Virus record (IMG/VR): IMGVR_UViG_3300037454_000319
Length of the DNA stretch: 64,000 nt
Reading direction: 5' to 3' (one strand)
Source: a virus
The translations under genes were made by a program, and so were the position numbers. The notes beneath the pieces were generated by a model. It ran no database searches and was not told the origin of the DNA. It saw only the letters and a list, made by a program, of their open reading frames with translations. Of the stretch, positions 1 through 64,000 are shown piece by piece (within the stretch, counting starts at the first letter, position 1; every line of letters begins with the position of its first letter).

Positions 1-118
1 ACTGTCTCGTTCCAATTCTTAATGAGCGCCCCATTCATTTCCTGAATAGTGTTGAAACCTCTTGGACCGTAGACAAACTCACGGTCATGGTTAAAATGTG
101 TATCGCTTGTAAAATAAA

Positions 119-379
119 TCATTCATCATTCTCCTTATTCTTCTTATGGAAGCCTATTCTCCAGCACCAAAGGAACTCATCTATTACAAATCCCTCGCCC
201 CACTGGGAAGTATCTCTTTCGTTCACTGACTTAACCAGTTCCTTTATCATAGAACACTTATCCTCTGAACTATTATCAGAGCGTTGTATCTCATTTATTG
301 CCCAAACAACAGCATCATAAAAGTCTTCAAAAACTCGATATTCGCAGTCACTATCTTCTACCAGATAAACCTTATCCAT
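119..379 (-). CDS. hypothetical protein (start trimmed to MDKV, RBS GGAGGA)
   Basis: ORF 119..409 trimmed to internal ATG with SD; tandem minus-strand operon. Confidence 0.45.
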   Translation of the reverse strand: MDKVYLVEDSDCEYRVFEDFYDAVVWAINEIQRSDNSSEDKCSMIKELVKSVNERDTSQWGEGFVIDEFLWCWRIGFHKKNKENDE

Positions 380-687
380 TATATTTCCTCCCTTACTAAG
401 TATCCACAAAACTTATAGCTCTCTCCGTCATAGAGGTTGTCTTCTATTTCATCAGTGAAATAATTGACATATTCGCTCTTAATGCGCTTCCAGTCGTACT
501 CAGAAGCAAATTCTCTGATTATTGCTCCATAGCCAACCTCTCCAGCTTCACATGGGAGGTTAATATATTCATACTCATTAGTTAATGTATCTTCAAGAAA
601 ATCGTCTGACATTAAATCCCAAACGAACTCTTCTACTGAAGGGTATTCAAGTTCCATACTAAGAACTGGTTCAATTACTTTAATCAT
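379..687 (-). CDS. hypothetical acidic protein
   Basis: ORF track; operon context. Confidence 0.5.
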   Translation of the reverse strand: MIKVIEPVLSMELEYPSVEEFVWDLMSDDFLEDTLTNEYEYINLPCEAGEVGYGAIIREFASEYDWKRIKSEYVNYFTDEIEDNLYDGESYKFCGYLVREEI

Positions 688-702
688 GCTGTGCCGCCCT
701 CC

Positions 703-921
703 TTAATCATAGACGTAATGTACATAAACATCTGCGACATCTTCAATACCGAAGTCTTCCTCATCTCTATCGAAGGATGCCGCAAGCTCTTCTCTTAACT
801 CCTCAAAATCAGAGAACTGAGTTATCTTATCGAAAACCCAGTTATAAGCCTCTGCCGCCGAGTCAAAGACTCTTGTTTCAGCATATTTATGAAGCCATTC
901 AACTATCCATTTTCTTTTCAT
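703..921 (-). CDS. hypothetical protein
   Basis: ORF track. Confidence 0.45.
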   Translation of the reverse strand: MKRKWIVEWLHKYAETRVFDSAAEAYNWVFDKITQFSDFEELREELAASFDRDEEDFGIEDVADVYVHYVYD

Positions 922-1121
922 ATCTGAACTCCTCTCTGTCTCATTATTCTTCCGAAACGCTTTGCCATTCTTATCTTAACAAGTTTCTTACGAATGTAAC
1001 AGTTCTTAAATTGAAGTGCATCTTCAAAGGTATAATAACCGTCATCTATCGCTTTCATATAAGATGTAACAAGCACACGCGCTTTATAACTATATGAACA
1101 AGTTCTAAACATCTTTTTCAT
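918..1121 (-). CDS. hypothetical basic protein
   Basis: ORF track; 4-nt overlap with neighbour. Confidence 0.45.
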   Translation of the reverse strand: MKKMFRTCSYSYKARVLVTSYMKAIDDGYYTFEDALQFKNCYIRKKLVKIRMAKRFGRIMRQRGVQI

Positions 1122-1133
1122 AAGGTTCTCCTT

Positions 1134-1505
1134 TCAATCCCAGTAGTAGACATTGTGCATTGAGTAAGTATCGTGGCAATCTTCATCTCTTAAATGGAAA
1201 GATAGTACATAGATATCAAGTCCACAGCTCTCAAACACTTGGTCTATCCAAACTTCACAACTGAAGTCATACATATCACAAAGTTCTTTTATTATTTCTT
1301 CAATTTCGACCTCAAAACCAGTATCGCCCTCACATACGAAAGTCTTTATTAGTCTCTTTGCTTCGTCTGGAGTAAAACCATGCTCTGTAAAAGCCTTCTC
1401 TATATTATCCTCATAGTCATGAAAGTCAAAACAAAGATAATGTCCGTTCTCAGTAAAGAGTTCTTCTATTCTCTTCTGTAAATCCCAAATTTCAACTATC
1501 ATCAT
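1134..1505 (-). CDS. hypothetical protein (start MMIVEIW; ORF-track N-terminus is promoter sequence)
   Basis: RBS AAGGAG 10 nt upstream of ATG; upstream 30 codons of the ORF are the conserved promoter. Confidence 0.5.
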   Translation of the reverse strand: MMIVEIWDLQKRIEELFTENGHYLCFDFHDYEDNIEKAFTEHGFTPDEAKRLIKTFVCEGDTGFEVEIEEIIKELCDMYDFSCEVWIDQVFESCGLDIYVLSFHLRDEDCHDTYSMHNVYYWD

Positions 1506-1551
1506 AATTCCATTTCTCCTTTTAGATATTTTTCTTTTTCCTTTTTCCTTA

Positions 1552-1593
1552 TTTTCTATAATTATTATACCATAAATTTCAAAAAAAGTCAAA
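1552..1593 (-). promoter_or_regulatory. conserved sigma70-type promoter copy 1 (TTGACT-N17-TATAAT in gene sense)
   Basis: -10 at 1564-1569, -35 at 1587-1592 (reverse complement), motif repeated ~30x. Confidence 0.7.
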
Positions 1594-1619
1594 TATAATT
1601 TTTTCTAAAAAAGGAGAAA

Positions 1620-1640
1620 GGGCGGCACAAAATGCCGCCC
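1620..1640 (-). terminator. intrinsic terminator hairpin gggcggca-caaaa-tgccgccc followed by T-run on minus strand
   Basis: perfect 8-bp GC stem then TTTCTCCTTTTTT on minus strand, ends tRNA array 1. Confidence 0.65.
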
Positions 1641-1665
1641 AAGGTACTATGACTATTTGAAACTA

Positions 1666-1740
1666 TTGGCAGGTCGCCAAGGACTCGAACCCTGACCTTG
1701 CGGGTTGGAACCGCATGTGCTACCATTACCACCAACGACC
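1666..1740 (-). tRNA. tRNA-Trp (anticodon CCA)
   Basis: cloverleaf by eye; T-arm GGTTCGAGTCC; loop TTCCAAC. Confidence 0.65.
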
Positions 1741-1756
1741 TATGATTATTTTAAAT

Positions 1757-1830
1757 GGTGGGGCGGGCGAGACTTGAACTCACAACACCTTGGGCTTCAA
1801 CCAAGTGCTCTACCATTGAGCTACCGCCCC
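1757..1830 (-). tRNA. tRNA-Phe (GAA)
   Basis: loop TTGAAGC; D-arm AGCTCAATGGTAGAGC; encoded CCA. Confidence 0.65.
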
Positions 1831-1837
1831 ATTAAAA

Positions 1838-1913
1838 TGGTGCCTATAGCCAGACTTGAACTGACAACTTGTCGCGTATGAGACGACTGTTCTACCAATT
1901 GAACTATACAGGC
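1838..1913 (-). tRNA. tRNA-Met/Ile2 (CAT) copy 1
   Basis: loop CTCATAC; T-arm GGTTCAAGTC. Confidence 0.55.
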
Positions 1914-1916
1914 ATT

Positions 1917-2036
1917 TGGTAGAGTCAATGAGCCTTCCACTCATACCTCGGGGCACCCCTGCCCCGCGTGCTATCTAAATCGACTTCTCAGTGACGTCAC
2001 CTCTGATAGTTTCAATCGCCACTACACTTTGACTCC
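1917..2036 (-). ncRNA. 120-nt tRNA-like element (acceptor GGAGTCA/TGACTCT-ACCA, T-like arm, GC hairpin cggggca-gggg-tgccccg) with ~45-nt extra sequence
   Basis: 7-bp acceptor pairing and encoded ACCA but far too long for a standard tRNA; could not be folded into cloverleaf. Confidence 0.3.
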
Positions 2037-2046
2037 ATTAAAGAAC

Positions 2047-2123
2047 TGGTACTCACAGCCAGACTTGAACTGACAACTTCTTCCACGTCAAGGAAGCACT
2101 CTACCAATTGAGTTATGCGAGTA
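2047..2123 (-). tRNA. tRNA-Val (GAC)
   Basis: loop TTGACGT. Confidence 0.6.
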
Positions 2124-2127
2124 TTAA

Positions 2128-2204
2128 TGGCACCCCATGAAGGACTCGAACCTTCAACCTTCAGATTAGAAATCTGTTGCTCTGTCCAATTGAGCTAATG
2201 GGGC
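2128..2204 (-). tRNA. tRNA-Arg (TCT)
   Basis: loop TTTCTAA. Confidence 0.55.
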
Positions 2205-2207
2205 ATT

Positions 2208-2283
2208 TGGTTGCGGTGGCGGGACTCGAACCCACGGCCTTCAGATAATGACTCTGACGAGCTACCAACTGCTCCACACCGCG
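2208..2283 (-). tRNA. tRNA-Met/Ile2 (CAT) copy 2
   Basis: loop GTCATTA. Confidence 0.5.
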
Positions 2284-2579
2284 ATAAATATGCCTATTGA
2301 AAAGTTTGCAACCATTTCGGAAAGGCTGTCCAAGTCAATTTTACGTCTGAGGCTCAGCGACGGAAACACTGACGTGGTTTCGGGTAACGACTTTCTTCGT
2401 CCGAAAGCAAGACTGGAAATTCCTTTCAATTTCCGAAGTCAACTTATACTTTGCATAAGCAACTCAACCTAACTCAGCATAGGTCGCTGCTCCGTTACTC
2501 TACAACAGAGACAAAACTCATCACCTGCTACGACGGTGAAACGCGTACGTTTAGTGCTTTAAAGAGACACTATCTGAAC
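2284..2579 (-). ncRNA. ~295-nt noncoding element inside tRNA array (candidate structured RNA)
   Basis: no minus-strand ORF; flanked by complete tRNAs; shares motif GGAAAGGCTGTCCA with 5201-5215. Confidence 0.3.
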
Positions 2580-2582
2580 TCT

Positions 2583-2655
2583 TGGTTCCCGTTGAAAGAC
2601 TCGAACTCTCATCGCTGGCGTCAGAAGCCAGTGTCCTACCATTAGACGAAACGGA
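2583..2655 (-). tRNA. tRNA-Gln (CTG)
   Basis: loop TTCTGAC. Confidence 0.55.
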
Positions 2656-2723
2656 ATTATTGGAGTTTTAAACTCCAATCTTGTGAGTAAGTTTAATGTC
2701 CATTAATCTCACATTAGGACAAT

Positions 2724-2800
2724 TGGTCTCCCTGACGGGAATCGAACCCGTGTCTCTGGCTTGAAGGGCCAGCGTCTTTGACCGCTTGACTACAGGGAGA
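2724..2800 (-). tRNA. tRNA-Glu (TTC)
   Basis: loop CCTTCAA. Confidence 0.6.
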
Positions 2801-2832
2801 TTTCTGGCGGAGCTATTGCCCCGCCTTAGGGA

Positions 2833-3246
2833 TTAACCCTCAGTCTTCTCAGGGTTTGTCTTAGCAACGTAAGGTGTACCTGTGAAAGTATAACCCTTAA
2901 CCTTGCCCTTACCGTTTGCAGACTTCTGCTGCTCAGCCTCTACGAAGCAACCCTCTGTAACAAGTGCTCTAAGAAGAGCAGATGCCTTCTGAGTGTTCTT
3001 AAGGTTGAAAGCAGTTGCAATTTCGCCTGCTGTGTAAACCTTGTCGGCTACAGCGTTAGTAACAATCTGCTCCTTAACCTTCTCGTTCTCAAGCTGCTCA
3101 GGAGTAAGCTTTGCACGTCTGTTTGCGTTCTTCTGCTCAATGTCAGCAATTCTATTTGTTGCATAAGCAACAAGGTCAGGCTCAATACCCTCGATAGCAA
3201 GTACTGCATTAAGGAACGCTCTCTCAGTCATTTTCTCGTTAGCCAT
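2833..3246 (-). CDS. hypothetical protein (137 aa)
   Basis: ORF track; own promoter copy upstream; RBS. Confidence 0.55.
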   Translation of the reverse strand: MANEKMTERAFLNAVLAIEGIEPDLVAYATNRIADIEQKNANRRAKLTPEQLENEKVKEQIVTNAVADKVYTAGEIATAFNLKNTQKASALLRALVTEGCFVEAEQQKSANGKGKVKGYTFTGTPYVAKTNPEKTEG

Positions 3247-3317
3247 AATAGCCCTCTCTTTCTGTGGTTTTATCCACGTTTAAAATTGATTTTTGTTTTG
3301 AAAAGTCTTTCTCAACC

Positions 3318-3359
3318 TTTTCTATAATTATTATACCATGTTTTATAGAAAAAGTCAAA
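3318..3359 (-). promoter_or_regulatory. conserved promoter copy 2
   Basis: -10 3330-3335, -35 3353-3358, spacer 17. Confidence 0.7.
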
Positions 3360-3379
3360 TTTTTATTTTCCTTTCGGAA

Positions 3380-3455
3380 TGGTCGGGGTGGAGGGACTCG
3401 AACCCTCAACCTTCAGATTAAGAGTCTGCTACTCTGCCAGTTGAGTTACACCCCG
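3380..3455 (-). tRNA. tRNA-Lys (CTT)
   Basis: loop CTCTTAA. Confidence 0.55.
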
Positions 3456-3730
3456 ATTAATTGCTGTTTGATTGACTTGTATCTTATTCCTAACAGCTTA
3501 GGAAGGATATTGCCCATCAGTGAATATCCAAGACTGCTGGGGCTTTTCGCACCGCGGTTGCGCCAGTTTATTGTCAGTCAAACGGGGCACTGGAACCATT
3601 CCCCACGGATAACTATACCGCGAAGGCAGATAACAACTGCGTGTCCCCTCTTACAACGCCAGCGGAGTTTGCGTTGCTTTGTATGTTAAGGCTTCACAAA
3701 GCGGAGCCACCAACCCGTTTTTACTTCCTG
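3456..3730 (-). ncRNA. ~275-nt noncoding element inside tRNA array 2 (candidate structured RNA)
   Basis: no minus ORF; same size and position class as 2284-2579. Confidence 0.3.
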
Positions 3731-3745
3731 TCGGCACCAGAAGAT

Positions 3746-3820
3746 TGGTCACCCCTACGGGAGTCGAACCCGTGTCTTCAGATTGAGAATCTGACGTCTT
3801 CGCCACTTGACTAAGGGGTG
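3746..3820 (-). tRNA. tRNA-Glu (CTC)
   Basis: loop TTCTCAA. Confidence 0.55.
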
Positions 3821-3928
3821 ATTAGTTCGGTTTTACTTTGCTTCTTTATATAGCGTTTTCCACTAAGCCACATACCAGCTATGCTGTCGGTGGTAGTTTA
3901 AACCGTAAATCCATGTTAACGCTTCTGG

Positions 3929-3945
3929 TGGACAATATGGGAATC
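3929..3945. repeat. 17-bp direct repeat tggacaatatgggaatc (copy 1), truncated tRNA 3' segment flanking GIY-YIG gene
   Basis: identical 17-mer at 4659-4675 inside tRNA-like gene. Confidence 0.7.
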
Positions 3946-3946
3946 T

Positions 3947-4576
3947 TTATCCCCAAGTCCATTTATATCCATAAGCACTTTTTCTTTTACCTCTACAAAC
4001 TGAAGAAATATGAGAAGAAGCACCATTGGAAGTTGTAGTTATTTTTCCCAAAGCTATTGCTGCAGCCTTAGCCGATGGAAAAGATTGTATATATTCGCCA
4101 TCAAGAGAATACTGATTTACAATTTTACCATTAACTTTTTGACTAACTTGACTATGAGAAATTATATTTATTCCTTTTTCTTTAAGGATTAAATAAACAC
4201 TGTCAGCAGAAATATTCATAATTCTTGCAACTTCTTTACAATTCAATGTAGCTTTATATGTTGCTACCACTAAATCGTAATCAATATAAGGACGACCATC
4301 GCCGCCAGTTGTTGCATTATAACCATTTTTAAAAGAACCATAAAATTCAATCCAATACTTTTCTCTCTCTTCTGGAGAAGAAGTTTCTTCAATTAATTCT
4401 ACTGTAAAATTTTCAACTCCATATTTCTGCATAGCATCATATAAAGGTCTCTTTTCACATCGTTCTTTTAAACTATCTTGACAATGTTCTTTAAATCTTT
4501 CCTGAATGGTTTTATAGGTTTTCCCTATATAAATCTTACCATTGATAAGATTTGTAATTTTATAAACGTATGCCAA
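3947..4576 (-). CDS. GIY-YIG homing endonuclease with C-terminal HTH (NUMOD-like) DNA-binding region
   Basis: N-terminal YKITNLINGKIYIGKT (GIY...YIG), conserved R/E/N; C-terminal ...SSHISSVCRGKRKSAYGYKW motif; located in tRNA array like T4 segB. Confidence 0.8.
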   Translation of the reverse strand: MAYVYKITNLINGKIYIGKTYKTIQERFKEHCQDSLKERCEKRPLYDAMQKYGVENFTVELIEETSSPEEREKYWIEFYGSFKNGYNATTGGDGRPYIDYDLVVATYKATLNCKEVARIMNISADSVYLILKEKGINIISHSQVSQKVNGKIVNQYSLDGEYIQSFPSAKAAAIALGKITTTSNGASSHISSVCRGKRKSAYGYKWTWG

Positions 4577-4658
4577 AACTAATCAGCTCCTGTTATTTGT
4601 ATTCTACTACGTTAGTGTTAACCAAGAGTCACCGCGTGGAGGTGTAGTAACGACTCTC

Positions 4659-4735
4659 TGGACAATATGGGAATCGAACCCATCTGATTTCCTGTTTGCA
4701 AAACAGGCGACCACTCCATGCAGTCCCAAAGCCCA
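4659..4735 (-). pseudogene. tRNA-like gene (anticodon TGC, Ala-like loop TTTGCAA) with non-pairing acceptor stem; contains repeat copy 2
   Basis: good anticodon and T arms but 5'/3' acceptor strands not complementary; adjacent HE. Confidence 0.35.
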
Positions 4736-4763
4736 TTTAAAATTGTTTTTGTTCTCTCTTTAT

Positions 4764-4802
4764 TTTCTATATATTATATCATAATATATTAGAAAAGTCA
4801 AA
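4764..4802 (-). promoter_or_regulatory. conserved promoter copy 3
   Basis: -10 4773-4778, -35 4796-4801. Confidence 0.65.
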
Positions 4803-4839
4803 TTTTCTTTTTGCTGTGGGTTGCAGCCGTTATTTGTTC

Positions 4840-4913
4840 TGGAGCGAGATAAGGGAATCGAACCCTCGCCTCCTCCATGGCAAGGAGGAATTCTACCGCT
4901 AAACTAATCCCGC
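4840..4913 (-). tRNA. tRNA-Gly (GCC)
   Basis: loop TTGCCAT. Confidence 0.6.
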
Positions 4914-4919
4914 ATTAAT

Positions 4920-4994
4920 TGGTGGGCCTACGGGGACTCGAACCCCGAACTACTGATTAAAAGTCAGCTGTGTTGCCAATTACACCATAAGCCC
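4920..4994 (-). tRNA. tRNA-Lys (TTT)
   Basis: loop CTTTTAA. Confidence 0.6.
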
Positions 4995-5068
4995 ATTTCA
5001 ACGCTGGTGGTATCCAAGACACCTTTCCGCCGCCAGCTCGACGTTTCATAGGTCTTAAATTCAATAAT

Positions 5069-5155
5069 TGGTCGGCAGGGAAGGACTCGAACCTTCGATG
5101 TTTCAATGTCACGGATTTACAGTCCGCTGGTTTCGCCGCTTTCCACACCTGCCGA
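5069..5155 (-). tRNA. tRNA-Tyr (GTA), long variable arm
   Basis: 87 nt, loop CTGTAAA. Confidence 0.6.
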
Positions 5156-5251
5156 TATTTGCCTATTCATTTTCTACCTTTATAAAGGTACGTCTTATTG
5201 GAAAGGCTGTCCAGTTGACGGAAGGTTTATGAGTACAACCTACAAAACGAT

Positions 5252-5331
5252 TGGCGCCTCCAACGGGGCTCGAACCCGCAACCTCGCTGCGTGACAGGCA
5301 GGTGTTCTATCCTGATTTGAACTACAGAGGC
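5252..5331 (-). tRNA. tRNA-Asp (GTC)
   Basis: loop CTGTCAC. Confidence 0.5.
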
Positions 5332-5461
5332 ATCGTCAGTTGATTAAACGTGTTCATAGCAAATCTTCATTGACGGCGAGGGCTGACAAGTCTAATCTTG
5401 ACTCAGCTTTCCACAAACCACCGACGTGGGTGTGACCCACTACTTATGAACTTTTATTAAT

Positions 5462-5538
5462 TGGCGGGAAGTATAGGACTCGAACCTATGACACCGCGGT
5501 TAACAGCCGCGTGCTCTAACCAACTGAGCTAACAACCC
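5462..5538 (-). tRNA. tRNA-Asn (GTT)
   Basis: loop CTGTTAA. Confidence 0.6.
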
Positions 5539-5547
5539 ATTTTAAAT

Positions 5548-5622
5548 TGGCGGTCCAGAAGGGAGTCGAACCCTCGTCTTTCGGGAGACAACCGAACATT
5601 CTACACGTTAAACTACAGAACC
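5548..5622 (-). tRNA. tRNA, anticodon GTC? (loop TTGTCTC), encoded CCA
   Basis: cloverleaf plausible; pyrimidine at position 37 is unusual. Confidence 0.4.
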
Positions 5623-5666
5623 ATTTGATTGGAAGCTTTTCCTTCAGAGGACGGTTTACCAACCGA

Positions 5667-5708
5667 TTTTCTATATATATTATATCATGTTTTTCAAAAA
5701 AAGTCAAA
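5667..5708 (-). promoter_or_regulatory. conserved promoter copy 4 (drives tRNA array 3)
   Basis: -10 5679-5684, -35 5702-5707. Confidence 0.7.
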
Positions 5709-5715
5709 TTTTCTT

Positions 5716-6015
5716 TTAAAGTTTAATTACATCATCTTTCTCAAATCCTTCATCTTCAAGACGAGTGAAGAACTCATCTTCGTCTACTTCAGTTACTACA
5801 TAATCGCAGTTATCAAAGTAATAATCTTCATCTTCCTGAGAGTCGAAGCCTTCTCCAAAGGTATAGCCTTCAACTCCAATAACATTTTGTTCTGCCCAGT
5901 CATAAAGACCTTCTGCCATATAAGCATATACAGCATCTATATTATCTGCTTCAAAAAAGAAGACATTATCACTATTTTCGCAATAACCGTTATCGTATTC
6001 ACCAATAAACTTCAT
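5716..6015 (-). CDS. hypothetical acidic protein
   Basis: ORF track; RBS. Confidence 0.5.
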   Translation of the reverse strand: MKFIGEYDNGYCENSDNVFFFEADNIDAVYAYMAEGLYDWAEQNVIGVEGYTFGEGFDSQEDEDYYFDNCDYVVTEVDEDEFFTRLEDEGFEKDDVIKL

Positions 6016-6027
6016 TTCTTTTCCTCA

Positions 6028-6069
6028 CTTTCTATAATTATTATATCATAAATTCTAAGAAAAGTCAAA
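6028..6069 (-). promoter_or_regulatory. conserved promoter copy 5
   Basis: -10 6040-6045, -35 6063-6068. Confidence 0.7.
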
Positions 6070-6259
6070 TTTTTCTTTTTGTTTCTCTCCGTAAGCATCG
6101 GCGCCACGTAAAGGCGGAAACATTAGCCGATATTTCCTTACTACTCTCCAAATGGAGAACTTCAGCGGGCTTTCAACCGTACTACTGGCAGGTAGGTGTT
6201 ATAATACTGCCATACTATAACTGAGGGTTCATTTTCCTTTACTCACCCACAAGGGTAAT

Positions 6260-6336
6260 TGGTCCAGCCAGCGAGATTCGAACTCACGACCTCCGCGTTA
6301 TCAGCACGTTGCTCTACCTACTGAGCTATGACTGGA
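6260..6336 (-). tRNA. tRNA-Ile (GAT)
   Basis: loop CTGATAA. Confidence 0.6.
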
Positions 6337-6339
6337 TTT

Positions 6340-6415
6340 TGGAGCTGGTGGACGGATTCGAACCCCCGACCTGCTGATTACAAATCAGCTGCTCTACCGA
6401 CTGAGCTACACCAGC
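6340..6415 (-). tRNA. tRNA-Thr (TGT) copy 1
   Basis: loop TTTGTAA. Confidence 0.55.
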
Positions 6416-6474
6416 ATTTATGAGAGGCTGGGCTGAAGCTCCACTTAGTTTCCTCTCATTGAGGTTGTGCCCTC

Positions 6475-6552
6475 TGGAGGTAGCGGAGGGAGTCGAACCC
6501 TCGTCTTCGGTTTTGCAGACCGACGTCTTAGCCACTTGACTACGATACCTCC
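6475..6552 (-). tRNA. tRNA-Cys (GCA)
   Basis: loop CTGCAAA. Confidence 0.6.
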
Positions 6553-6573
6553 ACAGAGCACAACCATTAAAGG

Positions 6574-6741
6574 TTATGCACCTATTACATTCCAACACTC
6601 ATATTCGTATTTAATGTTCCAAGCACGCTCTTTTTCAAAAGCTTCTTTGTCTCGAAGCATTAAACCTTTGGTCTTATAGACGTCAATCACCTTTCTTGTT
6701 TTAGCAATTTCGTCTACCATATAAAGAATATATACACTCAT
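6574..6741 (-). CDS. small hypothetical protein (55 aa, MSVYILYMVDEIAKTRK...)
   Basis: not in ORF track (<60 aa); follows promoter copy 6 with purine-rich RBS. Confidence 0.3.
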   Translation of the reverse strand: MSVYILYMVDEIAKTRKVIDVYKTKGLMLRDKEAFEKERAWNIKYEYECWNVIGA

Positions 6742-6761
6742 GTTTCTTCTTTCCTTTCCGA

Positions 6762-6803
6762 TTTTCTATAATTATTATATCATAGATTTTGAAAAAAGTC
6801 AAA
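6762..6803 (-). promoter_or_regulatory. conserved promoter copy 6
   Basis: -10 6774-6779, -35 6797-6802. Confidence 0.7.
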
Positions 6804-6977
6804 TTTTCTTTTTGGTTTTTGAAATTCATACTCAGCCCCGCGCTTGCATCGACTTCCTTCTCACCGAATGAGAGCGTTCTACTTTATAAACTATCCCTGC
6901 GTTGGCTCATAAGCAAGGAGTGATAGGCTTAGAAACCTATTCCATATGAACTTCTGTGAGTTTGATTGGTAAACTCT

Positions 6978-7055
6978 GGTCTCCTCCAAGGGACTTGAAC
7001 CCTCATAAGACACAGCTTCGTAGGCTGCCGCATTCTCCATTATGCTAAGAGGAGA
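6978..7055 (-). tRNA. tRNA-Arg (ACG)
   Basis: loop CTACGAA; D-arm GCATAATGGAGAATGC. Confidence 0.6.
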
Positions 7056-7094
7056 TATTAGTGGGAATTAAAGTTTTTCCCACTCTTCATAAGT

Positions 7095-7170
7095 GGAGCT
7101 GATGACAGGAATCGAACCTGCAACCTTGTCCTTACAAGGGACCTGCACTACCTATTGTGCTACACCAGCA
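7095..7170 (-). tRNA. tRNA-Thr (TGT) copy 2
   Basis: loop CTTGTAA; same acceptor GCTGGTG as copy 1. Confidence 0.5.
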
Positions 7171-7200
7171 TAAATAAAAAGAGGGAGATTTTACTCTCCC

Positions 7201-7536
7201 TCAGACTTCATCAAACATCGGTGCATACTTACGAATATGGTCATGAATTACACTACCAAGTAATTTTTCCTTACCGCCCTGCTCTTTAACATAGATAAAG
7301 ACTTTATCTGTAGTTAAAGCGCCGCGTCCTTTTGGTTCGCTAATTCTTTTAGCTGTCTTTTCAACAGCTGCCATATCTAAAGTAGGCATCTCAATTCTCT
7401 TATTCTTAGAGAGTATTACAAATACAGGGAGATTATCCTTATTAAGTTCGATATTACAGTCTTTAATTCGACCTGTCCACTTGACTGTATAATTATCATA
7501 CTGGTCAGTGACGATAAGATGTGTTTTAACAAGCAT
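7201..7536 (-). CDS. hypothetical protein (start MLVKTH; RBS AAGGAGGG)
   Basis: ORF-track start lies in promoter; internal ATG has strong SD. Confidence 0.5.
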   Translation of the reverse strand: MLVKTHLIVTDQYDNYTVKWTGRIKDCNIELNKDNLPVFVILSKNKRIEMPTLDMAAVEKTAKRISEPKGRGALTTDKVFIYVKEQGGKEKLLGSVIHDHIRKYAPMFDEV

Positions 7537-7555
7537 TGTTCTCCCTCCTTTTTGA

Positions 7556-7597
7556 TTTTCTATAATTATTATAACACATTTTTTCGGAAAAGTCAAA
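7556..7597 (-). promoter_or_regulatory. conserved promoter copy 7
   Basis: -10 7568-7573, -35 7591-7596. Confidence 0.7.
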
Positions 7598-7660
7598 TTT
7601 TCAATTTTGCTTTTCCATTTGAAATAGTTGTACTTATATGTGATTTACTTGTGCCGCCCG

Positions 7661-7867
7661 TCAAAAAATTTCATCTTCGGGCACTTCAAGGGTTGCAGTC
7701 AAATTCAGAATGAACCTACTTCCATCTATTTTAGTCATAATTTCCTTACTAAAATAAGGGGCAAAGATAACTGCAGGTATAACCTTAGCATCTTCTGGAC
7801 AATCTTCATTTACTGCGCCAACGATTTTCCCATTTACAACAATGGGAGTAAAACGTCCTATTTCCAT
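7661..7867 (-). CDS. hypothetical protein
   Basis: ORF; RBS GGAGGT. Confidence 0.45.
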   Translation of the reverse strand: MEIGRFTPIVVNGKIVGAVNEDCPEDAKVIPAVIFAPYFSKEIMTKIDGSRFILNLTATLEVPEDEIF

Positions 7868-7870
7868 AGC

Positions 7871-8170
7871 TTACCTCCAGTATCTATCTATCATTCTCTG
7901 CATATTGTCTCGACCAACTATGTTTGCAGTATGGAGCTTAACAGGATAAAAACGCTCTGTCTCGACCATCCAGTCGAGGAGTTTTATTGCGTCGCCGCCG
8001 TCCTTAGCGTAATCGCCGAGGTCATGGTCGAGGTCAAGTTCAATCTGAACGTCCTCAAGTCCTTCGGCGGCACGGATTACAAGCTTTGCCTGATTTACGG
8101 ACTTAAGCGCCCACCATGTCTTGTCTGGGGCAGGACGAATATCGTCGAGCCATATTTTTACTATCTTCAT
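7871..8170 (-). CDS. hypothetical protein
   Basis: ORF track. Confidence 0.5.
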   Translation of the reverse strand: MKIVKIWLDDIRPAPDKTWWALKSVNQAKLVIRAAEGLEDVQIELDLDHDLGDYAKDGGDAIKLLDWMVETERFYPVKLHTANIVGRDNMQRMIDRYWR

Positions 8171-8190
8171 ATTCGTCCTCCTTTATAAAA

Positions 8191-8418
8191 TTATTCGTGG
8201 TATCTGCCGTCTCCCTTCTTTGACGGGAAAATAAAACCTGCAAGAATGAAGGCGATAAATGGAATTATCAATGGCAGAAATACTCCAAGCCAGCCAATAG
8301 TAGCCCAGCCTATAAGTTTTGCAATAATAAGGGCAATAGTTACGATGAAGCCTATCTTAAGACCTAACGTAGCTAATAGACCTATTATAAGGGAAGCCAC
8401 AATTCTAAATGAACTCAT
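8191..8418 (-). CDS. small membrane protein (2 TM)
   Basis: hydrophobic ORF. Confidence 0.5.
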   Translation of the reverse strand: MSSFRIVASLIIGLLATLGLKIGFIVTIALIIAKLIGWATIGWLGVFLPLIIPFIAFILAGFIFPSKKGDGRYHE

Positions 8419-8436
8419 ATTTTTCTTCCTTTCTGA

Positions 8437-8478
8437 TTTTCTATATATATTATACCATGAATTTTAAAAAAAGTCAAA
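8437..8478 (-). promoter_or_regulatory. conserved promoter copy 8
   Basis: -10 8449-8454, -35 8472-8477. Confidence 0.7.
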
Positions 8479-9286
8479 TTTCCTTTTTCTTTAAGATTAA
8501 CTGACAGTGGGTATTGTCAATGAGGTCAATATCAAAATCTTGTTTTACAGTTTCTTTAATGAAAGGAAGAGTGTAGTGATTGATATACTCTATATAATAG
8601 TTTCCATTCTCAGCAACATGATTTAAAAGCTGTTCAAGATATATAGGAAAATAAAATTCTCGTACCTCTCTATCCCAGTTCTCGATATAACGATACTTCA
8701 AAAGAAATTCCAGTTGATTTTTAACATCAAGTTCTGTAAATCCCTTATTGCCCAAATTACGAACTTCACAATAATCTGCTAACTGTGCATCATCCATACT
8801 ATTTCCATATGGATAATAGCCCCTTTTTCTTTGAACAGTTTTGCTAATCATCATATCTCGAATTGTAATATACTTAAAACCAGAATTAAACACATTATCC
8901 CAAAAGCTCAAAATCTCTTCAGCAGAACAATATGAATATACTTCATGTATAACACTACTCAAATTAAGCAAAGCATTTACTTTAAAGGTGCTTGGTACAT
9001 CTTCAAAGCTCTGTGCTCTAAGAATACAACTGTGCTTTTCTCCCATCTTTTTAAGCATTTCGGGGTTATTATCTATTCCTACTAAACACCATAAACGGTC
9101 TATTCGCTTTTCGTCTTTCAACTGTATCTGTTCTTTATCAATAGCATCAAGCAATGTGCCGTCGGCACAACCAAAATCTATAATTGTATCAATGTCATCA
9201 TGTGGGATAATCTTTGTCCAAAATAACTTATCCTGTAATGACATCTGCATACCATAAAGATATGCGCTATAATTACTTATTTTCAT
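8474..9286 (-). CDS. class I SAM-dependent methyltransferase
   Basis: motif I IIDFGCADGTLL. Confidence 0.55.
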   Translation of the reverse strand: MKISNYSAYLYGMQMSLQDKLFWTKIIPHDDIDTIIDFGCADGTLLDAIDKEQIQLKDEKRIDRLWCLVGIDNNPEMLKKMGEKHSCILRAQSFEDVPSTFKVNALLNLSSVIHEVYSYCSAEEILSFWDNVFNSGFKYITIRDMMISKTVQRKRGYYPYGNSMDDAQLADYCEVRNLGNKGFTELDVKNQLEFLLKYRYIENWDREVREFYFPIYLEQLLNHVAENGNYYIEYINHYTLPFIKETVKQDFDIDLIDNTHCQLILKKKEI

Positions 9287-9287
9287 T

Positions 9288-9992
9288 TTAACCTACCTTC
9301 CTTTTCTTAGCGAAGAAAACTGTTTTCGTATCATAACCATATGGCTCAAAGGCTTCGTCTAACTCATCAACTTCTCTTATTTGCTGTGGACCAAGCTTGT
9401 GAGTAATTGTATCTGTAAGCTGGTCATACTTAGCAAAATGGAAATCCCAGTCTGTGCCACGGTAGGCAATTCCATATTCATCAGGGTTGAGTTCATCAAA
9501 AGACTCAATTCTTCTCATGTCTGGAAATGCTTTAAGCATATTAAGGGCGGCGAGTTCCAGTGCCGTCTCTGAGCTGTAATCATGATGCCAGTACAACTGC
9601 TCTGCTTCGTCCATTTCCTCTTCCGAAGCATCGTCGTGAATATCACTTAGTAAATCATAGACATATTCAAGTCCATTATCGCTTTCTCTATCTACATAAT
9701 ATTGAAGTTCAAATTCTGCATCATCATATTCTTCACTCTCATAGAAATCATTAAAATCTGCATAGTTGTGCTCTTCAAGCCAACTTGCGGAAGCATTTTC
9801 TCTTACAGTGCTATCACAAAGTATTGGAAGAAACCAATTGTAAGTTTCAAGAGCATAGCCGCCGCAATTATAAAGAAAGTTATCTGTATTATCTGGTGTA
9901 CGACAATTACTATTATTGTAAAGGTCTTCAATATCACCCTCAAATCCAATCTCTGGAACGAGAGTTGAGTTTACAGCATACACACAGGTCAT
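9288..9992 (-). CDS. hypothetical acidic protein
   Basis: ORF track. Confidence 0.5.
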   Translation of the reverse strand: MTCVYAVNSTLVPEIGFEGDIEDLYNNSNCRTPDNTDNFLYNCGGYALETYNWFLPILCDSTVRENASASWLEEHNYADFNDFYESEEYDDAEFELQYYVDRESDNGLEYVYDLLSDIHDDASEEEMDEAEQLYWHHDYSSETALELAALNMLKAFPDMRRIESFDELNPDEYGIAYRGTDWDFHFAKYDQLTDTITHKLGPQQIREVDELDEAFEPYGYDTKTVFFAKKRKVG

Positions 9993-10459
9993 TAATCATA
10001 GTCCTCCTCATCGAAATCTACTTCGGACATATCGCAGTCCTCATACATTTGCGCTTTTACTTCAAGCTTATTATACTTATCTACAAGTTCGTTATACTCA
10101 AGACGAAGATTTTCATAGAGCGCTTCATAGTCAGGTTCAATATAACCGTATGCAAGACGAGATTCGTAAGACTCCATATCTGTATATTCTGTCTCTGCGA
10201 AGTATTTCTTAAGCTCTATAACCTTATCAATGTTTTCCTGAGTATCAGATAAATGACAAAGCTCAATCATAATTATCTTGGGCTGTGCCGCCACAGCAAG
10301 GTTGAGGACAGTTTTAATGTCGTCCATCTTATCTGTGTCATAGATTACGATACCAGCTAACTTGTTAAGAGAATTAAGGTCGGCAGTCATATCGTAATAA
10401 TCCTGTATTGCGAAAGCGTCCTCACCGAACTCTTCAAAAGTTTTATATTCTAAAATCAT
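9992..10459 (-). CDS. hypothetical acidic protein
   Basis: ORF track. Confidence 0.5.
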   Translation of the reverse strand: MILEYKTFEEFGEDAFAIQDYYDMTADLNSLNKLAGIVIYDTDKMDDIKTVLNLAVAAQPKIIMIELCHLSDTQENIDKVIELKKYFAETEYTDMESYESRLAYGYIEPDYEALYENLRLEYNELVDKYNKLEVKAQMYEDCDMSEVDFDEEDYD

Positions 10460-10477
10460 AATATCGCTCCTTTTTCA

Positions 10478-10519
10478 TTTTCTATATATATTATAACATA
10501 AAATATAAAAAAAATCAAG
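10478..10519 (-). promoter_or_regulatory. conserved promoter copy 9 (-35 variant TTGATT)
   Basis: -10 10490-10495. Confidence 0.6.
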
Positions 10520-10530
10520 TTTTTATAAAA

Positions 10531-10553
10531 AAAGAAGCGCACAAGGCGCTTCT
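10531..10553 (-). terminator. intrinsic terminator gaagcgc-acaag-gcgcttc + T-run
   Basis: 7-bp stem then TTTTTTT on minus strand just after CDS 10557..11168. Confidence 0.7.
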
Positions 10554-10556
10554 ATA

Positions 10557-11168
10557 TCACTTCAATAAATCCTTTAAGTCCATGCCATTCATGACTTCTA
10601 AAGTGGAGAAAGTCCAGTTAAGCAATGCTTCAACTGCTTTAATGAAGTCTTTCTTCTCCTTTGGTGTATCGCACTCATCGAACTTCTCTTCGATTTCTGC
10701 AATTATTTCGTGGAGCTTTGTCTTACTATATGGGTCAGTTTCATCTGCGGCTTTCTCCTGAACAAATCTAACGAGCTTATCTTTAGCCTCTATTGCTTCG
10801 TTCAATTCCTTATCATTTTCACAAAAATTGCTAAGCTTCTGTTCAATAGAGTTAATATCTACTGGCTTACCATGAAGAAATGCTTTACTAAGGTCGATAG
10901 GCTCCTTATCCTTAAGGCATGGACCTTCTGTAAGAACAAGTAACTTATTCTTATGAATAGTAAAGTCATAGTGATATTCTGTTGATATTGCATTATATGC
11001 ATCTACAGCTTCACGAACCTTGTCAATTGCATTGGTAAGGTCTCTATCAAGCTGCTCAAGCTTTCTCTCGTTAGCTTCCTTCTCTATCCTCTGGGCACAC
11101 TTTGTGGCACACTGAGCCATGTCAGTAGCAGTTTCATATGACTTATTACAAATTGGACACTTATACAT
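10557..11168 (-). CDS. hypothetical protein with N-terminal Cys4 zinc finger
   Basis: CPIC...C..C motif. Confidence 0.5.
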   Translation of the reverse strand: MYKCPICNKSYETATDMAQCATKCAQRIEKEANERKLEQLDRDLTNAIDKVREAVDAYNAISTEYHYDFTIHKNKLLVLTEGPCLKDKEPIDLSKAFLHGKPVDINSIEQKLSNFCENDKELNEAIEAKDKLVRFVQEKAADETDPYSKTKLHEIIAEIEEKFDECDTPKEKKDFIKAVEALLNWTFSTLEVMNGMDLKDLLK

Positions 11169-11279
11169 TATTATATTTCCTCCTTATATATGGCTAACAA
11201 TAGCCGTTAATGCTACAACAAAAGTTTCGCCCCATGATGCTACAACTGGGGCATTAAGAACAACAAAGTTCTTTACATC

Positions 11280-11446
11280 AAAAATCATAGTCCTCATAAT
11301 ATGACTCCTCTCTATCGCGCTGTTTCTTGCGGCGATACTGATTACCTCGCGGCATTTCGCCGCGCTCTCGCTGTTCCTTCTTCTTGAACTGATTAATGTC
11401 ACGGCGTTCTTTATTTTGTTCTTTCGTGTAAGTATTCTTAGCCATT
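11280..11446 (-). CDS. small highly basic protein (55 aa MAKNTYTKEQNKERRDINQFKKK...)
   Basis: unlisted small ORF; ORF-track 11184..11402 is a different frame and looks spurious. Confidence 0.25.
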
Positions 11447-11572
11447 AGAACTCTCCACCGTCTTCGACGTCGAAGCAGTCATCAGACCAACGGTCTTCAA
11501 ATAAACCGTCCTCGAATACCTCTTCACACTGTACAAAATCAAAATCGTCCATAAGATTTTCTCCTTTTCTTT

Positions 11573-11614
11573 ATTTTCTATAAATATTATATCATGTTTT
11601 TTAAGAAAAGTCAA
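11573..11614 (-). promoter_or_regulatory. conserved promoter copy 10
   Basis: -10 11585-11590, -35 11608-11613. Confidence 0.7.
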
Positions 11615-11619
11615 TTTTT

Positions 11620-12549
11620 TTATTGCTCTTCCCAAACATAAGAGTCATCGTAACCTGCATAGTCGAATATAACTGGAAGATTATCCTCTGCGAATCCGAA
11701 GTTACCATCATGCATATCGTCAATATTGAGGTAATCTATTGTATTGAGTATCTCATAAGTTGTATCTTCTCCATATGCATGGATTAAAGCATAGATAAAG
11801 CTGTCAGGGAAATTACCTGCCGCCTGAGAAAGTTGACGCATACGCATAATTCTCTCAGCATTTTTAGGCTCCTCCTTCTCCTCACGGAAGATAAAATAAG
11901 CATGGTCCATTGTCAGCTTTGCTTTTCTCTGAACATATACAGGGATTTCATTGTAGTTGCCCCAGAAGAAGTTAGGAAGTAATACCTCAGATATTTTTTC
12001 ACAGCCACCTTCAACGCCCTCTTCAACAAGAGCATTTTCTGTGTCCATGAGGTTATAATCAGAATTTCTCTTTTTGAGCATACAAAACTGTGAGCTATAT
12101 TCTTCCCAAGGAATATCTTCGTATTCATTTACCTCTTCCATGTAATCATCATAGTAATATTCTTTCCAAATATCCATTTCCTCATAGTCAGGACTGCCCT
12201 CAACCTTATCCTTCTCATCTGCGGGGCGGCGCAACGTAATTTTTGTACCACAAATACCAGTGAGCGGTACTTTAATGATAAAGTCTTCATTTTCGGGAAT
12301 GATTGTCAAACGTGATGCTCCACCATATAAGCTGTATTCTGATGTGTCGTCTATGTAGTGACCGAAACCGTTAAGGTTTCCGTCAGCATCGTAGCTAAGT
12401 GTTGAATAATACTCTGGGTATTCAGATTCCTGAGACTGAGTTGATTCAGTTGTATAGATACCTGTTGCATCAGTACCAAGAATTTCATCAAGGATTTCTT
12501 TGACTCTATCATGCACTCTTTCACTAACATAATTGAAATCAAGTTCCAT
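11620..12549 (-). CDS. hypothetical protein (309 aa)
   Basis: ORF track. Confidence 0.55.
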   Translation of the reverse strand: MELDFNYVSERVHDRVKEILDEILGTDATGIYTTESTQSQESEYPEYYSTLSYDADGNLNGFGHYIDDTSEYSLYGGASRLTIIPENEDFIIKVPLTGICGTKITLRRPADEKDKVEGSPDYEEMDIWKEYYYDDYMEEVNEYEDIPWEEYSSQFCMLKKRNSDYNLMDTENALVEEGVEGGCEKISEVLLPNFFWGNYNEIPVYVQRKAKLTMDHAYFIFREEKEEPKNAERIMRMRQLSQAAGNFPDSFIYALIHAYGEDTTYEILNTIDYLNIDDMHDGNFGFAEDNLPVIFDYAGYDDSYVWEEQ

Positions 12550-12570
12550 TTTTAAATACCTCTTTTCTCA

Positions 12571-12612
12571 TTTTCTATATATATTATAACATAAAATATA
12601 AAAAAAGTCAAT
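12571..12612 (-). promoter_or_regulatory. conserved promoter copy 11
   Basis: -10 12583-12588, -35 12606-12611. Confidence 0.7.
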
Positions 12613-12629
12613 TTTTTTATAAGGAAAAA

Positions 12630-12645
12630 GGAGCACAAAGGCTCC
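12630..12645 (-). terminator. intrinsic terminator ggagc-acaaag-gctcc + T-run
   Basis: hairpin then TTTTTCC on minus strand. Confidence 0.6.
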
Positions 12646-12647
12646 TT

Positions 12648-13205
12648 TTAGTATTGAATGGGTTCGTAGTGTTCTATTCTCTCTTGCATTTCATCGTAAA
12701 GAACTCGAAGGTTCTTTAACTCATCAAGCCATTTGGCAAGCTGTAAATAGTTGTAATAATGTTCAGCACATTCACGATAATCTCTTGGATTTGAAGGAAG
12801 GTCTTTTAGATATGGTCTTAAATTTAAAGCCTGTTTCTTGTAATATTCCATTGCTTCGTTTAAGGTACGTTTCTTTAAACCACTAAGGTCGGTAGAAATA
12901 TCTATGTTAATATCACTCCACCAACCTCCTGTGCCGCCCGCCGATACAACTCTCTCTGAACCGTCTCTCCAGTAAGTACATCTATCAGTTTCGCCTAACC
13001 AAGTTGACTTAACAATTAGCCCATCAACTGTTGTCGAATATGCATGGCCTGGTGTGCCTGCATTTGGAGAGTTTTTCGCTCTCCATTCAGCAATTTCTTC
13101 TAAAGCTTCCTTTACAGTAATGTCCTCTTTGGAGAACTTTACTTCATAAACATAGCTCCAGCCGCCACACATCTCTGGGTGTCCACCTATTTCTTTAACT
13201 TCCAC
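12648..13205 (-). CDS. hypothetical protein (185 aa), GTG start overlapping upstream stop
   Basis: ORF; RBS GGGAGG inside 46-bp repeat. Confidence 0.5.
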   Translation of the reverse strand: MEVKEIGGHPEMCGGWSYVYEVKFSKEDITVKEALEEIAEWRAKNSPNAGTPGHAYSTTVDGLIVKSTWLGETDRCTYWRDGSERVVSAGGTGGWWSDINIDISTDLSGLKKRTLNEAMEYYKKQALNLRPYLKDLPSNPRDYRECAEHYYNYLQLAKWLDELKNLRVLYDEMQERIEHYEPIQY

Positions 13206-13206
13206 A

Positions 13207-13356
13207 TTAATCCTCCCAACTTATTTCGCTTGTCTGAATTTGGATAGAATTATCCCCACCTACCTGTTTCTGTTTACGTCCGCCAAAGGTATCTCTATAA
13301 AGATATCCTGTGGCAAAGCCTAATACTAAGCAAAGGATAAAAAGAAATACAACCAT
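13207..13356 (-). CDS. small membrane protein (49 aa) with conserved tail DNSIQIQTSEISWED
   Basis: RBS AAGGAGGG; paralog of 13549..13716. Confidence 0.4.
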   Translation of the reverse strand: MVVFLFILCLVLGFATGYLYRDTFGGRKQKQVGGDNSIQIQTSEISWED

Positions 13357-13357
13357 A

Positions 13358-13546
13358 TTATCCCTCCTTGTATGGGTCTGTGGTGTCATGTTCATACGGA
13401 CATCCCTTGCATGAGGCACGGGTACACTCACCATGCCAGATACCATGAGGGTTCCAGCCAATAGCTGCATCATGGTAGCCACCGACCTCATCGTAGTATC
13501 CGTCATCATCATCGAACTCATGCTTATCCGTAAGATTTTCGCTCAT
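13358..13546 (-). CDS. hypothetical acidic Cys/His-rich protein (62 aa, MSENL...)
   Basis: RBS GGGAGGG; start trimmed from ORF 13358..13561. Confidence 0.4.
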   Translation of the reverse strand: MSENLTDKHEFDDDDGYYDEVGGYHDAAIGWNPHGIWHGECTRASCKGCPYEHDTTDPYKEG

Positions 13547-13548
13547 AA

Positions 13549-13716
13549 TTATCCCTCCCAACTTATTTCGCTTGTCTGAATTTGAATAGAATTGTCCTTT
13601 GCTTTCTGAATTTGTCGCTTAGTCTGTGCCCCAATTCGATATCCCAAAGGGATACCGAAGGCAGCACCTATAAGCGTTCCTATAAAAACTGCAAGAATTA
13701 TACCTAATACTTCCAT
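13549..13716 (-). CDS. small membrane protein (55 aa) with conserved tail DNSIQIQTSEISWEG
   Basis: RBS AAGGAGGA; paralog of 13207..13356. Confidence 0.4.
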   Translation of the reverse strand: MEVLGIILAVFIGTLIGAAFGIPLGYRIGAQTKRQIQKAKDNSIQIQTSEISWEG

Positions 13717-13717
13717 A

Positions 13718-14848
13718 TTAATCCTCCTTTGGCAGTTCTATCTTAAATAATGAAATGAACTTAGATGTGGTCATATCAGTAAATAAAGAATCTAAACGAC
13801 CGTCAAAAGCAGCGAAGTAAAGTGCCGCAGCCTTGTTCTTTCCGAAGTCCTGCGCGAACCACTTACGAGCAGTACGGTCGCCCTCTCCAAATGGGTGCTC
13901 CTTCTTCCATAATGATACAACTCTCTTTATTTCATATACTAATATATCTATTGCTTCAAGCTGTAATCTAACCTTAGTAAATGTATCCTCATACTCAGGA
14001 AAGTATGATAAAAACTCTGCGTCATCATTCTCACGAATTAAATCTACAATACGCTCTAAAGTAATTACTCCGTTGTTCTTTGCCTTGTGCATTTGGAAGT
14101 AAAGTAAAGTCTTAATCTTAACACGCTCATAGTTCTTGTCACATACAACAATACCTTCATGACCTTCAGGCATATTTGCGACAAGCTGACGATATTCTGC
14201 TTCATCTTCAAGGAGATATGTCTTAGGACAGCTAACTCCTAATTCTTTTGCAATTTGCCGAGCCGCAGGAGTTTCGTGAAGGTCTTCAGATAGCATATTA
14301 CGTGCAGAAAGAAGATATACCTTAGTCTCAGGATAGTCAATAACAACCTTGTTATAAGGAGATACAAGCTCGAAAGTTAAGCAATAAGGCTCATAACGGT
14401 TACCCACGAAGGCGGATAGAGGAAGTACAGACTCGAAGAGGTCTCCGAAAGTCTTATAAGGACCTACGCCGTTAAGCTCAGCCTTGAAAGCATCTATCTT
14501 GCCGTTTGTTGATATATGCCACTTGCCGCGAGCAAACCATACAGACATTATAGAGCCATCTATCTTCTCAGATGCAACGGCAGTATCCCAGTCTATATGA
14601 GCTGCATAGGACTCGTCTATATTGAAGAACTTCTTGAACGCATAGCGAACTACCTTGAAGTCATCACGAGCATCAAGGATAAGACCACGAGCCTCGCGGC
14701 AAATTTCCTCGTTAAAGTCAGAGTCTATCTGGCTATACTTGAAAAGAACGAAGCCGTCGTCCTCAGAAATTTTTAAGTTGTAAGGCGCATCAGCTAAAAG
14801 TTCACGCCAGTTATCATGTGCAAGGATAAACTCCTGTATTTTTAACAT
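13718..14848 (-). CDS. ATP-dependent RNA ligase, T4 Rnl1-like
   Basis: nucleotidyltransferase motif I EKIDGS (KxDG); ~375 aa like T4 Rnl1; genome rich in tRNA and other RNA-repair genes. Confidence 0.55.
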   Translation of the reverse strand: MLKIQEFILAHDNWRELLADAPYNLKISEDDGFVLFKYSQIDSDFNEEICREARGLILDARDDFKVVRYAFKKFFNIDESYAAHIDWDTAVASEKIDGSIMSVWFARGKWHISTNGKIDAFKAELNGVGPYKTFGDLFESVLPLSAFVGNRYEPYCLTFELVSPYNKVVIDYPETKVYLLSARNMLSEDLHETPAARQIAKELGVSCPKTYLLEDEAEYRQLVANMPEGHEGIVVCDKNYERVKIKTLLYFQMHKAKNNGVITLERIVDLIRENDDAEFLSYFPEYEDTFTKVRLQLEAIDILVYEIKRVVSLWKKEHPFGEGDRTARKWFAQDFGKNKAAALYFAAFDGRLDSLFTDMTTSKFISLFKIELPKED

Positions 14849-14849
14849 T

Positions 14850-15092
14850 TTATTTCCTCACTTTCTTATCAACTATTTTTTTACTAACAGTTATCCGTGC
14901 ATTATAAAATCTGTTACCACCCTCTTTTTTGCAATCCGCATAAGCTTTTTCAATTATACGATATGCTTCTATATCAAGAAAATTATTTTCCTTATAATAG
15001 CTTTCAACATACTGCCAAGCTTTTTCAATTGTTGAAAATACATCTGTAGCATAGGTATCACAATTAGAGAACTGTACTATCCAAACTTCCAT
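14850..15092 (-). CDS. hypothetical protein
   Basis: ORF. Confidence 0.45.
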   Translation of the reverse strand: MEVWIVQFSNCDTYATDVFSTIEKAWQYVESYYKENNFLDIEAYRIIEKAYADCKKEGGNRFYNARITVSKKIVDKKVRK

Positions 15093-15098
15093 TTTATA

Positions 15099-15383
15099 TT
15101 ACTCCTCTCCAACAACAACCCAAAACTTTTTCTTACCCCACTTTAACCAAAAGCAATCAGGCTGAGTAAGTGGTTCACAAAGCTTAGGCTGATTTCTCTT
15201 TACTTCACTAATAGATTTGACTACACCAAGCTCTTTTAAAATCTTGGCTGGTATACGTTCATTGGTAAATAAGGTAAAAGCTTTCTCAAACATGATTTCA
15301 TTTCCCGAAGGATTTGAAATACAACACACCTCATGCCACGGAACAAGTGGTTTACCAATGACGATATTAATAACATCACTCAT
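15099..15383 (-). CDS. hypothetical protein
   Basis: ORF. Confidence 0.45.
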   Translation of the reverse strand: MSDVINIVIGKPLVPWHEVCCISNPSGNEIMFEKAFTLFTNERIPAKILKELGVVKSISEVKRNQPKLCEPLTQPDCFWLKWGKKKFWVVVGEE

Positions 15384-15596
15384 TTATTTATTCTTCTCCA
15401 TTGGTCTCTTATAAGAAAACACAAAATCATAGCACTCTGGACACTGACATCTTCTTTGTCTTACTAAATGACCTTGCTTGTCCCAAAAATCGGGAAATTT
15501 ATCGCACTCTTTATCAAGAGCAATAAATTCACAACCACAGTGAGTGCACTTAAATTCTATTTCAGTATATCTCTTACCATGTTTAGTTACCTTCAT
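15384..15596 (-). CDS. zinc-ribbon protein (start MKVTKHGK, RBS AAGGAGAA)
   Basis: CxxC...CxxC. Confidence 0.45.
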   Translation of the reverse strand: MKVTKHGKRYTEIEFKCTHCGCEFIALDKECDKFPDFWDKQGHLVRQRRCQCPECYDFVFSYKRPMEKNK

Positions 15597-15597
15597 T

Positions 15598-15846
15598 TTA
15601 ATTCTCCTTAAAACCCCAAGCGTTACGCTTCTCAGCATAGACTATAATGCCATCAGAAAGCTCCACGCTCATCTCATCATCAGCGATAATTGCAAAGTCA
15701 TACATCTCCTTGAATGCCGCCCACTTCTCAGAATCGGACATATCATCTCCTGCTATTCTATTAATGAGATAGCACATTGCGGCTTCCTTAGTTTTATAAA
15801 CGTCAAAAACATTTCCATCGTTATCGCTTATAACCCAGCACTCCAT
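15598..15846 (-). CDS. hypothetical protein
   Basis: ORF. Confidence 0.45.
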   Translation of the reverse strand: MECWVISDNDGNVFDVYKTKEAAMCYLINRIAGDDMSDSEKWAAFKEMYDFAIIADDEMSVELSDGIIVYAEKRNAWGFKEN

Positions 15847-15847
15847 T

Positions 15848-16117
15848 TTAATCCTCCTTTATATAGCTTATCTCATAAAGACCTGTACAACCTATGCCGC
15901 CGTCTCTGAAGTCTGCATAAAGCTCTTCTTCAGTAGACATATACTTGCAGACTACTAAGTCCTCGAACTCTTCCAAAGCCTTTTTAACTACCTTTTTTGG
16001 AAATATGTCTTCGTGGTCTAAGAGATATTTCATCTCCTTATATGCAAAATCAATGGCTTCTTTCCAAGTCTTAAATGTTTTTGAGTTTCTGAAAAAATAA
16101 CCTTCATATAATACCAT
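15848..16117 (-). CDS. hypothetical protein
   Basis: ORF. Confidence 0.45.
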   Translation of the reverse strand: MVLYEGYFFRNSKTFKTWKEAIDFAYKEMKYLLDHEDIFPKKVVKKALEEFEDLVVCKYMSTEEELYADFRDGGIGCTGLYEISYIKED

Positions 16118-16138
16118 AATTTTACTTCCTTTCCTTAA

Positions 16139-16180
16139 CTTTCTATATATATTATATCATAAAATATAAAAAATGTCAAA
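16139..16180 (-). promoter_or_regulatory. conserved promoter copy 12 (-35 TTGACA)
   Basis: -10 16151-16156. Confidence 0.7.
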
Positions 16181-16194
16181 TAAAAAAAAGAAAA

Positions 16195-16210
16195 GGAGCA
16201 TTACTGCTCC
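16195..16210 (-). terminator. intrinsic terminator ggagca-ttac-tgctcc + T-run
   Basis: hairpin followed by TTTTCTTTTTTTT on minus. Confidence 0.65.
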
Positions 16211-16212
16211 TT

Positions 16213-16785
16213 TTAAAATCTTCTTCCAGAGAAGAAGCCTTCTTCTGTATAGTCAATATTGTGATTATATGGAACGACTCTTATCTTGAAACGATAGTGA
16301 GTGTCGTCAGGGTTAACGAATGAACGCTCTACTGTTAAATCGAAGTTATTATCTTCCTGCATAATATCACGTGCAAATTCCTGTGCCACCCTATCAAGGA
16401 ACTGTTTCTTGGCATCGGGCACGTTTAAGAAGAATGAGCCGTCAACATGGATATCACGCACATATTCAATTGGCTGTGTCATAAAGGTTTCAAACTTCAA
16501 AGGACGGTTTTTATATTCATTAATTTGGTCTTGAAGGAACGCATTATTACGAGACAGTTCTTTGTTATTTTTCTTCATACGGACGGCAGTTTCATATAAT
16601 TCACTAATTTCATGGTTTTTTTGCAAGATTATGTCGTTTTTATTGTCAATTCTTTTGTCTCTTATTTTTACTTCATTCTCCAAGTCAGCAATCTTTTCAT
16701 CTCTGTCGGCAATCTTTATAACGAATATACAACCTTCAATGAAGAGAAAACCTATTAATAGGATAATATCTAATACTGGGTTCAT
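16213..16785 (-). CDS. membrane-anchored coiled-coil protein
   Basis: N-terminal TM helix then heptad-rich region. Confidence 0.5.
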   Translation of the reverse strand: MNPVLDIILLIGFLFIEGCIFVIKIADRDEKIADLENEVKIRDKRIDNKNDIILQKNHEISELYETAVRMKKNNKELSRNNAFLQDQINEYKNRPLKFETFMTQPIEYVRDIHVDGSFFLNVPDAKKQFLDRVAQEFARDIMQEDNNFDLTVERSFVNPDDTHYRFKIRVVPYNHNIDYTEEGFFSGRRF

Positions 16786-17705
16786 TAACCTTCCTCCTTA
16801 TCTGCCTTACCCTCAACGAAATCCATGAAGTCAAGATGTCCACCTGTTGATGTGTATGCGTAGTAAGCCAATATCTGAGAAGCATCGACTGCATTGATGA
16901 AACCGTCATTATTTACGTCGCCGCGCTCAAGGCTTATATCCATTATAAGAATTTCATACATTTCTATTTCATCTTCATATGCCATTATCTGAGCGAGATA
17001 TGTTGCGTTTTGAGCTTTAAGCTTTTCATTTTCTGCTTCATACTGAGCTGTATCGGAATGATACTCCTCAATTTTATAACCGTCCATGTTGAGGATGTCT
17101 GGTGTGATTACAATTTCATGTCCGAAGATTTGGAAAGTATATGTACCTGTTGGCTCTACGGTTGGAGTAAATGTTATACTATGAAGCGCATTACCATTAG
17201 TTCCAGATTTAGGTCTCTCTTCAGAAAAACCTAATGTTGGAAGTGTTGTTGGCATATAAATTGAACCTACATCAAGTATCGCACAACCATTATAAAAATA
17301 TTCTTTTTTATATTCTTTAGGATACAAGTTAACATGGAAATCTTCAACATCAAATGGTGTTCTATCTTTTATTATTAAATCAATAGTTGCATCTAAATTT
17401 GCATCACCGTCTGGTTGCTGAGAAAAAGGGAGTTCGCCAAAAGTCAATCTATGTGAAATAGTTGCGAAACCATCCCACTCATGGGTATTCCACCAATAAA
17501 CCTTAACTTCTCCGTCATTATAAATATCCGCTTCGACAGCAATATAAGGATACTTCATATCTGCGTTGTCATCAATCCAATATGAAGTTGTCCACTTCTC
17601 TGTCTTAACAACCTCTGGCTCAATAACTTTCGCATCAACACTCAGCAAGCTGAGGTTGCAAAAAGCTATTGCAAATGCCATTAATATACCTATAAACTTC
17701 TTCAT
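16785..17705 (-). CDS. secreted protein with signal peptide and C-terminal dockerin-like repeat (GDVNNDGFINAVDASQILAYYA)
   Basis: N-term MKKFIGILMAFAIAFCNLSLLSVDA; C-term Ca-binding dockerin motif. Confidence 0.6.
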   Translation of the reverse strand: MKKFIGILMAFAIAFCNLSLLSVDAKVIEPEVVKTEKWTTSYWIDDNADMKYPYIAVEADIYNDGEVKVYWWNTHEWDGFATISHRLTFGELPFSQQPDGDANLDATIDLIIKDRTPFDVEDFHVNLYPKEYKKEYFYNGCAILDVGSIYMPTTLPTLGFSEERPKSGTNGNALHSITFTPTVEPTGTYTFQIFGHEIVITPDILNMDGYKIEEYHSDTAQYEAENEKLKAQNATYLAQIMAYEDEIEMYEILIMDISLERGDVNNDGFINAVDASQILAYYAYTSTGGHLDFMDFVEGKADKEEG

Positions 17706-17716
17706 AATACTTCTCC

Positions 17717-18046
17717 TTACTTATAAATATGGTTATCTTCGATTGAATTATCTTCCATTAGCTTATATCCGCAATTAGAACAGAACCTATCTTCTACTTC
17801 AATTACTTCCTCACATTTAGGACATCTTGGTTCTTCTTTTTTTAGTTTCAATTTCTCTCCTATATAAATAGGAGATATTAAGCCGCCTATTAATACTACC
17901 AGAGACAAAAATGTAAGAACGAATCCCATTATAGGATGCTCGTCTTCAATATCTAAAACTTTTTCAAAGATGAACATAAATCCAAAAAAGCCTATTGACG
18001 CACAAATAATAATCAAGATAAAGAATAAAATTAATTTTAAAATCAT
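17717..18046 (-). CDS. membrane protein with C-terminal zinc ribbon
   Basis: 2 TM + CPKC...CSNC. Confidence 0.5.
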   Translation of the reverse strand: MILKLILFFILIIICASIGFFGFMFIFEKVLDIEDEHPIMGFVLTFLSLVVLIGGLISPIYIGEKLKLKKEEPRCPKCEEVIEVEDRFCSNCGYKLMEDNSIEDNHIYK

Positions 18047-18693
18047 ACTCTTTTACCTGCCTTTCTGCCAAAAGTTATATCAAATAACTTATCGCCAAAT
18101 CTTAACTTTTTAAACTGTATTGTGCCGCCCTGCTCAATCTTCTCCCAATCAGCCTTATCAACTTCAAAGGTTGAAGTCTTTTCATTATAAAGTCCTATTA
18201 CTTCATAACGCTCCGTATGGTCGCGGCGGCGCAGGTCACCAAGCTGTGGATTGGGAACATCAAATGGCTTATCACATTCAGGCTCATGTGGTTTCTTATC
18301 AAAGCCCATTTCGCAAACTGAATGTGACTTACACCACTCATTTCTTTTATAATGATAACGTGTTGTGTAATAAACTTCTTGATGTGTCCGTGCTGCATGG
18401 TAATGTCCATCTGAGTCTGTATAAGCTGGACTATCTGTTACAGTTCGATAATGCGTATCAAGTGTAGTATAAACATCATATGCATCAGAAGGTGGACATG
18501 ATTCCGAAGAATGGGAGCAAACTTTGTATTCCTCAATAGGAATTGTCCATATCCACCGTGTACGGTCTACTTTCATTTCGCCACTGATTGGAATTGCAAG
18601 GAACAAAATTAGTGCGGCGAGCACTGTAAGTATCCCGCCGCCAATGCAAGCTTCCGAGTGGTCGTAGTAGAAATCTTTAATTTTCTCCCACAT
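18043..18693 (-). CDS. membrane-anchored hypothetical protein, Cys/His/Tyr-rich ectodomain
   Basis: ORF; N-terminal TM. Confidence 0.5.
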   Translation of the reverse strand: MWEKIKDFYYDHSEACIGGGILTVLAALILFLAIPISGEMKVDRTRWIWTIPIEEYKVCSHSSESCPPSDAYDVYTTLDTHYRTVTDSPAYTDSDGHYHAARTHQEVYYTTRYHYKRNEWCKSHSVCEMGFDKKPHEPECDKPFDVPNPQLGDLRRRDHTERYEVIGLYNEKTSTFEVDKADWEKIEQGGTIQFKKLRFGDKLFDITFGRKAGKRV

Positions 18694-18694
18694 C

Positions 18695-19006
18695 TTAATT
18701 CTCCTTTACTGGAAGTTCGAATGTTTTATCGCCAATTGTATAAGTAATTTTAACTACCTTATCATTCTCTCTGTACTCATTAACTTGTACCTGAGACCAA
18801 TCAATCGACTCAATTTTTGTAGCTGTTATCTGTTTATAAGCTGCAATGATACTGTCCATTGTGGCGAGACACATGAACACAGTTAAAGGAATACCAATAA
18901 AAGTTCCTAATTTATTTATATCGGTATCTTCACATGAGAGCATAGCAGTTAAAAGCATAGCAAGAAGTGGAGTGACGATTGTTCCTATTATTGCAATTAT
19001 TAACAT
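18695..19006 (-). CDS. membrane protein (start MLIIAII, RBS AGGAGGG)
   Basis: ORF trimmed. Confidence 0.45.
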   Translation of the reverse strand: MLIIAIIGTIVTPLLAMLLTAMLSCEDTDINKLGTFIGIPLTVFMCLATMDSIIAAYKQITATKIESIDWSQVQVNEYRENDKVVKITYTIGDKTFELPVKEN

Positions 19007-19007
19007 C

Positions 19008-19244
19008 TTAACCCTCCTGTGCTCTGAGGATAAGGAGAGTCTTATTATCATTCTTACTCCAAGAGTAATAACCTACCTTTGTGTCCTTAGAGTAGAAACC
19101 ACCAGAGATTTGAATAAATGTTCCATTTGCCCAATATGTGCCACCTATGAAGATTAAGCCATCACCATAGCGCTCATATTCCTTAATATAGATACCATTT
19201 GTACCTTCGAGGATTTCGCCTAAAGTCATTACCTTATCCATCAT
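19008..19244 (-). CDS. hypothetical protein
   Basis: ORF. Confidence 0.45.
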   Translation of the reverse strand: MMDKVMTLGEILEGTNGIYIKEYERYGDGLIFIGGTYWANGTFIQISGGFYSKDTKVGYYSWSKNDNKTLLILRAQEG

Positions 19245-19263
19245 TTTCTCCTTTCAGAAAATC

Positions 19264-19518
19264 TTAGTCGTTGCCCTTAACGTTCTTTACAATAGTTCTA
19301 AGGAAGCCCAGTGCAATCTCAATAACGAGCGCCCACAGTGCTGCCTGCTTCCATGTCCATGCGGCAATTACGCCAAGCTTACAAAGTGCCCACATTCCAG
19401 CTCCAACAAACAATACTGATATACCATAGCCAATGGCAAGGGCTACCAGAAGAATAAGAAGGAATACGAGACAACCTCCAAGTGTGTACTTTGAACCTCT
19501 GTTGTAATTAATTTTCAT
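19264..19518 (-). CDS. small membrane protein (start MKINYNRG, RBS AAGGAG)
   Basis: ORF-track N-terminus is promoter. Confidence 0.45.
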   Translation of the reverse strand: MKINYNRGSKYTLGGCLVFLLILLVALAIGYGISVLFVGAGMWALCKLGVIAAWTWKQAALWALVIEIALGFLRTIVKNVKGND

Positions 19519-19554
19519 AGCTTTACTCCTTTCAAATAAATGGTTTTCTTTAAC

Positions 19555-19596
19555 TTTTCTATAATAATTATACCATGATTTATAAAAAAAATCAAA
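19555..19596 (-). promoter_or_regulatory. conserved promoter copy 13 (-35 TTGATT)
   Basis: -10 19567-19572. Confidence 0.6.
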
Positions 19597-19607
19597 TTTT
19601 CTTTTCT

Positions 19608-19985
19608 TTACCACCAAACATGAAGTACAAATTCATCGGGTATTTCGCCATCTTCAACAAGTTTGATAACTATCCTATCTATTTTGTTAAAAAGTTCGGC
19701 TTCTTCTTCTGTTAAATTATAGCAGTAAGCGTCATCACGTGCTGTCCAATCTGCTCTAAAGTTATCTAAAACGTCCATATCATAGAAAGTTCCATTTCCA
19801 TATATGTCTACTATACTCCAGCCGATATGGTCACGAACCTTATCTAATGTAGAATAACTCTCATACTCTTCCTTACGCAAAGACTTATGAAAAGCATCTG
19901 TGTCCTCATAACCCATTTTCTGAGCTATGAGATTTTCAAAGTCATGAATATCTACAACTGGAAGCATCTTAACTATTCTGTTCAT
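19608..19985 (-). CDS. hypothetical protein
   Basis: ORF. Confidence 0.5.
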   Translation of the reverse strand: MNRIVKMLPVVDIHDFENLIAQKMGYEDTDAFHKSLRKEEYESYSTLDKVRDHIGWSIVDIYGNGTFYDMDVLDNFRADWTARDDAYCYNLTEEEAELFNKIDRIVIKLVEDGEIPDEFVLHVWW

Positions 19986-20217
19986 CTGTATCCTCCTTAA
20001 CCCAAGGGGTTATAACCTGTACCAAAATTGTCTTATACTTCTTCTTCTCTTTAAAGAAAAAGAGCTTTTTCTGCTTTACTTCAATTTCTTTTGCTTTAAT
20101 CACCTTAATATTGCCGCCATTAATAAGCTTAATAAAAGTATCATCAATTGCATTAGCAGTAATCCAATATAAATCACCTGACTCAATAGAAGCCAATCTT
20201 ATTTCTTGCTGTTCCAT
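19969..20217 (-). CDS. hypothetical protein
   Basis: ORF. Confidence 0.45.
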   Translation of the reverse strand: MEQQEIRLASIESGDLYWITANAIDDTFIKLINGGNIKVIKAKEIEVKQKKLFFFKEKKKYKTILVQVITPWVKEDTDEQNS

Positions 20218-20226
20218 TACTCCTCC

Positions 20227-20811
20227 TTACCAACCATTCTTTAGGTCGCATACAAGTTTATAAATCTCCGCCCAGTTCTTTGCCCAGTAAACGTGCCAAA
20301 GGTCCTGCATAGTGTACATCTCCACGGCGGCACCTGTATTCCAAGGATAAGCTAAACAGATAGAAGTATAAAGTCTTTCGCCAGTTAGGTTATCTAAGTA
20401 GTCGTCAATCATAATGTCAATGTTAAGGAGCTGCTTCTTCTTCATACTAATGGCGTGCTGTTTAACATATCCTTCGGGGAAGAAGGGGAAGCTTCTTGTT
20501 AAGAAGCTGACTTTCTTACGGAAATTATGCTCTGTTGTAGCAGTTACAAAGTAAATCTCATGTCCATCTTCATACAATTTCTGTATGTACTGTGCCGCCC
20601 CATCAATGAGTTTAACCTTTTTCCACATACGCGGGTCCTCAAAGATTAGAGGAATTACATTACTGTACTCATCAGGAATACAGCTCTCCATCCAATAGGC
20701 AGTAATATCTTCTATTTTTAAATCCAAAGCTGGGAATAACTCATTCATATGCTGAAGGACACATTCTGTAGTATTTGTTATAATGTTGTCAATATCTATA
20801 CCTATTTTCAC
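20227..20811 (-). CDS. HAD-superfamily 5'(3')-deoxyribonucleotidase-like phosphatase
   Basis: N-terminal MKIGIDIDNIIT (DxDxT motif I). Confidence 0.5.
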   Translation of the reverse strand: MKIGIDIDNIITNTTECVLQHMNELFPALDLKIEDITAYWMESCIPDEYSNVIPLIFEDPRMWKKVKLIDGAAQYIQKLYEDGHEIYFVTATTEHNFRKKVSFLTRSFPFFPEGYVKQHAISMKKKQLLNIDIMIDDYLDNLTGERLYTSICLAYPWNTGAAVEMYTMQDLWHVYWAKNWAEIYKLVCDLKNGW

Positions 20812-21363
20812 TTACATCTCACCCTTTTCAATCATTTTAAACCATTCTCTCTTGCTATAAACCTTACCCAAACGAGTATAAAGGTCTTGATAACATACTT
20901 CATAGATAACGGTATTGCAAAGAACTCTATTCATTGGCGCGGCATTATCACGGAGTATTCCAACTCTTCTTCCGCCATATCTTTCAATTAGCCAGTCATA
21001 AACTCCGACAGCTTCTTCATTATCCTCATAACAACGCCACTCGGCACTATGTATGCCATACTTCTCAAACATATCTTTGAACATCTGAACGGCATCTTTT
21101 ATAAAAGTTGTACTACCTTTCTTAAAAGACATAAGTCCGAAGTTTAGGGCGCGGCGGGACGGTTCATATACCCAGTATGAGAAGAAGCCGAGAACATTAC
21201 CGTTTTCGTCAACAGAAACGAACTGATACTGATTATCTGGTTTATCTGCAATATCGGGTATGCCAGGCGTGGTATCGTAGTAATACATATACTCAGGGTC
21301 ATACCAAGTTTCAGCGATTAGCTGAGCAAGCTGGTCTTTATAAAGAATTGCTGGTTTAATCAT
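20812..21363 (-). CDS. hypothetical protein
   Basis: ORF. Confidence 0.45.
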   Translation of the reverse strand: MIKPAILYKDQLAQLIAETWYDPEYMYYYDTTPGIPDIADKPDNQYQFVSVDENGNVLGFFSYWVYEPSRRALNFGLMSFKKGSTTFIKDAVQMFKDMFEKYGIHSAEWRCYEDNEEAVGVYDWLIERYGGRRVGILRDNAAPMNRVLCNTVIYEVCYQDLYTRLGKVYSKREWFKMIEKGEM

Positions 21364-21581
21364 TCCTTTTCCACCTTTCTTAAATAGAACTCATATCCAC
21401 AATTGCAAACGAAGCCCTTATAGAGTTTGCCTGAGCGAGGCGGCGAAAAGATTACGAACTTTAACCAATGCTTAGGCATTTTCTCTCGTCCTGTATTGCC
21501 ACCCTGTAGGCCCACGTGGGTACGAAATTCTTTACTTAATTCGTCAAGTTCCTCTTTAGAGAAACCATATGCGTCTTTCAT
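21360..21581 (-). CDS. hypothetical protein
   Basis: ORF. Confidence 0.45.
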   Translation of the reverse strand: MKDAYGFSKEELDELSKEFRTHVGLQGGNTGREKMPKHWLKFVIFSPPRSGKLYKGFVCNCGYEFYLRKVEKE

Positions 21582-21760
21582 TCGTCTTCCTCCACAAACT
21601 TGGCAGACTCAATATGTATTCTGGTATATCTCCAGTTGTTATCATTCTCTATACTCTGAGCGATAGCTACCGCTGTTGGATAGCTTTCACAGACCTTAAT
21701 AACCTCTTCTTTCGGTATTGCCTGATTAGTCTTGCCAAAGATTATATATACTTCTTTCAT
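21578..21760 (-). CDS. hypothetical protein
   Basis: ORF. Confidence 0.4.
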   Translation of the reverse strand: MKEVYIIFGKTNQAIPKEEVIKVCESYPTAVAIAQSIENDNNWRYTRIHIESAKFVEEDE

Positions 21761-22296
21761 TCCTTATCCTCCCTCTTGACAGGAACCCACTTCTTTACTA
21801 ATACTTCTCTAAGTTCGACCTCTTCAAAAATTAAATCATAATCATCTTCTCTACCATAGTCATCGTGGTAATATACTGTAGACAAATACTTCTTATCCCC
21901 AATTGAAACGATTATCTCTCTTTCTACCCAGCCATGATTCATGAAGTCAAGTGTGTCGCCATAGTCATAGTCATATTCATAATAACCATAGAGCTGTTCA
22001 AGCTCAACTCCATCAATGGGTTCTCCAGCTTCTATCCTCTTTGCCGCATGAAGTGCAAGATATACTATTTTATCGTCGTCTATCTTTCCGTCCTGCCACT
22101 CATCAAAAATAACTTCAAAATCGTAGCTATCATAGAGTTCTTTATCTGCTTTGAGAGCGTCCATTATAAATTTCTGCTTACCCTCTTCGCATCTCCATGC
22201 GAGTTCACGGTCACAAGTCATTCCTTCATCTTCAGTGAAATGAATACATTCATCACACCAATCATTTATCTTTGATTTGAGTTCTTCTTTAGTCAT
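21757..22296 (-). CDS. hypothetical protein (start MTKEELKS)
   Basis: RBS GAGGAGG. Confidence 0.45.
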   Translation of the reverse strand: MTKEELKSKINDWCDECIHFTEDEGMTCDRELAWRCEEGKQKFIMDALKADKELYDSYDFEVIFDEWQDGKIDDDKIVYLALHAAKRIEAGEPIDGVELEQLYGYYEYDYDYGDTLDFMNHGWVEREIIVSIGDKKYLSTVYYHDDYGREDDYDLIFEEVELREVLVKKWVPVKREDKE

Positions 22297-22681
22297 CGTA
22301 TTCGTCCTCCTCGTCCTCTTCATCATTTGCATCTTCAAGGTCTTTACAGTCTTCATACAGGTCTTCGATTCTATCTTTTAATCTCCACCCTTCAAATCCA
22401 AATTTAATAAGAACCTGATATTCATTTTCAGTTATTTCCTGAATATCAAATGCATTAAGATATTCTGCCCCAGTCTCATACTCTATGAACTCATTTGTGC
22501 CTACTCCATAAGATGTCTCTTCTCTATGCTTTCTTTTTATGACGTCAATATGCTCCATAAAGGTATTATACTCTTCTTCAGTCATTTCATATACCTCACG
22601 AGTATCAACATCAAACTCATCAGCATAATTATCACAAAATTCGATATAAAGATAAACCATATAATCTCTCCTTTTATTCAT
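22289..22681 (-). CDS. hypothetical acidic protein
   Basis: ORF. Confidence 0.5.
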   Translation of the reverse strand: MNKRRDYMVYLYIEFCDNYADEFDVDTREVYEMTEEEYNTFMEHIDVIKRKHREETSYGVGTNEFIEYETGAEYLNAFDIQEITENEYQVLIKFGFEGWRLKDRIEDLYEDCKDLEDANDEEDEEDEYDD

Positions 22682-22722
22682 TTTCTATAAATATTATATC
22701 ATAAAATAAAAAAAAAGTCAAG
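22681..22722 (-). promoter_or_regulatory. conserved promoter copy 14
   Basis: -10 22693-22698, -35 22716-22721. Confidence 0.7.
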
Positions 22723-22738
22723 ATTTTTCAATCTTGAC
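22717..22738 (-). terminator. terminator hairpin gtcaagatt-ttt-c-aatcttgac; 3' stem supplies the -35 TTGAC of promoter 14
   Basis: 9-bp stem followed by T9 on minus strand. Confidence 0.65.
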
Positions 22739-22748
22739 TCTTTCATAA

Positions 22749-22988
22749 TTAACCGTCACAGTAATCTGGAATTGGCATATTCTCTATCGCAATAACCCTA
22801 TCAATTGCGAGCTTCATTTCTGTGGGTGTTACGGGGTTGATTGCTGGAAGCTCAGCCAATGTGTCGATGATTTTAGTCTCTGCTTTTGCGCTTTCAAGCT
22901 CCCGCTGAAGCTGCTTAATGTAAGCAAATGCTTCAGTAGGACGAGTTGCTATCATATCTCTGATTTCCCAGTCAGTCATTTTATTCAC
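22749..22988 (-). CDS. hypothetical protein
   Basis: ORF. Confidence 0.45.
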   Translation of the reverse strand: MNKMTDWEIRDMIATRPTEAFAYIKQLQRELESAKAETKIIDTLAELPAINPVTPTEMKLAIDRVIAIENMPIPDYCDG

Positions 22989-22991
22989 TCC

Positions 22992-23876
22992 TTATTTATT
23001 TACATCAATAAGCATATTCGTACCGTCGCCACTAACAACGCTTGGGTACTGTCCATTCCACTTTCCAATAGCTTCATTCTGAAGAACCTTATCACTAAGT
23101 GAGTCATTAAGTTTCTTATTAGCTTCTGCCTGTGCCTCAGCTTCGGTCAAGATTGCCTTTGCATTACCCTCAGCCTTAATCTGAACAGCATAAGCTTCTG
23201 CATCAGCATCAATCTGCTTCTTCTTTGCATTAGCTTCTGAAATAGCAATCTCCTGCTCCTGCTCAGTCTTAGTCTTAATAAGGTTCTGCTCAGCAACGAG
23301 CTTCTGCTCAATAGCATCATCAAATGCCTTTGAGAAGCTGAAGTTAGTAATATTGAACTCATCAATTATAATTCCATAATTTGTAACCTTATTTGAAATC
23401 TCGTCCATAATGAGATTTGATACCTCGCCGCGGCTCTTAATGAGCTCCTCAGCGCGGAACTGTGCCATTACAGACTTAGTAGCCTCCTGAATAGCAGGCT
23501 GGAGGATAGTGTCTTCATAGCTAAGACCTACATTTCTGTACATATCAACAGAAGCTTCCTTAGCAAGATGGAAGTTTACAGCAAGTGTTGAGTCAACAGA
23601 CTGGAGGTCCTTTGATGTAGAGCCTGCATTAACCTCTACCTTCTGAACACGGTTATCCATCTCGATTACCTTTTCAATAAACGGAACCTTCATGTGAAGA
23701 CCTGCGGCATATGTATCTTCCTGTACTGCGCCCATATATGTTCTGACACCAGTATAACCTGTGTCTATCTTAGTGCATGATGAAAGTCCTGAAGCAAGTA
23801 AACCTAAACCAAGAATACCTGCAAAGATTGCTGAGCCAATGCGAATGTCTCCGTCCTTATTAGTAAAAATTCCCAT
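22992..23876 (-). CDS. SPFH/band-7 (prohibitin/HflK-C-like) membrane protein
   Basis: N-terminal TM, TGYTGVRTYMGAVQ...GLHMKVPFIEKV, C-terminal coiled coil. Confidence 0.6.
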   Translation of the reverse strand: MGIFTNKDGDIRIGSAIFAGILGLGLLASGLSSCTKIDTGYTGVRTYMGAVQEDTYAAGLHMKVPFIEKVIEMDNRVQKVEVNAGSTSKDLQSVDSTLAVNFHLAKEASVDMYRNVGLSYEDTILQPAIQEATKSVMAQFRAEELIKSRGEVSNLIMDEISNKVTNYGIIIDEFNITNFSFSKAFDDAIEQKLVAEQNLIKTKTEQEQEIAISEANAKKKQIDADAEAYAVQIKAEGNAKAILTEAEAQAEANKKLNDSLSDKVLQNEAIGKWNGQYPSVVSGDGTNMLIDVNK

Positions 23877-23893
23877 AATTATAATTCTCCTTA

Positions 23894-24070
23894 AACATAA
23901 ATATAGATTGTGTCGTTTCTCGATTTAATCATTTCAACGGTATAAGCATCAAACTGTTGCCAGTTGATGTCAAATCCCATACCTGCATATAGAGTTTCCT
24001 CTGTGAAGCGCCGCTTTATACAAAGTGGCGCAAAGCTTTCAAGTCTTTCTACTAAGTCACGAAGTTTCAT
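23894..24070 (-). CDS. small hypothetical protein (58 aa MKLRDLVERLESF...)
   Basis: unlisted ORF with RBS GGGAGG. Confidence 0.3.
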
Positions 24071-24266
24071 CCTCCCACTCCTTTTCTACCGTAACCATGT
24101 CCTTATTGACGCCTGTCTTCATTACGAAGTCGTTGAGCAAGGCGGCAACAGTGTTGTCAAACTCGACCTGAGTTTCCTTAGTAACGTAAGCCCAACTACG
24201 ATGGTTGAGATTACCGCCTACGCCCTCTACTGATGGTGCTGTAAAAATAACTTTTGCTGAATACAT
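24057..24266 (-). CDS. hypothetical protein
   Basis: ORF; RBS AAGGAGAGG. Confidence 0.45.
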   Translation of the reverse strand: MYSAKVIFTAPSVEGVGGNLNHRSWAYVTKETQVEFDNTVAALLNDFVMKTGVNKDMVTVEKEWEDETS

Positions 24267-24278
24267 ACAATCCTCTCC

Positions 24279-25211
24279 TTATCTATTCTTAAGCATATCT
24301 CTTACATATGTCATTGTAAGTGAACCACAAACCTTACCGAAGTTCTCGCAAGCGGTAACTACCTCTGGCTCCTCCTTACGGCAGTCCTCATACATCATCT
24401 TAGGAAGAACCTTTGCAATCGCACTCATGTCATGCTCGTCCCAATCAGGTCTGAGTTGCCCCTCGTCCACAAGCTTCTGGAGACACTTCTCAACTCTACG
24501 CTCAGTAGCGATTGATGCGACATACTGTCTCTCAGCCTCTCTCTTCTTAAGCTCCTCGGGGTCAACAGGCTTCTTATGGTCATGATGAACCTCAGAAAAC
24601 TTCTCTGCGACAATCTTGAGGTATGTAGGAAGTCTATTGCTCTTGTCATCAAGTCTATCCTGAGACTTAATTACAATACCCTCACCGCAAGGCTCTGCTC
24701 CGAGCATTGTTTGACCAACAAGCTCATATACAGTATCCCAACCTCTGAACTCGCCTGTGTAGAAAACAGGTACGAAACGGATTACTTGCTGTGTAAGCTG
24801 TGCCGCCTTCTCAAGTCCATTAAAGATTGCAAGTGTGTCGATATGTGGAAGGTATTGCTCAGTCTCAGTATCCCATACGTCGAACATATAGAAGTTCTTG
24901 TACTTGTCATCAGGATAACGGATAGTATGCTTTGTAAGCCACTCACCGAAGATTACGTATCTGCCGTGCTGAGTGAGCATGTCAATTTGAGATACCTTAA
25001 GTTGCTGTGCCCAATTCCAAAAACCATTGAGGTTATTGCTCTCATTGAGCTGGTTCTTACGAGAAAACGCAAGAACAGTATTTGTGTCGGGGTCGTATGT
25101 GAAGGAAGCGTTTGAACCGTCAACCTTCTCAGTAATTGTTATCTGCTCTCCAATGGTAAAAGCAACATCGTACTTCTCCTTGAAGCGCTCAATATCCATG
25201 TAATGCTTCAT
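24279..25211 (-). CDS. nucleotidyltransferase ligase, Rnl2-like RNA ligase (or ATP-dependent DNA ligase)
   Basis: motifs I EKVDGSN, III YVIFGEWL, IV EGIVIK, V YLKIVAEK. Confidence 0.55.
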   Translation of the reverse strand: MKHYMDIERFKEKYDVAFTIGEQITITEKVDGSNASFTYDPDTNTVLAFSRKNQLNESNNLNGFWNWAQQLKVSQIDMLTQHGRYVIFGEWLTKHTIRYPDDKYKNFYMFDVWDTETEQYLPHIDTLAIFNGLEKAAQLTQQVIRFVPVFYTGEFRGWDTVYELVGQTMLGAEPCGEGIVIKSQDRLDDKSNRLPTYLKIVAEKFSEVHHDHKKPVDPEELKKREAERQYVASIATERRVEKCLQKLVDEGQLRPDWDEHDMSAIAKVLPKMMYEDCRKEEPEVVTACENFGKVCGSLTMTYVRDMLKNR

Positions 25212-25227
25212 TATTTTCTCTCCTTAA

Positions 25228-25431
25228 TTAAAGTATTCCCCACCCTACCTTAAGGGAAGTAATACCCCTTAAAGCAACATTGTAATGTTCGTTCTTTAGC
25301 TTATGATATACAGTAGGAACTGCCTCTTCGAGGTCATCAATTTCAAAGAGGACAATAGTCTCTGTTTCTCCGCGGTCCGCCGCTTCCTTTATAGCTTTAC
25401 GAACAGTCTTTTCAAACTCTCTTACAGTCAT
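25228..25431 (-). CDS. hypothetical protein
   Basis: ORF. Confidence 0.45.
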   Translation of the reverse strand: MTVREFEKTVRKAIKEAADRGETETIVLFEIDDLEEAVPTVYHKLKNEHYNVALRGITSLKVGWGIL

Positions 25432-25452
25432 TTCCTTTTCTCCTTTCCTTGA

Positions 25453-25494
25453 TTTTCTATAAATATTATAGCATAAAATATATTAAAAATCAAG
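25453..25494 (-). promoter_or_regulatory. conserved promoter copy 15 (-35 TTGATT)
   Basis: -10 25465-25470. Confidence 0.6.
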
Positions 25495-25498
25495 TTTT

Positions 25499-25717
25499 TT
25501 ATTTGCTTTGTTCACGCATTTCACGCTTTAAACGTCGTACATATTTACCCCATTGTTCAGTAGCTTCTTTCAACGTCATTTTATACATATGCATTTCAGC
25601 GGGGCAATTAAAGGTTCTACACTTAACTCTCCAATAGAACATAGGACCTACTCCTACTGCATCATCAAGTCTTTTATTTATACTAACTTCATTTCCACAA
25701 ATTGGACATTTTTCCAT
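25499..25717 (-). CDS. Lar-like zinc-ribbon protein (restriction-alleviation family-like)
   Basis: MEKCPICGNEV...FYWRVKCRTFNCPAE...EATEQWGKY. Confidence 0.45.
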   Translation of the reverse strand: MEKCPICGNEVSINKRLDDAVGVGPMFYWRVKCRTFNCPAEMHMYKMTLKEATEQWGKYVRRLKREMREQSK

Positions 25718-25965
25718 TATTCTTTTTCCTCCTCAAAGTCTTTCACACCGATGCCAATAAGGTCGCCGATACCATAAAAAATATCGTCGTGAGAGTGCCA
25801 TGGAATACCCGAACATTTCTTATGTCTTACGGTATTTGGCGGTCCCATATCTCTGACTTGTGGCTCGAAACTTACTTTATCAATAGTAAATTTTTCAGTA
25901 AAGACAAGTCCACAACTTCGGCATCTGTAATAGCGTGTGCCGTCATAATATCTCTCTCTTCCCAT
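25717..25965 (-). CDS. zinc-ribbon protein
   Basis: CRSC...C..C. Confidence 0.4.
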   Translation of the reverse strand: MGRERYYDGTRYYRCRSCGLVFTEKFTIDKVSFEPQVRDMGPPNTVRHKKCSGIPWHSHDDIFYGIGDLIGIGVKDFEEEKE

Positions 25966-25975
25966 TATATTCTCC

Positions 25976-26338
25976 TTAAAAGCACCAAGCGGGTGGGTTA
26001 ATCCACCACGGGTAACAAAGTTCTTCTACTACAAAATTAGCTACATTAACAGTCCCGCATTTTGGACAGTTTACTCTCCAGTAATACTCACGACTTTCAA
26101 TTTTAAAATCTTCATCATGAGGTTGAAGACGTCTACATTTTACAACAGGGCGTCTTTCTTTCTTATTAGTAGGACGAATTTGAGAAAAATCTATGTCACA
26201 TGACTTGCAATGGAGAACTGTCTCTGTTGGTTCATTAAAATGTTTTATATACATTTTCTTAGAGACTTCTTCATTACTGATTTCTCTAACAACAGTTTCC
26301 CTTCCTGTTAATATATCCTCTTCAACAATTTTAGGCAT
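25976..26338 (-). CDS. zinc-ribbon protein, paralog of 25499..25717 (YYWRVNCPKCG)
   Basis: start MPKIVEED with RBS AAGGAGGAG. Confidence 0.45.
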   Translation of the reverse strand: MPKIVEEDILTGRETVVREISNEEVSKKMYIKHFNEPTETVLHCKSCDIDFSQIRPTNKKERRPVVKCRRLQPHDEDFKIESREYYWRVNCPKCGTVNVANFVVEELCYPWWINPPAWCF

Positions 26339-26349
26339 AGTACTCCTCC

Positions 26350-26754
26350 TTAATATACAAGACCAGAATGACACATTCCAAACACAAGAGTTTCGGGAGT
26401 GTTCATTATTTCCTTAAACATATTAACTTCTACAAGATAATCTTTGAAAGTCTTTGCGATGTGCCGCCCTGCCTTACCAAGTATGATATTCTTTGGCGGC
26501 TCATAAAAGCCGTACACACTCCAGTCTTCAGGCTCCTTCACGAAGAGATGGTCAACGTCAAGGATAACAAGCGCAATGCGACTCATTCCGATAAGTTTAA
26601 CCATATCCTGAATCTGAGCGTCACTGGTGTCTGCGTCAGGCTTAATGTAGATTGCGGAGTTTACTTCTGTATTAATCGGCAGTATAAACTCCTTCTTGTA
26701 CTTTTCAAGAATAGTACAGGGTATATCCTTTAATTTCATTACTGTAAACTCCAT
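26350..26754 (-). CDS. hypothetical protein
   Basis: ORF. Confidence 0.5.
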   Translation of the reverse strand: MEFTVMKLKDIPCTILEKYKKEFILPINTEVNSAIYIKPDADTSDAQIQDMVKLIGMSRIALVILDVDHLFVKEPEDWSVYGFYEPPKNIILGKAGRHIAKTFKDYLVEVNMFKEIMNTPETLVFGMCHSGLVY

Positions 26755-26764
26755 TTAGTCCTCC

Positions 26765-27178
26765 TTACTGGAAAGCGTTTTTGTTTTTAAAAGTATCTGA
26801 GTTCATTTCTTTTTGAAGCTGTCTTAAAACTTCAAATCCTGTCGTATCAAGCCAGTAATTCTTTTCAACCAAAATTTCTTGTGTAAGTTCAACAGGAAAT
26901 CCCATTGTATCAAACATTGTAAAACCAACGAAACCAGATACAACATTATCTCCTATAAATGGAGAAAGAACAATTGAGTCTTCATTTCGTCTTATTGATA
27001 AATGAGATATAACATCATTTTTGACTGTAAATATTCTATCTGTGTCAAGATAAAATTGGGTTTCATTTTTATTCTGTTTTGTCTTTGTAATTGTGCCGCC
27101 CACTGATAAAATACAGTCATTCTTATTAAATCTAAATATCACATGGCGGCCTTTCAGCATACCAAAATTATATTTCAT
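26765..27178 (-). CDS. hypothetical protein
   Basis: ORF. Confidence 0.5.
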   Translation of the reverse strand: MKYNFGMLKGRHVIFRFNKNDCILSVGGTITKTKQNKNETQFYLDTDRIFTVKNDVISHLSIRRNEDSIVLSPFIGDNVVSGFVGFTMFDTMGFPVELTQEILVEKNYWLDTTGFEVLRQLQKEMNSDTFKNKNAFQ

Positions 27179-27198
27179 TTTCCTTTCTCCTTTACTAA

Positions 27199-27240
27199 TT
27201 TTCTAAATATATTATATCATAAAATATCAAAAAAGTCAAA
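27199..27240 (-). promoter_or_regulatory. conserved promoter copy 16
   Basis: -10 27211-27216, -35 27234-27239. Confidence 0.7.
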
Positions 27241-27258
27241 TTCTTTTTAAAAGAAAAA

Positions 27259-27276
27259 GGGGCATTACTGCCCCTT
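27259..27276 (-). terminator. terminator ggggca-ttac-tgcccc + T-run (stop codon of upstream CDS inside loop)
   Basis: hairpin then TTTTTCTTTT. Confidence 0.6.
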
Positions 27277-27660
27277 TATATCTTCAATTCTTATTTCATC
27301 AAACTCTTGACAAATGCCTTCATTAAGCCAATTTGTCCATATATTCTCATTCCAATATTTAGCATTTCTGAGTTTGATATTATATTCTTGAATATCATGT
27401 CCTAACATATCATCAGGTATATCACATGAGCATCTTGCTAAAAGATTATCACGTTCTGCTTGCCATTCAAGACGATGGCGTTCATCACAAGTATTCTCAA
27501 TTATTATAATTGGAGATATAGAAATTAATGCAATACTGCCCATACCAATTAGAAATACAGCAGTTATACCGAGAGCTGTAAAATCCCAGTCCTTTCCTGC
27601 TATCTTAATTAGGATAGCTCCAATAATAATCAATGCAATGAATAATAAAACTAACAGCAT
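27265..27660 (-). CDS. membrane protein (3 TM) with Cys-rich C-terminal domain
   Basis: ORF. Confidence 0.5.
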   Translation of the reverse strand: MLLVLLFIALIIIGAILIKIAGKDWDFTALGITAVFLIGMGSIALISISPIIIIENTCDERHRLEWQAERDNLLARCSCDIPDDMLGHDIQEYNIKLRNAKYWNENIWTNWLNEGICQEFDEIRIEDIKGQ

Positions 27661-27674
27661 ATTATTTTCCTTTC

Positions 27675-28892
27675 TTACTTGTTCTGATTAAAAGCGTTCA
27701 TAAGCATGAATGTGCTAAGAAAATCATTGTCGCCGCCCTTATTCATAAGCAGGAATGGAAGCATGTTATTACCCTCGAAGGCTGTGCCGCCACCCATCAT
27801 AGCAAGCATAAGCATTGCATTGTCATCGAACTTGCCATCACCGAGCATAAGGAATGGGAGTATATTACCAAAAGGATTGTCAGCATTTGCAGTTGCTGCG
27901 CCGCCAAACATATCCATTGGAGTTACAATCTTAGTATAGAAGTCAAAGCCGAAGATAGACTTTCTTGGAACGAATGTCTTAACCTGAGTTGTATAAGGCT
28001 CAACTGCAACTATCTGCTCATCGCTGATTTCCTTAACAACAAGTGGCTTATTACCGTCTGGAGAAAGGATTACATCACCGACAGCTATCTTAGTCTTAGA
28101 AACAGGCATAGCAAATACAGGAATATCCATTACCAAATCTGATACATTGGTAAGCGAGCCGTCATTTTCATATACATTATATGTACCATCGGCACCAAGA
28201 AATGCGATACCGTTAAATGAATACTTGATAGTAGAACTGTCATACTTACCAAATAATACATTACCCATAATCTTCTTCATATTCATATTATTTTCCTCCT
28301 CAGAAATTTCATTTGTATTAACTCTTATTAATCTGCCGTTTTCAAAATGTATTAAAGGACTTTCTGCCATTTTACGCAATTCTTCTAAGTTCTTCTCTGA
28401 TACTTTTATTTCTACATTTCGTGGAGAGAAGTCCATTAATTTCTCGCCATTATGTCCATAAGCTATTCCAGATTTAAGCTCAAGCTCAGCAAATACATCG
28501 CCAACTGTTTTCATTCCCTCAGTATCTTTAGGAATACAATCTGTATTTCTTCCAACTTTTGTCCAGCTTGTGATAATTCTCCATGCGCCCGTTGCTGCAA
28601 TATGGGACATCTCAGTAGGCATTTTCCCTATATCGACATCACGCCATATATTTTCAATGTAAATATAATCTTCATCTTCTGGTATTTTTGTCTCTGTTCC
28701 ATAAGTTAATTTATAAGGTTCTACTAAATCCTGCTTGACATTCCGAACGTAGTGGCGAGTAAGTATATCACCAATTTCAATTTTTAAATCCTTGCTGTCT
28801 CTAACCTCATAAATATAGCGTTTACGATTAGCAACTGAACTCATAGATGGAGCTACAGAGTCTACAAAAACTACACTAATAAAACTATGCAT
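27675..28892 (-). CDS. hypothetical protein (405 aa)
   Basis: ORF. Confidence 0.55.
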   Translation of the reverse strand: MHSFISVVFVDSVAPSMSSVANRKRYIYEVRDSKDLKIEIGDILTRHYVRNVKQDLVEPYKLTYGTETKIPEDEDYIYIENIWRDVDIGKMPTEMSHIAATGAWRIITSWTKVGRNTDCIPKDTEGMKTVGDVFAELELKSGIAYGHNGEKLMDFSPRNVEIKVSEKNLEELRKMAESPLIHFENGRLIRVNTNEISEEENNMNMKKIMGNVLFGKYDSSTIKYSFNGIAFLGADGTYNVYENDGSLTNVSDLVMDIPVFAMPVSKTKIAVGDVILSPDGNKPLVVKEISDEQIVAVEPYTTQVKTFVPRKSIFGFDFYTKIVTPMDMFGGAATANADNPFGNILPFLMLGDGKFDDNAMLMLAMMGGGTAFEGNNMLPFLLMNKGGDNDFLSTFMLMNAFNQNK

Positions 28893-28896
28893 ACCA

Positions 28897-29739
28897 TCAC
28901 TCCTTTAATTCCTTCTGTAAAGCTAACTTAATAATTGCAAATTTATATCTATCCATCTTTCCAATAAGCTCTTCATTTACCTTTGGTGCAACTTTAAGTA
29001 ATTCATCAACCTGTGCCTTAGACCAATCTCTTAAAGCCTGACCGAAAGCAATAGCCTCTTCTTTTGAAAAGCAACCTTTCTGTGTCTTTACGGCATAAAT
29101 ATCATCCCACTCTTTAAGAGCTTCCTCATCAATACCAGATGGCTTCAATAACTCTGCATATGAGCTATGCATAAATCTTTTCAACATTGAAGCCAATCTC
29201 ATTTCGTGAGAAAGTTGCTTTGCCGCGTAACCAAACTTATTTACCTCATCAACTTGAACTGGGTATGGGTGGTCAAGAGCATGGAACTTTTCCTCAATCA
29301 TACCGCCCATTGCCTTGACAGCAGATGGAGCATTTGCAAAAGCAATTTGTTCTGCATTTTCTCTAAACCATGACATAAGCAAGTAGTATTCTGGGTTAAT
29401 CCAAAACCAGTCTGAGAACAAAAGCTCAACAAAGTTTGAAGCGCCCTTCTTCCACTGGTCAATCATAAGACGAATATCCTTAACATCAACCTGACCATTA
29501 ATCTCAGGAAGGTCAAGTGTTACACTTGTAGGTTTAACATTAAATACTACATCTTCAAGCTTAGGAACAACTACTGCCTTATAATCGAAGTCACTACCTT
29601 CTCTTTGGAGGTTGTAGTTCTGAGCACCGTAGAGCGCGACATAAACTACTTCGTAACCTTGGTCTTTAAGAAACTCTACTGTTTTAAGCAAGTTCTGACC
29701 TTCAAGAGAAGCCAGTGCCTTTGAACGCATTTCTTCCAT
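28897..29739 (-). CDS. putative minimal nucleotidyltransferase (Pol-beta-like GS...DxD)
   Basis: YGAQNYNLQREGSDFDY motif. Confidence 0.4.
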   Translation of the reverse strand: MEEMRSKALASLEGQNLLKTVEFLKDQGYEVVYVALYGAQNYNLQREGSDFDYKAVVVPKLEDVVFNVKPTSVTLDLPEINGQVDVKDIRLMIDQWKKGASNFVELLFSDWFWINPEYYLLMSWFRENAEQIAFANAPSAVKAMGGMIEEKFHALDHPYPVQVDEVNKFGYAAKQLSHEMRLASMLKRFMHSSYAELLKPSGIDEEALKEWDDIYAVKTQKGCFSKEEAIAFGQALRDWSKAQVDELLKVAPKVNEELIGKMDRYKFAIIKLALQKELKE

Positions 29740-29759
29740 TCACATTTCTCCTTTCCATT

Positions 29760-29801
29760 TATTATACATATATTATATCATATAATATAAAAAAAGTCAA
29801 A
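29760..29801 (-). promoter_or_regulatory. conserved promoter copy 17 (spacer 16)
   Basis: -10 29773-29778, -35 29795-29800. Confidence 0.6.
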
Positions 29802-29803
29802 TT

Positions 29804-30289
29804 TTAACTATATTTGTAAGCAACAAAAATAACGTTTTGGTCTTTCTCAATTTCCTCAAGTACACTTTTCATAATTGACCAGTCGCCGCCACCAAGACCG
29901 CAACCAAAATAACAAGGTATTGCTATTGGAATTTGGTTTTCCCAGTTACAATGTTCACTACATCTCCAATTCTCTATTTCATTAGTAAATGCTTTCTTAA
30001 CTGCATCATAATCAGTATAACACTTATCTGTACCATAATCTTCTTGTCCGAAAACATTCCAAATACATCTATTTTCGTCAACACGATAATAGCATACAGT
30101 TCCAAGAGGTGACTCGCCATAGTTACACTCTTTATAATCTTGAATAAAAGTAGCATATTCTTTAAACACATTTGGATAGCGGTCTCTTATCTGCTTTGCT
30201 AAGCCGCCACCCATAACTCCTTTACAGTTGACTTGATGAGCTATGATTTTAATATCTGTATTTAATAAATCACCATGTGTAATTATCAT
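29804..30289 (-). CDS. macro-domain protein (ADP-ribose binding/processing)
   Basis: MIITHGDLLNTDIKIIAHQVNCKGVMGGGLA classic macro motif; RBS GGGAGGAA. Confidence 0.65.
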   Translation of the reverse strand: MIITHGDLLNTDIKIIAHQVNCKGVMGGGLAKQIRDRYPNVFKEYATFIQDYKECNYGESPLGTVCYYRVDENRCIWNVFGQEDYGTDKCYTDYDAVKKAFTNEIENWRCSEHCNWENQIPIAIPCYFGCGLGGGDWSIMKSVLEEIEKDQNVIFVAYKYS

Positions 30290-30624
30290 TCTCGTTCCTC
30301 CCAATTTACAATTACTCTGAAACAGTCTGGTATGTCATATCCATGGAGAACATGATAATCTGCTTTATACCCAACTGATGCATATATGGTCACAAGGTCA
30401 TCAGCAATTTTTCTATTCTCTTCTGTAGTATTTCCTTGTGGCCATATATCTACTGAAGCTTCAGTCATTCCACTAAAACTACATTGAGCAATTTCATTTT
30501 TTAATTTCTCATTATACACCCATAAATCTCGCATTACCTTATCAGAAAAATGCTCTGTCCTCATTCTTGCCAATGTTATATCATAAGCACCAATACTATC
30601 CCAAAAAGCATTAAAACTATTCAC
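30286..30624 (-). CDS. hypothetical protein
   Basis: ORF. Confidence 0.45.
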   Translation of the reverse strand: MNSFNAFWDSIGAYDITLARMRTEHFSDKVMRDLWVYNEKLKNEIAQCSFSGMTEASVDIWPQGNTTEENRKIADDLVTIYASVGYKADYHVLHGYDIPDCFRVIVNWEERE

Positions 30625-30626
30625 TC

Positions 30627-30902
30627 TTATTCCTCCTCAAACCACAAATGTGTTCCGTCCATTGCGTTAATCCTATCCAGTGCCGCCTCAAGGCTCATTC
30701 CGCCATCATAATATAACTCGCCGTCTTCTTCTATGCGACCTATACCATAATGAACGAGTTCATCTTTAAGTTCATTTAGTTCACAATCAAGTCTATCATG
30801 TGGAGTTAAATACTGTATATTTGATTTTACATATCCGACAGCATATGCCAGACAATCAAATCCCTCATTATATCCTATGCTAATGCAATTATACAGTGTC
30901 AT
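30627..30902 (-). CDS. hypothetical protein
   Basis: ORF. Confidence 0.45.
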   Translation of the reverse strand: MTLYNCISIGYNEGFDCLAYAVGYVKSNIQYLTPHDRLDCELNELKDELVHYGIGRIEEDGELYYDGGMSLEAALDRINAMDGTHLWFEEE

Positions 30903-30920
30903 AATTAGTCCTCCTTTTTA

Positions 30921-30962
30921 TTTTCTAATAAAATTATACCATAAAAAATAAAAAAAGTCAAG
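30921..30962 (-). promoter_or_regulatory. conserved promoter copy 18
   Basis: -10 30933-30938, -35 30956-30961. Confidence 0.7.
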
Positions 30963-30977
30963 GTTTTTAACCTTGAC
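30957..30977 (-). terminator. terminator gtcaaggtt-ttt-aaccttgac fused to promoter 18
   Basis: stem + T-run. Confidence 0.65.
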
Positions 30978-30979
30978 TC

Positions 30980-31234
30980 TTAGAAAATGTGATAAGGCGG
31001 CACAACCATATCTCCGCCACTCGTGTCCCAATAGAATCTTCTCCACATGGATTTAGAATCCCATTGCATTTCACTAACTTTTATATGTCTTTTCTTAAGT
31101 TCTTCTTTCATCTCAGAAGTTAATGGCGGTAAGTACAATGCATAATAAACTGTAACTCCACCGTAACCATTCGAACTTGCTTTGTTAAGCCAGTGCTGTA
31201 TCTGCTTTTTTCGCACAAGTTCTACAAGCCCCAT
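30980..31234 (-). CDS. hypothetical protein (start MGLVELV, RBS AGGAGGAA)
   Basis: ORF trimmed. Confidence 0.45.
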   Translation of the reverse strand: MGLVELVRKKQIQHWLNKASSNGYGGVTVYYALYLPPLTSEMKEELKKRHIKVSEMQWDSKSMWRRFYWDTSGGDMVVPPYHIF

Positions 31235-31252
31235 TACTATTCCTCCTACCAA

Positions 31253-31616
31253 AAAAAATAGAGCAAACTAACGTCTGCTCTTTTTAAAACGATAGTTAAA
31301 ACTCGACTCAGTACCGCTCTCGGATTTCGGTGTCTCTCTGTTCGACACTAACAGAATAAGCTTACTACCCTTATTCATCAATGCAATTCATTCTGAATTG
31401 CCAAATATCAGGTTGTTCTAACCTGCAACTCTGGTAGTTCCACTTTCGTGTCGCCGAAGCGATAAATCACTATTCGCTCCCTACCTCCTTGTTATCATCT
31501 TTTATACTTTCAAAAAATGATTTGCTGATGAGCCGAAAATATATATACAAAGACTATTGCCCTCGTAACTTTGTATAGAGAGGTAGTCTTTTTAAACTAC
31601 CTCTCTAAATTTTTCA
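31253..31616 (-). ncRNA. 364-nt structured noncoding region without the canonical promoter (candidate ncRNA or long leader)
   Basis: no ORF; UUCG tetraloop hairpin atcgcttcggcgac; bidirectional terminator-like hairpin 31262-31283; hairpin 31588-31613. Confidence 0.3.
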
Positions 31617-33065
31617 TCACTTCCAAGAGAACTCTGGACGGCTAAGTATTTCTACCATAGCCTGATAAGCGTTCTTCTCAATGAGTTCAAGCAAGAACTT
31701 GAAAGGACCTACACCAGCACCACTACAGTAACTGATGTTATCTGAAGTTGTAGCCATATAGTTATCCTGACGAGCATCAACATTCCAACTTACGACCTTA
31801 GTCTCTGGAAGACCAGCTTCACGGAGTCTTCTGTTCCACTTACCAACAATAGACTCGCCCTGATTACGGCCACAGTCATAGTCAAACTGACCATCTGAAA
31901 TTACAACAAGAGCCTTTGGTACTTCTCTTGTTCTAACTGCAACCTCATAAATCTTTGCGAAAGCCTTATCGAGGTCTGTATTGTAACCAACACCGACACT
32001 CTTAGCTCTATTTACGCAACGAGTGATGTCCCAGCTATCCTCAATCTTGACAAAGTAAGGGTCACGAGAATAAGTCATATACAAACCATGATATGCACCC
32101 TTATTACGCTGAGCGAAATAAGTTGCAAGACCAATAGATGTAGCCATAGGCTTACCAGTCATAGACTCAGAAACATCTGCCATAACAACAACGTCAAAGT
32201 CGCCCTTTACATAGTTAGGAAGTTTGTTCCACTGAGCCTTATCAAGAACACTATTTGTATCATTCTTATAAAGTATATTGTATACTATATCATATGGATA
32301 AAGAGTTGACGCTTTTACATCAGCTTCACCCTTATCAAGGGCCGCCATGTAAGCTGAATATCTTTCATTGTCATTCTTATTAAATGCCTTAGAATATCTA
32401 CGTGCAGCAATTGATGGAACAGTCTCGTAGTTAATATTACTCCAGTTCTTAGCACTCATATCTACCTCAACAACGTCAAGATACTTACGAAGCTTAGAAA
32501 GAGTCTTACGATATGTTCTTGGCTTAATACCAGCTACCTTACAAATACGACGTGCGCGAGCGCAAGTCTCCTTAGATGAAGTGTTAATAGAAGGCATCCA
32601 CTTAGCAAGAAGTGAAATAGGAGCTTTTGCGGCTACACCTTCGATATCCTTCATAAGCTGTGCAATAACAAAGTTAATTACATCATCGCCGATAGAAGTA
32701 TCAAGCAACTCAAAAAGGTCATCATATCTACCAACATTTACAAGAGTCTGGAAATTACGCTTTACCTTCTCAGGGTTAAGACGTACAAGCTCCTTCAAAA
32801 GGATACGACCGATACGTCTCTCACCAAGACCAGCATTACGAATATCACGAGCATAAAGAATGAGGTTGTCTGCCAACTCTTCATTCTCAAGACGAGCATC
32901 TCTCCAGTCCATTATTATATCCTGCTCATTACGATTTCTCATGCCACCTATCTTAGCATAAAAATCAAGAAGTGCGCCGCCATTTGTAGAACGATATGCT
33001 ACAGCACCATTCTCAGTATAAGTCTCATTAGCCATTGTCTTACATACATTTGCAAAATTACTCAT
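31617..33065 (-). CDS. DUF2828/TROVE-like N-terminal domain + C-terminal von Willebrand A (vWA) domain protein
   Basis: vWA MIDAS DVVVMADVSESMTG...ALVVISDGQ; N-term TENGAVAYRSTNGGALLDFYAKIGG. Confidence 0.55.
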   Translation of the reverse strand: MSNFANVCKTMANETYTENGAVAYRSTNGGALLDFYAKIGGMRNRNEQDIIMDWRDARLENEELADNLILYARDIRNAGLGERRIGRILLKELVRLNPEKVKRNFQTLVNVGRYDDLFELLDTSIGDDVINFVIAQLMKDIEGVAAKAPISLLAKWMPSINTSSKETCARARRICKVAGIKPRTYRKTLSKLRKYLDVVEVDMSAKNWSNINYETVPSIAARRYSKAFNKNDNERYSAYMAALDKGEADVKASTLYPYDIVYNILYKNDTNSVLDKAQWNKLPNYVKGDFDVVVMADVSESMTGKPMATSIGLATYFAQRNKGAYHGLYMTYSRDPYFVKIEDSWDITRCVNRAKSVGVGYNTDLDKAFAKIYEVAVRTREVPKALVVISDGQFDYDCGRNQGESIVGKWNRRLREAGLPETKVVSWNVDARQDNYMATTSDNISYCSGAGVGPFKFLLELIEKNAYQAMVEILSRPEFSWK

Positions 33066-33107
33066 TACACATTACTCCTTCAAGATAAATTATTTTTAGT
33101 TTGCTGT

Positions 33108-33153
33108 TTTATCTTACTTATATATTATACTATAAAATATTAAAAAAGTCAAA
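33108..33153 (-). promoter_or_regulatory. conserved promoter copy 19
   Basis: -10 33124-33129, -35 33147-33152. Confidence 0.65.
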
Positions 33154-33343
33154 TTTTTGGGGGGAAAATAAGGGCAACGTCGCAACGCCACCCTTACTCG
33201 GCTACTGCCGATAGTGCTTATCTCCCTGCACGGGCTCGCTATCCTTACGAATAGCTATCCTTTTAACGTCTTGATGGACGAGCGTGGATTTACCACATAC
33301 GCTACCACTTAATTTTTTATAGACGGAAATTAAGAAAACCAAC

Positions 33344-33436
33344 TGGCGCCTACTCTCGGACTCGAACCGAGACACCGCTTGCGCGACTACTACTGGTTTT
33401 CAAGACCAGTCCCTTACCAGTTAGGGTTAAGTAGGC
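33344..33436 (-). tRNA. tRNA-Ser (TGA), long variable arm
   Basis: 93 nt, loop CTTGAAA. Confidence 0.6.
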
Positions 33437-33457
33437 AAAAACAAGATACGTTTTTTC

Positions 33458-33488
33458 TCGTGCCTCTACCAATTGGGCTACTCCCCGA
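33458..33488 (-). pseudogene. tRNA 5'-half fragment (acceptor CGGGGAG + D-arm GCCCAATTGGTAGAGGC)
   Basis: D-arm identical to tRNA 34495..34571; no anticodon or T arm follows. Confidence 0.5.
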
Positions 33489-33491
33489 TAT

Positions 33492-33568
33492 GTTGCCCAT
33501 GACGGACTCGAACCATTATTCTCCCTACTTTCGTAGGGCGTAAACACCATGTATACTACATAGGCAAT
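33492..33568 (-). tRNA. atypical tRNA-like gene (acceptor GCCTATG/CATGGGC, TA at 8-9, GNRA hairpin CCCTAC-GAAA-GTAGGG, T-loop GGTTCGAGTCC)
   Basis: cloverleaf-like fold but anticodon loop CGAAAGT lacks U33. Confidence 0.3.
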
Positions 33569-33569
33569 C

Positions 33570-33615
33570 TGGTCGGGGAGGATGGGATTCGAACCCACAC
33601 TCTCGTGCTCCTAAA
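33570..33615 (-). pseudogene. tRNA 3'-half fragment (TAG loop, T-arm GTGGGTTCGAATCCCAT, acceptor CTCCCCG-A-CCA)
   Basis: 3' acceptor strand perfectly complementary (8 nt) to 5' fragment 33458-33488 located downstream: permuted order. Confidence 0.45.
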
Positions 33616-33644
33616 CGCAATAGATAGTTGCTGACGTATCTTTA

Positions 33645-33720
33645 TGGTGCCGAGGGGGAGACTCGAACTCCCAACGCGAGGCTCTTCAGGCCTCCGCTCT
33701 ACCGTTGGAGCTACCTCGGC
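33645..33720 (-). tRNA. tRNA-Phe (GAA) copy 2
   Basis: loop CTGAAGA. Confidence 0.55.
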
Positions 33721-33744
33721 ATTATCAAGACAGTTATACTTATA

Positions 33745-33805
33745 ACTCTACCATTGAGCTACGCGGCACTCTCGTACCACGGTGGGATTCGAACCCACAT
33801 CCTCC
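33745..33805 (-). pseudogene. tRNA fragments: 3'-like (GTGGGTTCGAATCCCAC) followed by 5'-like (GCCGCGTAGCTCAATGGTAGAG)
   Basis: partial arms only, no complete cloverleaf. Confidence 0.35.
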
Positions 33806-33859
33806 TTCAGACAAAAAGAAAAAGTTAAATGTTTTAAATGTTTTGCTGAACTGTCTTAT

Positions 33860-33936
33860 TGGTCGGAGCGGCGGGATTCGAACCCGCAAGAAACTGTTTT
33901 TGAGACAGCCGTGTCTGCCAATTGCACCACGCTCCG
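33860..33936 (-). tRNA. class-I (short variable arm) tRNA with anticodon CAA (Leu codon UUG)
   Basis: acceptor CGGAGCG/CGCTCCG perfect, A73, loop CTCAAAA, 5-nt variable loop. Confidence 0.5.
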
Positions 33937-33939
33937 ATT

Positions 33940-34015
33940 TGGGTGGAAAGATGAGACTCGAACTCACACCTTCATGGGCCACAACCATGCGCTCTACCGT
34001 TAAGCTACTCACCAC
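33940..34015 (-). tRNA. tRNA-His (GTG)
   Basis: loop TTGTGGC, C73. Confidence 0.5.
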
Positions 34016-34170
34016 ATCAATAAGACATACTATTGCGAACTTGCCGTATGTCAGGGCGGCTCATTTAATTTCTCCTCGTTAGGGATGTGCCGCGATGCCA
34101 TAACCGCGGAGTTGTCATATTGATTCTCCCAAACCAATAGGACGTAATAAAAATGCAATTGCCTTTCGGC

Positions 34171-34244
34171 TGGTCGGCACAGGAAGATTCGAACTTCCGC
34201 TCCTTTCTTGTAAGGAAAGGTGACTCCCTTTATCGTATGCGCCG
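34171..34244 (-). tRNA. tRNA-Val (TAC)?
   Basis: loop CTTACAA; atypical D-arm. Confidence 0.4.
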
Positions 34245-34271
34245 ATTAACAAGACTCTTTATACCTTTACG

Positions 34272-34345
34272 GTCCGGAAGAGGGATTCGAACCCTCATAT
34301 GTACGATTTTAGGTCGTATGACTTAGCCACTTTGTCTATTCTGGA
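34272..34345 (-). tRNA. class-I tRNA with anticodon TAA (Leu codon UUA), C33
   Basis: stem TACGA/TCGTA, loop CCTAAAA. Confidence 0.4.
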
Positions 34346-34494
34346 AAGAAATGTTGCTGAAGAGTCTTTAATTTGGTTCGGGTATGCTTATCGGAGTCAA
34401 GTACTCGCAGTTCCTCTTTCGAGGTATTTTCTTCGGAGTAAAGACCTTAAGGTTCGCGTAACCTCTTGTGCCCTAACCCATATCCGAAACCCGA

Positions 34495-34571
34495 TGGTGC
34501 CGATAGAGGGATTCGAACCCACACTGTCCAGTTCCTAAGACTGGTGCCTCTACCAATTGGGCTATGTCGGC
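34495..34571 (-). tRNA. class-I tRNA with anticodon TAG; D-arm and anticodon arm resemble bacterial tRNA-Leu(TAG) but long variable arm absent
   Basis: GCCCAATTGGTAGAGGC + CCAGTCTTAGGAACTGG, A73, 77 nt. Confidence 0.5.
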
Positions 34572-34594
34572 ATTAATGTCGGACAAACCGACAT

Positions 34595-34846
34595 TTATTT
34601 TGCTAATACTACTATTAGTGGAATGTGTCCTGTTTTATCATATGCCATAGCTAAAGGATATTTTTCAATTAGTTCTTTGTTATTTACTACTATCTGAGTC
34701 ATCACCATAGCAATACTTTCTTTTAATCCATCTTCATTGCAGAAGTAAGGACCGCCAGAATCTCCGCCATGGTCTACAGCATCTATAATAGTGCTATTAT
34801 AGGCTTTTATAAAATTAAGAAGGTCATAACTATCTTTAAAAACCAT
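34595..34846 (-). CDS. hypothetical protein
   Basis: ORF. Confidence 0.45.
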   Translation of the reverse strand: MVFKDSYDLLNFIKAYNSTIIDAVDHGGDSGGPYFCNEDGLKESIAMVMTQIVVNNKELIEKYPLAMAYDKTGHIPLIVVLAK

Positions 34847-34857
34847 AATATTCTCCT

Positions 34858-35412
34858 TTACTTAGAAAGCATATTTGCGATACCAGAAGCCGCATAGCTG
34901 TCTGGCTTAATACGAGACTCAAAACCCATGCTATCAATATAGCCACAGATTTCTGTAATCATCTCATGTGTCTTGCCGCGCTTACCAATGTCAGCGTGAA
35001 TAGCAAAACCAAGCTGTTCCTTATTGTGCATCTCGTCAAGGTCAATATCATAATCAATTAACTCATATGCAAGAGCATCATAGAAACCTGTTGCATTTTG
35101 AATAGAACGGAATGTCTCTTCATAAATTTTTGTCTTTAAAACAGATATTCTTGGAATATCCTCTACCTTGTAAAAGAAAATGCCGCCATCACCAACACGG
35201 CAGACAGCAATTACTTCTACCATTCTTGTATACTTGTGGTTCTGAGAGTCAGTTCCTATTGTAATATCATATTCGGCATCAGGCTTATCTGCAATAAATT
35301 TTGCAATAATCTTAATAACCTCATCAAACTTTACCTTAGTCTTTGCTCTGTTGCCACGAGTAAATATCTTGTCGGCAATCACGTCAATCTCTCCTTTTCT
35401 AACTATATTCAA
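34858..35412 (-). CDS. hypothetical protein, possible RNase H-like fold (motif ITIGTDSQ)
   Basis: ORF; weak motif only. Confidence 0.4.
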   Translation of the reverse strand: MNIVRKGEIDVIADKIFTRGNRAKTKVKFDEVIKIIAKFIADKPDAEYDITIGTDSQNHKYTRMVEVIAVCRVGDGGIFFYKVEDIPRISVLKTKIYEETFRSIQNATGFYDALAYELIDYDIDLDEMHNKEQLGFAIHADIGKRGKTHEMITEICGYIDSMGFESRIKPDSYAASGIANMLSK

Positions 35413-35546
35413 GACGATTTTATAAATTGGGCTCTTCTTAATGGAAAAAAAAGAAATTCAATTTGAAAAGTTTGCAGAAATCGTCTTAGTGGTGATAATA
35501 CGTGCCGCGGCACCACAGACCGCTATATGTGGTCGCACGTATTCTC

Positions 35547-35632
35547 TGGTCGGCTCGGTGGGACTCGAACCCACATGCCCTTACGGGCACCAGAACCTTA
35601 ATCTGGCGCGTATACCAATTCCGCCACGAGCC
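35547..35632 (-). tRNA. tRNA-Leu (AAG), class II with Leu-type variable arm; A34 unusual for bacteria
   Basis: 86 nt, loop TTAAGGT, variable arm GCCCGTAAGGGCA. Confidence 0.5.
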
Positions 35633-35711
35633 GTTGGTTGCTGATAAAGTCCAGCTTACTACATATCTGTCTTTAATAAACGAGGACAACATTTGTTCTT
35701 ACACTCGTAAG

Positions 35712-35787
35712 TGGTCGGAGATGCGGGACTCGAACCCACAGCCTCTGCGTCCCAAGCGCAGCCGTCTACCAAATTGGCGTAATCCCC
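35712..35787 (-). tRNA. tRNA-Pro (TGG)
   Basis: loop CTTGGGA. Confidence 0.6.
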
Positions 35788-35796
35788 GATTTTAAA

Positions 35797-35872
35797 TGGT
35801 GGACCTGAAGGGAGTCGAACCCTCGACCTCCTGCTTGCAGGGCAGGCGCTCTCCCAATTGAGCTACAGGCCC
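35797..35872 (-). tRNA. tRNA-Ala (TGC) with G3-U70
   Basis: acceptor GGGCCTG/CAGGTCC, loop CCTGCAA. Confidence 0.55.
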
Positions 35873-36490
35873 ATTAATTCTTGACAACTTTATAAAAAGA
35901 ACATTGTCGGTTTTTATTCGCCGTACTCATACAACGCTGCACATTATTCAGTCACAGTGGCGATAAGTCTGAGCCCCAGAGCCGTCGCTCTGAAACTTCT
36001 TACCGCGAGTCCGAAGACTCCAAGCACTGAGGGGAATCTTTCTACCCCCAACTTTCACCCATCATTCAGAATTTGATAATTATAATACTTTCTATCATCA
36101 AAACCAAATCTGAGCCTTGGGCTACTCGTACCACCATCGGGTTTCCTTTCCATTTCTGAAAAGGTTATAGGCTCAACCCCATTGCTTTGCATTCCCTGTA
36201 TTTGCTCACATCTTGCGGACGTGGTCTGCAGGGTTCTTCCCATCTGGGCGTCTATTGTTGGGGCAACCAGTTTAGGTGTACCATTGCTTCACGTTGCACC
36301 TGTGCCACTACTTCTTCATTGGTGGCTGGTATACCACCTGCCCATATCCCCTTTCGGTTCAATGGCCGCTCCCGTTTTGAGGTATCCCTCTGACGAAAAC
36401 GAGACAGTTCCATAGTGCCCATGCAGAGTTGATTAGACCCTCATTTTAACACATGGTTACAACATACTTTTTATGAAGTTGTCAAGATAA
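35873..36490 (-). ncRNA. ~620-nt GC-rich (~48%) noncoding island between tRNA-Ala and a tRNA fragment; possible TTGACA-N17-TTGTAA promoter near 36440-36470
   Basis: no ORF >62 aa in any frame; many GC hairpins; adjacent HNH endonuclease. Confidence 0.3.
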
Positions 36491-36491
36491 G

Positions 36492-36560
36492 TGGTCGGCG
36501 AGATGGGATTCGAACCCACACTGAATGGATTTTCGTACTACTCTATATCGCTATAGCCGC
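36492..36560 (-). pseudogene. tRNA 3'-fragment / pseudo-tRNA (GTGTGGGTTCGAATCCCATCTCGCCGACCA)
   Basis: good T-arm and CCA but 5' half not tRNA-like. Confidence 0.4.
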
Positions 36561-36608
36561 ATAATGCGTTGTAGTCTGGACTTAGTCTTTACCATATTCA
36601 TATAGAAC

Positions 36609-37124
36609 TTAGGTAGCTGGTGTAAAGTCTCTACACATAGATTTTAGACGTACATTTCTACCACGATAAGTTTCTGTAAGAGCATGACAATTTGGGCATA
36701 AATAACGAAGATTAGATAATTCATTATTAGTATTATCTCCATCAATATGGTCAATTTCTAATGAAATTATCCCACCTTGCCAAGAACCATCACAACCACA
36801 ATTAATACATTTATAATCAAGAAGTTTATATCTTTCAACATATCCTCTTAATCCTTTTTGGCTAATTGGGCTGTTTTTAATGAAGACTTCTTCTAATGTA
36901 TATTTCTCTTTACGTTTAAGTGAAGCATTATCATCTTTTGTAAGACCTTTACTCCAACCTTGACCTTTAAAATGAGAAACATCAATTCCAAATTCTTCAA
37001 TTTTGTTCTTTAGAGTTTTTTGTGCTCCACCGCCTTGTGCACGTCCCGATTTTCTCAGAACTTCTGCATAAGAAAAGCTTTCTGCACAAACTTTCTCTAA
37101 CCACTCTTTAGTATATTTCTGCAT
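36609..37124 (-). CDS. HNH homing endonuclease
   Basis: C-terminal EIDHIDGDNTNNELSNLRYLCPNCHALTE HNH motif; sits in tRNA region. Confidence 0.75.
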   Translation of the reverse strand: MQKYTKEWLEKVCAESFSYAEVLRKSGRAQGGGAQKTLKNKIEEFGIDVSHFKGQGWSKGLTKDDNASLKRKEKYTLEEVFIKNSPISQKGLRGYVERYKLLDYKCINCGCDGSWQGGIISLEIDHIDGDNTNNELSNLRYLCPNCHALTETYRGRNVRLKSMCRDFTPAT

Positions 37125-37420
37125 TTTATCACCTCAATTATAAGGTAGGAAGACGCAGAAATTACTCAAAACTTTTCGTCTGCCTAAAATCCTTGCACGG
37201 CGTTCTGTGTTCGCCTTCGCCGTTTTAGCCAGCTTCTACTCTCAGAGTTTTCCTCTGAGGCACTCTCTACTATTGAAGTAGCATTACATAGTAACAGAAC
37301 ACATCAAAGTCCATTGCCTCTGCCTGTTGCGCTACTCGCCGTTTGGTTGCCATAAGGTTCGCAAGCCACACATCAACTTTTTATTAAAGTGAGAGTTTCA
37401 TTTGTTCTAAAACTCACTAT

Positions 37421-37494
37421 TGGTTGCGGCCCAAGGATTCGAACCAAGAACTTCTGGTAATGAGCCAGATATTATGCCTTTTCACTAAACCGCA
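37421..37494 (-). tRNA. tRNA (CAT) copy 3, weak T-stem
   Basis: loop CTCATTA, acceptor TGCGGTT/GGCCGCA. Confidence 0.4.
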
Positions 37495-37510
37495 ATATAT
37501 TCTCTTTAAC

Positions 37511-37552
37511 TTTTCTAAAATTATTATATCATAATTTCTAAAAAAAGTCAAA
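37511..37552 (-). promoter_or_regulatory. conserved promoter copy 20
   Basis: -10 37523-37528, -35 37546-37551. Confidence 0.7.
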
Positions 37553-38290
37553 TTTTCTTTTGTCTAAGTCATTTCGTAAGCACTCTCACCACGTGAAGGT
37601 AGACTTAATTGAGAGTATTTTTTGTTAATGTCTGGTGCCGCCACATCATCCTGCACACAGGAGACAGGGTACTCGAACCCCTCAACAACCTTAACAAGGG
37701 AATTTCAACCCATCTTGACAATTATAAAGCCGCCAAGCGAAACGGCTTTGGCATTTTATCCTCTTAATCGAGAGGCGCTTACCATCGCGCGGTCATACCT
37801 TCTGTATGAGCCTTTGTAATGTCGTCAGGTTCCCACACTATCGCAGTAAACTCGCCGCTTAACCATCAAGTTTAAGGATTATAATATATTCAAACTTGAA
37901 AAATATATACTTCATTCTTCCTTTTTACATCGTCAGCAGTAGATGTGTAGCATATTATCGAAATGCCATCACGCCGCTTATCCAACAGCGGTAGTAGAAC
38001 CGTATCGTAGGCAAACGCCGCTTAACCAACCGCGGTAGTAGGAAAAGAGAAACAGTTTATACTGCCATCACACAGTCGGGTAGGTCTGTGATGGGTACTA
38101 CCCAATTAGGGCTTTTAGAGTTTGGTACGGTCTCAAAAGATAAACCCATAGAACTCATACCGTGGCAATTTAGTGTCATCGTCTCGCACGACGAGAGTTT
38201 TAACGTCTTTACTTTGACAGCGCCGCAACCAGCAACGTTGCACTTGTTTTGCATTTCATTTTGCAGGTCTGTGAAAACAAGAAACCTTTG
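37553..38290 (-). ncRNA. ~740-nt noncoding region upstream of tRNA-Gly with tandem hairpin repeats (acgccgcttaaccaaccgcggtagtag x2-3 at 37850-38045)
   Basis: no credible ORF; direct repeats 37971-38002 and 38014-38045 each form CCGC...GCGG hairpins. Confidence 0.3.
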
Positions 38291-38294
38291 ACCT

Positions 38295-38369
38295 TGGAGC
38301 GGAATACGAGACTCGAACTCGCAACACCTGCTTGGAAGGCAAGGATGTTCCCAATTACACCAATTCCGC
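38295..38369 (-). tRNA. tRNA-Gly (TCC)
   Basis: loop CTTCCAA. Confidence 0.6.
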
Positions 38370-38449
38370 ATTAACAAGACACTTATAAATAGCTACTTTT
38401 GATTAACCGTCAAATGCTTTTTTCTATAAGAAATTTGCTGAATGTGTCT

Positions 38450-38490
38450 TTCAATATAAATATTATATCATAATTTATTTTAAAAGTCAA
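38450..38490 (-). promoter_or_regulatory. conserved promoter copy 21 (spacer 16)
   Basis: -10 38462-38467, -35 38484-38489. Confidence 0.6.
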
Positions 38491-38504
38491 ATTTTCGACT
38501 TCTA

Positions 38505-38790
38505 AATTTCTTTAAAACCCTTGCTTGTACATCGAATCCTCGTATTATATCCACAGTCACATCGTGATTTACTCCCACACAAGAGGGCTACCATGGAGAA
38601 GGGGCACGCCCCGAGGTGGGCGGCAATTACAGAGAGCGCTATATTGGCTGATATAACGCCCAAAGGAACTCTGTCTACACGTGGTAGATGAGCTATCGCA
38701 TTTCTGCGACCCCGCACAGCGGGTAGCGGTGTCGGATACTCCGCCTTAAGAGATGAACTACATATCATCGTAGAGGTTATAATAACCTCT
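38505..38790 (-). ncRNA. ~285-nt GC-rich noncoding region downstream of promoter 21 and upstream of tRNA-Ser (candidate structured RNA / leader)
   Basis: ORF 38502..38768 has implausible composition; hairpins ggggcacgcccc, cccgcacagcggg. Confidence 0.3.
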
Positions 38791-38884
38791 TGGCGCGGAG
38801 AGAGGGACTCGAACCCTCGCGGCGGTTATTAGCCGCCCTACTCCCTTAGCAGGGGAGCCTCGTCACCAACTTGAGTACCTCCGC
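38791..38884 (-). tRNA. tRNA-Ser (GCT), long variable arm
   Basis: 94 nt, loop CTGCTAA. Confidence 0.6.
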
Positions 38885-38985
38885 ATTAATATCCGCTGAG
38901 CATCTTATTGGAACGCTTTCACCTTGCGAGACCTCTATTGTTTATTTGCTGGCAGAATTTGAACCATTAACCATAGCGAATATCT

Positions 38986-39058
38986 GGTGGGACTGGGAAG
39001 ATTCGAACTTCCGTACGACCGTTATGAGCGGTCAGTCCTGCCATTAGACGACAGTCCC
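38986..39058 (-). tRNA. tRNA-Met/Ile2 (CAT) copy 4
   Basis: loop CTCATAA. Confidence 0.55.
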
Positions 39059-39113
39059 ATAAAGAAAGGAAAGGGGCATACTTTACAAATGGCTATGCCA
39101 GACCAGAATCAGT

Positions 39114-39187
39114 TGGCTTCTGCGAAGGGAGTCGAACCCCTATTCTAAGAGCCAAAATCTTATGTCCTACCATTAGACGACGCAGAA
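39114..39187 (-). tRNA. tRNA-Gln (TTG)
   Basis: acceptor TTCTGCG/CGCAGAA, loop TTTTGGC. Confidence 0.5.
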
Positions 39188-39203
39188 ATAAATTTGTGAC
39201 TGA

Positions 39204-39253
39204 TTTTCTCAATCACTATAAATATTATATCATAAAATTATAAAAAAGTCAAA
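39204..39253 (-). promoter_or_regulatory. conserved promoter copy 22
   Basis: -10 39224-39229, -35 39247-39252. Confidence 0.7.
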
Positions 39254-39713
39254 TTTTTGAGAACTCTTTTATATCATAATCGTGGCTATTAAACCACTTA
39301 TGTATCATTATTCTTTCTGAACATAGTTGCTCAGGCTTCTCATAAACTATCAGTGCCGCCACGGGGTCGCCTTCAAATCCCAAGAACTCTTTTGCTCGTT
39401 TACCAAATGACTCAAATCGAGAGATAATATCTTCATAATCTAAGTATTTTAGCTGTACATAATAATCATGTAAAAACGGACAAACTTGAGGATTCGACTT
39501 ACAACCCTTGCCGCCACATTCTGCGATGTTCTGAAAGTCTGGTACGAAAGGCTCAGCGCGGCAACCAATTAAAACTCCATTCTTATCAACATAAGTTGAC
39601 TTCATATCTCCATTGATATGATACCACGCTGGGTCAAATGCCGCCGTGCTAAGTGGAATTATATTAGGAGTAAAAAATCTTATTTGATAGAAGTATGAAG
39701 TTATAATTTCCAT
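39249..39713 (-). CDS. hypothetical Cys-rich protein (start MEIITSYFY)
   Basis: ORF trimmed. Confidence 0.45.
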   Translation of the reverse strand: MEIITSYFYQIRFFTPNIIPLSTAAFDPAWYHINGDMKSTYVDKNGVLIGCRAEPFVPDFQNIAECGGKGCKSNPQVCPFLHDYYVQLKYLDYEDIISRFESFGKRAKEFLGFEGDPVAALIVYEKPEQLCSERIMIHKWFNSHDYDIKEFSKI

Positions 39714-39838
39714 TACTCGCCCTTGCCTTCTCCTGCGATTATCTTCTCCCAGCAGTCTGGGCAAAGAGTAGCTTCCTCGTCAACTGACTCAAATGTCTTT
39801 CCACATTCGCTACAAATTATCTCATAAGTATCACTCAT
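39713..39838 (-). CDS. small zinc-ribbon protein (MSDTYEIICSECGK...)
   Basis: RBS AAGGAGGA. Confidence 0.4.
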   Translation of the reverse strand: MSDTYEIICSECGKTFESVDEEATLCPDCWEKIIAGEGKGE

Positions 39839-40154
39839 TTGTTTCGTCCTCCTTAGACTTCTCAGTATATACCCATGCCTGCTTACCGTCAGCAAGAATA
39901 TATATAGCATTAAGTTTAAATGTTTCAGGCTTCTGATTTACTATTTCAACAGTATGCTTTACGCCTGCGAGTCTGTCTTCTTCAAGACTTACTCTAAATT
40001 CCTTTCCACTCATGTTCTGGACGATGGATTTTGTACTTGAAAGTGACAACTTGCCATCTACTCCTACAATTTTTTCGACCACATTTATATGGAAACGAAT
40101 TTTTGCTTTAACAATATCCCAAGGCTGAAATCCTCTTGTTCCTTTTGGTTCCAT
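39831..40154 (-). CDS. hypothetical protein (start MEPKGTRGF, RBS AGGAGGAG)
   Basis: ORF trimmed. Confidence 0.45.
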   Translation of the reverse strand: MEPKGTRGFQPWDIVKAKIRFHINVVEKIVGVDGKLSLSSTKSIVQNMSGKEFRVSLEEDRLAGVKHTVEIVNQKPETFKLNAIYILADGKQAWVYTEKSKEDETNE

Positions 40155-40175
40155 GTGTTTTCTCCTCCTGTTTGA

Positions 40176-40216
40176 TTTTCTATATATATTATACAATAAA
40201 ATATAAAAAAAGTCAA
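40176..40216 (-). promoter_or_regulatory. conserved promoter copy 23
   Basis: -10 40188-40193, -35 40210-40215. Confidence 0.65.
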
Positions 40217-40233
40217 ATTTTTAGGAAAAGAAA

Positions 40234-40257
40234 AGAGGGGTTATTGAAAACCCCTCT
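40234..40257 (-). terminator. terminator agaggggt-tattgaaa-acccctct + T-run
   Basis: 8-bp stem. Confidence 0.65.
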
Positions 40258-40262
40258 CGCTA

Positions 40263-40784
40263 TTAACCAGTAATAGCAGTCTCTGTGCCGCCACCTGCTT
40301 CTACTTCGTCATCGAGCTGGTCTGCGAGACTCTTAATCTGAGCCTGGATGAGACTGCGCTGATGTTCAAGAATAGGAAGAATTGTAGCTGCATAGCTTCC
40401 ATCTGCCCAACCGCTTATCTCAGCGTCAATGTTACCGAAGTCGTAACTTGCGTCACCAATCTTAATGATAACATCTTTCTTCTTTTCATTGAGATTATCA
40501 ATCATACGATTGATAACGGCTGCTTTCTTAGAAAGTTTGCAGATTTGTCCTTCAATACTACTCTTCTTTGGCTCTGGCTCAGGTTCTGGCTGAGGAGCTG
40601 GTGGAAGAGGAGGTACAGGACAAGGAGGAAGAGGGTAATATGGAGGTGGAGGTGGGAATGGAGGGCATGGACATGCCGGTCCGTACACGAGTCCACTTGG
40701 ATTTGGGTTAGCAGGAACTGCTGATTGCCCATTCTGTCCATATATTGCTAAGTCGCTGTTATGTACACAGTCAATTTGTGGCAT
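40263..40784 (-). CDS. proline-rich hypothetical protein
   Basis: PPFPPPPPYYPLPPCPVPPLPPAP low-complexity. Confidence 0.5.
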   Translation of the reverse strand: MPQIDCVHNSDLAIYGQNGQSAVPANPNPSGLVYGPACPCPPFPPPPPYYPLPPCPVPPLPPAPQPEPEPEPKKSSIEGQICKLSKKAAVINRMIDNLNEKKKDVIIKIGDASYDFGNIDAEISGWADGSYAATILPILEHQRSLIQAQIKSLADQLDDEVEAGGGTETAITG

Positions 40785-40822
40785 TTAATCTACCTCCCTT
40801 AAATAAATTTGGGTATCCGAGG

Positions 40823-40841
40823 ATACCCTTCTTTATTAAGG
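40823..40841 (-). terminator. hairpin gggtatcc-gag-ggataccc (possible terminator)
   Basis: 8-bp stem, weak T-run. Confidence 0.4.
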
Positions 40842-40870
40842 TGAAATTTTAAATCAAATTATCTAATAAA

Positions 40871-41788
40871 TTAGTGCGCTGCTCTATCTGCTTCGTTAAG
40901 TAATGCAAGGTGTGCCATAAATTCTGCATCAAAACGCTGAGCAAGTTTCTCTACATAACCAGACTTATAGTGGTCCATATGGTGTTGAATTAAGTTTGCA
41001 ATGTATAAGCTCTGCCACTGGTCTGATGCATGAGATAAGTACATATATGCACTAACGTTTTCGTGATTGTAGTAGTGAGCTTCTTCTGTCGGCTCATTAC
41101 GTGCATTATGGAATACCTTACAATAAGGCTTTCCAAGGTCATGATAACGTGCCGCCACCTGAATCCACCAGAACTCTGCCCCTGGCATACGGTTATTGAG
41201 CTTAAGTTCCTGACGCTTTCTCTTTATAATGAAGTCCTCTGCAAGAACCATGTGGTGTCCGATTGTCTCAGAATGGTGGTGATTATCATGGGAAATTTTC
41301 ATTGCCTTAGCAAGTTCATCTTCCAAATATTCATTATCTAATGAGTTACCGTACATAACGATTTCATCCCAACCCTCAGACTCATGTGGCACTTCGAAGT
41401 TTCTCAACATACGGTCAAGAGCATAATCAGGAACTTGACGCTCACGACCTGCATTCTGCTCCTTCACAACCTCGAAAGGCGGCACAACAAGTACGCAAAT
41501 CTTTTGAACATTAGGAATATGTGAAAGTTCCTTTAATAAGTTAATACGACGCTTAGCATTAATGTTTGTTGCATCATAGAATACATCTGCACCCGCCTTT
41601 AAAAATTCTCTTGTTCTCTTTAACATTATGTCAAATACTTCGCCATTATGCTCTTGGTCATTTACATCTCCGAATACTTCTTCACGAATTGCATCTGAAG
41701 AAACATACTCAGCATATAAATAATTTTCAGCATAAACCGTGGACTTACCAGCTCCTGCAATGCCAACAGCCATATAAAATCTTGCCAT
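40871..41788 (-). CDS. polynucleotide 5'-kinase (P-loop) fused to HD phosphohydrolase domain; putative RNA-repair kinase-phosphatase
   Basis: Walker A GIAGAGKST; HD motif HSETIGHHM...HDLGK. Confidence 0.6.
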   Translation of the reverse strand: MARFYMAVGIAGAGKSTVYAENYLYAEYVSSDAIREEVFGDVNDQEHNGEVFDIMLKRTREFLKAGADVFYDATNINAKRRINLLKELSHIPNVQKICVLVVPPFEVVKEQNAGRERQVPDYALDRMLRNFEVPHESEGWDEIVMYGNSLDNEYLEDELAKAMKISHDNHHHSETIGHHMVLAEDFIIKRKRQELKLNNRMPGAEFWWIQVAARYHDLGKPYCKVFHNARNEPTEEAHYYNHENVSAYMYLSHASDQWQSLYIANLIQHHMDHYKSGYVEKLAQRFDAEFMAHLALLNEADRAAH

Positions 41789-41791
41789 ATT

Positions 41792-42016
41792 TTAATCTCC
41801 TTTCCACTTTAAAAATCCGCCTATATTAATAATGAAATAAACTATATACATTAATACCATAGGGAGATTAAATACTCCTATAATATTAACTGCAATCCAA
41901 AGAAAATTTCCTACTATCCAAGCAAGCCACCCACTACGCTTTTTCAGCATAATTAAGATGTTGCCACCAATAGAAAAGATAAATCCTAAGATTGAAAGAA
42001 TTAAAATCCAATTCAT
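41792..42016 (-). CDS. small membrane protein
   Basis: ORF, 2-3 TM. Confidence 0.45.
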   Translation of the reverse strand: MNWILILSILGFIFSIGGNILIMLKKRSGWLAWIVGNFLWIAVNIIGVFNLPMVLMYIVYFIINIGGFLKWKGD

Positions 42017-42025
42017 CTAATCACC

Positions 42026-42067
42026 TTCAATATAAAAATTATATCATAAATGAAAGAAAAAGTCAAA
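42026..42067 (-). promoter_or_regulatory. conserved promoter copy 24 (upstream half divergent)
   Basis: -10 42038-42043, -35 42061-42066. Confidence 0.6.
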
Positions 42068-42085
42068 GGTTTTATTCCTTTGACT
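42061..42085 (-). terminator. terminator agtcaaagg-ttttatt-cctttgact fused to promoter 24
   Basis: 9-bp stem + T-run. Confidence 0.65.
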
Positions 42086-42098
42086 TTTAAATAATTAG

Positions 42099-42419
42099 TT
42101 ATGCCTCTGCGTCATCTTTCTTAGGCTCTTCCTCTTCCTTGTTATCTTCAGCAGGAGCAGTAGCATTTGCAGCGAAAACCTGTGCCGCCTCAGCAACACA
42201 AACTACGCCAGCACCCATCAATTCCTGCTTAGTACCAGGCTGTGGATAGATTGATTTTTCAAAGCCTTCAATTGTGTTCTTCTCTAAATTGCCAACTGCT
42301 AATGCCTGTGCCTTTTCAGGTTTACCTGAAGCCGCCTGCTGGTACTGAGCTTCTGCATATGCAGCAGGTCCATAGAAAGACTGCTTAATACCATAGGTTG
42401 GTCTTGAGTTATATGTCAT
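42099..42419 (-). CDS. hypothetical protein
   Basis: ORF. Confidence 0.5.
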   Translation of the reverse strand: MTYNSRPTYGIKQSFYGPAAYAEAQYQQAASGKPEKAQALAVGNLEKNTIEGFEKSIYPQPGTKQELMGAGVVCVAEAAQVFAANATAPAEDNKEEEEPKKDDAEA

Positions 42420-42643
42420 TTATATCCCTCCTTTATAAAATTAGCAGAAACTCTGCTTCATTATAAAGTGAAATTAGACATATTCTCCTCTAATTAAAGG
42501 CTGTTTCTCAACGTAATAATAGCCAATTTGCCCCATAGCTTGCAAATAAATTCCCGTATCAATGGCAAAGCACTCTTCTTCATATACACTATGAACCCTT
42601 GCTGTGCCGCCGTTCTTGTCTCCTACGTAAAGTAAATAAACCA

Positions 42644-42979
42644 TCACTTCTCATCTCCATAAATAAAATATCCCAAACCTTTTGATGTCATGTAGTTGAC
42701 ATAATTAGTCCAGTTTGTGTTTATAATTGTACATATTTTTTCAGCCTTTGCCTTAGAAGGAAAGACTACATATATAAAGTTGTCTACCTTTCTAATTACA
42801 GCACCATTGACGGCACAATAACGGATATAATCTGCATAAGAAAATCCAAGAAGTCGTGCCGCGAGGTTGGAATATGAGAAAGGCATTACTACTTTGGGGT
42901 AATGTGCAAAGAAGTCTTCATCAAGACCGATTATATAATTTTTGAGGTTATTGTCCTCTCTTACTGTAAATGCTTTCAT
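42644..42979 (-). CDS. hypothetical protein
   Basis: ORF. Confidence 0.45.
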   Translation of the reverse strand: MKAFTVREDNNLKNYIIGLDEDFFAHYPKVVMPFSYSNLAARLLGFSYADYIRYCAVNGAVIRKVDNFIYVVFPSKAKAEKICTIINTNWTNYVNYMTSKGLGYFIYGDEK

Positions 42980-43323
42980 GCGTCTACCTCCATTGGTAAG
43001 AAATGATATTCTAATGTTTCGGGGTCAATAATTGCTTGATAGCATTTAACATCATACTCATAACAGCAATTAAATTCAATTCTACACCCACGAGACTTTT
43101 CCCAATTTGGAGCAAAGATTGCGATAGCTGCTTTTGAAAGCTCTTGTATAGCATGACCAAGACAGAATAAAGGATTTACATTCTCTGCGCCCTTTATAAA
43201 TGAGTCAAGGAAATAATTTGTGCCGCCAAAGACATCATTAAAAGCTTCTATCATTCTTGTTCTTTCTTCAAGTATTTGATTTTGTGTTAAGCCATTCATG
43301 GGCTGAGATATAAATACATTCAT
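42976..43323 (-). CDS. hypothetical protein
   Basis: ORF. Confidence 0.45.
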   Translation of the reverse strand: MNVFISQPMNGLTQNQILEERTRMIEAFNDVFGGTNYFLDSFIKGAENVNPLFCLGHAIQELSKAAIAIFAPNWEKSRGCRIEFNCCYEYDVKCYQAIIDPETLEYHFLPMEVDA

Positions 43324-43652
43324 TACACTTCTCCTATTAATTTAATCATATCCTGAAATTCATCATTCTTTGGGCGGCACACTTCTTCATAAAGAAATTC
43401 AGAGTCAATCGGCTGAATAGGAGCATTATTAATCATTGCTTCGATTTCTTTAATAAAAGCTGTGCCGTCGTCAGGCTCACCGTCAAAAGTTATTTCAACT
43501 CTTTCAGATTTTGGTTTATAGTCTTTAATAATGTATTTTGATACCGTAGAAGCAGAACAGCCAATGATTTTAGCAACCTGAGACTTTACGCCTATCTGAC
43601 AATAGAGTTCATTAATCTGTTCGATTATTTCTGGTGTAACTTTAATTGCCAT
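43323..43652 (-). CDS. HTH DNA-binding protein (possible transcription regulator)
   Basis: SQVAKIIGCSASTVSKYI helix-turn-helix. Confidence 0.45.
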   Translation of the reverse strand: MAIKVTPEIIEQINELYCQIGVKSQVAKIIGCSASTVSKYIIKDYKPKSERVEITFDGEPDDGTAFIKEIEAMINNAPIQPIDSEFLYEEVCRPKNDEFQDMIKLIGEV

Positions 43653-43849
43653 TATCTTCTCGCCTTCCTTTTCACAAAGTCACGAAACTCCTGTTTATTT
43701 TTCTCATGTATACTGTCTGAATTAGAAGCTTTTTCTCTTAAAGGGGTAGCGTCTAAAATTTCAGTCAACAAGTTAATAGAATATACTGCATCTTCAGCTG
43801 CATCTTCTAATTCATCTGTAGCTTTTATAAGTCTTTTTGCTTCTTCCAT
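43652..43849 (-). CDS. hypothetical protein
   Basis: ORF. Confidence 0.4.
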   Translation of the reverse strand: MEEAKRLIKATDELEDAAEDAVYSINLLTEILDATPLREKASNSDSIHEKNKQEFRDFVKRKARR

Positions 43850-44044
43850 TTACTTCTCCTCCCTCATATTTTCTATATGTTGCTTTATAATTATTGCAGG
43901 AGTGTTTGTATGCGGTTCAAGATATTTCATTATATCTGTTATTGCTTCTATATATCCATCTCTTTTTCCTACATAATATCCAGCATCATATCCTCTGTCA
44001 TAAGCATCTTCCCGCGCCATTCTTTCTTCAAATGTCCTACTCAT
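43850..44044 (-). CDS. hypothetical protein
   Basis: ORF. Confidence 0.4.
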   Translation of the reverse strand: MSRTFEERMAREDAYDRGYDAGYYVGKRDGYIEAITDIMKYLEPHTNTPAIIIKQHIENMREEK

Positions 44045-44245
44045 TTACTCATTCTCCTCCCAATCTTTCTTGGTTTTATTACTCATCTTTTCAAGAAGCT
44101 CTCTTAATTCCATTACATCTGATGAATAAGCTGAAATACGATAATTCCTCTGCTCTGTAACGATAAGAACTTCTTGGTCGTGCGGGATAATACTTATAGC
44201 ATTATCAAGATTAACATACTCTTTACCAATTCTAATAATATTCAT
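44045..44245 (-). CDS. hypothetical protein
   Basis: ORF. Confidence 0.4.
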   Translation of the reverse strand: MNIIRIGKEYVNLDNAISIIPHDQEVLIVTEQRNYRISAYSSDVMELRELLEKMSNKTKKDWEENE

Positions 44246-44523
44246 AGTTCCTCCTTGTATGATAACACAAGGTCATTCCAGTCTACAATAGCATACATAT
44301 ATGCTCTTTCCCAAGATGCCTTGCCCTCTTCTACTTTTAGATGTGGTTTACCAAATAATGGTTTGCATTGAATTGTACACCATGCCCCGAATGACATTGA
44401 CTCGTATTCAGTGTCTCGAATAACTCGCGGCATTTTACCGCAGATTGGGCAAGGCATTAATTTGATTTTATGTTCTTGAGCCATTACTCTACACCAGTAA
44501 ACAAAGCGCCACAATTTGCACAA
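44242..44523 (-). CDS. Lar-like zinc-ribbon protein (third paralog)
   Basis: LMPCPICGKMPRVI...FGAWCTIQCK...AIVDWN. Confidence 0.45.
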   Translation of the reverse strand: MCKLWRFVYWCRVMAQEHKIKLMPCPICGKMPRVIRDTEYESMSFGAWCTIQCKPLFGKPHLKVEEGKASWERAYMYAIVDWNDLVLSYKEEL

Positions 44524-44771
44524 TAATTGGTTCTAAAACCAAATTCATAATGACACGCTTTGCACTCATAACAAGTATCTCCTGCTCTTGTGCTCCATTT
44601 TATCATCTTTGTTTCAGTTTTATAAGGTGGATGAACTTCATTAAGAGTTGCAAGAACTTCACGGATTTCTTTTCCATTTAACTGCCACTCTTCACCTATA
44701 TGAAATCTTTTTGAGTGCTGTCCTTTTTCTATAAAAAGAACTTCTAATTCATCTTTTGTAATTGCTATCAT
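44484..44771 (-). CDS. zinc-ribbon protein
   Basis: CYECKAC...CANCGAL. Confidence 0.4.
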   Translation of the reverse strand: MIAITKDELEVLFIEKGQHSKRFHIGEEWQLNGKEIREVLATLNEVHPPYKTETKMIKWSTRAGDTCYECKACHYEFGFRTNYCANCGALFTGVE

Positions 44772-45259
44772 TCTAATTCTCCTTCTCCTAAGTAATACTG
44801 CATACCGCAGAACTTACAAGTTAATGTCTGAAAATCTATTGTGCCGCCACAGCATGAGCACTGTAATGGTTTAAGTTCCTTGTATTCAATACGAGGTTTT
44901 CTGCCGCCCTGTACTCTTTTAATGAAATCTTCAATAAGTTCTATTAAAAAAGTTTCTTCAAACTGCTGTCTGGAAGGCTCTATGGCTATATAATAACCAA
45001 TTATTTTATCATCGCAGTCTATACAAAATTCACTTCTACCATAATAACGGTCAAAATAATAATGAACAAGAACCTCTCTTTTAATTCTCGTTTCTATTGC
45101 TTTTTTAAGCATATTCTGTATTCGTTCTATTGCATCACACCAATCATCATATGGCTTATTAAAATAGTAATAGTCATACTTAGGTACTTTAATTTGAATT
45201 ATTTCATGTCCGTCCTTATGATAAGATGTACTTTCCCACATACGGAAATCTCCCTTCAT
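44768..45259 (-). CDS. hypothetical protein with zinc ribbons
   Basis: ORF. Confidence 0.45.
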   Translation of the reverse strand: MKGDFRMWESTSYHKDGHEIIQIKVPKYDYYYFNKPYDDWCDAIERIQNMLKKAIETRIKREVLVHYYFDRYYGRSEFCIDCDDKIIGYYIAIEPSRQQFEETFLIELIEDFIKRVQGGRKPRIEYKELKPLQCSCCGGTIDFQTLTCKFCGMQYYLGEGELE

Positions 45260-45263
45260 TTAA

Positions 45264-45305
45264 TTTTCTAATAAAATTATACTATAAAATAAAAAAAAAG
45301 TCAAG
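45264..45305 (-). promoter_or_regulatory. conserved promoter copy 25
   Basis: -10 45276-45281, -35 45299-45304. Confidence 0.7.
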
Positions 45306-45322
45306 GATTTTTAATCCTCGAC
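45300..45322 (-). terminator. terminator gtcaaggatt-ttt-aatcctcgac fused to promoter 25
   Basis: stem + T9. Confidence 0.6.
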
Positions 45323-45634
45323 TTTTTCCTCAACTTCCTCTTCGGGCTGAACAAGGTCCATATACATCTCGTCATCAACGATATTCGCCATACGAATAAC
45401 TGCGTCATCAGTAACGTCAATTCTTATTGGCTTACCTACGAGATTCTCCCAGTAGCCTGCTTCTGTCATTGCTAAAATCATTGCAATAGCCTGTACATTA
45501 TCTATCGGAACTGGACCTATCTGATACTGTTTATCCTTTGTTCCAACCAATATGCTTACCCCAACATATGAGTTTTTCTCTTCTGCGTCGGTTACCTTAC
45601 CAAGGTATGTACCTACAATCTTTGCATTAATCAT
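45311..45634 (-). CDS. hypothetical protein
   Basis: ORF. Confidence 0.45.
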   Translation of the reverse strand: MINAKIVGTYLGKVTDAEEKNSYVGVSILVGTKDKQYQIGPVPIDNVQAIAMILAMTEAGYWENLVGKPIRIDVTDDAVIRMANIVDDEMYMDLVQPEEEVEEKVED

Positions 45635-45716
45635 AAAACAATTCCTCCTTCATAATTTGATTTAGTCTTATATCTTCAGTTATATTACAAACTGCTCCGA
45701 GATATAGCTCGTCCTT

Positions 45717-46430
45717 TCATGTGTTTGGCTTATCAAGTGCTATTAATAATACATCATTAAATAAAATGCGTGTATCTGCCGCCATCATATCTTTATGATA
45801 ATGACCGCAAAAATGCTTTTGATAAATAGCCTTATCCAAAATTCTGTCGAGCCTTTTATCAGAAATTGTCGGTTCAAAGCCAAGATAATTACAAACCTTT
45901 GAACCTCCAGTATGACTGAACACAAAATCTACTGTGCCGCCAGCCCTCTCCAAATTGATTTCGGCGACGGCAATGTTCTCTTCGGTAATCTGCTCCTGCT
46001 CCCACCAAGACTCGTGGGGCCAACGATAACGCTTACCATTAACGAAGATGTCATGTGACTCTGCTCCATTAACAACAAGGCACTTCTGACCGCAAAGGTC
46101 ATATACCTTGCCACTTATTGCATAGAAAATAGAGTCAGCAACTTGATAACACATCTCGCCACCGAAAGTTGTTGTTGGAAGGTTCTCAATTCTATCATAG
46201 TTTTCGTGATTACCAAGTACACAAAAAGTAGTCCAAGGCTTAGAATTAAGCCAATCTATCCACCACTGTTCTCTTGGTGTACTCTTATCCTTAGACCAGA
46301 TAAGACCTGCGTCACCCATTATAACGAGTATATCATCTTTAGTTAAACCATCACATTTAAAATGTGCAGTATTAAGTTTATCAATATTAATGCTCTGGTG
46401 TATATCACCAGTTACGAATAATCTTCTCAT
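45717..46430 (-). CDS. calcineurin-like metallophosphoesterase
   Basis: GDIHQ...GDAG...GNHE motifs. Confidence 0.6.
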   Translation of the reverse strand: MRRLFVTGDIHQSINIDKLNTAHFKCDGLTKDDILVIMGDAGLIWSKDKSTPREQWWIDWLNSKPWTTFCVLGNHENYDRIENLPTTTFGGEMCYQVADSIFYAISGKVYDLCGQKCLVVNGAESHDIFVNGKRYRWPHESWWEQEQITEENIAVAEINLERAGGTVDFVFSHTGGSKVCNYLGFEPTISDKRLDRILDKAIYQKHFCGHYHKDMMAADTRILFNDVLLIALDKPNT

Positions 46431-46514
46431 TTCTTATCTCCCTTTCCAAAAATCGCATCTAAAAACTCTGCTGTAAAAAATGCGATAAATATAAATAGTA
46501 TAATGTAGCCCATA
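46428..46514 (-). CDS. small hydrophobic peptide (28 aa MGYIILFIFIAFFTAEF...)
   Basis: unlisted; RBS GGAGAA; ATGA overlap with downstream start. Confidence 0.25.
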
Positions 46515-46530
46515 AAATTCTCCTTTCGAT

Positions 46531-46573
46531 TTTTACTATAATAATTATAGCACATCGAGAGGAGAAAGTCAAA
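46531..46573 (-). promoter_or_regulatory. promoter variant copy 26 (spacer 18)
   Basis: -10 46543-46548, -35 46567-46572. Confidence 0.5.
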
Positions 46574-46580
46574 TATTTAA

Positions 46581-47621
46581 TTATCCTTTTCTAATGTTAT
46601 ATCCATATTGGTCAGAGTGATAGAACTCAATCCAGTATTTTTCTTTTTCAGTCTGCTCTTCTTTTGGACAAACTTCAACTATTTCCCAAGTAAAGTTTTC
46701 TAATCCTTCATCAAACATAGCGTCATATATTTGACCGCTTATACGCTCGATATTACAACCGCGCTTCGCATGGGTGCGCCAACGGTCAATGAACTTGGTA
46801 GTCTTACCAATATAAACCTTTTCGTTATTTATGTTGGTAATCTTATAAATGCCGCCCTTCTCTTTATTTTCTCCAAGAACTTGTTTGAAAAGATTTTCGA
46901 TTGCTGTTTTATAGTAAGTCTCATATAAAAGTTTGTAGAATATCTCAGGGCGGGAAAACCCAGGCGCCATCGACTTCAGCTTCTTAATATCGCTCTCAGA
47001 AAGAGAGTCAATAGTTATGTGATAGAAGTCACGTTGTTTTCTAAGTTCTTCATCTTTCTTAAACTGCTCAACGATTGCTGCTTGTTTTTGTTCAAAGGCT
47101 TTAATTTCTTCAGTCAACGCCGCCTTTTTCATATTTATCTCGTCGCTGAAGTTCAAAAAATTTACACGGAGTTCCTCCTGTTTCTTTTCATAATCAGCAT
47201 TGAGACAAGCAAGTTTAGCTTCTCTTGATTTTGTTGCTTTAGAAATTATCTCGGCGTTTTCTTTCTGACGTTCAAGTTCAAGTTGTTCGTCCATTTCTTG
47301 ATAGCGCTGACGAGTTTTTTGATAATCTTCCTCAAGTTGCTGTGCCGCCTCTTGATAAGACTTTTCCTTATAATCATATTCTTTCTCTACTTCATGTAAA
47401 GCTTCTTTCTTTTTCTGAATAACTGCTTCAATTTCATCGGACATTTCCTTTTCTGTCGCAGTTTTCTTTTCAACCAGCTCTTGCTTAACTTTCTGCTGTT
47501 CTGCGGTAAAGTTAATAGACTTACTCCACTTCCTTGCAGCCAAGTAATCGTAGCCAGCGTGGAGTAAAACGCCGACTACTAAACAGGCTATACCAATTAA
47601 AATAATCATTATCGCTTGCAT
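46581..47621 (-). CDS. N-terminal TM helix + long coiled coil + C-terminal GIY-YIG nuclease domain
   Basis: C-term GGIYKITNINNEKVYIGKT...YWIEFY paralogous to 3947..4576 N-domain. Confidence 0.6.
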   Translation of the reverse strand: MQAIMIILIGIACLVVGVLLHAGYDYLAARKWSKSINFTAEQQKVKQELVEKKTATEKEMSDEIEAVIQKKKEALHEVEKEYDYKEKSYQEAAQQLEEDYQKTRQRYQEMDEQLELERQKENAEIISKATKSREAKLACLNADYEKKQEELRVNFLNFSDEINMKKAALTEEIKAFEQKQAAIVEQFKKDEELRKQRDFYHITIDSLSESDIKKLKSMAPGFSRPEIFYKLLYETYYKTAIENLFKQVLGENKEKGGIYKITNINNEKVYIGKTTKFIDRWRTHAKRGCNIERISGQIYDAMFDEGLENFTWEIVEVCPKEEQTEKEKYWIEFYHSDQYGYNIRKG

Positions 47622-47624
47622 ATC

Positions 47625-47822
47625 TTACTCCTCTTTATGATTTTCTTTATAAAACTCAACAAACTTCTCGTACCATTTTTGAGCACAAGCCGCACACATC
47701 ATTTTTTCTAATTCATTATTTAAAACAATTCCATTAATTTGAGTTGGAACAAACAATCTACGAAGCTCATGTTTATCAAGGTCTATTTCTTTTTCGCATA
47801 TATCACAAAAGTATTTAATCAT
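47625..47822 (-). CDS. zinc-finger protein
   Basis: CDIC...CAAC. Confidence 0.4.
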   Translation of the reverse strand: MIKYFCDICEKEIDLDKHELRRLFVPTQINGIVLNNELEKMMCAACAQKWYEKFVEFYKENHKEE

Positions 47823-48610
47823 TTCTCATACCCCGTCATTTCGGCGCCACAACATGGGCAGAAAGCAAAGTTACCATCTACACCACTACCGCACGCACTA
47901 CAATACCACAAGAATGTATCGCGACCCTGCCACACAGCCTTTGGACGCCATACAAATTCCTTAAGTGGCTTATGTCTGCCACAGCCTTTAAATTCTGGAC
48001 AAGCCTTAATTACTCCTGCTTCACACTTTGGTACAAGAACTTCACTGAGAATTGTTTTTTCTTCAATCGAAATATTCTCTGCCCACATTACTTGTTCTTT
48101 CATTAGAGAAGCAACTTCACGAATTTCTTTCTGTGCTCTTGTACACATACGCTCGTTACAGAAGTGCATTAATGCTCTTAAATTAAATGTAACATAGACA
48201 ATTGTTGGAGTTGCATTTGGAAGAACTTCGCGAGCATCTTCGGGTTTTACCCCTTTCTTAATCATTAGTTTATACTCAGTAAGAGCATTATCACAATAAT
48301 ATTCAAGTTCTTCCTTAATGTCTTCTGGTGTTCCATCTAATGCCCATTCTAAGTCATCATATGTAACATAGCGCTGAGACTGCTGTGAATATGAAGCAAT
48401 TCTATGTCTTACAAGCTGATGACTACAAGCTCTTGAAATTCCCTCTACTTTAAATGTAAAACTACAATGTTCAAGAACTGATTGATGACCTGAACGAATA
48501 CAACCTTTAACTATCTTTAAGTCAGGTTCGCTATCATAACAAACCGCTGCCGCCTCAGCACAAACATAAAGCGGATTAGGTGTATAGCCGACTAAAGTAA
48601 CTTTAATCAT
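47819..48610 (-). CDS. thyX: flavin-dependent thymidylate synthase ThyX with C-terminal zinc-ribbon extension
   Basis: ThyX signature LVRHRIASYSQQSQRY (RHRxxxxxxxS); C-term WYCSACG...CPCCG. Confidence 0.75.
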   Translation of the reverse strand: MIKVTLVGYTPNPLYVCAEAAAVCYDSEPDLKIVKGCIRSGHQSVLEHCSFTFKVEGISRACSHQLVRHRIASYSQQSQRYVTYDDLEWALDGTPEDIKEELEYYCDNALTEYKLMIKKGVKPEDAREVLPNATPTIVYVTFNLRALMHFCNERMCTRAQKEIREVASLMKEQVMWAENISIEEKTILSEVLVPKCEAGVIKACPEFKGCGRHKPLKEFVWRPKAVWQGRDTFLWYCSACGSGVDGNFAFCPCCGAEMTGYEK

Positions 48611-49173
48611 TTTAATTCCTCCTTTTCTACATTTTCCATTCTTTCATAAGTAAGCATACCATCAATTAAATATGGGATTGATTTATATTCAACAGGAGAA
48701 TAACCCCAATGTTTAATTGATAAATTCAAAACATTCTTATCAAAACGTTTCTTACTCTTAATAAGGTGTTGTGCCGCCACGTAATAATCTGCCTTGATAT
48801 TAAAATCCTTAGACGACATTGCAAGAACGATTGAACTCGGTTTCCCATCGACAGTACCTTGCATCCACCCGCCGGTCGAAGCAACACGATTTATGCCGAT
48901 TTTTAGCCACTCGTTTTCGGAAAATTTTTTTGAATAGAAAAATTGTCCATAGTCTATGAGGTGCTTAGTGCCTGTGAGCTGCGTTATGACGTTTTTTGTT
49001 TCAGTTAATAAACCTGATGTAACATTTCCGATTAGAAGAACTGTATCTTCTGGTTGAACAATGCTGTTCCAGTTTTTAATAATCATTTGATTATACGCAG
49101 GAACTTTATCTTTTCCGCCAGCCTCTATGGAACTAAACAGGTTTAAATCTGCACATATATATAGATTTCCCAT
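48607..49173 (-). CDS. hypothetical protein
   Basis: ORF. Confidence 0.45.
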   Translation of the reverse strand: MGNLYICADLNLFSSIEAGGKDKVPAYNQMIIKNWNSIVQPEDTVLLIGNVTSGLLTETKNVITQLTGTKHLIDYGQFFYSKKFSENEWLKIGINRVASTGGWMQGTVDGKPSSIVLAMSSKDFNIKADYYVAAQHLIKSKKRFDKNVLNLSIKHWGYSPVEYKSIPYLIDGMLTYERMENVEKEELK

Positions 49174-49188
49174 TACATTCCTCCCTTT

Positions 49189-49230
49189 TATTTTCTATTA
49201 TTAGTATATCATAGATTGTTAAAAAAGTCA
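49189..49230 (-). promoter_or_regulatory. conserved promoter copy 27 (-10 TATACT)
   Basis: -35 49224-49229. Confidence 0.6.
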
Positions 49231-49238
49231 AATAAAAA

Positions 49239-49263
49239 AGAGTAGCCTTATTAGACTACTCTC
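49239..49263 (-). terminator. terminator agagtag-ccttattaga-ctactct + T-run
   Basis: 7-bp stem. Confidence 0.55.
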
Positions 49264-49372
49264 CTGTTTGCGTGTTCCCATTCGATATTTTCTGTTTTTG
49301 TCTTTGAGCAATTTTCTTGCTTACGCAATTGAAGTGCCAATTTCAATCACATATCTTTTCTACTGGGTCTTA

Positions 49373-50311
49373 TTATTGATAATAGAAGTGGTTCTGGTAC
49401 CCATCGCCCCACCAGCTATTATCTGAATTGAACTCATTAGTATGAGCAAAGTAATAGTCTACTGCGTCATAGCACGCCTGTGAAGGAGTGCAACAACCTG
49501 GCCAATAACCTGTAAATTGATTTGGCGCTACCAATACAGAATAAACTGTATTTGGGAAACGTGGGTCATTAACGCGGTTCATTACACCAGCAACGACTTT
49601 TGCTTTGTTATACTGACTTATCCAGTTTGAGCCTGCCTCATGCCAAGTAATCTCAGCGAGAAGCTGTCTACTGTAATCATCAATTCCTGCCGCAACAGGA
49701 GTAGGCTCTACATAAGGTGTTATAATTTCTATCTCTGGATTACATTCTGTACATTTTCGACATTCAATTCCTTCTGTTGTTTCAATTTCAATTAACTGTT
49801 CATTCGCCCCAAGGTCTGCATTACACCAATGGCAAGACGCTTTATGAATGTAATGTGTGTTTGGTTTGAAATAGATTTTTTCTTTTGTTACTGCTGAAAC
49901 CTTCGGGTGAGCATTAATATAATGGCTCTTAACACACAAAGGCTCCTCATCAGTAGTCGTAGATATATAGCAGTAGTATGAGAGGATTGCGGAAGCATCA
50001 ACTGAGTCGATACTCCCATCCTCATTTACATCTGCTGCTTTTTTCTGCGCATCTGTTAATATGTTTTTGTCTGTTGAAGAAGCTGCATATGCGCTTAATA
50101 CATATGAAGCATCAATTGCATTTACATATCCATCTCCATTTACATCACCGAGGCTTAGTTCTTTTTCAACAGTTGTTTCCTCAACTATTTCGGTAATAGT
50201 TGTTTCTGAAATAAGATTTTCAGACCCCGCTGTTGTTAACGGTTTAGTTGCCAGCATAAGCGCGATAAATGCTATCACGCATAGGGCTACACATATAATT
50301 TTCTTTTTCAT
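49373..50311 (-). CDS. secreted dockerin-containing SleB/CwlJ-like cell-wall hydrolase
   Basis: signal peptide MKKKIICVALCVIAFIALMLA; two dockerin repeats DVNGDGYVNAIDASYVL / DVNEDGSIDSVDASAILSYY; C-term AEITWHEAGSNW...VVAGVMNRVNDPRFPNTVYSVLVAPNQF (Hydrolase_2-like). Confidence 0.65.
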   Translation of the reverse strand: MKKKIICVALCVIAFIALMLATKPLTTAGSENLISETTITEIVEETTVEKELSLGDVNGDGYVNAIDASYVLSAYAASSTDKNILTDAQKKAADVNEDGSIDSVDASAILSYYCYISTTTDEEPLCVKSHYINAHPKVSAVTKEKIYFKPNTHYIHKASCHWCNADLGANEQLIEIETTEGIECRKCTECNPEIEIITPYVEPTPVAAGIDDYSRQLLAEITWHEAGSNWISQYNKAKVVAGVMNRVNDPRFPNTVYSVLVAPNQFTGYWPGCCTPSQACYDAVDYYFAHTNEFNSDNSWWGDGYQNHFYYQ

Positions 50312-50416
50312 TATAAATTCCTCCTTTTCGGTCCTTTCGGACTTCGAGGGGAACACGCAATTTCGTCTCGCGACGATATATTTAAGTAGATATTTAATGG
50401 GTTTTATCTACAAAAA

Positions 50417-50929
50417 TCATTCAACTTCAAAGTCTTCAATGATTAAATCATTGAATCCCCAGAATAGAATTAAACATTCATCATCAATGATATGAGCACA
50501 ATATCCTTTTATTCCAAAAAGTTCTTCGTGAAAAATGGCAACTTGAAGGTACTCATTTTCATTTTCAGTTGGTGGATATAACCCACTAATTTCATCTACT
50601 ATTTGCTGATAGTCGTCAGGGTTATCCAATGTGTTGTAAGTCGTCAGCCAATTTAAGGCTGTCGTAAATATATCAAAAGGTTGGTCAAAAAATAGTTCTG
50701 TACCGGGCTCCAATAGCGGGGCTAAACCACTGATACTAAATTTAGTTTTATCAGTAATATGCCCCTGCTCAAAGAGCCACTTCCTAACCATACCCATTAA
50801 AACTATTTTATGTTGTTTTGTTAATGGAATTAACGGAGAAGTAGCTCCCACTAAAGCTTCATGGAAACCTATTTGTATACCAATCTTCATATTTTCATCT
50901 GAATAAATAACCTTAGCTTTCAAAGTCAA
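50417..50929 (-). CDS. hypothetical protein
   Basis: ORF. Confidence 0.45.
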   Translation of the reverse strand: MTLKAKVIYSDENMKIGIQIGFHEALVGATSPLIPLTKQHKIVLMGMVRKWLFEQGHITDKTKFSISGLAPLLEPGTELFFDQPFDIFTTALNWLTTYNTLDNPDDYQQIVDEISGLYPPTENENEYLQVAIFHEELFGIKGYCAHIIDDECLILFWGFNDLIIEDFEVE

Positions 50930-52040
50930 TCATCCCTATCGCAGACTTATCGAATAATTTTCCAGCTTCAGCACTACGTGGAACTGGGTGACCATTCTTA
51001 CGTCTAATTTTAGAAACTCTGCTACACCAATACAAAGCATTTTCTGCTCTTGTCGCGGCAACGTATGCAATCTTACGCTCCTCCTCACTATAAAGAAGAG
51101 CACCTGTTACAATAACATTTTTATTCTCAAGTCCTTTTGCAGAATGAATTGTAAGAACTTTAACTCTGTTGTCTTTCATTAAAAGCTGAAGCTCTTCTTC
51201 ATCAAGGTCTCCCTTTTTAAATGTTACGTTTGGAATTTCTTCGTCGTCAAGAAGGTCTTGTACAGCCGCGAGGTCTTCATTTGTTCGAGTTAAAATGAAC
51301 CATGAACCCCATTTCTGAGAGTCCTTTAAATCTTCAAGAGCATCTCTAAATGGGAACAAGTCGCCAGGTCTTCCTTCAACTATTCCATTCTTTGTTTTTA
51401 CGGCACTTGAAGAAGGACTTAATTTAATAGAAGTAGATATAAGCCCCTCGGCAAATGCTACAATATTTGGTGCATTACGATAATTTTCCGTTAAATAATA
51501 CTTGGTGAAATTAATATCTTCATACATACTAACAAGGTATTCATCTGAACAACCTCGGAAACCGTAAATTGCTTGTCGGTTGTCTCCTACGAAGAAGATA
51601 TTTTCAGTCGGAATTTTGGTTAAAAACTTATACTCCAACGAACTCAAATCCTGACACTCATCAATTAAAAGATGTTTTATCTTTGGATATTTTGATGAAG
51701 GGATTTTTGAAGCTTTTAAAAGTATATTATCAAAATTATGATTTAATAAATCATCATCAGTATCTACACCATTTAAAATACAAATTTTATTTGCATAGGA
51801 ATGAATAGTTCCAATGAAACTGGATTGTGCCACGTCGCCTATACGACGGCGCATTTCCTCTGCCGCCATATTTGTAAATGTAATAGCAACAATATCTTCT
51901 GGCTTATTTCCTTTTTCTTCTATTAGAACTCTAATTCTTTCAGTAAGTACACGAGTCTTTCCACAAGCGGCACAAGCTAAACAAAGAATTTTAGGTTCTT
52001 CAGCATAGATAACTTTAGTTTGTCTTATGTTAAAATTCAT
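50913..52040 (-). CDS. UvrD/PcrA-like SF1 DNA helicase (compact)
   Basis: Walker A ACAACGKT, Ia ITFTNMAAEEMRRR, II LIDECQD, III VGDNRQAIYGFRG, IV ENYRNAPNI, V IHSAKGLE, VI YVAATRAENAL. Confidence 0.7.
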   Translation of the reverse strand: MNFNIRQTKVIYAEEPKILCLACAACGKTRVLTERIRVLIEEKGNKPEDIVAITFTNMAAEEMRRRIGDVAQSSFIGTIHSYANKICILNGVDTDDDLLNHNFDNILLKASKIPSSKYPKIKHLLIDECQDLSSLEYKFLTKIPTENIFFVGDNRQAIYGFRGCSDEYLVSMYEDINFTKYYLTENYRNAPNIVAFAEGLISTSIKLSPSSSAVKTKNGIVEGRPGDLFPFRDALEDLKDSQKWGSWFILTRTNEDLAAVQDLLDDEEIPNVTFKKGDLDEEELQLLMKDNRVKVLTIHSAKGLENKNVIVTGALLYSEEERKIAYVAATRAENALYWCSRVSKIRRKNGHPVPRSAEAGKLFDKSAIGMIDFES

Positions 52041-52057
52041 TCGCTTTCCTCCATAAC

Positions 52058-52100
52058 TTTTATTATCATAATTATATCATAGAAAAAAAGAAAAGTCAAT
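52058..52100 (-). promoter_or_regulatory. promoter copy 28 (spacer ~15, weaker)
   Basis: -10 52073-52078, -35 52094-52099. Confidence 0.45.
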
Positions 52101-52113
52101 CTTTTGGATTGAC
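52095..52113 (-). terminator. terminator gtcaatc-ttttg-gattgac fused to promoter 28
   Basis: 7-bp stem + T-run. Confidence 0.55.
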
Positions 52114-52124
52114 CTTTCTATTTA

Positions 52125-52646
52125 TTATCTCATTTCATCTCTTGTCTGCTGAATTAAAAGAATAAGTTGATTTAAACTTGCCGCAGGTCCATGAAAGGTT
52201 TCGTCATATCTTTCGAGTAACTGTTCTTGAGTTGGTTCGTCAGGATTAAACCAAGGACGTGTAGGGTCTGTATACCCCTCTGTTATGAAGTAAACATAGC
52301 GACTGTTTTCATCAGTAAACATAGAAGGAAGTTCCTGCCATTGCTGATATGTAACGTCGAAGTGGAAACCCTGTGGGTCCCATTGGTACTGTACTTCTTC
52401 AGCTCCTCTATCCTTTAAAATCTCATACTCCTGAGCAATTTGTTCTTTCTTTGCGTTAGTAAGTGCAACCATAAAGTTGTACATTGTGCCGCCCGGCACA
52501 TTAGGAAGTTTAGTATCGAATACGAATCCGATACTAACTTCTTTTTGAGCTTCTGAATCAAGTTCTATTTGAGGCGGCTCAGAGTCTTTTTCAATGGTGT
52601 CGTAACTAAAATCGACATCATTTTCCATTAATTCATCTCTGTTCAT
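52125..52646 (-). CDS. hypothetical acidic protein
   Basis: ORF. Confidence 0.5.
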   Translation of the reverse strand: MNRDELMENDVDFSYDTIEKDSEPPQIELDSEAQKEVSIGFVFDTKLPNVPGGTMYNFMVALTNAKKEQIAQEYEILKDRGAEEVQYQWDPQGFHFDVTYQQWQELPSMFTDENSRYVYFITEGYTDPTRPWFNPDEPTQEQLLERYDETFHGPAASLNQLILLIQQTRDEMR

Positions 52647-53758
52647 TTAAGCCCTCCGTATAATTCTTTAAGGTAATCTTCTGTCACCTTTCCATGAATA
52701 TAGAAATCCTTTCCAAGAGTATCAGGAAGAATTGTAGGCCAATCCCACCAAAATACGCCAGCGAAGTATGGGTCGTTTAAAAATACTTCCATACATGACT
52801 CATAGAAGTGCTTCTGTTCCCACTCATCATATGCAAGGTCTGCTGTGAAGTCCCAAGGATGACGAGAAGCACCCATTACTGAACGACAGCCAATCTCCAT
52901 AAAGATAAACTGTTTATTACGCTGTGCCGCGATAGAGTCGAGACGATAACGAACTTCCCACCAACCTTTAACCATTTCTTCATATGAAGTAACATGAGCA
53001 TTTTCACAGATTGGGTAGTATGCAGAAGTTGCAATATAATCAAGAGTATCGAACCAGCCTTGGTCATCTTCGTGTCCATGATTTGTATTATAAATGATAA
53101 TACCTCTATAAACACGACGAACCTCACTAATTAAGTAAAGCCAATCATCTTTTCGATTTTCTGAACCAAGCATTTCACAGCCAATACAAAGCATTTCAAT
53201 TCCACAATGCTGAGCAAGTTCTGCATAGTGAAGAAGGAAGTTCTTATAGCTCTCAAACCAAGGGCCCCAGTAAGAATTTTTGTCGTCCATATCGAGTTCA
53301 GGGAATGAGATATATGCTCTCCAAACATTATCTTCGCAATGAACCATAGGCTTTAAGCAGACTTTTACTCCCCTATCATGTGCCGCCTTAGCAAATGTTT
53401 CTATGTCATGGTCTGACGGTGTACGAAGATGGTCTGCATATATACGTGTTGAATGATATGTTTCTTGATAATTTACTACTGTTAAACAAGTCCAGTTAAT
53501 GTTTAAGTCATACATTGCAGCCTGTGACTGCTGCCCTTTTATAGAAGTTATTTCTCCACGATTGGCAAAGTATCCATATGACATACCAAGAAATTTCTCG
53601 GATTTATCGACTGGCGGCACAGTAGCCTTTGCGGTTTCAAAAGGTTCCCATATTAATTGACCATCTGAATAGCCAACTTCACGATGTTTATGATTATTAA
53701 ATTCAATGTCTCCGCCATCTGAGCCAAATGTAGCATTATGTTTGAAATCATACTCCAT
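52643..53758 (-). CDS. TIM-barrel glycoside-hydrolase-like protein
   Basis: Trp/aromatic-rich, NTNHGHEDD and MEIGCRS motifs typical of (beta/alpha)8 glycosidases; family unassigned. Confidence 0.4.
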   Translation of the reverse strand: MEYDFKHNATFGSDGGDIEFNNHKHREVGYSDGQLIWEPFETAKATVPPVDKSEKFLGMSYGYFANRGEITSIKGQQSQAAMYDLNINWTCLTVVNYQETYHSTRIYADHLRTPSDHDIETFAKAAHDRGVKVCLKPMVHCEDNVWRAYISFPELDMDDKNSYWGPWFESYKNFLLHYAELAQHCGIEMLCIGCEMLGSENRKDDWLYLISEVRRVYRGIIIYNTNHGHEDDQGWFDTLDYIATSAYYPICENAHVTSYEEMVKGWWEVRYRLDSIAAQRNKQFIFMEIGCRSVMGASRHPWDFTADLAYDEWEQKHFYESCMEVFLNDPYFAGVFWWDWPTILPDTLGKDFYIHGKVTEDYLKELYGGLK

Positions 53759-53760
53759 TA

Positions 53761-54744
53761 TTATCCCTCCATTTCTTCAATATGTTTAAGCCATGCGTCA
53801 ATAGTAATAGCTTCCATCATCATTCCTTCCATTACAACTCGTCCTCTTATCTGATTACTAATTATAACTTTATCTTGTGGAGTTAAGCTATCCCATAATT
53901 CTTTTCTTTTTTTATAATAAGTAGAAAAACGTTTCTCTGTTTTATCTCGATATTCTTTATTTTCTTGGTTTATCCATTCTGGTTTATTCATCATATAATA
54001 AGCGTCAAAGATAAGGGTTGCAACAAAAACTATTGCTTTATCCATTACGCCGCGCTTAATAAATTCATCAATTAAAGCATCATTTGAATCTATCATATTA
54101 TTATATGTTTTAAGTATGTACTTTGGGTCATGACGACAAACTGAATTATCTCTCCATTTCCATAAGTAGAATGGAGTTGGACAGAATTTAACATTCTTAG
54201 AAAGATTTTGACAGAGTATATTGAAGAAACTATCTTCATGTATTGTTAAATTATTATTCCAACGAATTTTATTATCAAGAAGGTATTGACGTCTATGAAC
54301 CTTACCATGAACGAATGTCGAGTCTGTTTGATGAGTGATATAATCAACTGACTTATCAGATTTCCTTGATTCTTCAATGAATGAAGAAACAAGACTATCA
54401 AAACCTCCATTATCAAATTCTCGATATAAAATCCACAATCCACAAACATTGCAGAACATATCATCTGCATCACAGAACATTACATAATCACCTTGTGCTG
54501 CGTCCAGTGCTGCATTACGTGCCGCACTTACCCCTGGAATTTCTGCTTGGGTATAGCGAATTGCAAATGGATAATGATAACCATTCATTATGGTTTTTGA
54601 TAATGGCCTTCCTTTTGCGTCATCTGCAATTATAACCTCAAGAGTTGAAAAGTCTATATTCTGTTGAATTGCTATACTATCAAGTAAAGGTTTAATTATT
54701 TCAAAACCTTCATCATAATGAGGTATTAATATACTTAATTTCAT
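53761..54744 (-). CDS. family 2 glycosyltransferase (start MKLSILIP, RBS AAGGAGGAA)
   Basis: LSILIPHYDE, IIADDAKG, DAAQGDYVMFCDADD (DxD). Confidence 0.65.
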   Translation of the reverse strand: MKLSILIPHYDEGFEIIKPLLDSIAIQQNIDFSTLEVIIADDAKGRPLSKTIMNGYHYPFAIRYTQAEIPGVSAARNAALDAAQGDYVMFCDADDMFCNVCGLWILYREFDNGGFDSLVSSFIEESRKSDKSVDYITHQTDSTFVHGKVHRRQYLLDNKIRWNNNLTIHEDSFFNILCQNLSKNVKFCPTPFYLWKWRDNSVCRHDPKYILKTYNNMIDSNDALIDEFIKRGVMDKAIVFVATLIFDAYYMMNKPEWINQENKEYRDKTEKRFSTYYKKRKELWDSLTPQDKVIISNQIRGRVVMEGMMMEAITIDAWLKHIEEMEG

Positions 54745-54784
54745 ACCTATTCCTCCTTTTATATTAAAATGCGGTATTACATTC

Positions 54785-54825
54785 CTTATAAGAATATAAT
54801 ACCACATATAATATAAAAAGTCAAG
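54785..54825 (-). promoter_or_regulatory. promoter variant copy 29 (-10 TATTAT)
   Basis: -35 54819-54824. Confidence 0.5.
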
Positions 54826-54828
54826 AAA

Positions 54829-56484
54829 TTAAATCATTGAAACGAATGTGCCTGGATGTGATGTTTCAATTGCTGCCCAAGAAGCATTTGCTAAATAATC
54901 ATTATAAAGTGCCGCAGGAACATAAATTGAACCATAGACTCCATTAAGTCCGCCTGGTTTTAATGGCGAACTGTTAAATACATTTGCAGCAGAACTATTA
55001 AGTTGTATTATTGCATCTGTATTAAGTAAGTATAATGAAGTTAATACCGTGCAACCAGCAAATGCCGATTTTCGTATATAACCAAATGTGCCGCCCAATG
55101 AAACCGTTTGTAAACTCTTACAATCCAAAAAGTTATTTCCACTTGTTGACATTGTAGAAAGATTAGGCAAATTAACTTCAGAGAGTCCAGTATTTTGTAA
55201 TGCTCCATATCCAAGATTTGTTACATAACTTAAATTAGTAATTTCTGATAAACTTACACAACCAATAAAAGCGCCTTGACTTAATGTAATGTTATTAGTT
55301 CCAAATGAAACTTTTGATAGAGCTATACAGTCCATAAAGCAAGAATAAGGAACACTCGAAACTAATGATAAATTAATCTCTTGTAACATTTTGCAACTTT
55401 GGAAAGTATATTGATTAAGATTTTGAAGTGAAGGAAGATTAACTGTAGTTAAAGAGCTGCACATAACAAAGCATCTATCATAAAGTGAAGTTATTGAAGG
55501 ATGACTAACAAGGGTTAATGATGAATTTCCATAAAAACAATATTGTGGGAAGGTTGTCATTAATGGAAATTCTGTATCAGTAATTTCTGAAAAACCGCAA
55601 TTTCTAAATGCATAACCAGCAATTGAAGTTAAATTTGGAGCATAGAAATCAGATAATGATATACAACCATCAAAAGTATTGTTGCTTATAGCTGTTAATA
55701 TTGGAAAACTTGCACTACAAAGGCTCTTGCAACCAGCAAAAGTTGAACTATTAAAAAAGGATGATAATATTGGTAATTCAATTGAAGTAAAACCAGTATT
55801 ACCAAAGGTAGTTGTTCCAATATAATCCATGCTTTCAAAATTCAAACTTGTTAATCTTGAGCAATTTGCAAAAGCTTCTTTATACGCCCTTGATAATATA
55901 CCTTCTACTTTTGAAAGTTGCGAGCAACCAGTGAAAGCATTTGAACCAATAGAAGCACAATATTCAAATGTAACTTTTTGTAAGGCAGAGCAGCTACCAT
56001 TAAAAGCGGCATCATCAATTTTTGTAAGAGAACCAAATGTTACCTCTGATAATTGACGACAATTTGCAAAGGCATTCGTTCCAACAAATGCACAACTTGG
56101 AGCACTGAATTCCGATATTGCCGCTCCATAAAATGCATTACTTCCAACATATTCACATTTAGGAAAACTTGCTGTAGCAAGACTTGGACAATTAAAAAAA
56201 GCAGAACTTCCAATTGTCAATACATTTTCAAAATTTACGCCCGTTACCTTCGGGTCGCTATAAAAACAATATGGCTTTAATACACTACATTGAGTATCAC
56301 TTAATGAATAATAATCAATAGCTTCTATTTCTAATTTAAAATTACCATTATCGCCGCCAGTAGGAATTGATAATATATCTGAAGCCATATCAGTTGTCAG
56401 AATGGGAGCTACTGTCCCATTCTGACTTCTTATTGCATCAGCGATATCTGTCAATATAGAGCCATCAATTTTATAATAGCTCAT
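54829..56484 (-). CDS. tail fibre / receptor-binding protein with BspA-type leucine-rich repeats
   Basis: repeats IGSSAFFNCPSL.../VGSNAFYG.../IGSNAFTGCSQL (LRR_5-like). Confidence 0.55.
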   Translation of the reverse strand: MSYYKIDGSILTDIADAIRSQNGTVAPILTTDMASDILSIPTGGDNGNFKLEIEAIDYYSLSDTQCSVLKPYCFYSDPKVTGVNFENVLTIGSSAFFNCPSLATASFPKCEYVGSNAFYGAAISEFSAPSCAFVGTNAFANCRQLSEVTFGSLTKIDDAAFNGSCSALQKVTFEYCASIGSNAFTGCSQLSKVEGILSRAYKEAFANCSRLTSLNFESMDYIGTTTFGNTGFTSIELPILSSFFNSSTFAGCKSLCSASFPILTAISNNTFDGCISLSDFYAPNLTSIAGYAFRNCGFSEITDTEFPLMTTFPQYCFYGNSSLTLVSHPSITSLYDRCFVMCSSLTTVNLPSLQNLNQYTFQSCKMLQEINLSLVSSVPYSCFMDCIALSKVSFGTNNITLSQGAFIGCVSLSEITNLSYVTNLGYGALQNTGLSEVNLPNLSTMSTSGNNFLDCKSLQTVSLGGTFGYIRKSAFAGCTVLTSLYLLNTDAIIQLNSSAANVFNSSPLKPGGLNGVYGSIYVPAALYNDYLANASWAAIETSHPGTFVSMI

Positions 56485-56497
56485 TTAATCACCTCAA

Positions 56498-59400
56498 TTA
56501 AAATTGCTGGTCAGCAGCATTAGGTAATTGGGCGCCGCCTCCTGAGATTGCTGCAGCAAGCTGAGCAAGTGTGAAGGAAACGGGTGGTTCATTTGATGTT
56601 GTTGAACCGAATGTAAATACTGTCTCACCATATTTTGTCTCGCCTTTGATATATGCGCCGCCATACATACGGAGTTCTGAACGACCAACCATTTCGAGAA
56701 CAGGGTCATCTGTTACAGGTGTCTTGATATATTCAGTATATGAAGCGTCCTTAAGAGTAAAGCGAATTATTAAATCTCCGCCTGTGCCAGAAGCTATATC
56801 AACTATTCTCCAAAGCTCTTTATCTGGATAAGTTGTTGTTAAATATGTTGTAAATGCTGAATAGTCAGCACCATTGATAAATGTATTAAGTTGAGTACCA
56901 ATTGCAGTCTTCTGACTTAATTTCTTATATGTTACAGTATAAGCATAAGGACTTGATGAATTTGTTCTCTCAATACTTGTAATACCCCAAACACCATCAT
57001 GTTCAGTTGTTTTAACATATTCGACAAAATCCTTATAGTCAGTTGCAGTTCCATATGTGCCACCTTGGATAAACATATTAATTCCTGATTCTGATGTTAT
57101 AACGCCAGAGCCATAACTTGTAGTAGATGTAAATTGGTATGTGCTATCTGTTGGAACTGTGTAAGTTTCAGATGGAGTAAATGTATACTCATAAACATCC
57201 GTACAAGGTCTTTGTACATATTCATTACAATATGGCTTGTTAATAGTATCAGCACGCATCATTAAGTTTGCACGGTTATACATCTGAAAAATAGTTTTTG
57301 TATCTCCGCTTTCTCCAGTCTGAACTGGCTGTGACCATGCTACATTAGCTTGCGGGTCATTTGTATAATTAACGTATGCTCCTCTTCTCCATTTATCTAA
57401 ACCAGTTACACTACCTGCTTCATATGTTTGAAGTCTCCAACGAGTATGTATTGTACCACTCTTTTGGTTTGTATATAATTCCCAGTTAGCAGGTAATGTA
57501 TTAGAATTATATAGTGCTGCAATTGATGTATATGGCTCATCATAAGTAGGTATTTGATATCCGCTTGATGGAGCACCTGGAGTAGCAGTAGAATCCCACA
57601 ATTTATGTACAGTAAATGATTGATGTAAAATTACACACATATAAGCAATTTTATAATGATAACCATTTTCTGTTGTAGTTCTTTGATATTTAGCATTATA
57701 AAAATCAAGTTCATATTTATATTGCCAAATGTCTGCTCCCAAAAGTGTTGAAAGAGCACTTATAAAATCTGCATTATTGACAATAGCATTTTTAGTTGCA
57801 GTCTGCATACTATACCAATATGAATAATCACTTGTACCAGCTATTGCTTCTGTAGAGTCAAATTCTACATTTACAGCAGAATCTGCGCCCTTTAATGTAA
57901 TACGCATTGGATATACAAAATCAAAATAACGATAATAATTAGTATTATATGGACTATAATAAGTATCTGGTTTTCCATAATAATTCAATTTAGCATAGAA
58001 TACTACATCAGGATTATCTATATATGCTCCATTTGGTAAACTACTTTTGGCACTATTAAACTGTGCCATTGCAGTTGAATACATATCTGAAGAAACAAAA
58101 GCTGCCTCATCTGCTGGTAAAGATGTAATATCTTGAAGAGCCGTTCCACTTGGCTGATAGCCGCCCCTAAATGCATATCCTGTATAACTTGGGTCTTGTC
58201 CTTCTCTTTCGGCGTAAAGTTCTTTAGTAGTATCATCTCTCATAATAAAAGCATTACCAACATTCTCAAGGTGAGTTTGAGCACCATCAAGTAATGCATA
58301 GTTATTATTACCTTGGAAGAAACCATACATTCCAGTCCATTGGAATAACATTTCTGTATTAGAGCAATCCACATTTGCAAGAAATTTTTCTTTAGGATTA
58401 AATCTAAACAATGTATTTCCATGAGGAGTAAATTCGTATTTTGTTGCCGCGTTAGGTCCTGCACCATGATGGAATGTTGTAAATGAATTAGATTCATTTG
58501 CTATATTAATTACATCAGCAGAATATCCTGCAGAAGCCATATAAATTTCAGTAGATGACATAGATTGTGGTTCCATAGAAATTGAAACATTACCCATTCC
58601 GCCAAGTACAGCTGAAAATGTTCCACCGTCACCTATCTTTATTCTTGATTTTCCTTGCATCCAAACAACTGGACCTACATTCTTCCCAGGACCATCGCCC
58701 CAAACTCCGCTATATGCCCATGAACCTATTCTGTTATTCATGGTAGATGCATCCCACTTAGCTATAGGGCCACTGTAAAAATTAAACAAACCAGATGTAC
58801 CACTATTCGATGTATACTTAAATGGGAATAATTCACCTTCATAGCTTGTTGCATAACCATTTGTTGTATCCATATATAATTGAGAAATACATGATGTACT
58901 TGAAACATCTGTCTCTTTTGGTAATGCAGATGCTACAACAAGTTGATTTTTTGTAAGTCTTATCATTGAAGTTGTAGGATTTGATGAAGTTGATTCTTGA
59001 CCAGTACCAATTTGAATTGCTGTACCTGGTCTTATATCAATTGCTACGTCTCCATAACCGGCGCCCGCGCTGCCAAAAGACCCTCTATTAATCGGATTTC
59101 TACCATTAATATCAATACAAACATCACCATTAATACTTAACATTGAATTACCGCGCATATTTAAAATAGGTGCGCCATCCATTAATATAGTACTCTCATC
59201 ATGCATATGTAAGTATGGATAAGCAACAGTATTAGTATTTAGACGTTTTGTTGAGTCAAATGGGTCTTGCTCATATGAGTCCATAGCATGAGGCCACCAT
59301 GAAGCAGTTCTTGCTCTACCATATCCAACTTCTTGAGTTCCTGTTACACGAGAACCGCACATATCAACAAGACATCTACCTCTCATTGAAAGAACTGGAG

Positions 59401-60055
59401 TGTCGCTATCAGAGCTGCCTTTACCAGTTCCGTTCATTTCAATAACTGCTGTGCCGCCAATATCAATCTTTGGACCAGTTAAACTTGTACTCCAAAACTT
59501 TCTATTATCTGAAGTATAATCAGAACCAATATCGCCAATATTAATTTTAGCAGCACCAGCTATTCTTTGTGAAGCGCTATTCTGAACAATATATCCGTTC
59601 TTAAAAGAAGGAACAGAAGCTGGTGTAGTAGTTGAAGGTCCGATATAACCAAAAGCTGCTGGATAATAGTCTGAACTAACATCTGTACCAACCACGAACT
59701 CAGTTGGCGCTCCAGGTAATGTCTCTCCTGTTCTTGTTCCCATAACATAATAGTTATATCCATTTTGAACTGCCCAATTTGCAGGGTTACCGCTTGGTCC
59801 AGTTGCTACAAGTATTTTATTAGCATCTCCTAAAATTGTTGATATTGGTTTAAAAGCTTCTTCAGTTGCATCGTAATAATAAGCTTTATTAACCTTATAG
59901 TTAGCAGCACTTGTATTAGTAGCATTTTTTACAATGTATATGTGGTCTGACTGTTTAACTGCCAAATCTGCAAGGTCTGAATACTTTTCAACAGTAGTTA
60001 CGTCTTTAGAATCTGCCGCACCATATGGAATTCCATTACGGATTATAATTCCCAT
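56498..60055 (-). CDS. large tail fibre / host-specificity protein (1185 aa)
   Basis: size, Gly/Ser/Thr/Tyr-rich beta composition, position in structural block. Confidence 0.55.
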   Translation of the reverse strand: MGIIIRNGIPYGAADSKDVTTVEKYSDLADLAVKQSDHIYIVKNATNTSAANYKVNKAYYYDATEEAFKPISTILGDANKILVATGPSGNPANWAVQNGYNYYVMGTRTGETLPGAPTEFVVGTDVSSDYYPAAFGYIGPSTTTPASVPSFKNGYIVQNSASQRIAGAAKINIGDIGSDYTSDNRKFWSTSLTGPKIDIGGTAVIEMNGTGKGSSDSDTPVLSMRGRCLVDMCGSRVTGTQEVGYGRARTASWWPHAMDSYEQDPFDSTKRLNTNTVAYPYLHMHDESTILMDGAPILNMRGNSMLSINGDVCIDINGRNPINRGSFGSAGAGYGDVAIDIRPGTAIQIGTGQESTSSNPTTSMIRLTKNQLVVASALPKETDVSSTSCISQLYMDTTNGYATSYEGELFPFKYTSNSGTSGLFNFYSGPIAKWDASTMNNRIGSWAYSGVWGDGPGKNVGPVVWMQGKSRIKIGDGGTFSAVLGGMGNVSISMEPQSMSSTEIYMASAGYSADVINIANESNSFTTFHHGAGPNAATKYEFTPHGNTLFRFNPKEKFLANVDCSNTEMLFQWTGMYGFFQGNNNYALLDGAQTHLENVGNAFIMRDDTTKELYAEREGQDPSYTGYAFRGGYQPSGTALQDITSLPADEAAFVSSDMYSTAMAQFNSAKSSLPNGAYIDNPDVVFYAKLNYYGKPDTYYSPYNTNYYRYFDFVYPMRITLKGADSAVNVEFDSTEAIAGTSDYSYWYSMQTATKNAIVNNADFISALSTLLGADIWQYKYELDFYNAKYQRTTTENGYHYKIAYMCVILHQSFTVHKLWDSTATPGAPSSGYQIPTYDEPYTSIAALYNSNTLPANWELYTNQKSGTIHTRWRLQTYEAGSVTGLDKWRRGAYVNYTNDPQANVAWSQPVQTGESGDTKTIFQMYNRANLMMRADTINKPYCNEYVQRPCTDVYEYTFTPSETYTVPTDSTYQFTSTTSYGSGVITSESGINMFIQGGTYGTATDYKDFVEYVKTTEHDGVWGITSIERTNSSSPYAYTVTYKKLSQKTAIGTQLNTFINGADYSAFTTYLTTTYPDKELWRIVDIASGTGGDLIIRFTLKDASYTEYIKTPVTDDPVLEMVGRSELRMYGGAYIKGETKYGETVFTFGSTTSNEPPVSFTLAQLAAAISGGGAQLPNAADQQF

Positions 60056-60255
60056 TAAGCATTACCTCCGTGTATAAATTCGTCGACTTGGTCTTTAAGA
60101 GCCTGTACTTCCGCGATTAGTTCCGCAACAATCTCGTTGAAGTCCATATCTGTTATAAAATATATATAATCTTCGGCTATCTGATTGTTTTCAACAATCT
60201 GTCTATACTCGGCCCAAGTCAAGTCTCTATGAAGTCTGTTTTGTTCGTCTGCCAT
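60055..60255 (-). CDS. small acidic protein (possible fibre assembly factor)
   Basis: ORF directly upstream of fibre gene. Confidence 0.4.
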   Translation of the reverse strand: MADEQNRLHRDLTWAEYRQIVENNQIAEDYIYFITDMDFNEIVAELIAEVQALKDQVDEFIHGGNA

Positions 60256-60319
60256 TTAAACACCTCCATTGTTTATTCCTACATAATAAAGTATTTTTCT
60301 TTAGAAGGTCGTCTAATAC

Positions 60320-60362
60320 CTTAATTATTTATATTATAACATAAAAATCGAGAGAAGTCAAG
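60320..60362 (-). promoter_or_regulatory. conserved promoter copy 30
   Basis: -10 60333-60338, -35 60356-60361. Confidence 0.65.
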
Positions 60363-60376
60363 TGAAAGACTTCTCT
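60351..60376 (-). terminator. terminator agagaagtc-aagtgaaa-gacttctct fused to promoter 30
   Basis: 9-bp stem + T-run. Confidence 0.6.
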
Positions 60377-60384
60377 CTTTAATT

Positions 60385-62826
60385 TTATGAGTATTGATAG
60401 TTACCTGCACCAACGCCACGATTGAATAAACGACAACCACTACGATAGCCATTCATTGTCGGAATTGTATTCTCAGGTTTAACATTATCAAGTGCCGCCT
60501 GCTGAGGACCGCTTATAGAAGGACCACTAATATTCTCATAACGAAGATTAATTGTTCCTGCATTTTGGTCTTGAGGCTGAGTAATAAAGTTTCCACCAAA
60601 GATTAACTGTGAGCCATCTTCAGCAACACTGAATGTGTAATCACAAATCTTTAATGTATTTCCAGCTTGTGCATTTATATCATTGATAGTAACTTTACCA
60701 TCATTAACAATTAAACGTCCTGATGTTGGGTCGTATTCACCATCGGTTACTGTAAAGATATATTGTCTTGCTTTTGTATTTCCTTGTGAAACATAACGAG
60801 GACGCCATAAAGCTTCATTCCAGAATCCTTCAACTCTCTTTACGAAGCCAAGATGTTTAACCTCTCCATTTAAGACGCCAACTATCGTTCCATAGTAGCC
60901 TTTATACCAAACACATGTGCCGCCACTCATCCAAGGTTCAATACCCATATGAGTGAGGAAGATTTTTAATGTTGAAGTATCAGGCTGAACATCGTTTATA
61001 TAGTCTTGAACTATTTTAACACCGAGGTTCTTTAGGTAATTGTCATCATTAAATATCTTATCACAACTTACAAGATTATTTCTACTAAGAGGAACTGTAC
61101 GGTCATTAGGAAGGAACTTGATAGCTCCAAAACATTGGCCGCCGACACCGCTTGTTTTAATAGTTCTTGCATAGACACCATATTTACTAACTTCGCCGCC
61201 CTCAACCCATTCTGCATTGTAGTTGAAGACTGACTCAGGTACAATATGTCCAATATTAATTGTTTGGAAGTCAACATTCTGAACTGGAACTAATGAACCA
61301 GTCAACTTGTACCATGACATTACTTCACCCATATAAACCGCATCTTTAATCTGATTATAGTTTATATCATGGAATGTTTGGTAGTAAGGGAATGGAGGTC
61401 TTTCAGTTATTAGTTTAACTAAATTCATTGAGCAAGTTGTATTATGCTGTATTGATGTAGGTTCAACTTCAAGTTTAAATACAGTCTTATCATAACTTGC
61501 TTTACTTCCCCATACCTGTGCCGCGGCATCAATGTACTTCAACTCAAACTTATCTATTCTCAAATTATCTCCGTCAAATCCTACTTCGATATCTGGTATC
61601 ATTCTAAGCATAGCATACATGCGTTTACCAGCATTTGCATAAGCTTCTACATCTGAATATGGAGAAAATGCCTGATATGTAACCTCTTCTTCTCTTATTG
61701 AGACAAGATATTTCTCATATTCATAATCAACAATAGTATGCTGTCTAAGGTCTATTGTCGGTTCTAAGTTGTTGATATTTAAACGAGCATATTGCCATCT
61801 ACCGAGTCCTCTAAAGTACCAGAAGATAAATGGATAATTTTCTGCTGAATACCAGTTTCTTTGATAGTTATTCTTTCTTATAACTGGAAGAACTACGAGG
61901 TCTTGGTTACTATATTTTTCTTTTAAATAATCAATGCGGTCAATTATATCTTGAACATTTAATGTTTCAGTCTCAAAGTTATCAAACTTTCTATAAGGCT
62001 GGAGTTCATTATTTGAAAGATAAACAACTTGAATAGAAATCTCCTTACCAGTTTTTTGAGTAATTGAAGCATATTCCATCCAAAGGTATGCAATGTTTTC
62101 CCAAAGCTGAGTACACTCATCGAATACTCTCTTCATCATCTCTTTCAATTCACTCTCAGGGTCAAATAAATACTTACAAAGTGCCGCGAGAACCTGGGCA
62201 ATAACCCAAAAGTTTCTATTCAAATCCTCAACCTCAACATGGTGAGAGTTCTGAGGCATTAGTAAACGTATCCATTTGCTGTTCTCATTATCGGGTGGCG
62301 GCAAGGTCTCAGGCTGAGTATGTGTATACTGCATAGCGGCATATTTCTTTAAAGCGTCAAGTGCCGCGTCGTCACCACGAATTGACTCATACATACGTCT
62401 ATCAACATTTCTACTTGGTTCAACCCAAGGCCAGTCTATGAAACTAACACCTGCATCAGCTTCCTTAAGGTCTTGAATTATATCTTTTGTAATACCCTGA
62501 TAATCGGGGTCTTCATAGTTTGCAATATTATCATTGAAATACTGAATAGCACTCTCTACTGACTCATTCCAAAAGTCAGTAGAGGTATCTTCAATGTCTC
62601 TATATAAAACACTATTTGTTAAGTGATTAGCATAGTCAGAATAGGTCTGAATGTAATCAAGAACAGAATCAGCGGTTGGAGGATTAATACTCATATTACC
62701 ATTTTTAATTTCATCGAGTATTTCTTTCCAAACCTTTGCAATATCTGCTGGACCTAAGTCTAATTCTTTAGCGAGGTTAGTGATTAGACCATCATAATCC
62801 CTCAATTTTGCAATTATATTTTCCAT
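60385..62826 (-). CDS. large tail/baseplate protein (813 aa)
   Basis: central region paralogous to 62838..>64000 (EDLNRNFWVIAQV...). Confidence 0.55.
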   Translation of the reverse strand: MENIIAKLRDYDGLITNLAKELDLGPADIAKVWKEILDEIKNGNMSINPPTADSVLDYIQTYSDYANHLTNSVLYRDIEDTSTDFWNESVESAIQYFNDNIANYEDPDYQGITKDIIQDLKEADAGVSFIDWPWVEPSRNVDRRMYESIRGDDAALDALKKYAAMQYTHTQPETLPPPDNENSKWIRLLMPQNSHHVEVEDLNRNFWVIAQVLAALCKYLFDPESELKEMMKRVFDECTQLWENIAYLWMEYASITQKTGKEISIQVVYLSNNELQPYRKFDNFETETLNVQDIIDRIDYLKEKYSNQDLVVLPVIRKNNYQRNWYSAENYPFIFWYFRGLGRWQYARLNINNLEPTIDLRQHTIVDYEYEKYLVSIREEEVTYQAFSPYSDVEAYANAGKRMYAMLRMIPDIEVGFDGDNLRIDKFELKYIDAAAQVWGSKASYDKTVFKLEVEPTSIQHNTTCSMNLVKLITERPPFPYYQTFHDINYNQIKDAVYMGEVMSWYKLTGSLVPVQNVDFQTINIGHIVPESVFNYNAEWVEGGEVSKYGVYARTIKTSGVGGQCFGAIKFLPNDRTVPLSRNNLVSCDKIFNDDNYLKNLGVKIVQDYINDVQPDTSTLKIFLTHMGIEPWMSGGTCVWYKGYYGTIVGVLNGEVKHLGFVKRVEGFWNEALWRPRYVSQGNTKARQYIFTVTDGEYDPTSGRLIVNDGKVTINDINAQAGNTLKICDYTFSVAEDGSQLIFGGNFITQPQDQNAGTINLRYENISGPSISGPQQAALDNVKPENTIPTMNGYRSGCRLFNRGVGAGNYQYS

Positions 62827-62837
62827 TCACTCACCTC

Positions 62838-64000
62838 TTAAGTAGTTATTATTTCTGAACTAACAAGCTCTCCTTGATAATAACCTTTGGTTATATCTAA
62901 AAGAGTTTTATTTGCACTTGGTGCTTCAGCAGGAGTTACAAATGAACCATTCTGCCATATTACTGTAGACTCACCTGTTATGATTTCCTGTGCCGCGTCG
63001 CTATATGAAATATCTACATTAACTGTAAATAAATCATTATCGGCATCATACTCTGCATCAATCTCATATGTAGGTCTAAGCAACTCAAAATATACATCTC
63101 CTGCAACATCAGTAGGTGCTGCACTGAATGGAGCATAGTATTCATATTGGCTTTCAGAATATTCTCTAATACCATATGTATAATCCTTATGTCCAGACTC
63201 AGTAAGGTCAATTGTATAATTGATAGTCTGCCAACTTGTTACTCCAGTATTGCGATTTGCAATGAGAACGCCGGGATATATAACCTTTGAGTAATAATTA
63301 CTACGATAATTATTAACACGGACTTCAGGAATAATTACAAGATGACACTCTTCATATTGCTTAAGCAAACCTTCAAGTCTTTCTTCACAAAGCTCTTGTA
63401 AATCACCAATTGAACTAATATCAAAGTTATCATACTTTAAATATGGGTATTCAGCGCCAACAGTAAGCGGCACAACTTCTTTGTGGATTTTAGTTACTAC
63501 TGGGTCTTGACCTAAAACAGCAAGTGCCGCCCAAAGACCGTCAACATTTTCCCACATATCTATAATTGCTTCGGTTAAGTCTTTAAAAGCCTTACCCATG
63601 CCGCCGCCCTCATCAAAAAGATAAGCACTAATACCTGTTATAACTTGAGCAATAACCCAGAAGTTACGATTAAGGTCTTCAATCTCTACATTTCGAATAT
63701 TCTCAGGCATGATTAAACGAACCCACTCTTGGTCTACATCATCTTGTGTAAATTGAAGATTTACAGCATTTGTTAATGCATTAAGGTTCTTATCATTTCC
63801 ACGAACTGTTGCATAAGATTTTCCATTGATATTATACCAAGGGATAACCCAAGGTGCTGTTACAGGATAACAAGCAATGCCAGGTTTTATATCATCGAGA
63901 TTATCAACTGGATTTACCTTTATTGTATATTGGTCATTAAACTGGTCAATTAAAGCAATCCACTTGTCATGGCTTTCTTGTGCATTTTCTAAGAATTGAA
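62838..64000 (-). CDS. paralogous large tail/baseplate protein, 5' end beyond window (ORF-track 62838..63710 is truncated at an internal Met)
   Basis: open frame continues upstream of 63710 to window end; ...EWVRLIMPENIRNVEIEDLNRNFW aligns with ...KWIRLLMPQNSHHVEVEDLNRNFW of 60385..62826. Confidence 0.5.
   Translation of the reverse strand, partial: QFLENAQESHDKWIALIDQFNDQYTIKVNPVDNLDDIKPGIACYPVTAPWVIPWYNINGKSYATVRGNDKNLNALTNAVNLQFTQDDVDQEWVRLIMPENIRNVEIEDLNRNFWVIAQVITGISAYLFDEGGGMGKAFKDLTEAIIDMWENVDGLWAALAVLGQDPVVTKIHKEVVPLTVGAEYPYLKYDNFDISSIGDLQELCEERLEGLLKQYEECHLVIIPEVRVNNYRSNYYSKVIYPGVLIANRNTGVTSWQTINYTIDLTESGHKDYTYGIREYSESQYEYYAPFSAAPTDVAGDVYFELLRPTYEIDAEYDADNDLFTVNVDISYSDAAQEIITGESTVIWQNGSFVTPAEAPSANKTLLDITKGYYQGELVSSEIITT

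Follow-up and report, generated by a model that had tools for sequence, protein, structure and literature searches.

The window analyzed here, 64,000 nucleotides of the virus record IMGVR_UViG_3300037454_000319, carries a set of RNA units on its minus strand. These units are, in our judgement, very probably Y RNA-like tRNA mimics that are bound by a Ro-like protein of the phage, with a first unit (unit 1) that matures in two pieces and with a role in an RNA particle. A sequence-only reading of the same DNA had seen in unit 1 the two halves of a permuted or split tRNA. Together with their flanks, the two "halves" would make up a single gene, the product of which is a Y RNA-like non-coding RNA.

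On the minus strand, unit 1 consists, in this order, of a closing stem, CAGCAA, a region of 29 nt, the T arm, the 3′ strand of the acceptor stem with ACCA, a nested tRNA-like element, the 5′ strand of the acceptor stem, the D arm and the closing stem again (Table 1). The 3′ portion described by the sequence-only reading was recovered at 33570-33598, as the T arm, a C, CTCCCCG and ACCA. As it had also stated, the two acceptor strands complement each other exactly; their helix has 7 bp, or 8 bp when T33488/A33573 is counted. The single extra C that separates the T stem from the acceptor stem could impair recognition by RNase P. The D arm GCCCAATTGGTAGAGGC (33462-33480) is preceded by TA after CGGGGAG, is the same as that of the intact tRNA-Leu(UAG) gene at 34495-34571 (TAGCCCAATTGGTAGAGGCAC, 21 nt identical) and is followed on its 3′ side by ACGAGAAAAA and then by the closing stem. 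Both the D and T arms have 21-nt identity to neighbouring tRNA-Leu genes. The leader and trailer AAGAUACGU/ACGUAUCUU form an uninterrupted 9-bp helix (9/9 paired). A repeat search found GCACGAGA in both halves, and this direct repeat is also kept in the related loci L003 and L006. An AU-rich spacer is present in the unit, and only about 20 nt lie between the D arm and the next tRNA. The anticodon arm is absent, and the joined halves give no 5-bp stem with a 7-nt loop. The supposed TAG anticodon loop has no anticodon stem and is part of a conserved region (..UUAGGAGCACGA..) upstream of the T arm, which is found in the distant relative L028 as well.

Table 1. Positions of the RNA units and of the Ro60-like protein gene in the window (R1, covariance model)
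Feature	Position	Strand	Remarks
Y RNA-like gene 1 (unit 1)	33442..33642	-	whole unit, including the nested tRNA-like element
Unit 1 closing stem, 5′ strand AAGAUACGU	33634..33642	-	exact reverse complement of 33443-33451
Unit 1 CAGCAA motif	33628..33633	-	putative contact of the Ro-like protein; almost without variation in alignments A2 and A3
Unit 1 T arm GTGGGTTCGAATCCCAT	33582..33598	-	GUGGG-UUCGAAU-CCCAU
Unit 1 acceptor 3′ strand CUCCCCG	33574-33580	-	followed by ACCA (33570-33573)
Nested tRNA-like element	33493..33566	-	in the acceptor loop of unit 1; 74-75 nt; ARAGORN "tRNA-???"
Unit 1 acceptor 5′ strand, U8 A9 and D arm GCCCAAUUGGUAGAGGC	33462..33487	-	acceptor 5′ strand CGGGGAG at 33481-33487
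Unit 1 closing stem, 3′ strand ACGUAUCUU	33443..33451	-	followed by G33442
Y RNA-like gene 2 (unit 2)	33726..33858	-	closing stem AAGACAGUU/AACUGUCUU and CAGCAA; no insert
Unit 2 T arm	33782-33798	-	
Unit 2 acceptor hairpin	33762-33781	-	CGUGGUA-CGAGAG-UGCCGCG; closed
Unit 2 D arm	33745-33761	-	
Third unit	34250..34369	-	same type of closing stem, AAGACUCU/AGAGUCUU, and CAGCAA
Minimal hairpin	33081..33116	-	UAAGAUAAA-ACAGCAA...UUUAUCUUG; abuts the Shine-Dalgarno sequence of the Ro-like gene
Short form	35410..35488	-	closing stem and CUGCAA, without tRNA-like module; R1 40.3 bits
Short form	38375..38451	-	closing stem and CAGCAA, without tRNA-like module; R1 37.4 bits
Ro60-like protein gene, 482 aa	31617..33065	-	Pfam DUF2828 and DUF7788/vWA; PHROG 850 "RNA-binding protein"

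The tRNA-like gene that had been noticed between the halves is indeed there. In this nested element, a GAAA-capped hairpin replaces the anticodon arm and CCA is lacking. The element is conserved, with some compensatory pairs. It is missing from L003, the same element occupies the same place in L006, and a different one is found in L007. Moreover, it stands free in L001 and L002, between tRNA-Phe and tRNA-Ser. The insert is separable from unit 1.

The second 3′-before-5′ pair, reported near 33745-33805, is likewise real. It belongs to unit 2 and spans 33727-33857, with acceptor pairing of 7/7 including two G-U pairs, and the closing stem of this unit is paired at 9/9 bp. The third unit encloses an unpermuted tRNA-like module (34271-34345), called tRNA-Leu(UAA) by ARAGORN, which lacks CCA and retains an anticodon-like loop; this unit is conserved in L001, L003, L006 and L007. 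A minimal stem with CAGCAA directly upstream of the Ro-like gene, at its ribosome-binding site, is found in many loci. The units sit between tRNAs with spacers of 2-6 nt. Two places that had been listed as lone 3′ fragments turned out otherwise. The one at 36492-36560 belongs to a tRNA-Leu(UAA) gene and forms its 3′ exon; the 5′ exon starts at 37341, and the exons are split by a 773-nt insert holding an HNH ORF, in which Rfam detected no group I intron. The other, at 38945-38985, has no T stem and is no tRNA fragment; it is a spacer unrelated to the Y-like RNA that L003 has at that position. The heptamer ACGAGAG was also considered as a recurring recombination or cleavage motif and was rejected, as it is not enriched (6 matches against 4.6 expected).

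A covariance model, R1, was built and searched against 82 related phage loci. The loci were retrieved through the DUF2828-type gene with an alignment-based query; a single-protein query retrieved none. R1 gave 264 matches in 83 sources. All 264 of 264 have the same orientation as the Ro-like gene, and they cluster within a few kb. There were 61 full-module matches, of which 11 overlap real tRNAs, and the clean full modules (n = 50) come from 32 of the 83 sources. In both units of the window and in more than 30 loci, the T arm is followed by an acceptor-like stem-loop and then by the D arm. Recurring in dozens of related loci, in which the acceptor sequences differ yet always pair, the permuted arrangement is far beyond chance. 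A relaxed scan was noisy, and the false positives of the strict scan were tandem tRNAs with the same acceptor (Leu-Leu in L011 and L012; Ser-Ser in L036, L042 and L050). The acceptor stem of many homologues is capped by UUCG, GAAA or another short loop and has no CCA, and in at least 10 independent homologues, NCCA is encoded directly after the 3′ strand of an acceptor stem of 7 bp. The layout is conserved among phages with a neighbouring protein that is only 40-65% identical, and the content of the locus varies between close relatives. The same RNA stands beside the same protein in the isolated phages Felixounavirus Alf5, mycobacteriophage Rumpelstiltskin and Bacillus phage Tsamsa. Megablast of 33000-36000 against isolated phages gave only tRNA-Leu matches, to Streptomyces phages; therefore, this region has no close relative among them.

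The closing stem has the consensus AAGA-N5 / N5-UCUU-G, and the conserved motif (U/A)CAGCAA begins 0-2 nt past its 5′ strand in all members. In the seed alignment (n = 16), 98.9% of the cells pair, against 70% after shuffling and 34-47% after sliding, and double changes occur in 18 of the 23 pairs; since the first scan demanded perfect pairing of the acceptor and T stems, these two helices of the seed were partly selected for. The evidence for covariation that is free of this selection comes from the closing stem, the comparison with L003 and the model matches outside the seed. Among 128 distinct R1 matches, pairing in the closing helix reaches 98.3%, and double changes occur at 7/7 of its modelled pairs. 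Between the window and L003 (protein 94% identical), acceptor pairs 1-72 and 3-70 and one pair of the T stem are fully swapped. The acceptor 3′ strand of L003 is CUCCGCC followed by GCCA, with its 5′ strand changed to match, and a G-C pair of the T stem has become A-U (GUAGG/CCUAU), a compensatory change. In unit 2, the same comparison gave two wobble-preserving changes. Unit 2 matches R1 with 93.4 bits (E about 3e-17), and the insert-free L003 homologue of unit 1, which is not a seed member, with 68 bits (E 1.5e-11). Because of the nested insert, unit 1 of the window itself gave only a local match (33452-33615, 22.6 bits with filters off). Compensatory changes are extensive and occur in every helix. 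The permuted topology is under selection, and the two acceptor strands act together as a helix. Two readings, integration of a small circle at a repeat and a MITE with terminal inverted repeats, were rejected because the flanking inverted repeat is this covarying RNA stem.

The Ro-like gene lies about 380 nt downstream of unit 1 on the same strand, and the units are 380-800 nt upstream of it. The AlphaFold model of the 482-aa protein has a pLDDT of 92.5. In a Foldseek search with this model, the top 13 PDB matches were all Ro60/TROVE (TM about 0.58 over the full length, E down to 1.7e-8). Only Ro60 structures match the model over its full length, and the Ro60 of the Thermus phage phiLo is the best match. 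The predicted structure has the Ro60 architecture of a helical-repeat ring and a C-terminal vWA domain with MIDAS, and the MIDAS residues D297, S299, S301, T363 and D391 (DxSxS..T..D) are invariant. At the sequence level, Pfam gave only DUF2828, DUF7788 and VWA_2 and no match to TROVE (PF05731), and phmmer and profile searches of PDB sequences found only vWA domains and no Ro60. The protein is thus Ro60-like as judged by predicted structure alone. By tblastn, members of its family were found in 708 records of isolated phages, Felixounavirus and P100/A511-like phages among them; its metagenomic relatives number more than 4,700.

We propose the following course of events for unit 1. The RNA would be co-transcribed with the tRNA array, and its 9-bp stem (AAGA-N5 / N5-UCUU-G) and CAGCAA would bind the Ro60-like protein. 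The interior would fold into a tRNA-shaped module without an anticodon arm, composed of the T arm, the 7-bp acceptor stem, U8-A9 and the D arm. This module reads as a circularly permuted tRNA because the ends of the RNA occupy the place of the anticodon stem. RNase P may cleave at two sites, on the 5′ sides of the nested element and of CGGGGAG; the nested element would thereby be freed, and the spacer would be trimmed. The product would be a Y RNA of two pieces, which the acceptor and closing stems would keep together, with one 3′ end at ...CUCCCCGACCA, a tRNA-like ACCA end, and one 5′ end at CGGGGAG. Since at least 10 homologues have the 7-bp acceptor stem with encoded NCCA, and since the exact spot of the nested element is empty in L003, holds the same element in L006 and a different one in L007, RNase P probably cleaves unit 1 so that a two-piece RNA with a CCA end results, as for M. 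smegmatis YrlA. During infection, the particle of Ro-like protein and Y RNA may serve the quality control of RNA, the repair of tRNA or counter-defence.

The predicted ACCA end of unit 1 has the discriminator A. Leucyl-tRNA synthetase does not read the anticodon, as is known from the identity of E. coli tRNA-Leu. Given the discriminator A, the D and T arms identical to those of tRNA-Leu and this anticodon-blind synthetase, the processed RNA could even be aminoacylated, or could mimic tRNA-Leu in repair or in counter-defence. The family is apparently an undescribed, large branch of a known type of RNA-protein system. A bolder reading, which we regard as doubtful, is that DUF2828 proteins and AAGA-stem/CAGCAA RNAs form a distinct and very widespread phage Ro/Y-RNA system, in which the acceptor loop is a slot for a tRNA-like gene, RNase P gives a two-piece RNA with an ACCA end and this RNA possibly mimics tRNA-Leu.

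Among the other explanations, structured RNAs of the tRNA operon that are independent of the Ro-like protein fare best, although we consider them improbable. They would serve, for example, as processing punctuation or as decoys of host enzymes that target tRNAs, and the closing stem would be a processing signal. The embedding of the units among tRNAs with short spacers and the anticodon-like loop of one unit agree with this, and RNase P and modification enzymes would be drawn to tRNA-like modules. However, linkage to DUF2828 is tight, with matches within a few kb on its strand, in loci that were retrieved through that gene. In addition, R1 gave only weak matches, which overlap real tRNAs, in the second tRNA array of the window, which spans 1667-7169 and is 26 kb away from the Ro-like gene, and a minimal copy lies on the ribosome-binding site of the Ro-like gene itself.

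Permuted tRNA genes of C. merolae, some other algae and archaea yield complete decoding tRNAs via a bulge-helix-bulge cut and a circular intermediate. A true gene of this type, circularized or joined in trans into a decoding tRNA as in Cyanidioschyzon merolae, is very unlikely at unit 1. The likeness is considerable: both halves are on one strand with the 3′ half first, the complementary acceptor strands are connected by a short linker, ACCA is encoded, and leader and trailer pair. An RNA ligase gene and a kinase-like gene are also nearby. Joining the D-arm side to the T-arm side, however, gives no anticodon stem-loop, and leader and trailer form a plain 9-bp stem with the conserved CAGCAA instead of a bulge-helix-bulge. 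Unit 2 and many homologues have short acceptor loops and no CCA, and the stem and motif are also found without any tRNA-like module. To our knowledge, a splicing pathway of the C. merolae type is lacking in the host system. Of the permuted tRNA proposed by the sequence-only reading, the permuted tRNA-like order, the paired acceptor strands and selection on them stand; the decoding function does not, as there is no anticodon arm.

The same reading had offered the scar of a duplication or deletion as its other possibility. Functionless debris of the tRNA array, left by tandem duplication, deletion or homing-endonuclease activity, is no more probable than a permuted tRNA gene. Debris would account for the 21-nt identities of the D and T arms to the neighbouring tRNA-Leu genes, for the differing locus content among close relatives and for the HNH endonuclease ORF inside the split tRNA, 3 kb off. 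It is contradicted by the layout kept next to proteins of only 40-65% identity, by the compensatory changes in all helices, by the complete strand bias (264/264) and by the conserved closing stem and motif. The least probable is a two-piece (circularly permuted) tmRNA gene: the tRNA-like domain is in permuted order without an anticodon arm and Rfam tmRNA matches the T arm weakly and locally (11-14 bits), but ARAGORN, which detects permuted tmRNA, found none in the window, the D arm is complete, unlike in tmRNA, and the approximately 20 nt from the D arm to the next tRNA leave no room for a tag reading frame.

The preferred reading, Y RNA-like tRNA mimics with a Ro-like protein, bears on a system that is conserved from bacteria to humans. 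Only for a few species is the function of Ro60 and Y RNAs well known. The units provide a concrete candidate RNA partner, with a stem, a motif and a tRNA-like module, for a very large family of phage proteins whose annotations go no further than "DUF2828" or "RNA-binding protein". Among the carriers of this family are well-studied phages from the Felix O1-like, A511/P100-like, Tsamsa-like and cluster L mycobacteriophage groups. To a reader, the units resemble broken or permuted tRNAs, and tRNA finders miscall or miss them: they are labelled "tRNA-???" or, without CCA, "tRNA-Leu", or lie beneath spurious ORFs of the opposite strand.

The closest known relatives are the YrlA-type Y RNAs (RF02553), above all YrlA of M. 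smegmatis. Like the units of the window, they have a T arm, an acceptor-like stem, U8-A9 and a D arm, 5′ and 3′ ends that pair, and a variable region upstream of the T arm. They are encoded no more than 4 kb from a Ro60-type gene and on its strand, with several Y RNAs per locus, the short ones lacking a tRNA-like module as does YrlB. This layout was described for bacterial and phage Y RNA-like RNAs beside the Ro60 gene, with phage examples in mycobacteriophages, CcrColossus and Bacillus phage G (Chen et al. 2014, PMC4201824). Co-transcription with tRNAs, as in the D. radiodurans order Yrn2-tRNA-Asp-Yrn1, may also apply to the window. In M. smegmatis, YrlA is cleaved by RNase P and receives CCA (PMC4201824); unit 1 would share with it the 7-bp acceptor stem, the RNase P cleavage, the CCA end and the two pieces, whereas its CCA is encoded and not added.

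There are also clear differences. The YrlA motif GNCGAAN0-1G is absent from the units, and (U/A)CAGCAA after the AAGA-N5 stem stands at that place. With Rfam YrlA, unit 2 scored 31.5 bits (E 5e-5, model positions 26-82), below the gathering threshold of 69 bits; the matching part in cmscan is the T arm, acceptor hairpin, GUA and D arm. Unit 1 gave no match, and at threshold YrlA matched none of 15 related loci. The family of the window can hold a whole tRNA-like gene in the acceptor loop, and one of its units carries an unpermuted module. Furthermore, the partner of YrlA is TROVE, whereas that of the window is Pfam DUF2828/DUF7788.

The Thermus phage phiLo encodes phiRo60 with Yrl1/Yrl2 (PMC12135203). 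As in the window, a ring-shaped phage protein of the Ro60 fold with vWA has Y-like RNAs just upstream, although the similarity of the two protein sequences is undetectable by HMM. The phiLo Yrl RNAs were defined through a bulge that contains CGAA and were not described as tRNA mimics (PMC12135203). Two further phage examples are gp130 of Felixounavirus Bas63, a Ro60-like protein that counters the ppl defence (PMC11482910), and the homologous gene CKA15_055 of a P100-like Listeria phage, just upstream of which abundant non-coding RNAs occur (PMC12282133). Both proteins are of the same family as that of the window and adjoin tRNA arrays. Nearby Y RNAs were suggested as possible and left undefined in the two reports (PMC11482910 and PMC12282133). 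Here, in contrast, a specific RNA family is delimited, which is also present in Felixounavirus Alf5, and R1 makes the Y RNA guesses for Bas63 and the P100-like Listeria phage directly testable.

With ARAGORN, 38 tRNA genes were found in the window (G+C, 37.9%), all on the minus strand and in two arrays (1667-7169 and 33344-39187). Unit 1, which the sequence-only reading had taken for a permuted tRNA gene or the scar of a rearrangement, lies on this strand between tRNA-Phe (33645-33720) and tRNA-Ser (33344-33436). The acceptor strands are complementary as that reading had claimed (7 bp, or 8 bp with the flanking T/A), and a 21-nt block is indeed identical to the D arm of tRNA-Leu(UAG) (34495-34571). 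The repeated word at the inner ends, GCACGAGA, is also present twice, before the T arm (33601-33608, minus strand) and after the D arm (33456-33463, minus strand), and this direct repeat is kept in the related loci L003 and L006. Its copies could not pair with each other, as they lack complementarity, and a role for them in unit 1 was looked for but none was found. In the nested tRNA-like element, a 6-bp hairpin with a GAAA cap stands where the anticodon arm would be. It had been overlooked that the leader of unit 1 is, for 9 nt, the exact reverse complement of its trailer. The second 3′-before-5′ pair reported earlier (33745-33805) belongs to unit 2, located between tRNA-Leu(CAA) and tRNA-Phe, and its plan is identical to that of unit 1.

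Features of the RNA units and of neighbouring genes in the window
Feature	Position	Strand	Remark
Unit 1 leader (closing stem 5′ strand), AAGAUACGU	33642-33634	-
Unit 1 CAGCAA	33633-33628	-	then 29-nt region before T arm
Unit 1 T arm, GUGGG-UUCGAAU-CCCAU	33598-33582	-	then single C
Unit 1 acceptor 3′ strand, CUCCCCG	33580-33574	-
Unit 1 ACCA	33573-33570	-	then GAU
Unit 1 nested tRNA-like element, 74 nt	33566-33493	-	then CAUAU
Unit 1 acceptor 5′ strand, CGGGGAG	33487-33481	-	then UA
Unit 1 D arm, GCCCAAUUGGUAGAGGC	ends 33462	-	then ACGAGAAAAA
Unit 1 trailer (closing stem 3′ strand), ACGUAUCUU	33451-33443	-	then G
Unit 2 leader and motif, AAGACAGUU-CAGCAA	33857-33843	-
Unit 2 T arm	33798-33782	-
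Unit 2 acceptor hairpin, CGUGGUA-CGAGAG-UGCCGCG	33781-33762	-	7/7 paired, including two G-U
Unit 2 UA and D arm	33761-33745	-
Unit 2 trailer, AACUGUCUU	33735-33727	-	then G
Third unit, closing stem AAGACUCU/AGAGUCUU and CAGCAA	34250-34369	-	around unpermuted tRNA-like module
Short form, stem and motif	35410-35488		R1 match; without tRNA-like module
Short form, stem and motif	38375-38451		R1 match; without tRNA-like module
Minimal hairpin, 36 nt, UAAGAUAAA-ACAGCAA...UUUAUCUUG	33081-33116	-
Ro-like ORF, 482 aa	31617-33065	-	starts 380 nt downstream of unit 1
RNA ligase	24279-25211	-
AAA_33+HD kinase-like (kinase/HD) protein	40871-41788	-

An alignment-based scan of IMG/VR yielded 80 loci from large phage contigs, and these loci were then scanned for a T arm with a 7-nt strand directly behind it, the complement of that strand and a D arm. 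Such modules were found in many loci, outside the ARAGORN tRNAs and in the same orientation as the Ro-like gene, and their acceptor sequences all differ. All 24 modules inspected are flanked by a stem of the form 5′-(U/A)AAGA-N5 ... N5-UCUUG-3′, with (U/A)CAGCAA after its 5′ strand. Two variants of the closing stem occur, UAGACGCA/UGCGUCUA and AGAGCGC/GCGCUCU. The N5 part covaries (e.g., CAGUU/AACUG, UACGU/ACGUA, UAGGU/ACCUA, CCAUU/AAUGG, CACUA/UAGUG and UGUUA/UAACA). In a 16-sequence alignment, 98.9% of the cells were paired, against 70% when shuffled and 34-47% with the partner slid, and both sides had changed in 18 of 23 pairs; since modules had been chosen for acceptor strands and T stems that pair perfectly, only the closing and D stems count as independent evidence here.

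The covariance model R1, built for this family, was run on both strands of 83 sources (about 0.8 Mb) and gave 264 matches at E ≤1, without exception on the strand that carries the Ro-like gene. Among the best 150 matches (128 distinct), the closing helix was 98.3% paired, with double changes at 7/7 pairs. Full modules clear of real tRNAs numbered 50, in 32 of the 83 sources; 11 further full-module matches are false positives that coincide with pairs of adjacent tRNAs. Short forms were detected in 46 of the 83. Unit 2 scored 93.4 bits. Because of its 75-nt insert, unit 1 gave only a local match (33452-33615, 22.6 bits, filters off), and its copy in L003, which is outside the R1 seed, scored 68 bits.

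Two syntenic contigs were compared with the window, L003 (94% identical Ro-like protein) and L001 (83%). In L003, unit 1 is without the nested element, and its acceptor reads CUCCGCC-GCCA-AAUAU-GGCGGAG. Pair 1-72 changes from C-G in the window to G-C in L003, pair 3-70 from G-C to C-G, and one T-stem pair from G-C to A-U. All three changes are fully compensatory, and thus the flanks of unit 1 act together as a helix. In unit 2, two one-sided changes are seen against L003 (G-U to G-C and C-G to U-G). The nested element stands alone between tRNA-Phe and tRNA-Ser in L001 and L002, without permuted flanks; L006 (64%) has the nested arrangement of the window; and L007 (61%) carries a different tRNA-like element of about 113 nt, ending in ACCA, at that spot. 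The latter (GUGGUAG...CUAUCAC-ACCA, in the unit 1 homologue at 2530-2730) was not called by ARAGORN and may represent a tRNA interrupted by a long insert. Being present, absent or different among relatives, the nested element is a separable passenger of the acceptor loop. As far as sequence comparison goes, the close relatives settle the question in favour of function and against a scar. The permuted topology noticed earlier is thus real and selected, with the compensatory changes in L003, and the scar is rejected. The permuted decoding tRNA is likewise rejected: unit 1 is a Y RNA-like tRNA mimic.

The acceptor stems of the family fall into two classes. In one, a short loop caps the stem: CGAGAG (unit 2), UUCG (L006), GAAA (L028 and L076) or UUU (L009 and L026). 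In the other, NCCA follows straight after the 3′ strand and precedes an AU-rich spacer; it comprises unit 1 of the window and units in L003 (two), L005, L006 (two), L007, L008, L018, L039 and L048/L051. Since the chance of CCA at that exact place is 1/64 per case, the NCCA class is real. Its spacers resemble those separating the phage's tRNA genes, and the point after NCCA tolerates whole tRNA-like inserts. Together with the 7-bp stem and the encoded NCCA, these features support maturation into two pieces, as experiments have established for M. smegmatis YrlA (PMC4201824). By this analogy, we infer that the mature product of NCCA-class units would consist of two pieces and have a 3′ end like that of a tRNA; for unit 1, some caution is due because an extra C separates its T stem from its acceptor stem.

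Other members of the family are also present in the window. The module of the third unit was called by ARAGORN as tRNA-Leu(UAA) (34271-34345), but it is without CCA, which the window's other tRNAs have. This unit is kept in L001, L003, L006 and L007, and the module is probably that of another Y-like RNA and not a decoding tRNA. Its homologue in L003 was called tRNA-Phe(AAA). The 36-nt minimal hairpin ends exactly at the AAGGAG (Shine-Dalgarno) of the Ro-like gene and precedes this gene in many loci (e.g., L003 7950-7985, L006 3951-3985 and L026 3948-3982). If the stem and motif are where the protein binds, a hairpin at the ribosome-binding site of its gene would be expected, and this position suggests that the Ro-like protein may regulate its own translation. 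L003 has an extra Y-like RNA with a GCCA-type acceptor (3005-3131, 53.7 bits) between tRNA-Met and tRNA-Ser; in the window (38885-38984, minus strand) and L001, an unrelated 100-nt spacer lies there, and thus such units are gained and lost rapidly.

The Ro-like protein matched DUF2828, DUF7788 and, weakly, VWA_2 in Pfam, with no match to TROVE, and phrog_850 ("RNA-binding protein") in PHROGs. Sequence and profile searches of the PDB found vWA domains only and not Ro60. The AlphaFold model, built on 50 homologues, had a mean pLDDT of 92.5 and a pTM of 0.90. In a Foldseek search of the PDB, the best 13 matches were all Ro60 proteins, including those of Thermus phage phiLo (9kop, 9l5y), Xenopus and human Ro60, and D. 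radiodurans Rsr (about 500 columns, TM about 0.58, E 1.7e-8 to 1.8e-4), and only isolated vWA domains ranked below them. The MIDAS residues are invariant across the family. These results argue that the gene is, at the level of predicted structure, a remote Ro60 homologue. Members of this protein family in cluster L mycobacteriophages are already annotated as "Ro-like RNA binding protein".

More than 4,700 metagenomic relatives of the protein were found, and tblastn detected it in 708 phage records, among them Felixounavirus, A511/P100-like Listeria, Staphylococcus, Enterococcus, Campylobacter, Vibrio and Aeromonas phages, Tsamsa-like Bacillus phages, cluster L mycobacteriophages and Lak phages. 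In isolated phages, tRNA arrays often adjoin the gene. Full R1 units were present in three isolated phages, none annotated as RNA: Escherichia phage Alf5 (64 bits; L085 6419-6546, NC_031082.1 about 25087-25214), mycobacteriophage Rumpelstiltskin (58 bits, just downstream of the "Ro-like" gene) and Bacillus phage Tsamsa (52 bits). The Alf5 unit sits under an opposite-strand "hypothetical protein" CDS (L085 6321-6644), which may be spurious.

The neighbourhood of the Ro-like gene has an RNA-repair flavour. Products of further minus-strand neighbours (28897-29739, 29804-30304 and 34858-35412) include an RlaP-like nucleotidyltransferase, a Macro domain and RNaseH_like (PF04308), and the L001 and L003 neighbourhoods add a tRNA-synt_2c-like domain and Band_7. 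The RNA ligase, kinase/HD protein, nucleotidyltransferase, Macro domain and large tRNA set nearby fit a role in RNA quality control, tRNA repair or counter-defence.

Within the array, tRNA-Leu(UAA) (36492-37341, minus strand) is split by a 773-nt insert between U34 and A35, the classic position of the tRNA-Leu group I intron. The insert carries an HNH endonuclease ORF (36609-37124) and its last base is G; Rfam found no group I intron in it. L001 and L003 have an intact 77-nt tRNA-Leu(UAA), with the anticodon stem CAGGU/ACCUG versus AUGGA/UCCAU in the window. The array also contains a full-length ROOL RNA (RF03087, 263 bits; 35889-36480, minus strand), which begins 12 nt past the CCA of this split tRNA-Leu and stops 16 nt ahead of tRNA-Ala. 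Bacterial tRNA-Leu has a long variable arm. In the window, only Leu(AAG) (35547-35633) has this shape; tRNA-Leu with CAA, UAG and UAA anticodons (33860-33936, 34495-34571 and 36492-37341) are short-loop forms of 75-77 nt, as are those of Felixounavirus Alf5 (L085 8201-8275 and 8778-8852).

The Ro/Y-RNA kind of system is already known, and Y-like RNAs alongside phage Ro60 have been reported for TROVE-type proteins (PMC4201824; PMC12135203; PMC7824862). Bas63 gp130, which is Ro60-like, counters ppl defence, and its authors speculated that "some tRNA genes ... are possibly Y RNAs" (PMC11482910). A P100-like Listeria phage has three highly abundant RNAs upstream of its Rsr-like gene, and these, likewise by speculation, "may be Y RNAs" (PMC12282133). 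A literature search on "DUF2828" retrieved no relevant paper, and the RNA family of the window appears undescribed. YrlA-type RNAs lie ≤4 kb from the Ro60 gene on the same strand, as a rule several per locus, and the YrlA ends pair at the place of the anticodon stem, so that the tRNA-like domain looks circularly permuted (PMC4201824, Chen et al. 2014). The YrlA of M. smegmatis has a 7-bp acceptor stem; RNase P cleaves this RNA both in vitro and in vivo, and CCA is added, which gives a two-piece RNA (PMC4201824). At threshold, Rfam YrlA matched none of 15 loci of the present kind. In a permissive Rfam scan, unit 2 matched it over positions 26-82 (31.5 bits, E 5e-5 in a small region; curated threshold, 69 bits), and the aligned consensus (T arm, acceptor-like hairpin, GUA and D arm) is the tRNA-like part of YrlA. 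Besides scoring below this threshold, the family of the window differs from YrlA in its putative binding motif, in a partner protein that is Ro60-like by structure alone, in its encoded CCA, in its nested and unpermuted tRNA-like modules, and in the copy placed on the gene's own ribosome-binding site.

Follow-up and report, generated by a model that had tools for sequence, protein, structure and literature searches.

Leucine tRNAs are reviewed as long-armed everywhere but in animal mitochondria (PMC9976931), and the exception described from Streptomyces coelicolor, a type I tRNALeu(CAA), was presented as rare (PMC6614811). The S. coelicolor tRNA is leucylated by the single LeuRS of the species (Fan et al. 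2019, NAR, PMC6614811), which makes no use of A73 (PMC6614811). The LeuRS enzymes of E. coli and S. purpurogeneiscleroticus do not charge it (PMC6614811), and independence from the arm is therefore not universal among bacterial LeuRS. E. coli LeuRS itself needs A73 and the tertiary corner of its tRNA, not the arm, and a minimal tRNALeu lacking the arm is active (PMC9976931). Two further systems touch on the genes described below. The tRNALeu(AAG) is known in several Firmicutes; in S. pyogenes and O. oeni, its A34 is converted to I34 by TadA (PMC11472039). Group I introns of tRNALeu usually sit at 34/35, and introns of tRNALeu(UAA) bearing an HNH gene have been reported in Bacteroidota (PMC13011429); in phages, all introns known at the time of a 2014 review sat in protein-coding genes (PMC3984707).

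The locus studied here, that of a rumen phage, lies in a 64,000-nt stretch of viral DNA (IMG/VR record IMGVR_UViG_3300037454_000319), hereafter the window, in which ARAGORN made 38 tRNA calls. A sequence-only reading, folded by hand, had proposed three class I cloverleaves with the Leu anticodons CAA, UAA and UAG and a single class II tRNA-Leu with the anticodon AAG. ARAGORN and Rfam agree on the three cloverleaves, and the Rfam covariance model for tRNA (RF00005, gathering score 29) calls all four genes with E values from 2.5e-7 to 4e-10, so that the hand folding and the anticodons were right (Table 1). The anticodon loops given by ARAGORN for the three cloverleaves are the same as those written earlier: CTCAAAA in the CAA gene, CCTAAAA in the gene at 34271-34345 (below, the 75-nt gene) and CTTAGGA in the UAG gene; that of the AAG gene is TTAAGGT. 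Isotypes in ARAGORN are set by the anticodon alone. A fourth short gene, a tRNA-Leu(UAA) split by an intervening sequence, was missed by default ARAGORN and by Rfam because of its intron, and it was not among the genes of the sequence-only reading either. In all four short genes, the Leu anticodon stands at positions 34-36 of a regular 7-nt loop (CUCAAAA, CUUAGGA, CCUAAAA and, once spliced, CUUAAAA) and the variable region is 5 nt long. The three unsplit ones have a D stem of 3 bp and a D loop of 11 nt (CAAUUGGCAGA, AAAGUGGCUAA and CAAUUGGUAGA; the D arm of the CAA gene is GUG/CAAUUGGCAGA/CAC). The long stemmed arm is missing from the four short genes and kept only in the AAG gene, whose variable region of 14 nt includes a 4-bp stem. 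That gene is, as proposed, the sole class II Leu of the window, and the 38 calls hold no further unsplit tRNA with a Leu anticodon.

Table 1. Leu tRNA genes, parts of the split gene and class II comparison genes in the window
Feature	Position	Strand	Evidence
Class I (armless) tRNA-Leu(CAA), 77 nt	33860-33936	-	ARAGORN; Rfam RF00005, 55.5 bits
Class I-sized tRNA-like gene with UAA triplet, 75 nt	34271-34345	-	ARAGORN tRNA-Leu(taa); Rfam RF00005, 48.6 bits
Class I (armless) tRNA-Leu(UAG), 77 nt	34495-34571	-	ARAGORN; Rfam RF00005, 58.6 bits
Class II tRNA-Leu(AAG), 87 nt	35547-35633	-	ARAGORN; Rfam RF00005, 54.3 bits
Split class I tRNA-Leu(UAA), whole	36492-37341	-	ARAGORN intron mode; intact orthologues
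5' exon, acceptor 5' strand through C32 U33 U34	37307-37341	-	100% match to nt 1-27 of intact L355 orthologue
Intervening sequence, 773 nt, between U34 and A35	36534-37306	-	Follows exon U, ends in G
HNH endonuclease ORF, 171 aa, inside putative intron	36609-37124	-	Pfam HNH; BLAST
3' exon, A35 A36 A37 A38 to A73 and CCA	36492-36533	-	100% match to nt 46-77 of intact orthologue
tRNA-Ser(UGA), 93 nt, class II, internal control	33344-33436	-	ARAGORN
tRNA-Ser(GCU), 94 nt, class II	38791-38884		ARAGORN
tRNA-Tyr(GUA), 86 nt, class II	5069-5154		ARAGORN

For comparison, we used related phages found through a protein database and contig look-ups, among them L355, L357, L359 and L361; the DUF2828 proteins of the syntenic relatives are 94%, 83%, 64% and 61% identical to that of the window. 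Contigs with an identical DUF2828 protein were 100% identical to the window and hence held no variation. A search of IMG/VR for related loci with the DUF2828 protein gave none, and BLAST of the tRNA region against INPHARED returned only tRNA-sized matches and no close phage relative.

The CAA gene has canonical pairs in all stems, C1–G72, A73, an encoded CCA and the variable loop UUCUU. Compared with L355 and L361, seven of its seven variable pairs are compensatory double substitutions, and A73, A15 and U48 are invariant. The UAG gene carries A73, CCA, G37 and the variable loop ACAGU; in the comparison of five phages, compensation accounts for 8 of its 10 variable pairs, and the two noncanonical pairs of the window copy, C6·A67 and U50·U64, are both absent from L355. 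Over the region that spans the D and anticodon arms, 28 of its 35 positions agree with E. coli leuW in the same register, the 13-nt variable region of leuW being replaced by 5 nt, and over 63 nt it is about 90% identical to tRNA-Leu genes of Streptomyces phages. Global alignment scores of the UAG gene against other E. coli tRNAs gave no discrimination, and BLAST against 5,426 E. coli genomes found a single weak tRNA-Thr match (E 0.6). Because the stems of the CAA and UAG genes change in a compensatory manner in four related phages, we read both as genuinely Leu-accepting; on the strength of their sequences, these two and the spliced UAA tRNA are likely to be elongator tRNAs of the kind named type I tRNA-Leu. 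The three share the E. coli-type leucine identity set A73, A14, A15–U48, G18G19 and A20a as well as a 3-bp D stem with an enlarged D loop. The earlier description of the genes as Leu bodies minus the arm is borne out by the leuW comparison and by the identity set largely kept in the armless family. The suggestion that they might be charged differently has become unlikely for the CAA and UAG tRNAs, which keep all known bacterial LeuRS determinants, since the NAA and NAG anticodons of class I tRNAs give other synthetases no obvious handle.

In the mechanism that we propose, armless Leu tRNAs would be Leu bodies whose long variable arm has been reduced to a 5-nt loop, and the loss would be tolerated as bacterial LeuRS reads A73 and the D-loop/T-loop corner (A14, A15–U48, G18G19 and A20a). 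The arm could be lost, we infer, because the bacterial enzyme does not read it. SerRS and bacterial TyrRS use the variable arm, which would be why the Ser and Tyr tRNAs of the same clusters keep theirs. The loss affects only the class II isotype whose bacterial synthetase needs no arm. We scanned IMG/VR for a Leu-type D loop and Leu anticodon loop combined with a short variable region and obtained at least 120 loci. In the 120 loci listed, 228 of 240 tRNAs with a Leu anticodon are at most 80 nt long, and all of the 183 Ser and 68 Tyr tRNAs exceed 80 nt. In a second scan, indifferent to the length of the arm, about 40 of the 120 matches listed were armless.

The armless trait is not peculiar to this phage; it is carried by hundreds of phages and is widespread also in tRNA arrays and in assemblies of bacteria. 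Among cultured phages, those of Felixounavirus, Streptomyces, Pseudomonas and Microcystis have close matches that bear the annotation tRNA-Leu; T5 has a class II tRNA-Leu(UAG) of 85 nt. A scan of genomes gave, among the matches listed, Actinomycetota, Cyanobacteria, Acidobacteriota, Planctomycetota and rumen Clostridiales MAGs, and numerous bacterial assemblies, with many Actinomycetota among them, have an armless Leu tRNA as a single gene. Of 290 unique armless sequences, 266 have A73 and 277 have U48, neither of which was part of the search pattern. In the 83 sequences with the exact layout 7/2/3-11-3/1/5-7-5/5/5-7-5/7, U8, A14, G18, G19, A20a and A73 are invariant and A15 and U48 reach 99%, the conservation of the D loop being partly built in by the D-loop motif of the pattern; most stem pairs show two to six pair types, the last T-stem pair being the exception. 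The armless genes probably form a large family circulating in phage tRNA clusters and bacterial tRNA arrays. Armless Leu tRNAs with the full bacterial identity set are common, although reviews restrict armless Leu to animal mitochondria. In the papers on tRNA arrays that we searched, the length of the variable arm goes unmentioned, and our literature search found no paper on arm loss in phage tRNAs and no description of armless Leu beside Ser and Tyr tRNAs that keep the arm.

Like the type I tRNALeu(CAA) of S. coelicolor, the window genes combine a short variable loop with U8–A14 and an intact D/T corner and coexist with a long-arm Leu. They differ in being phage-borne and in covering three anticodons (CAA, UAG and UAA) instead of one, and A73, not used by the S. 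coelicolor LeuRS (PMC6614811), is nearly invariant in the armless family. In S. coelicolor, one LeuRS serves both kinds of Leu tRNA; for the window genes, charging is predicted. With the tRNA-Leu of animal mitochondria, they share the short variable loop, the Leu anticodon and the identity elements A73 and A14 (PMC9976931). In mitochondria, these tRNAs have a relaxed structure and a LeuRS of their own; the phage genes, unlike them, have canonical bacterial D and T loops (G18G19 and UUCGAAU) and G+C-rich stems. Felix O1-type coliphages carry armless Leu, yet E. coli LeuRS rejected the armless Leu of Streptomyces. The family makes two questions testable, namely which LeuRS enzymes accept armless substrates and whether loss of the arm protects against tRNA-directed defence.

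The second question bears on a different reason for the loss: the arm may have been shed as defence nucleases of the host or of rival phages recognize or cut the long arms of class II tRNAs, armless Leu tRNAs keeping translation going after the host tRNA-Leu is lost. There is a precedent in tRNATyr, whose variable loop is cut by PtuAB of Septu and by retron-Eco7, the tRNATyr of T5 resisting through a different loop (PMC13096335), and by analogy with it escape from an arm-directed nuclease is plausible for Leu: both would be phage isoacceptors that differ in the element a nuclease recognizes (PMC13096335). The T5 tRNALys facing PARIS is another phage tRNA that escapes a tRNA-targeting defence. 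In the T5 cases, nuclease and resistance were shown experimentally, whereas for armless Leu the nuclease is hypothetical, and the armless form is also common outside phages. The window codes for an RNA ligase 1-like protein, an Rnl2-like protein, an AAA_33 protein with a P-loop kinase fold and a metallophosphatase-family protein; the four could be parts of an RNA-repair set, in which case damage to tRNAs would seem to be of consequence for the phage, and the abundance of armless Leu in phage clusters and tRNA arrays also fits. Nevertheless, the literature that we searched gave no arm-directed nuclease acting on tRNA-Leu, and no preference for class II tRNAs was reported for the single bacterial Schlafen that has been studied. 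The arms kept by Ser and Tyr in the same clusters may reflect just the constraint from their synthetases, the occurrence of single armless genes in many bacterial assemblies speaks against a defensive role, and the most used Leu codons of the phage are served by the class II tRNA. We therefore consider counter-defence a doubtful explanation of arm loss. A stronger version, in which Leu genes of phages and mobile arrays have repeatedly and selectively shed the arm against arm-recognizing nucleases and the 75-nt gene, with C33, C73 and A4·C69, is a nontranslating decoy or sensor, strikes us as unlikely; if true, armless Leu would mark an unrecognized class of arm-directed anti-phage tRNases.

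Tolerance of the armless body by LeuRS, the explanation that we favour, extends to the split UAA gene provided that its 773-nt insert is removed. Once joined, the exons match the intact 77-nt gene of L361 at every position; the 3' exon runs in order through the 3' strand of the anticodon stem, the 5-nt variable loop UCAGU, the T arm and the acceptor 3' strand. In the relatives, six of eight variable pairs of this tRNA have changed on both sides, with A73, A15 and U48 fixed. The junctions read CUU/UGAUG and GUACG/AAAA, and homologous inserts occupy the same site of tRNA-Leu(UAA) at about 17 independent loci; every homologue with both boundaries located has the exon U before the insert and a conserved terminal G. 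Several hairpins of the intron covary, its noncoding parts are preserved in hosts whose exons and ORFs have diverged, and versions of 256–349 nt exist that have no ORF. One of these, the 256-nt homologue L373, aligns over its full length to the Rfam group I model RF00028 with the P, Q, R and S core elements aligned, with a score of 25.5 bits (E 1.2e-4) where the gathering threshold is 50. L373 and the window intron share 95% identity in a stretch of 80 nt and 82.5% in one of 63 nt, and in the homologues we read P3 as AGCUGG/CCAGCU and P7 as GAGUA/UACUC. The ORF sits in the loop of a P8-equivalent stem. Its product has a weak Pfam HNH match of 22.5 bits (cut-off 21.4) and an HNH_3 match of 24.0 bits, under the cut-off of 24.8; it has 1,247 homologues at E≤1e-10, and its BLAST matches are phage HNH homing endonucleases. 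An exact 19-mer of the S-like element of the intron was absent from IMG/VR. Applied to every locus, the intron mode of ARAGORN gave hundreds of false, chimeric calls in the tRNA arrays, and this output was discarded.

Together, these features suggest that the insert is a group I intron, and we infer that it is spliced. [quoted passage not shown] It differs from all of these in lying in a phage gene, which in the window and L362 encodes an armless tRNA, and its sequence is too divergent to reach the threshold of RF00028. Searched in full and as two halves, the window intron gave no Rfam group I match, nor did the homologue L383, the sub-threshold match on L373 being the only one. In addition, a convincing P1 and a clean P7 were not found in the window subfamily by an automated and noisy stem search of six introns, an alignment on the pattern of the ORF-less subfamily puts a G·G in the centre of P7 in this one, and the minimum-energy fold of the ORF-deleted intron is unexceptional (z = -1.93). 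These results would suit a homing-endonuclease cassette that disrupts the gene and does not self-splice, leaving the phage dependent on the tRNA-Leu(UAA) of its host. Against such a cassette stand the insertion exactly between U34 and A35, the classic group I site of tRNA-Leu(UAA) (PMC13011429), the preceding U and the conserved terminal G, the loss of not one exon nucleotide, and the conserved noncoding parts, covarying hairpins, ORF-less versions and P/Q/R/S alignment; we regard it as improbable. Should it splice, the window would provide a case of a mobile group I intron within a tRNA gene of a phage, which the 2014 review described as an unobserved location. The case raises the question whether tRNA gene finders under-call phage tRNAs.

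The 75-nt gene is of a different nature. The earlier claim of a Leu tRNA with the anticodon TAA holds for the class I size and the UAA triplet and fails for a standard isoacceptor: the triplet stands in the loop CCUAAAA and the D arm is Leu-like, but the gene has C33, the discriminator C73, an A4·C69 mismatch and no encoded CCA, and it departs from the Leu identity set by C73 for A73 and U for A20a. Among the 290 unique armless sequences, C73 occurs in 1 and C33 in 12. The gene is conserved in L357, L361, L355 and L359, its D, anticodon and T stems compensating; C33 and C73 are each present in 4/5 phages and A4·C69 in 3/5, and the orthologue of L355 has the anticodon AAA. It is probably a separate, conserved and noncanonical tRNA-like RNA and not an ordinary Leu acceptor. 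The conserved spacer at 34346-34494 folds unremarkably (minimum-energy z -0.76). We rejected the reading of CCUAAAA as an amber suppressor, as the loop geometry cannot put CUA at 34-36. That all short genes are non-Leu in function, being charged with another amino acid, recoding or suppressing stops or decaying as pseudogenes with Leu-like triplets, could draw on these oddities, on the abolition of leucylation by C73 in the E. coli minimal tRNALeu (PMC9976931), on the change from UAA to AAA between close relatives, on CUA-anticodon tRNAs in L359 and L361 and on the near absence of TAG stops from the window, but is very improbable in view of the LeuRS determinants, all present and invariant, and the compensating stems of the CAA, UAG and spliced UAA tRNAs, the regular 7-nt loops with U33 and the anticodon at 34-36, the lack of any CUA, UUA or UCA anticodon among the 38 window calls, and, in the 75-nt gene itself, stems that compensate in five phages and are at odds with simple decay.

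The class II AAG gene has A34, the loop UUAAGGU, C1–G72, A73 and CCA. Its A34 is conserved in four phages (the window, L355, L357 and L361), and pair 31–39 has changed from A–U in the window to C–G in L361. The sequence-only reading had taken A34 in bacteria to be normally confined to Arg, a view made outdated by the edited tRNALeu(AAG) of Firmicutes (PMC11472039). The loop fits the TadA context YUAMGRA at six of seven positions, and CUAAGGA of L361 fits at all seven; no deaminase domain was found among the window ORFs scanned. In being class II, in its genomic A34 and in its YUAAGR loop, the gene resembles the tRNALeu(AAG)/I34 of Lactobacillales (S. pyogenes and O. oeni). It differs in being encoded by a phage, where editing would depend on the TadA of the host, and in having U at position 38 (A in L361). 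The Leu codons of the window ORFs are 43% CTT, 29% TTA, 11% CTC, 9% TTG, 5% CTA and 3% CTG. We propose that CUU and CUC, together 54%, are read by the AAG tRNA, probably after editing of A34 to I34 by host TadA, and that UUG would be read by the CAA tRNA, CUA and CUG by the UAG tRNA and UUA by the UAA tRNA once its intron is spliced out. In this phage, the AAG gene accompanies a preference for CUU.

ARAGORN called 38 tRNA genes across the whole window, arranged in three clusters and every one on the minus strand, and four of its calls carry Leu anticodons. All four score well over the gathering score of the Rfam tRNA model (29), and the cloverleaves drawn by ARAGORN bear out the anticodon loops assigned in the sequence-only reading. 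The three short genes (CAA, UAA, and UAG) have a variable loop of 5 nt each and keep the Leu-typical D arm with its 3-bp stem and 11-nt loop (CAAUUGGCAGA, AAAGUGGCUAA, and CAAUUGGUAGA). The UAG gene had been described as Leu D and anticodon arms with the long arm replaced by 5 nt, and so it is: from the D arm to the anticodon arm, 28 of 35 positions are identical to E. coli leuW in the same register, and the 13-nt variable region of leuW is cut to 5 nt. The class II controls in the window, two tRNA-Ser (93 and 94 nt) and one tRNA-Tyr (86 nt), are all ordinary. Given the ARAGORN and Rfam calls, the leuW register, and the class II Ser and Tyr tRNAs, the short-armed Leu-anticodon tRNAs are real, and the earlier worry about a hand-folding artifact falls away. 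In phage-associated Leu tRNAs, the acceptor stem very often opens with a G1·U72 wobble, both in armless viral sequences (54 of 112) and in armed ones (40 of 118); the window's Leu CAA, Leu AAG, split Leu UAA, Val, and Pro tRNAs have C1–G72 in its place.

Features of the window, with coordinates and strand
Feature	Coordinates	Strand	Remarks
tRNA-Leu(caa)	33860-33936	-	77 nt; ARAGORN; Rfam 55.5 bits
'taa' gene	34271-34345	-	75 nt; ARAGORN; Rfam 48.6 bits
tRNA-Leu(tag)	34495-34571	-	77 nt; ARAGORN; Rfam 58.6 bits
tRNA-Leu(aag)	35547-35633	-	87 nt; ARAGORN; Rfam 54.3 bits
Split tRNA-Leu(UAA)	36492-37341	-	halves 37341-37307 and 36533-36492
HNH ORF in the insert	37124-36609		
ROOL RNA (RF03087)	35889-36480	-	263 bits
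Spacer	34346-34494	-	149 nt
Second odd tRNA-like gene	33492-33566	-	
GIY-YIG homing-endonuclease-like ORFs	3947-4576 and 46581-47621	-	first with NUMOD1 domain
T4 Rnl1-like ligase ORF	13718-14848	-	possible RNA repair
Rnl2-type ligase ORF (PF09414)	24279-25211	-	possible RNA repair
AAA_33 ORF (P-loop kinase fold)	40871-41788	-	possible RNA repair
Metallophosphoesterase ORF	45717-46430	-	possible RNA repair
Macro domain ORF	29804-30304	-	possible RNA-related function
137-aa fragment matching alanyl-tRNA synthetase (PF01411)	26765-27178	-	possible RNA-related function
Dockerin/hydrolase ORF	49373-50356	-	type I dockerin and cell-wall hydrolase domains

The short arm is a trait of a wide family and not peculiar to the window. 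A scan of IMG/VR viral contigs for genes that join a Leu-type D loop to a Leu anticodon loop, with the T loop close behind, returned at least 120 loci; among the matches listed, 228 of 240 Leu-anticodon tRNAs called by ARAGORN are ≤80 nt, and all Ser (183/183) and Tyr (68/68) tRNAs of the same loci are >80 nt. When the variable region was allowed any length, at least 120 matches were found, and among those listed, about 40 of 120 are armless (29 with a 5-nt loop and 11 with 6–8 nt) and about 80 armed, a ratio to be read as a rough guide only; many of these armed genes sit in loci of just one or two tRNAs. The window UAG gene matched 97 cultured-phage records at ≥80% coverage by BLAST, including Felixounavirus (E. 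coli, Salmonella, and Shigella) and Streptomyces, Pseudomonas, and Microcystis phages, and these are labeled tRNA-Leu wherever annotation exists. The tRNA-Leu of T5 is class II. The same armless pattern, run on one bacterial genome per species, hit Actinomycetota, Cyanobacteria, Acidobacteriota, Planctomycetota, and rumen Clostridiales MAGs, with half of the loci being single tRNAs and the others arrays of up to 29 tRNAs in 8 kb, all among the matches listed. Armless Leu(GAG) tRNAs very frequently have C33 in loops of the form YCGAGRN (bacterial loci L242, L249, L251, L258, L263, L282, L294, L299, L323, L330, and L349 and viral locus L059); of the C33 cases seen outside the window, every one is a Leu(GAG) tRNA bar a single class II CAA tRNA (L124). 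The Leu-type D-loop motif AATTGGTAGA also occurs on 45 tRNA-Glu(UUC) genes of ≤80 nt in viral loci (e.g., L002, 8320-8399).

Once duplicates were removed, the armless Leu set comprised 112 sequences from viruses and 178 from genomes. Of these, 100 and 166, respectively, have A73, and 106 and 171 have U48, the partner of A15, both positions lying outside the search pattern, while A14–A15 and the 3-bp D stem are each found in 93 and 158, the D-loop motif being part of the pattern and its conservation thus partly built in. The proportions agree with those of armed Leu tRNAs from the same loci. Across 83 sequences of the exact window layout, U8, A14, G18, G19, A20a, and A73 are invariant and A15 and U48 reach 99%, and most stem pairs show two to six pair types, the exception being the last T-stem pair. 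E. coli LeuRS reportedly requires the same identity set (PMC9976931); according to that review, arm sequence and folding are uncorrelated with leucylation, and an arm-less minimal tRNALeu remains active except upon A73 → C73.

Contigs from four metagenomes are 100% identical to the window, one of them 158,845 bp long. More distant syntenic relatives were reached through homologues of the neighboring DUF2828 protein, with identities of 94% (L355), 83% (L357), 64% (L361), and 61% (L359). In their tRNA clusters, CAA, UAG, and UAA are kept in armless form and AAG in armed form. Variable stem pairs in the lineage are altered on both sides in 8 of 10 cases for UAG, 7 of 7 for CAA, and 6 of 8 for UAA, and A73, A15, and U48 are fixed; such compensatory changes around fixed identity positions are the pattern that would be expected of working tRNAs. 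In the window and in hundreds of other loci, selection maintains armless Leu bodies that have the full bacterial identity set for Leu. The window UAG copy has two noncanonical pairs, C6·A67 and U50·U64, neither of which is found in L355 or L357. L359 has a class II CAA isoacceptor of 85 nt (9698-9782) at the syntenic position, with D and T arms matching the window AAG gene, and no AAG gene was seen in this locus; it looks like an anticodon switch or a class swap inside the lineage.

Arm loss was never observed in the Ser or Tyr tRNAs of armless-Leu loci, among the matches listed. SerRS and bacterial TyrRS do use the variable arm. We propose that the arm would be lost only where the synthetase permits and that the host LeuRS would charge the CAA, UAG, and spliced UAA tRNAs. 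Published work indicates that bacterial LeuRS can dispense with the arm; S. coelicolor has one LeuRS, which charges its type I tRNALeu(CAA) as well as its type II tRNALeu (PMC6614811). E. coli LeuRS failed to charge the Streptomyces type I tRNA (PMC6614811), whereas Felix O1-type coliphages carry three armless Leu genes, which complicates a simple tolerance model. By analogy, arm loss might be favored rather than merely tolerated, as a counter-defense: PtuAB cuts the tRNATyr variable loop and the T5 tRNATyr is resistant (PMC13096335), and the Rnl1-like, Rnl2-like, AAA_33, and phosphoesterase-family ORFs of the window could form an RNA-repair set. Against this idea, the literature searched yielded no nuclease directed at the arm of tRNA-Leu, and armless Leu genes are common in bacterial assemblies too. 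The window genes belong to the already known type I tRNA-Leu; the commonness and Leu specificity of arm loss in phage and array tRNAs seem undescribed in the literature searched.

The armed AAG gene had been considered unusual on the premise that bacteria normally use A34 only for Arg. That premise does not hold, as tRNALeu(AAG) occurs in several Firmicutes, and the gene is a known variant (PMC11472039). In S. pyogenes, a TadA of broadened substrate range converts A34 of tRNALeu(AAG) completely to I34, and the E. coli TadA leaves tRNALeu(AAG) unedited (PMC11472039). The window loop UUAAGGU fits the reported context YUAMGRA at six of seven positions and the L361 loop at all seven; no deaminase domain was found among the window ORFs scanned. 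In 78 minus-strand ORFs of the window, Leu codon use is led by CTT (43%), followed by TTA (29%), CTC (11%), TTG (9%), CTA (5%), and CTG (3%), and the AAG tRNA thus serves the main Leu codons of the phage. Stop codons of 78 long window ORFs are TAA in 56, TGA in 21, and TAG in one. CUA-anticodon (amber-reading) tRNAs are absent from the window and present in two copies each in L359 (5402-5477 and 6418-6494) and L361 (1834-1909 and 1913-1989); together with the scarce TAG, their presence could be a hint that stop codons are recoded more broadly in the lineage.

The relatives carry an intact armless tRNA-Leu(UAA) of 77 nt, with C1–G72, A73, and CCA, between tRNA-Met and a ROOL RNA. In the window this gene is in two halves, each 100% identical to the intact L355 gene over the aligned stretch (nt 1–27 and 46–77), parted at U34|A35 by 773 nt that contain an HNH ORF. 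The split gene was missed in the window by default ARAGORN and by Rfam and recovered by ARAGORN in intron mode. The boundary drawn by ARAGORN, giving a GAA anticodon, is one base off; a boundary after the exon U, with the intron ending in G, gives UAA, and the exons so joined are identical to the intact L361 gene.

The HNH protein has >1,200 homologues, and in five independent loci one is housed in a homologous insert that splits tRNA-Leu(UAA) precisely at U34|A35; L362 has an armless host tRNA, and L365, L367, and L369-371 have armed ones. A conserved intron core motif added 12 IMG/VR loci, and the host is an armed tRNA-Leu(UAA) in all ten with both intron boundaries located; ORF-less forms, of 256 nt (L373) and 342–349 nt, are among these, and the ORF-carrying members of this subfamily have the ORF placed differently, after P4'. 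Altogether, about 17 other tRNA-Leu(UAA) genes, armed and armless, have a homologous insert at this site. Several intron hairpins covary, and a long-range pairing GUGUUC/GAACAC is doubly changed to GUAUUC/GAAUAC in L362. The Rfam group I model aligned full length to the 256-nt form with P, Q, R, and S elements in register (25.5 bits, E 1.2e-4, below the gathering score of 50); P3 is read as AGCUGG/CCAGCU and P7 as GAGUA/UACUC in the homologues, and the window intron is 95% identical to this form over 80 nt and 82.5% over 63 nt. The 34/35 position is the usual group I site in tRNALeu, and HNH-bearing tRNALeu group I introns are reported in Bacteroidota assemblies (PMC13011429). The alternative is a plain disruption of the tRNA gene: Rfam gave no match on the window copy or on another homologue (L383), and P1 and a clean P7 were not identifiable in the window's intron subfamily. 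Judging from these comparisons, we consider it likely that the insert is a group I intron that splices. A 2014 review placed every phage intron known at the time in a protein-coding gene, although phages have many tRNA genes (PMC3984707), and the intron-split armless tRNA-Leu(UAA) is an additional feature of the locus deserving follow-up. Directly downstream of it, inside the tRNA cluster, lies the window's ROOL RNA; L373 also has a ROOL copy (290 bits), and in L376 a RAGATH-33 RNA (126.8 bits, 1029-1157) immediately follows the intron-containing tRNA-Leu(UAA). Two ORFs resembling GIY-YIG homing endonucleases are situated in or close to the window tRNA clusters, an arrangement reminiscent of SegB beside the tRNA genes of T4 and T6.

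The short 'taa' gene is no standard isoacceptor. It has C33, an A4·C69 mismatch, a discriminator C73 (seen in 1 of the 290 armless Leu family sequences), and no CCA, which every other regular tRNA of its cluster encodes. Versions of it occur in all four relatives, with D, anticodon, and T stems differing by compensatory changes. C33 and C73 each persist in four of the five phages and the acceptor mismatch and CCA absence in all five, and the central triplet is UAA in four and AAA in L355. The conservation of the gene, its compensating stems, and its persisting oddities argue that it is not junk; our guess is a non-translating tRNA-like role, and this conserved C33/C73 gene also deserves follow-up. 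The spacer separating it from tRNA-Leu(UAG) is roughly 90% conserved by eye in L361, equal in length in L357, and absent from L355, and its predicted fold is no better than that of shuffled sequence (z −0.76). The anticodon loop of the second odd tRNA-like gene is 6 nt long (CGAAAG) and looks like a Phe loop with U33 deleted; the gene also lacks CCA and has irregularities in the acceptor stem, and in the L357 version the loop is 8 nt. The window gene is found some 430 nt upstream of the 482-aa DUF2828/vWA protein (PHROGs label "RNA-binding protein"), homologues of which adjoin armless-Leu tRNA arrays in several loci (L161, L274, L295, and L120).

The ORF joining dockerin and hydrolase domains points to a cellulosome-producing Clostridia host, e.g., Ruminococcus, in agreement with the rumen origin of related MAG contigs.
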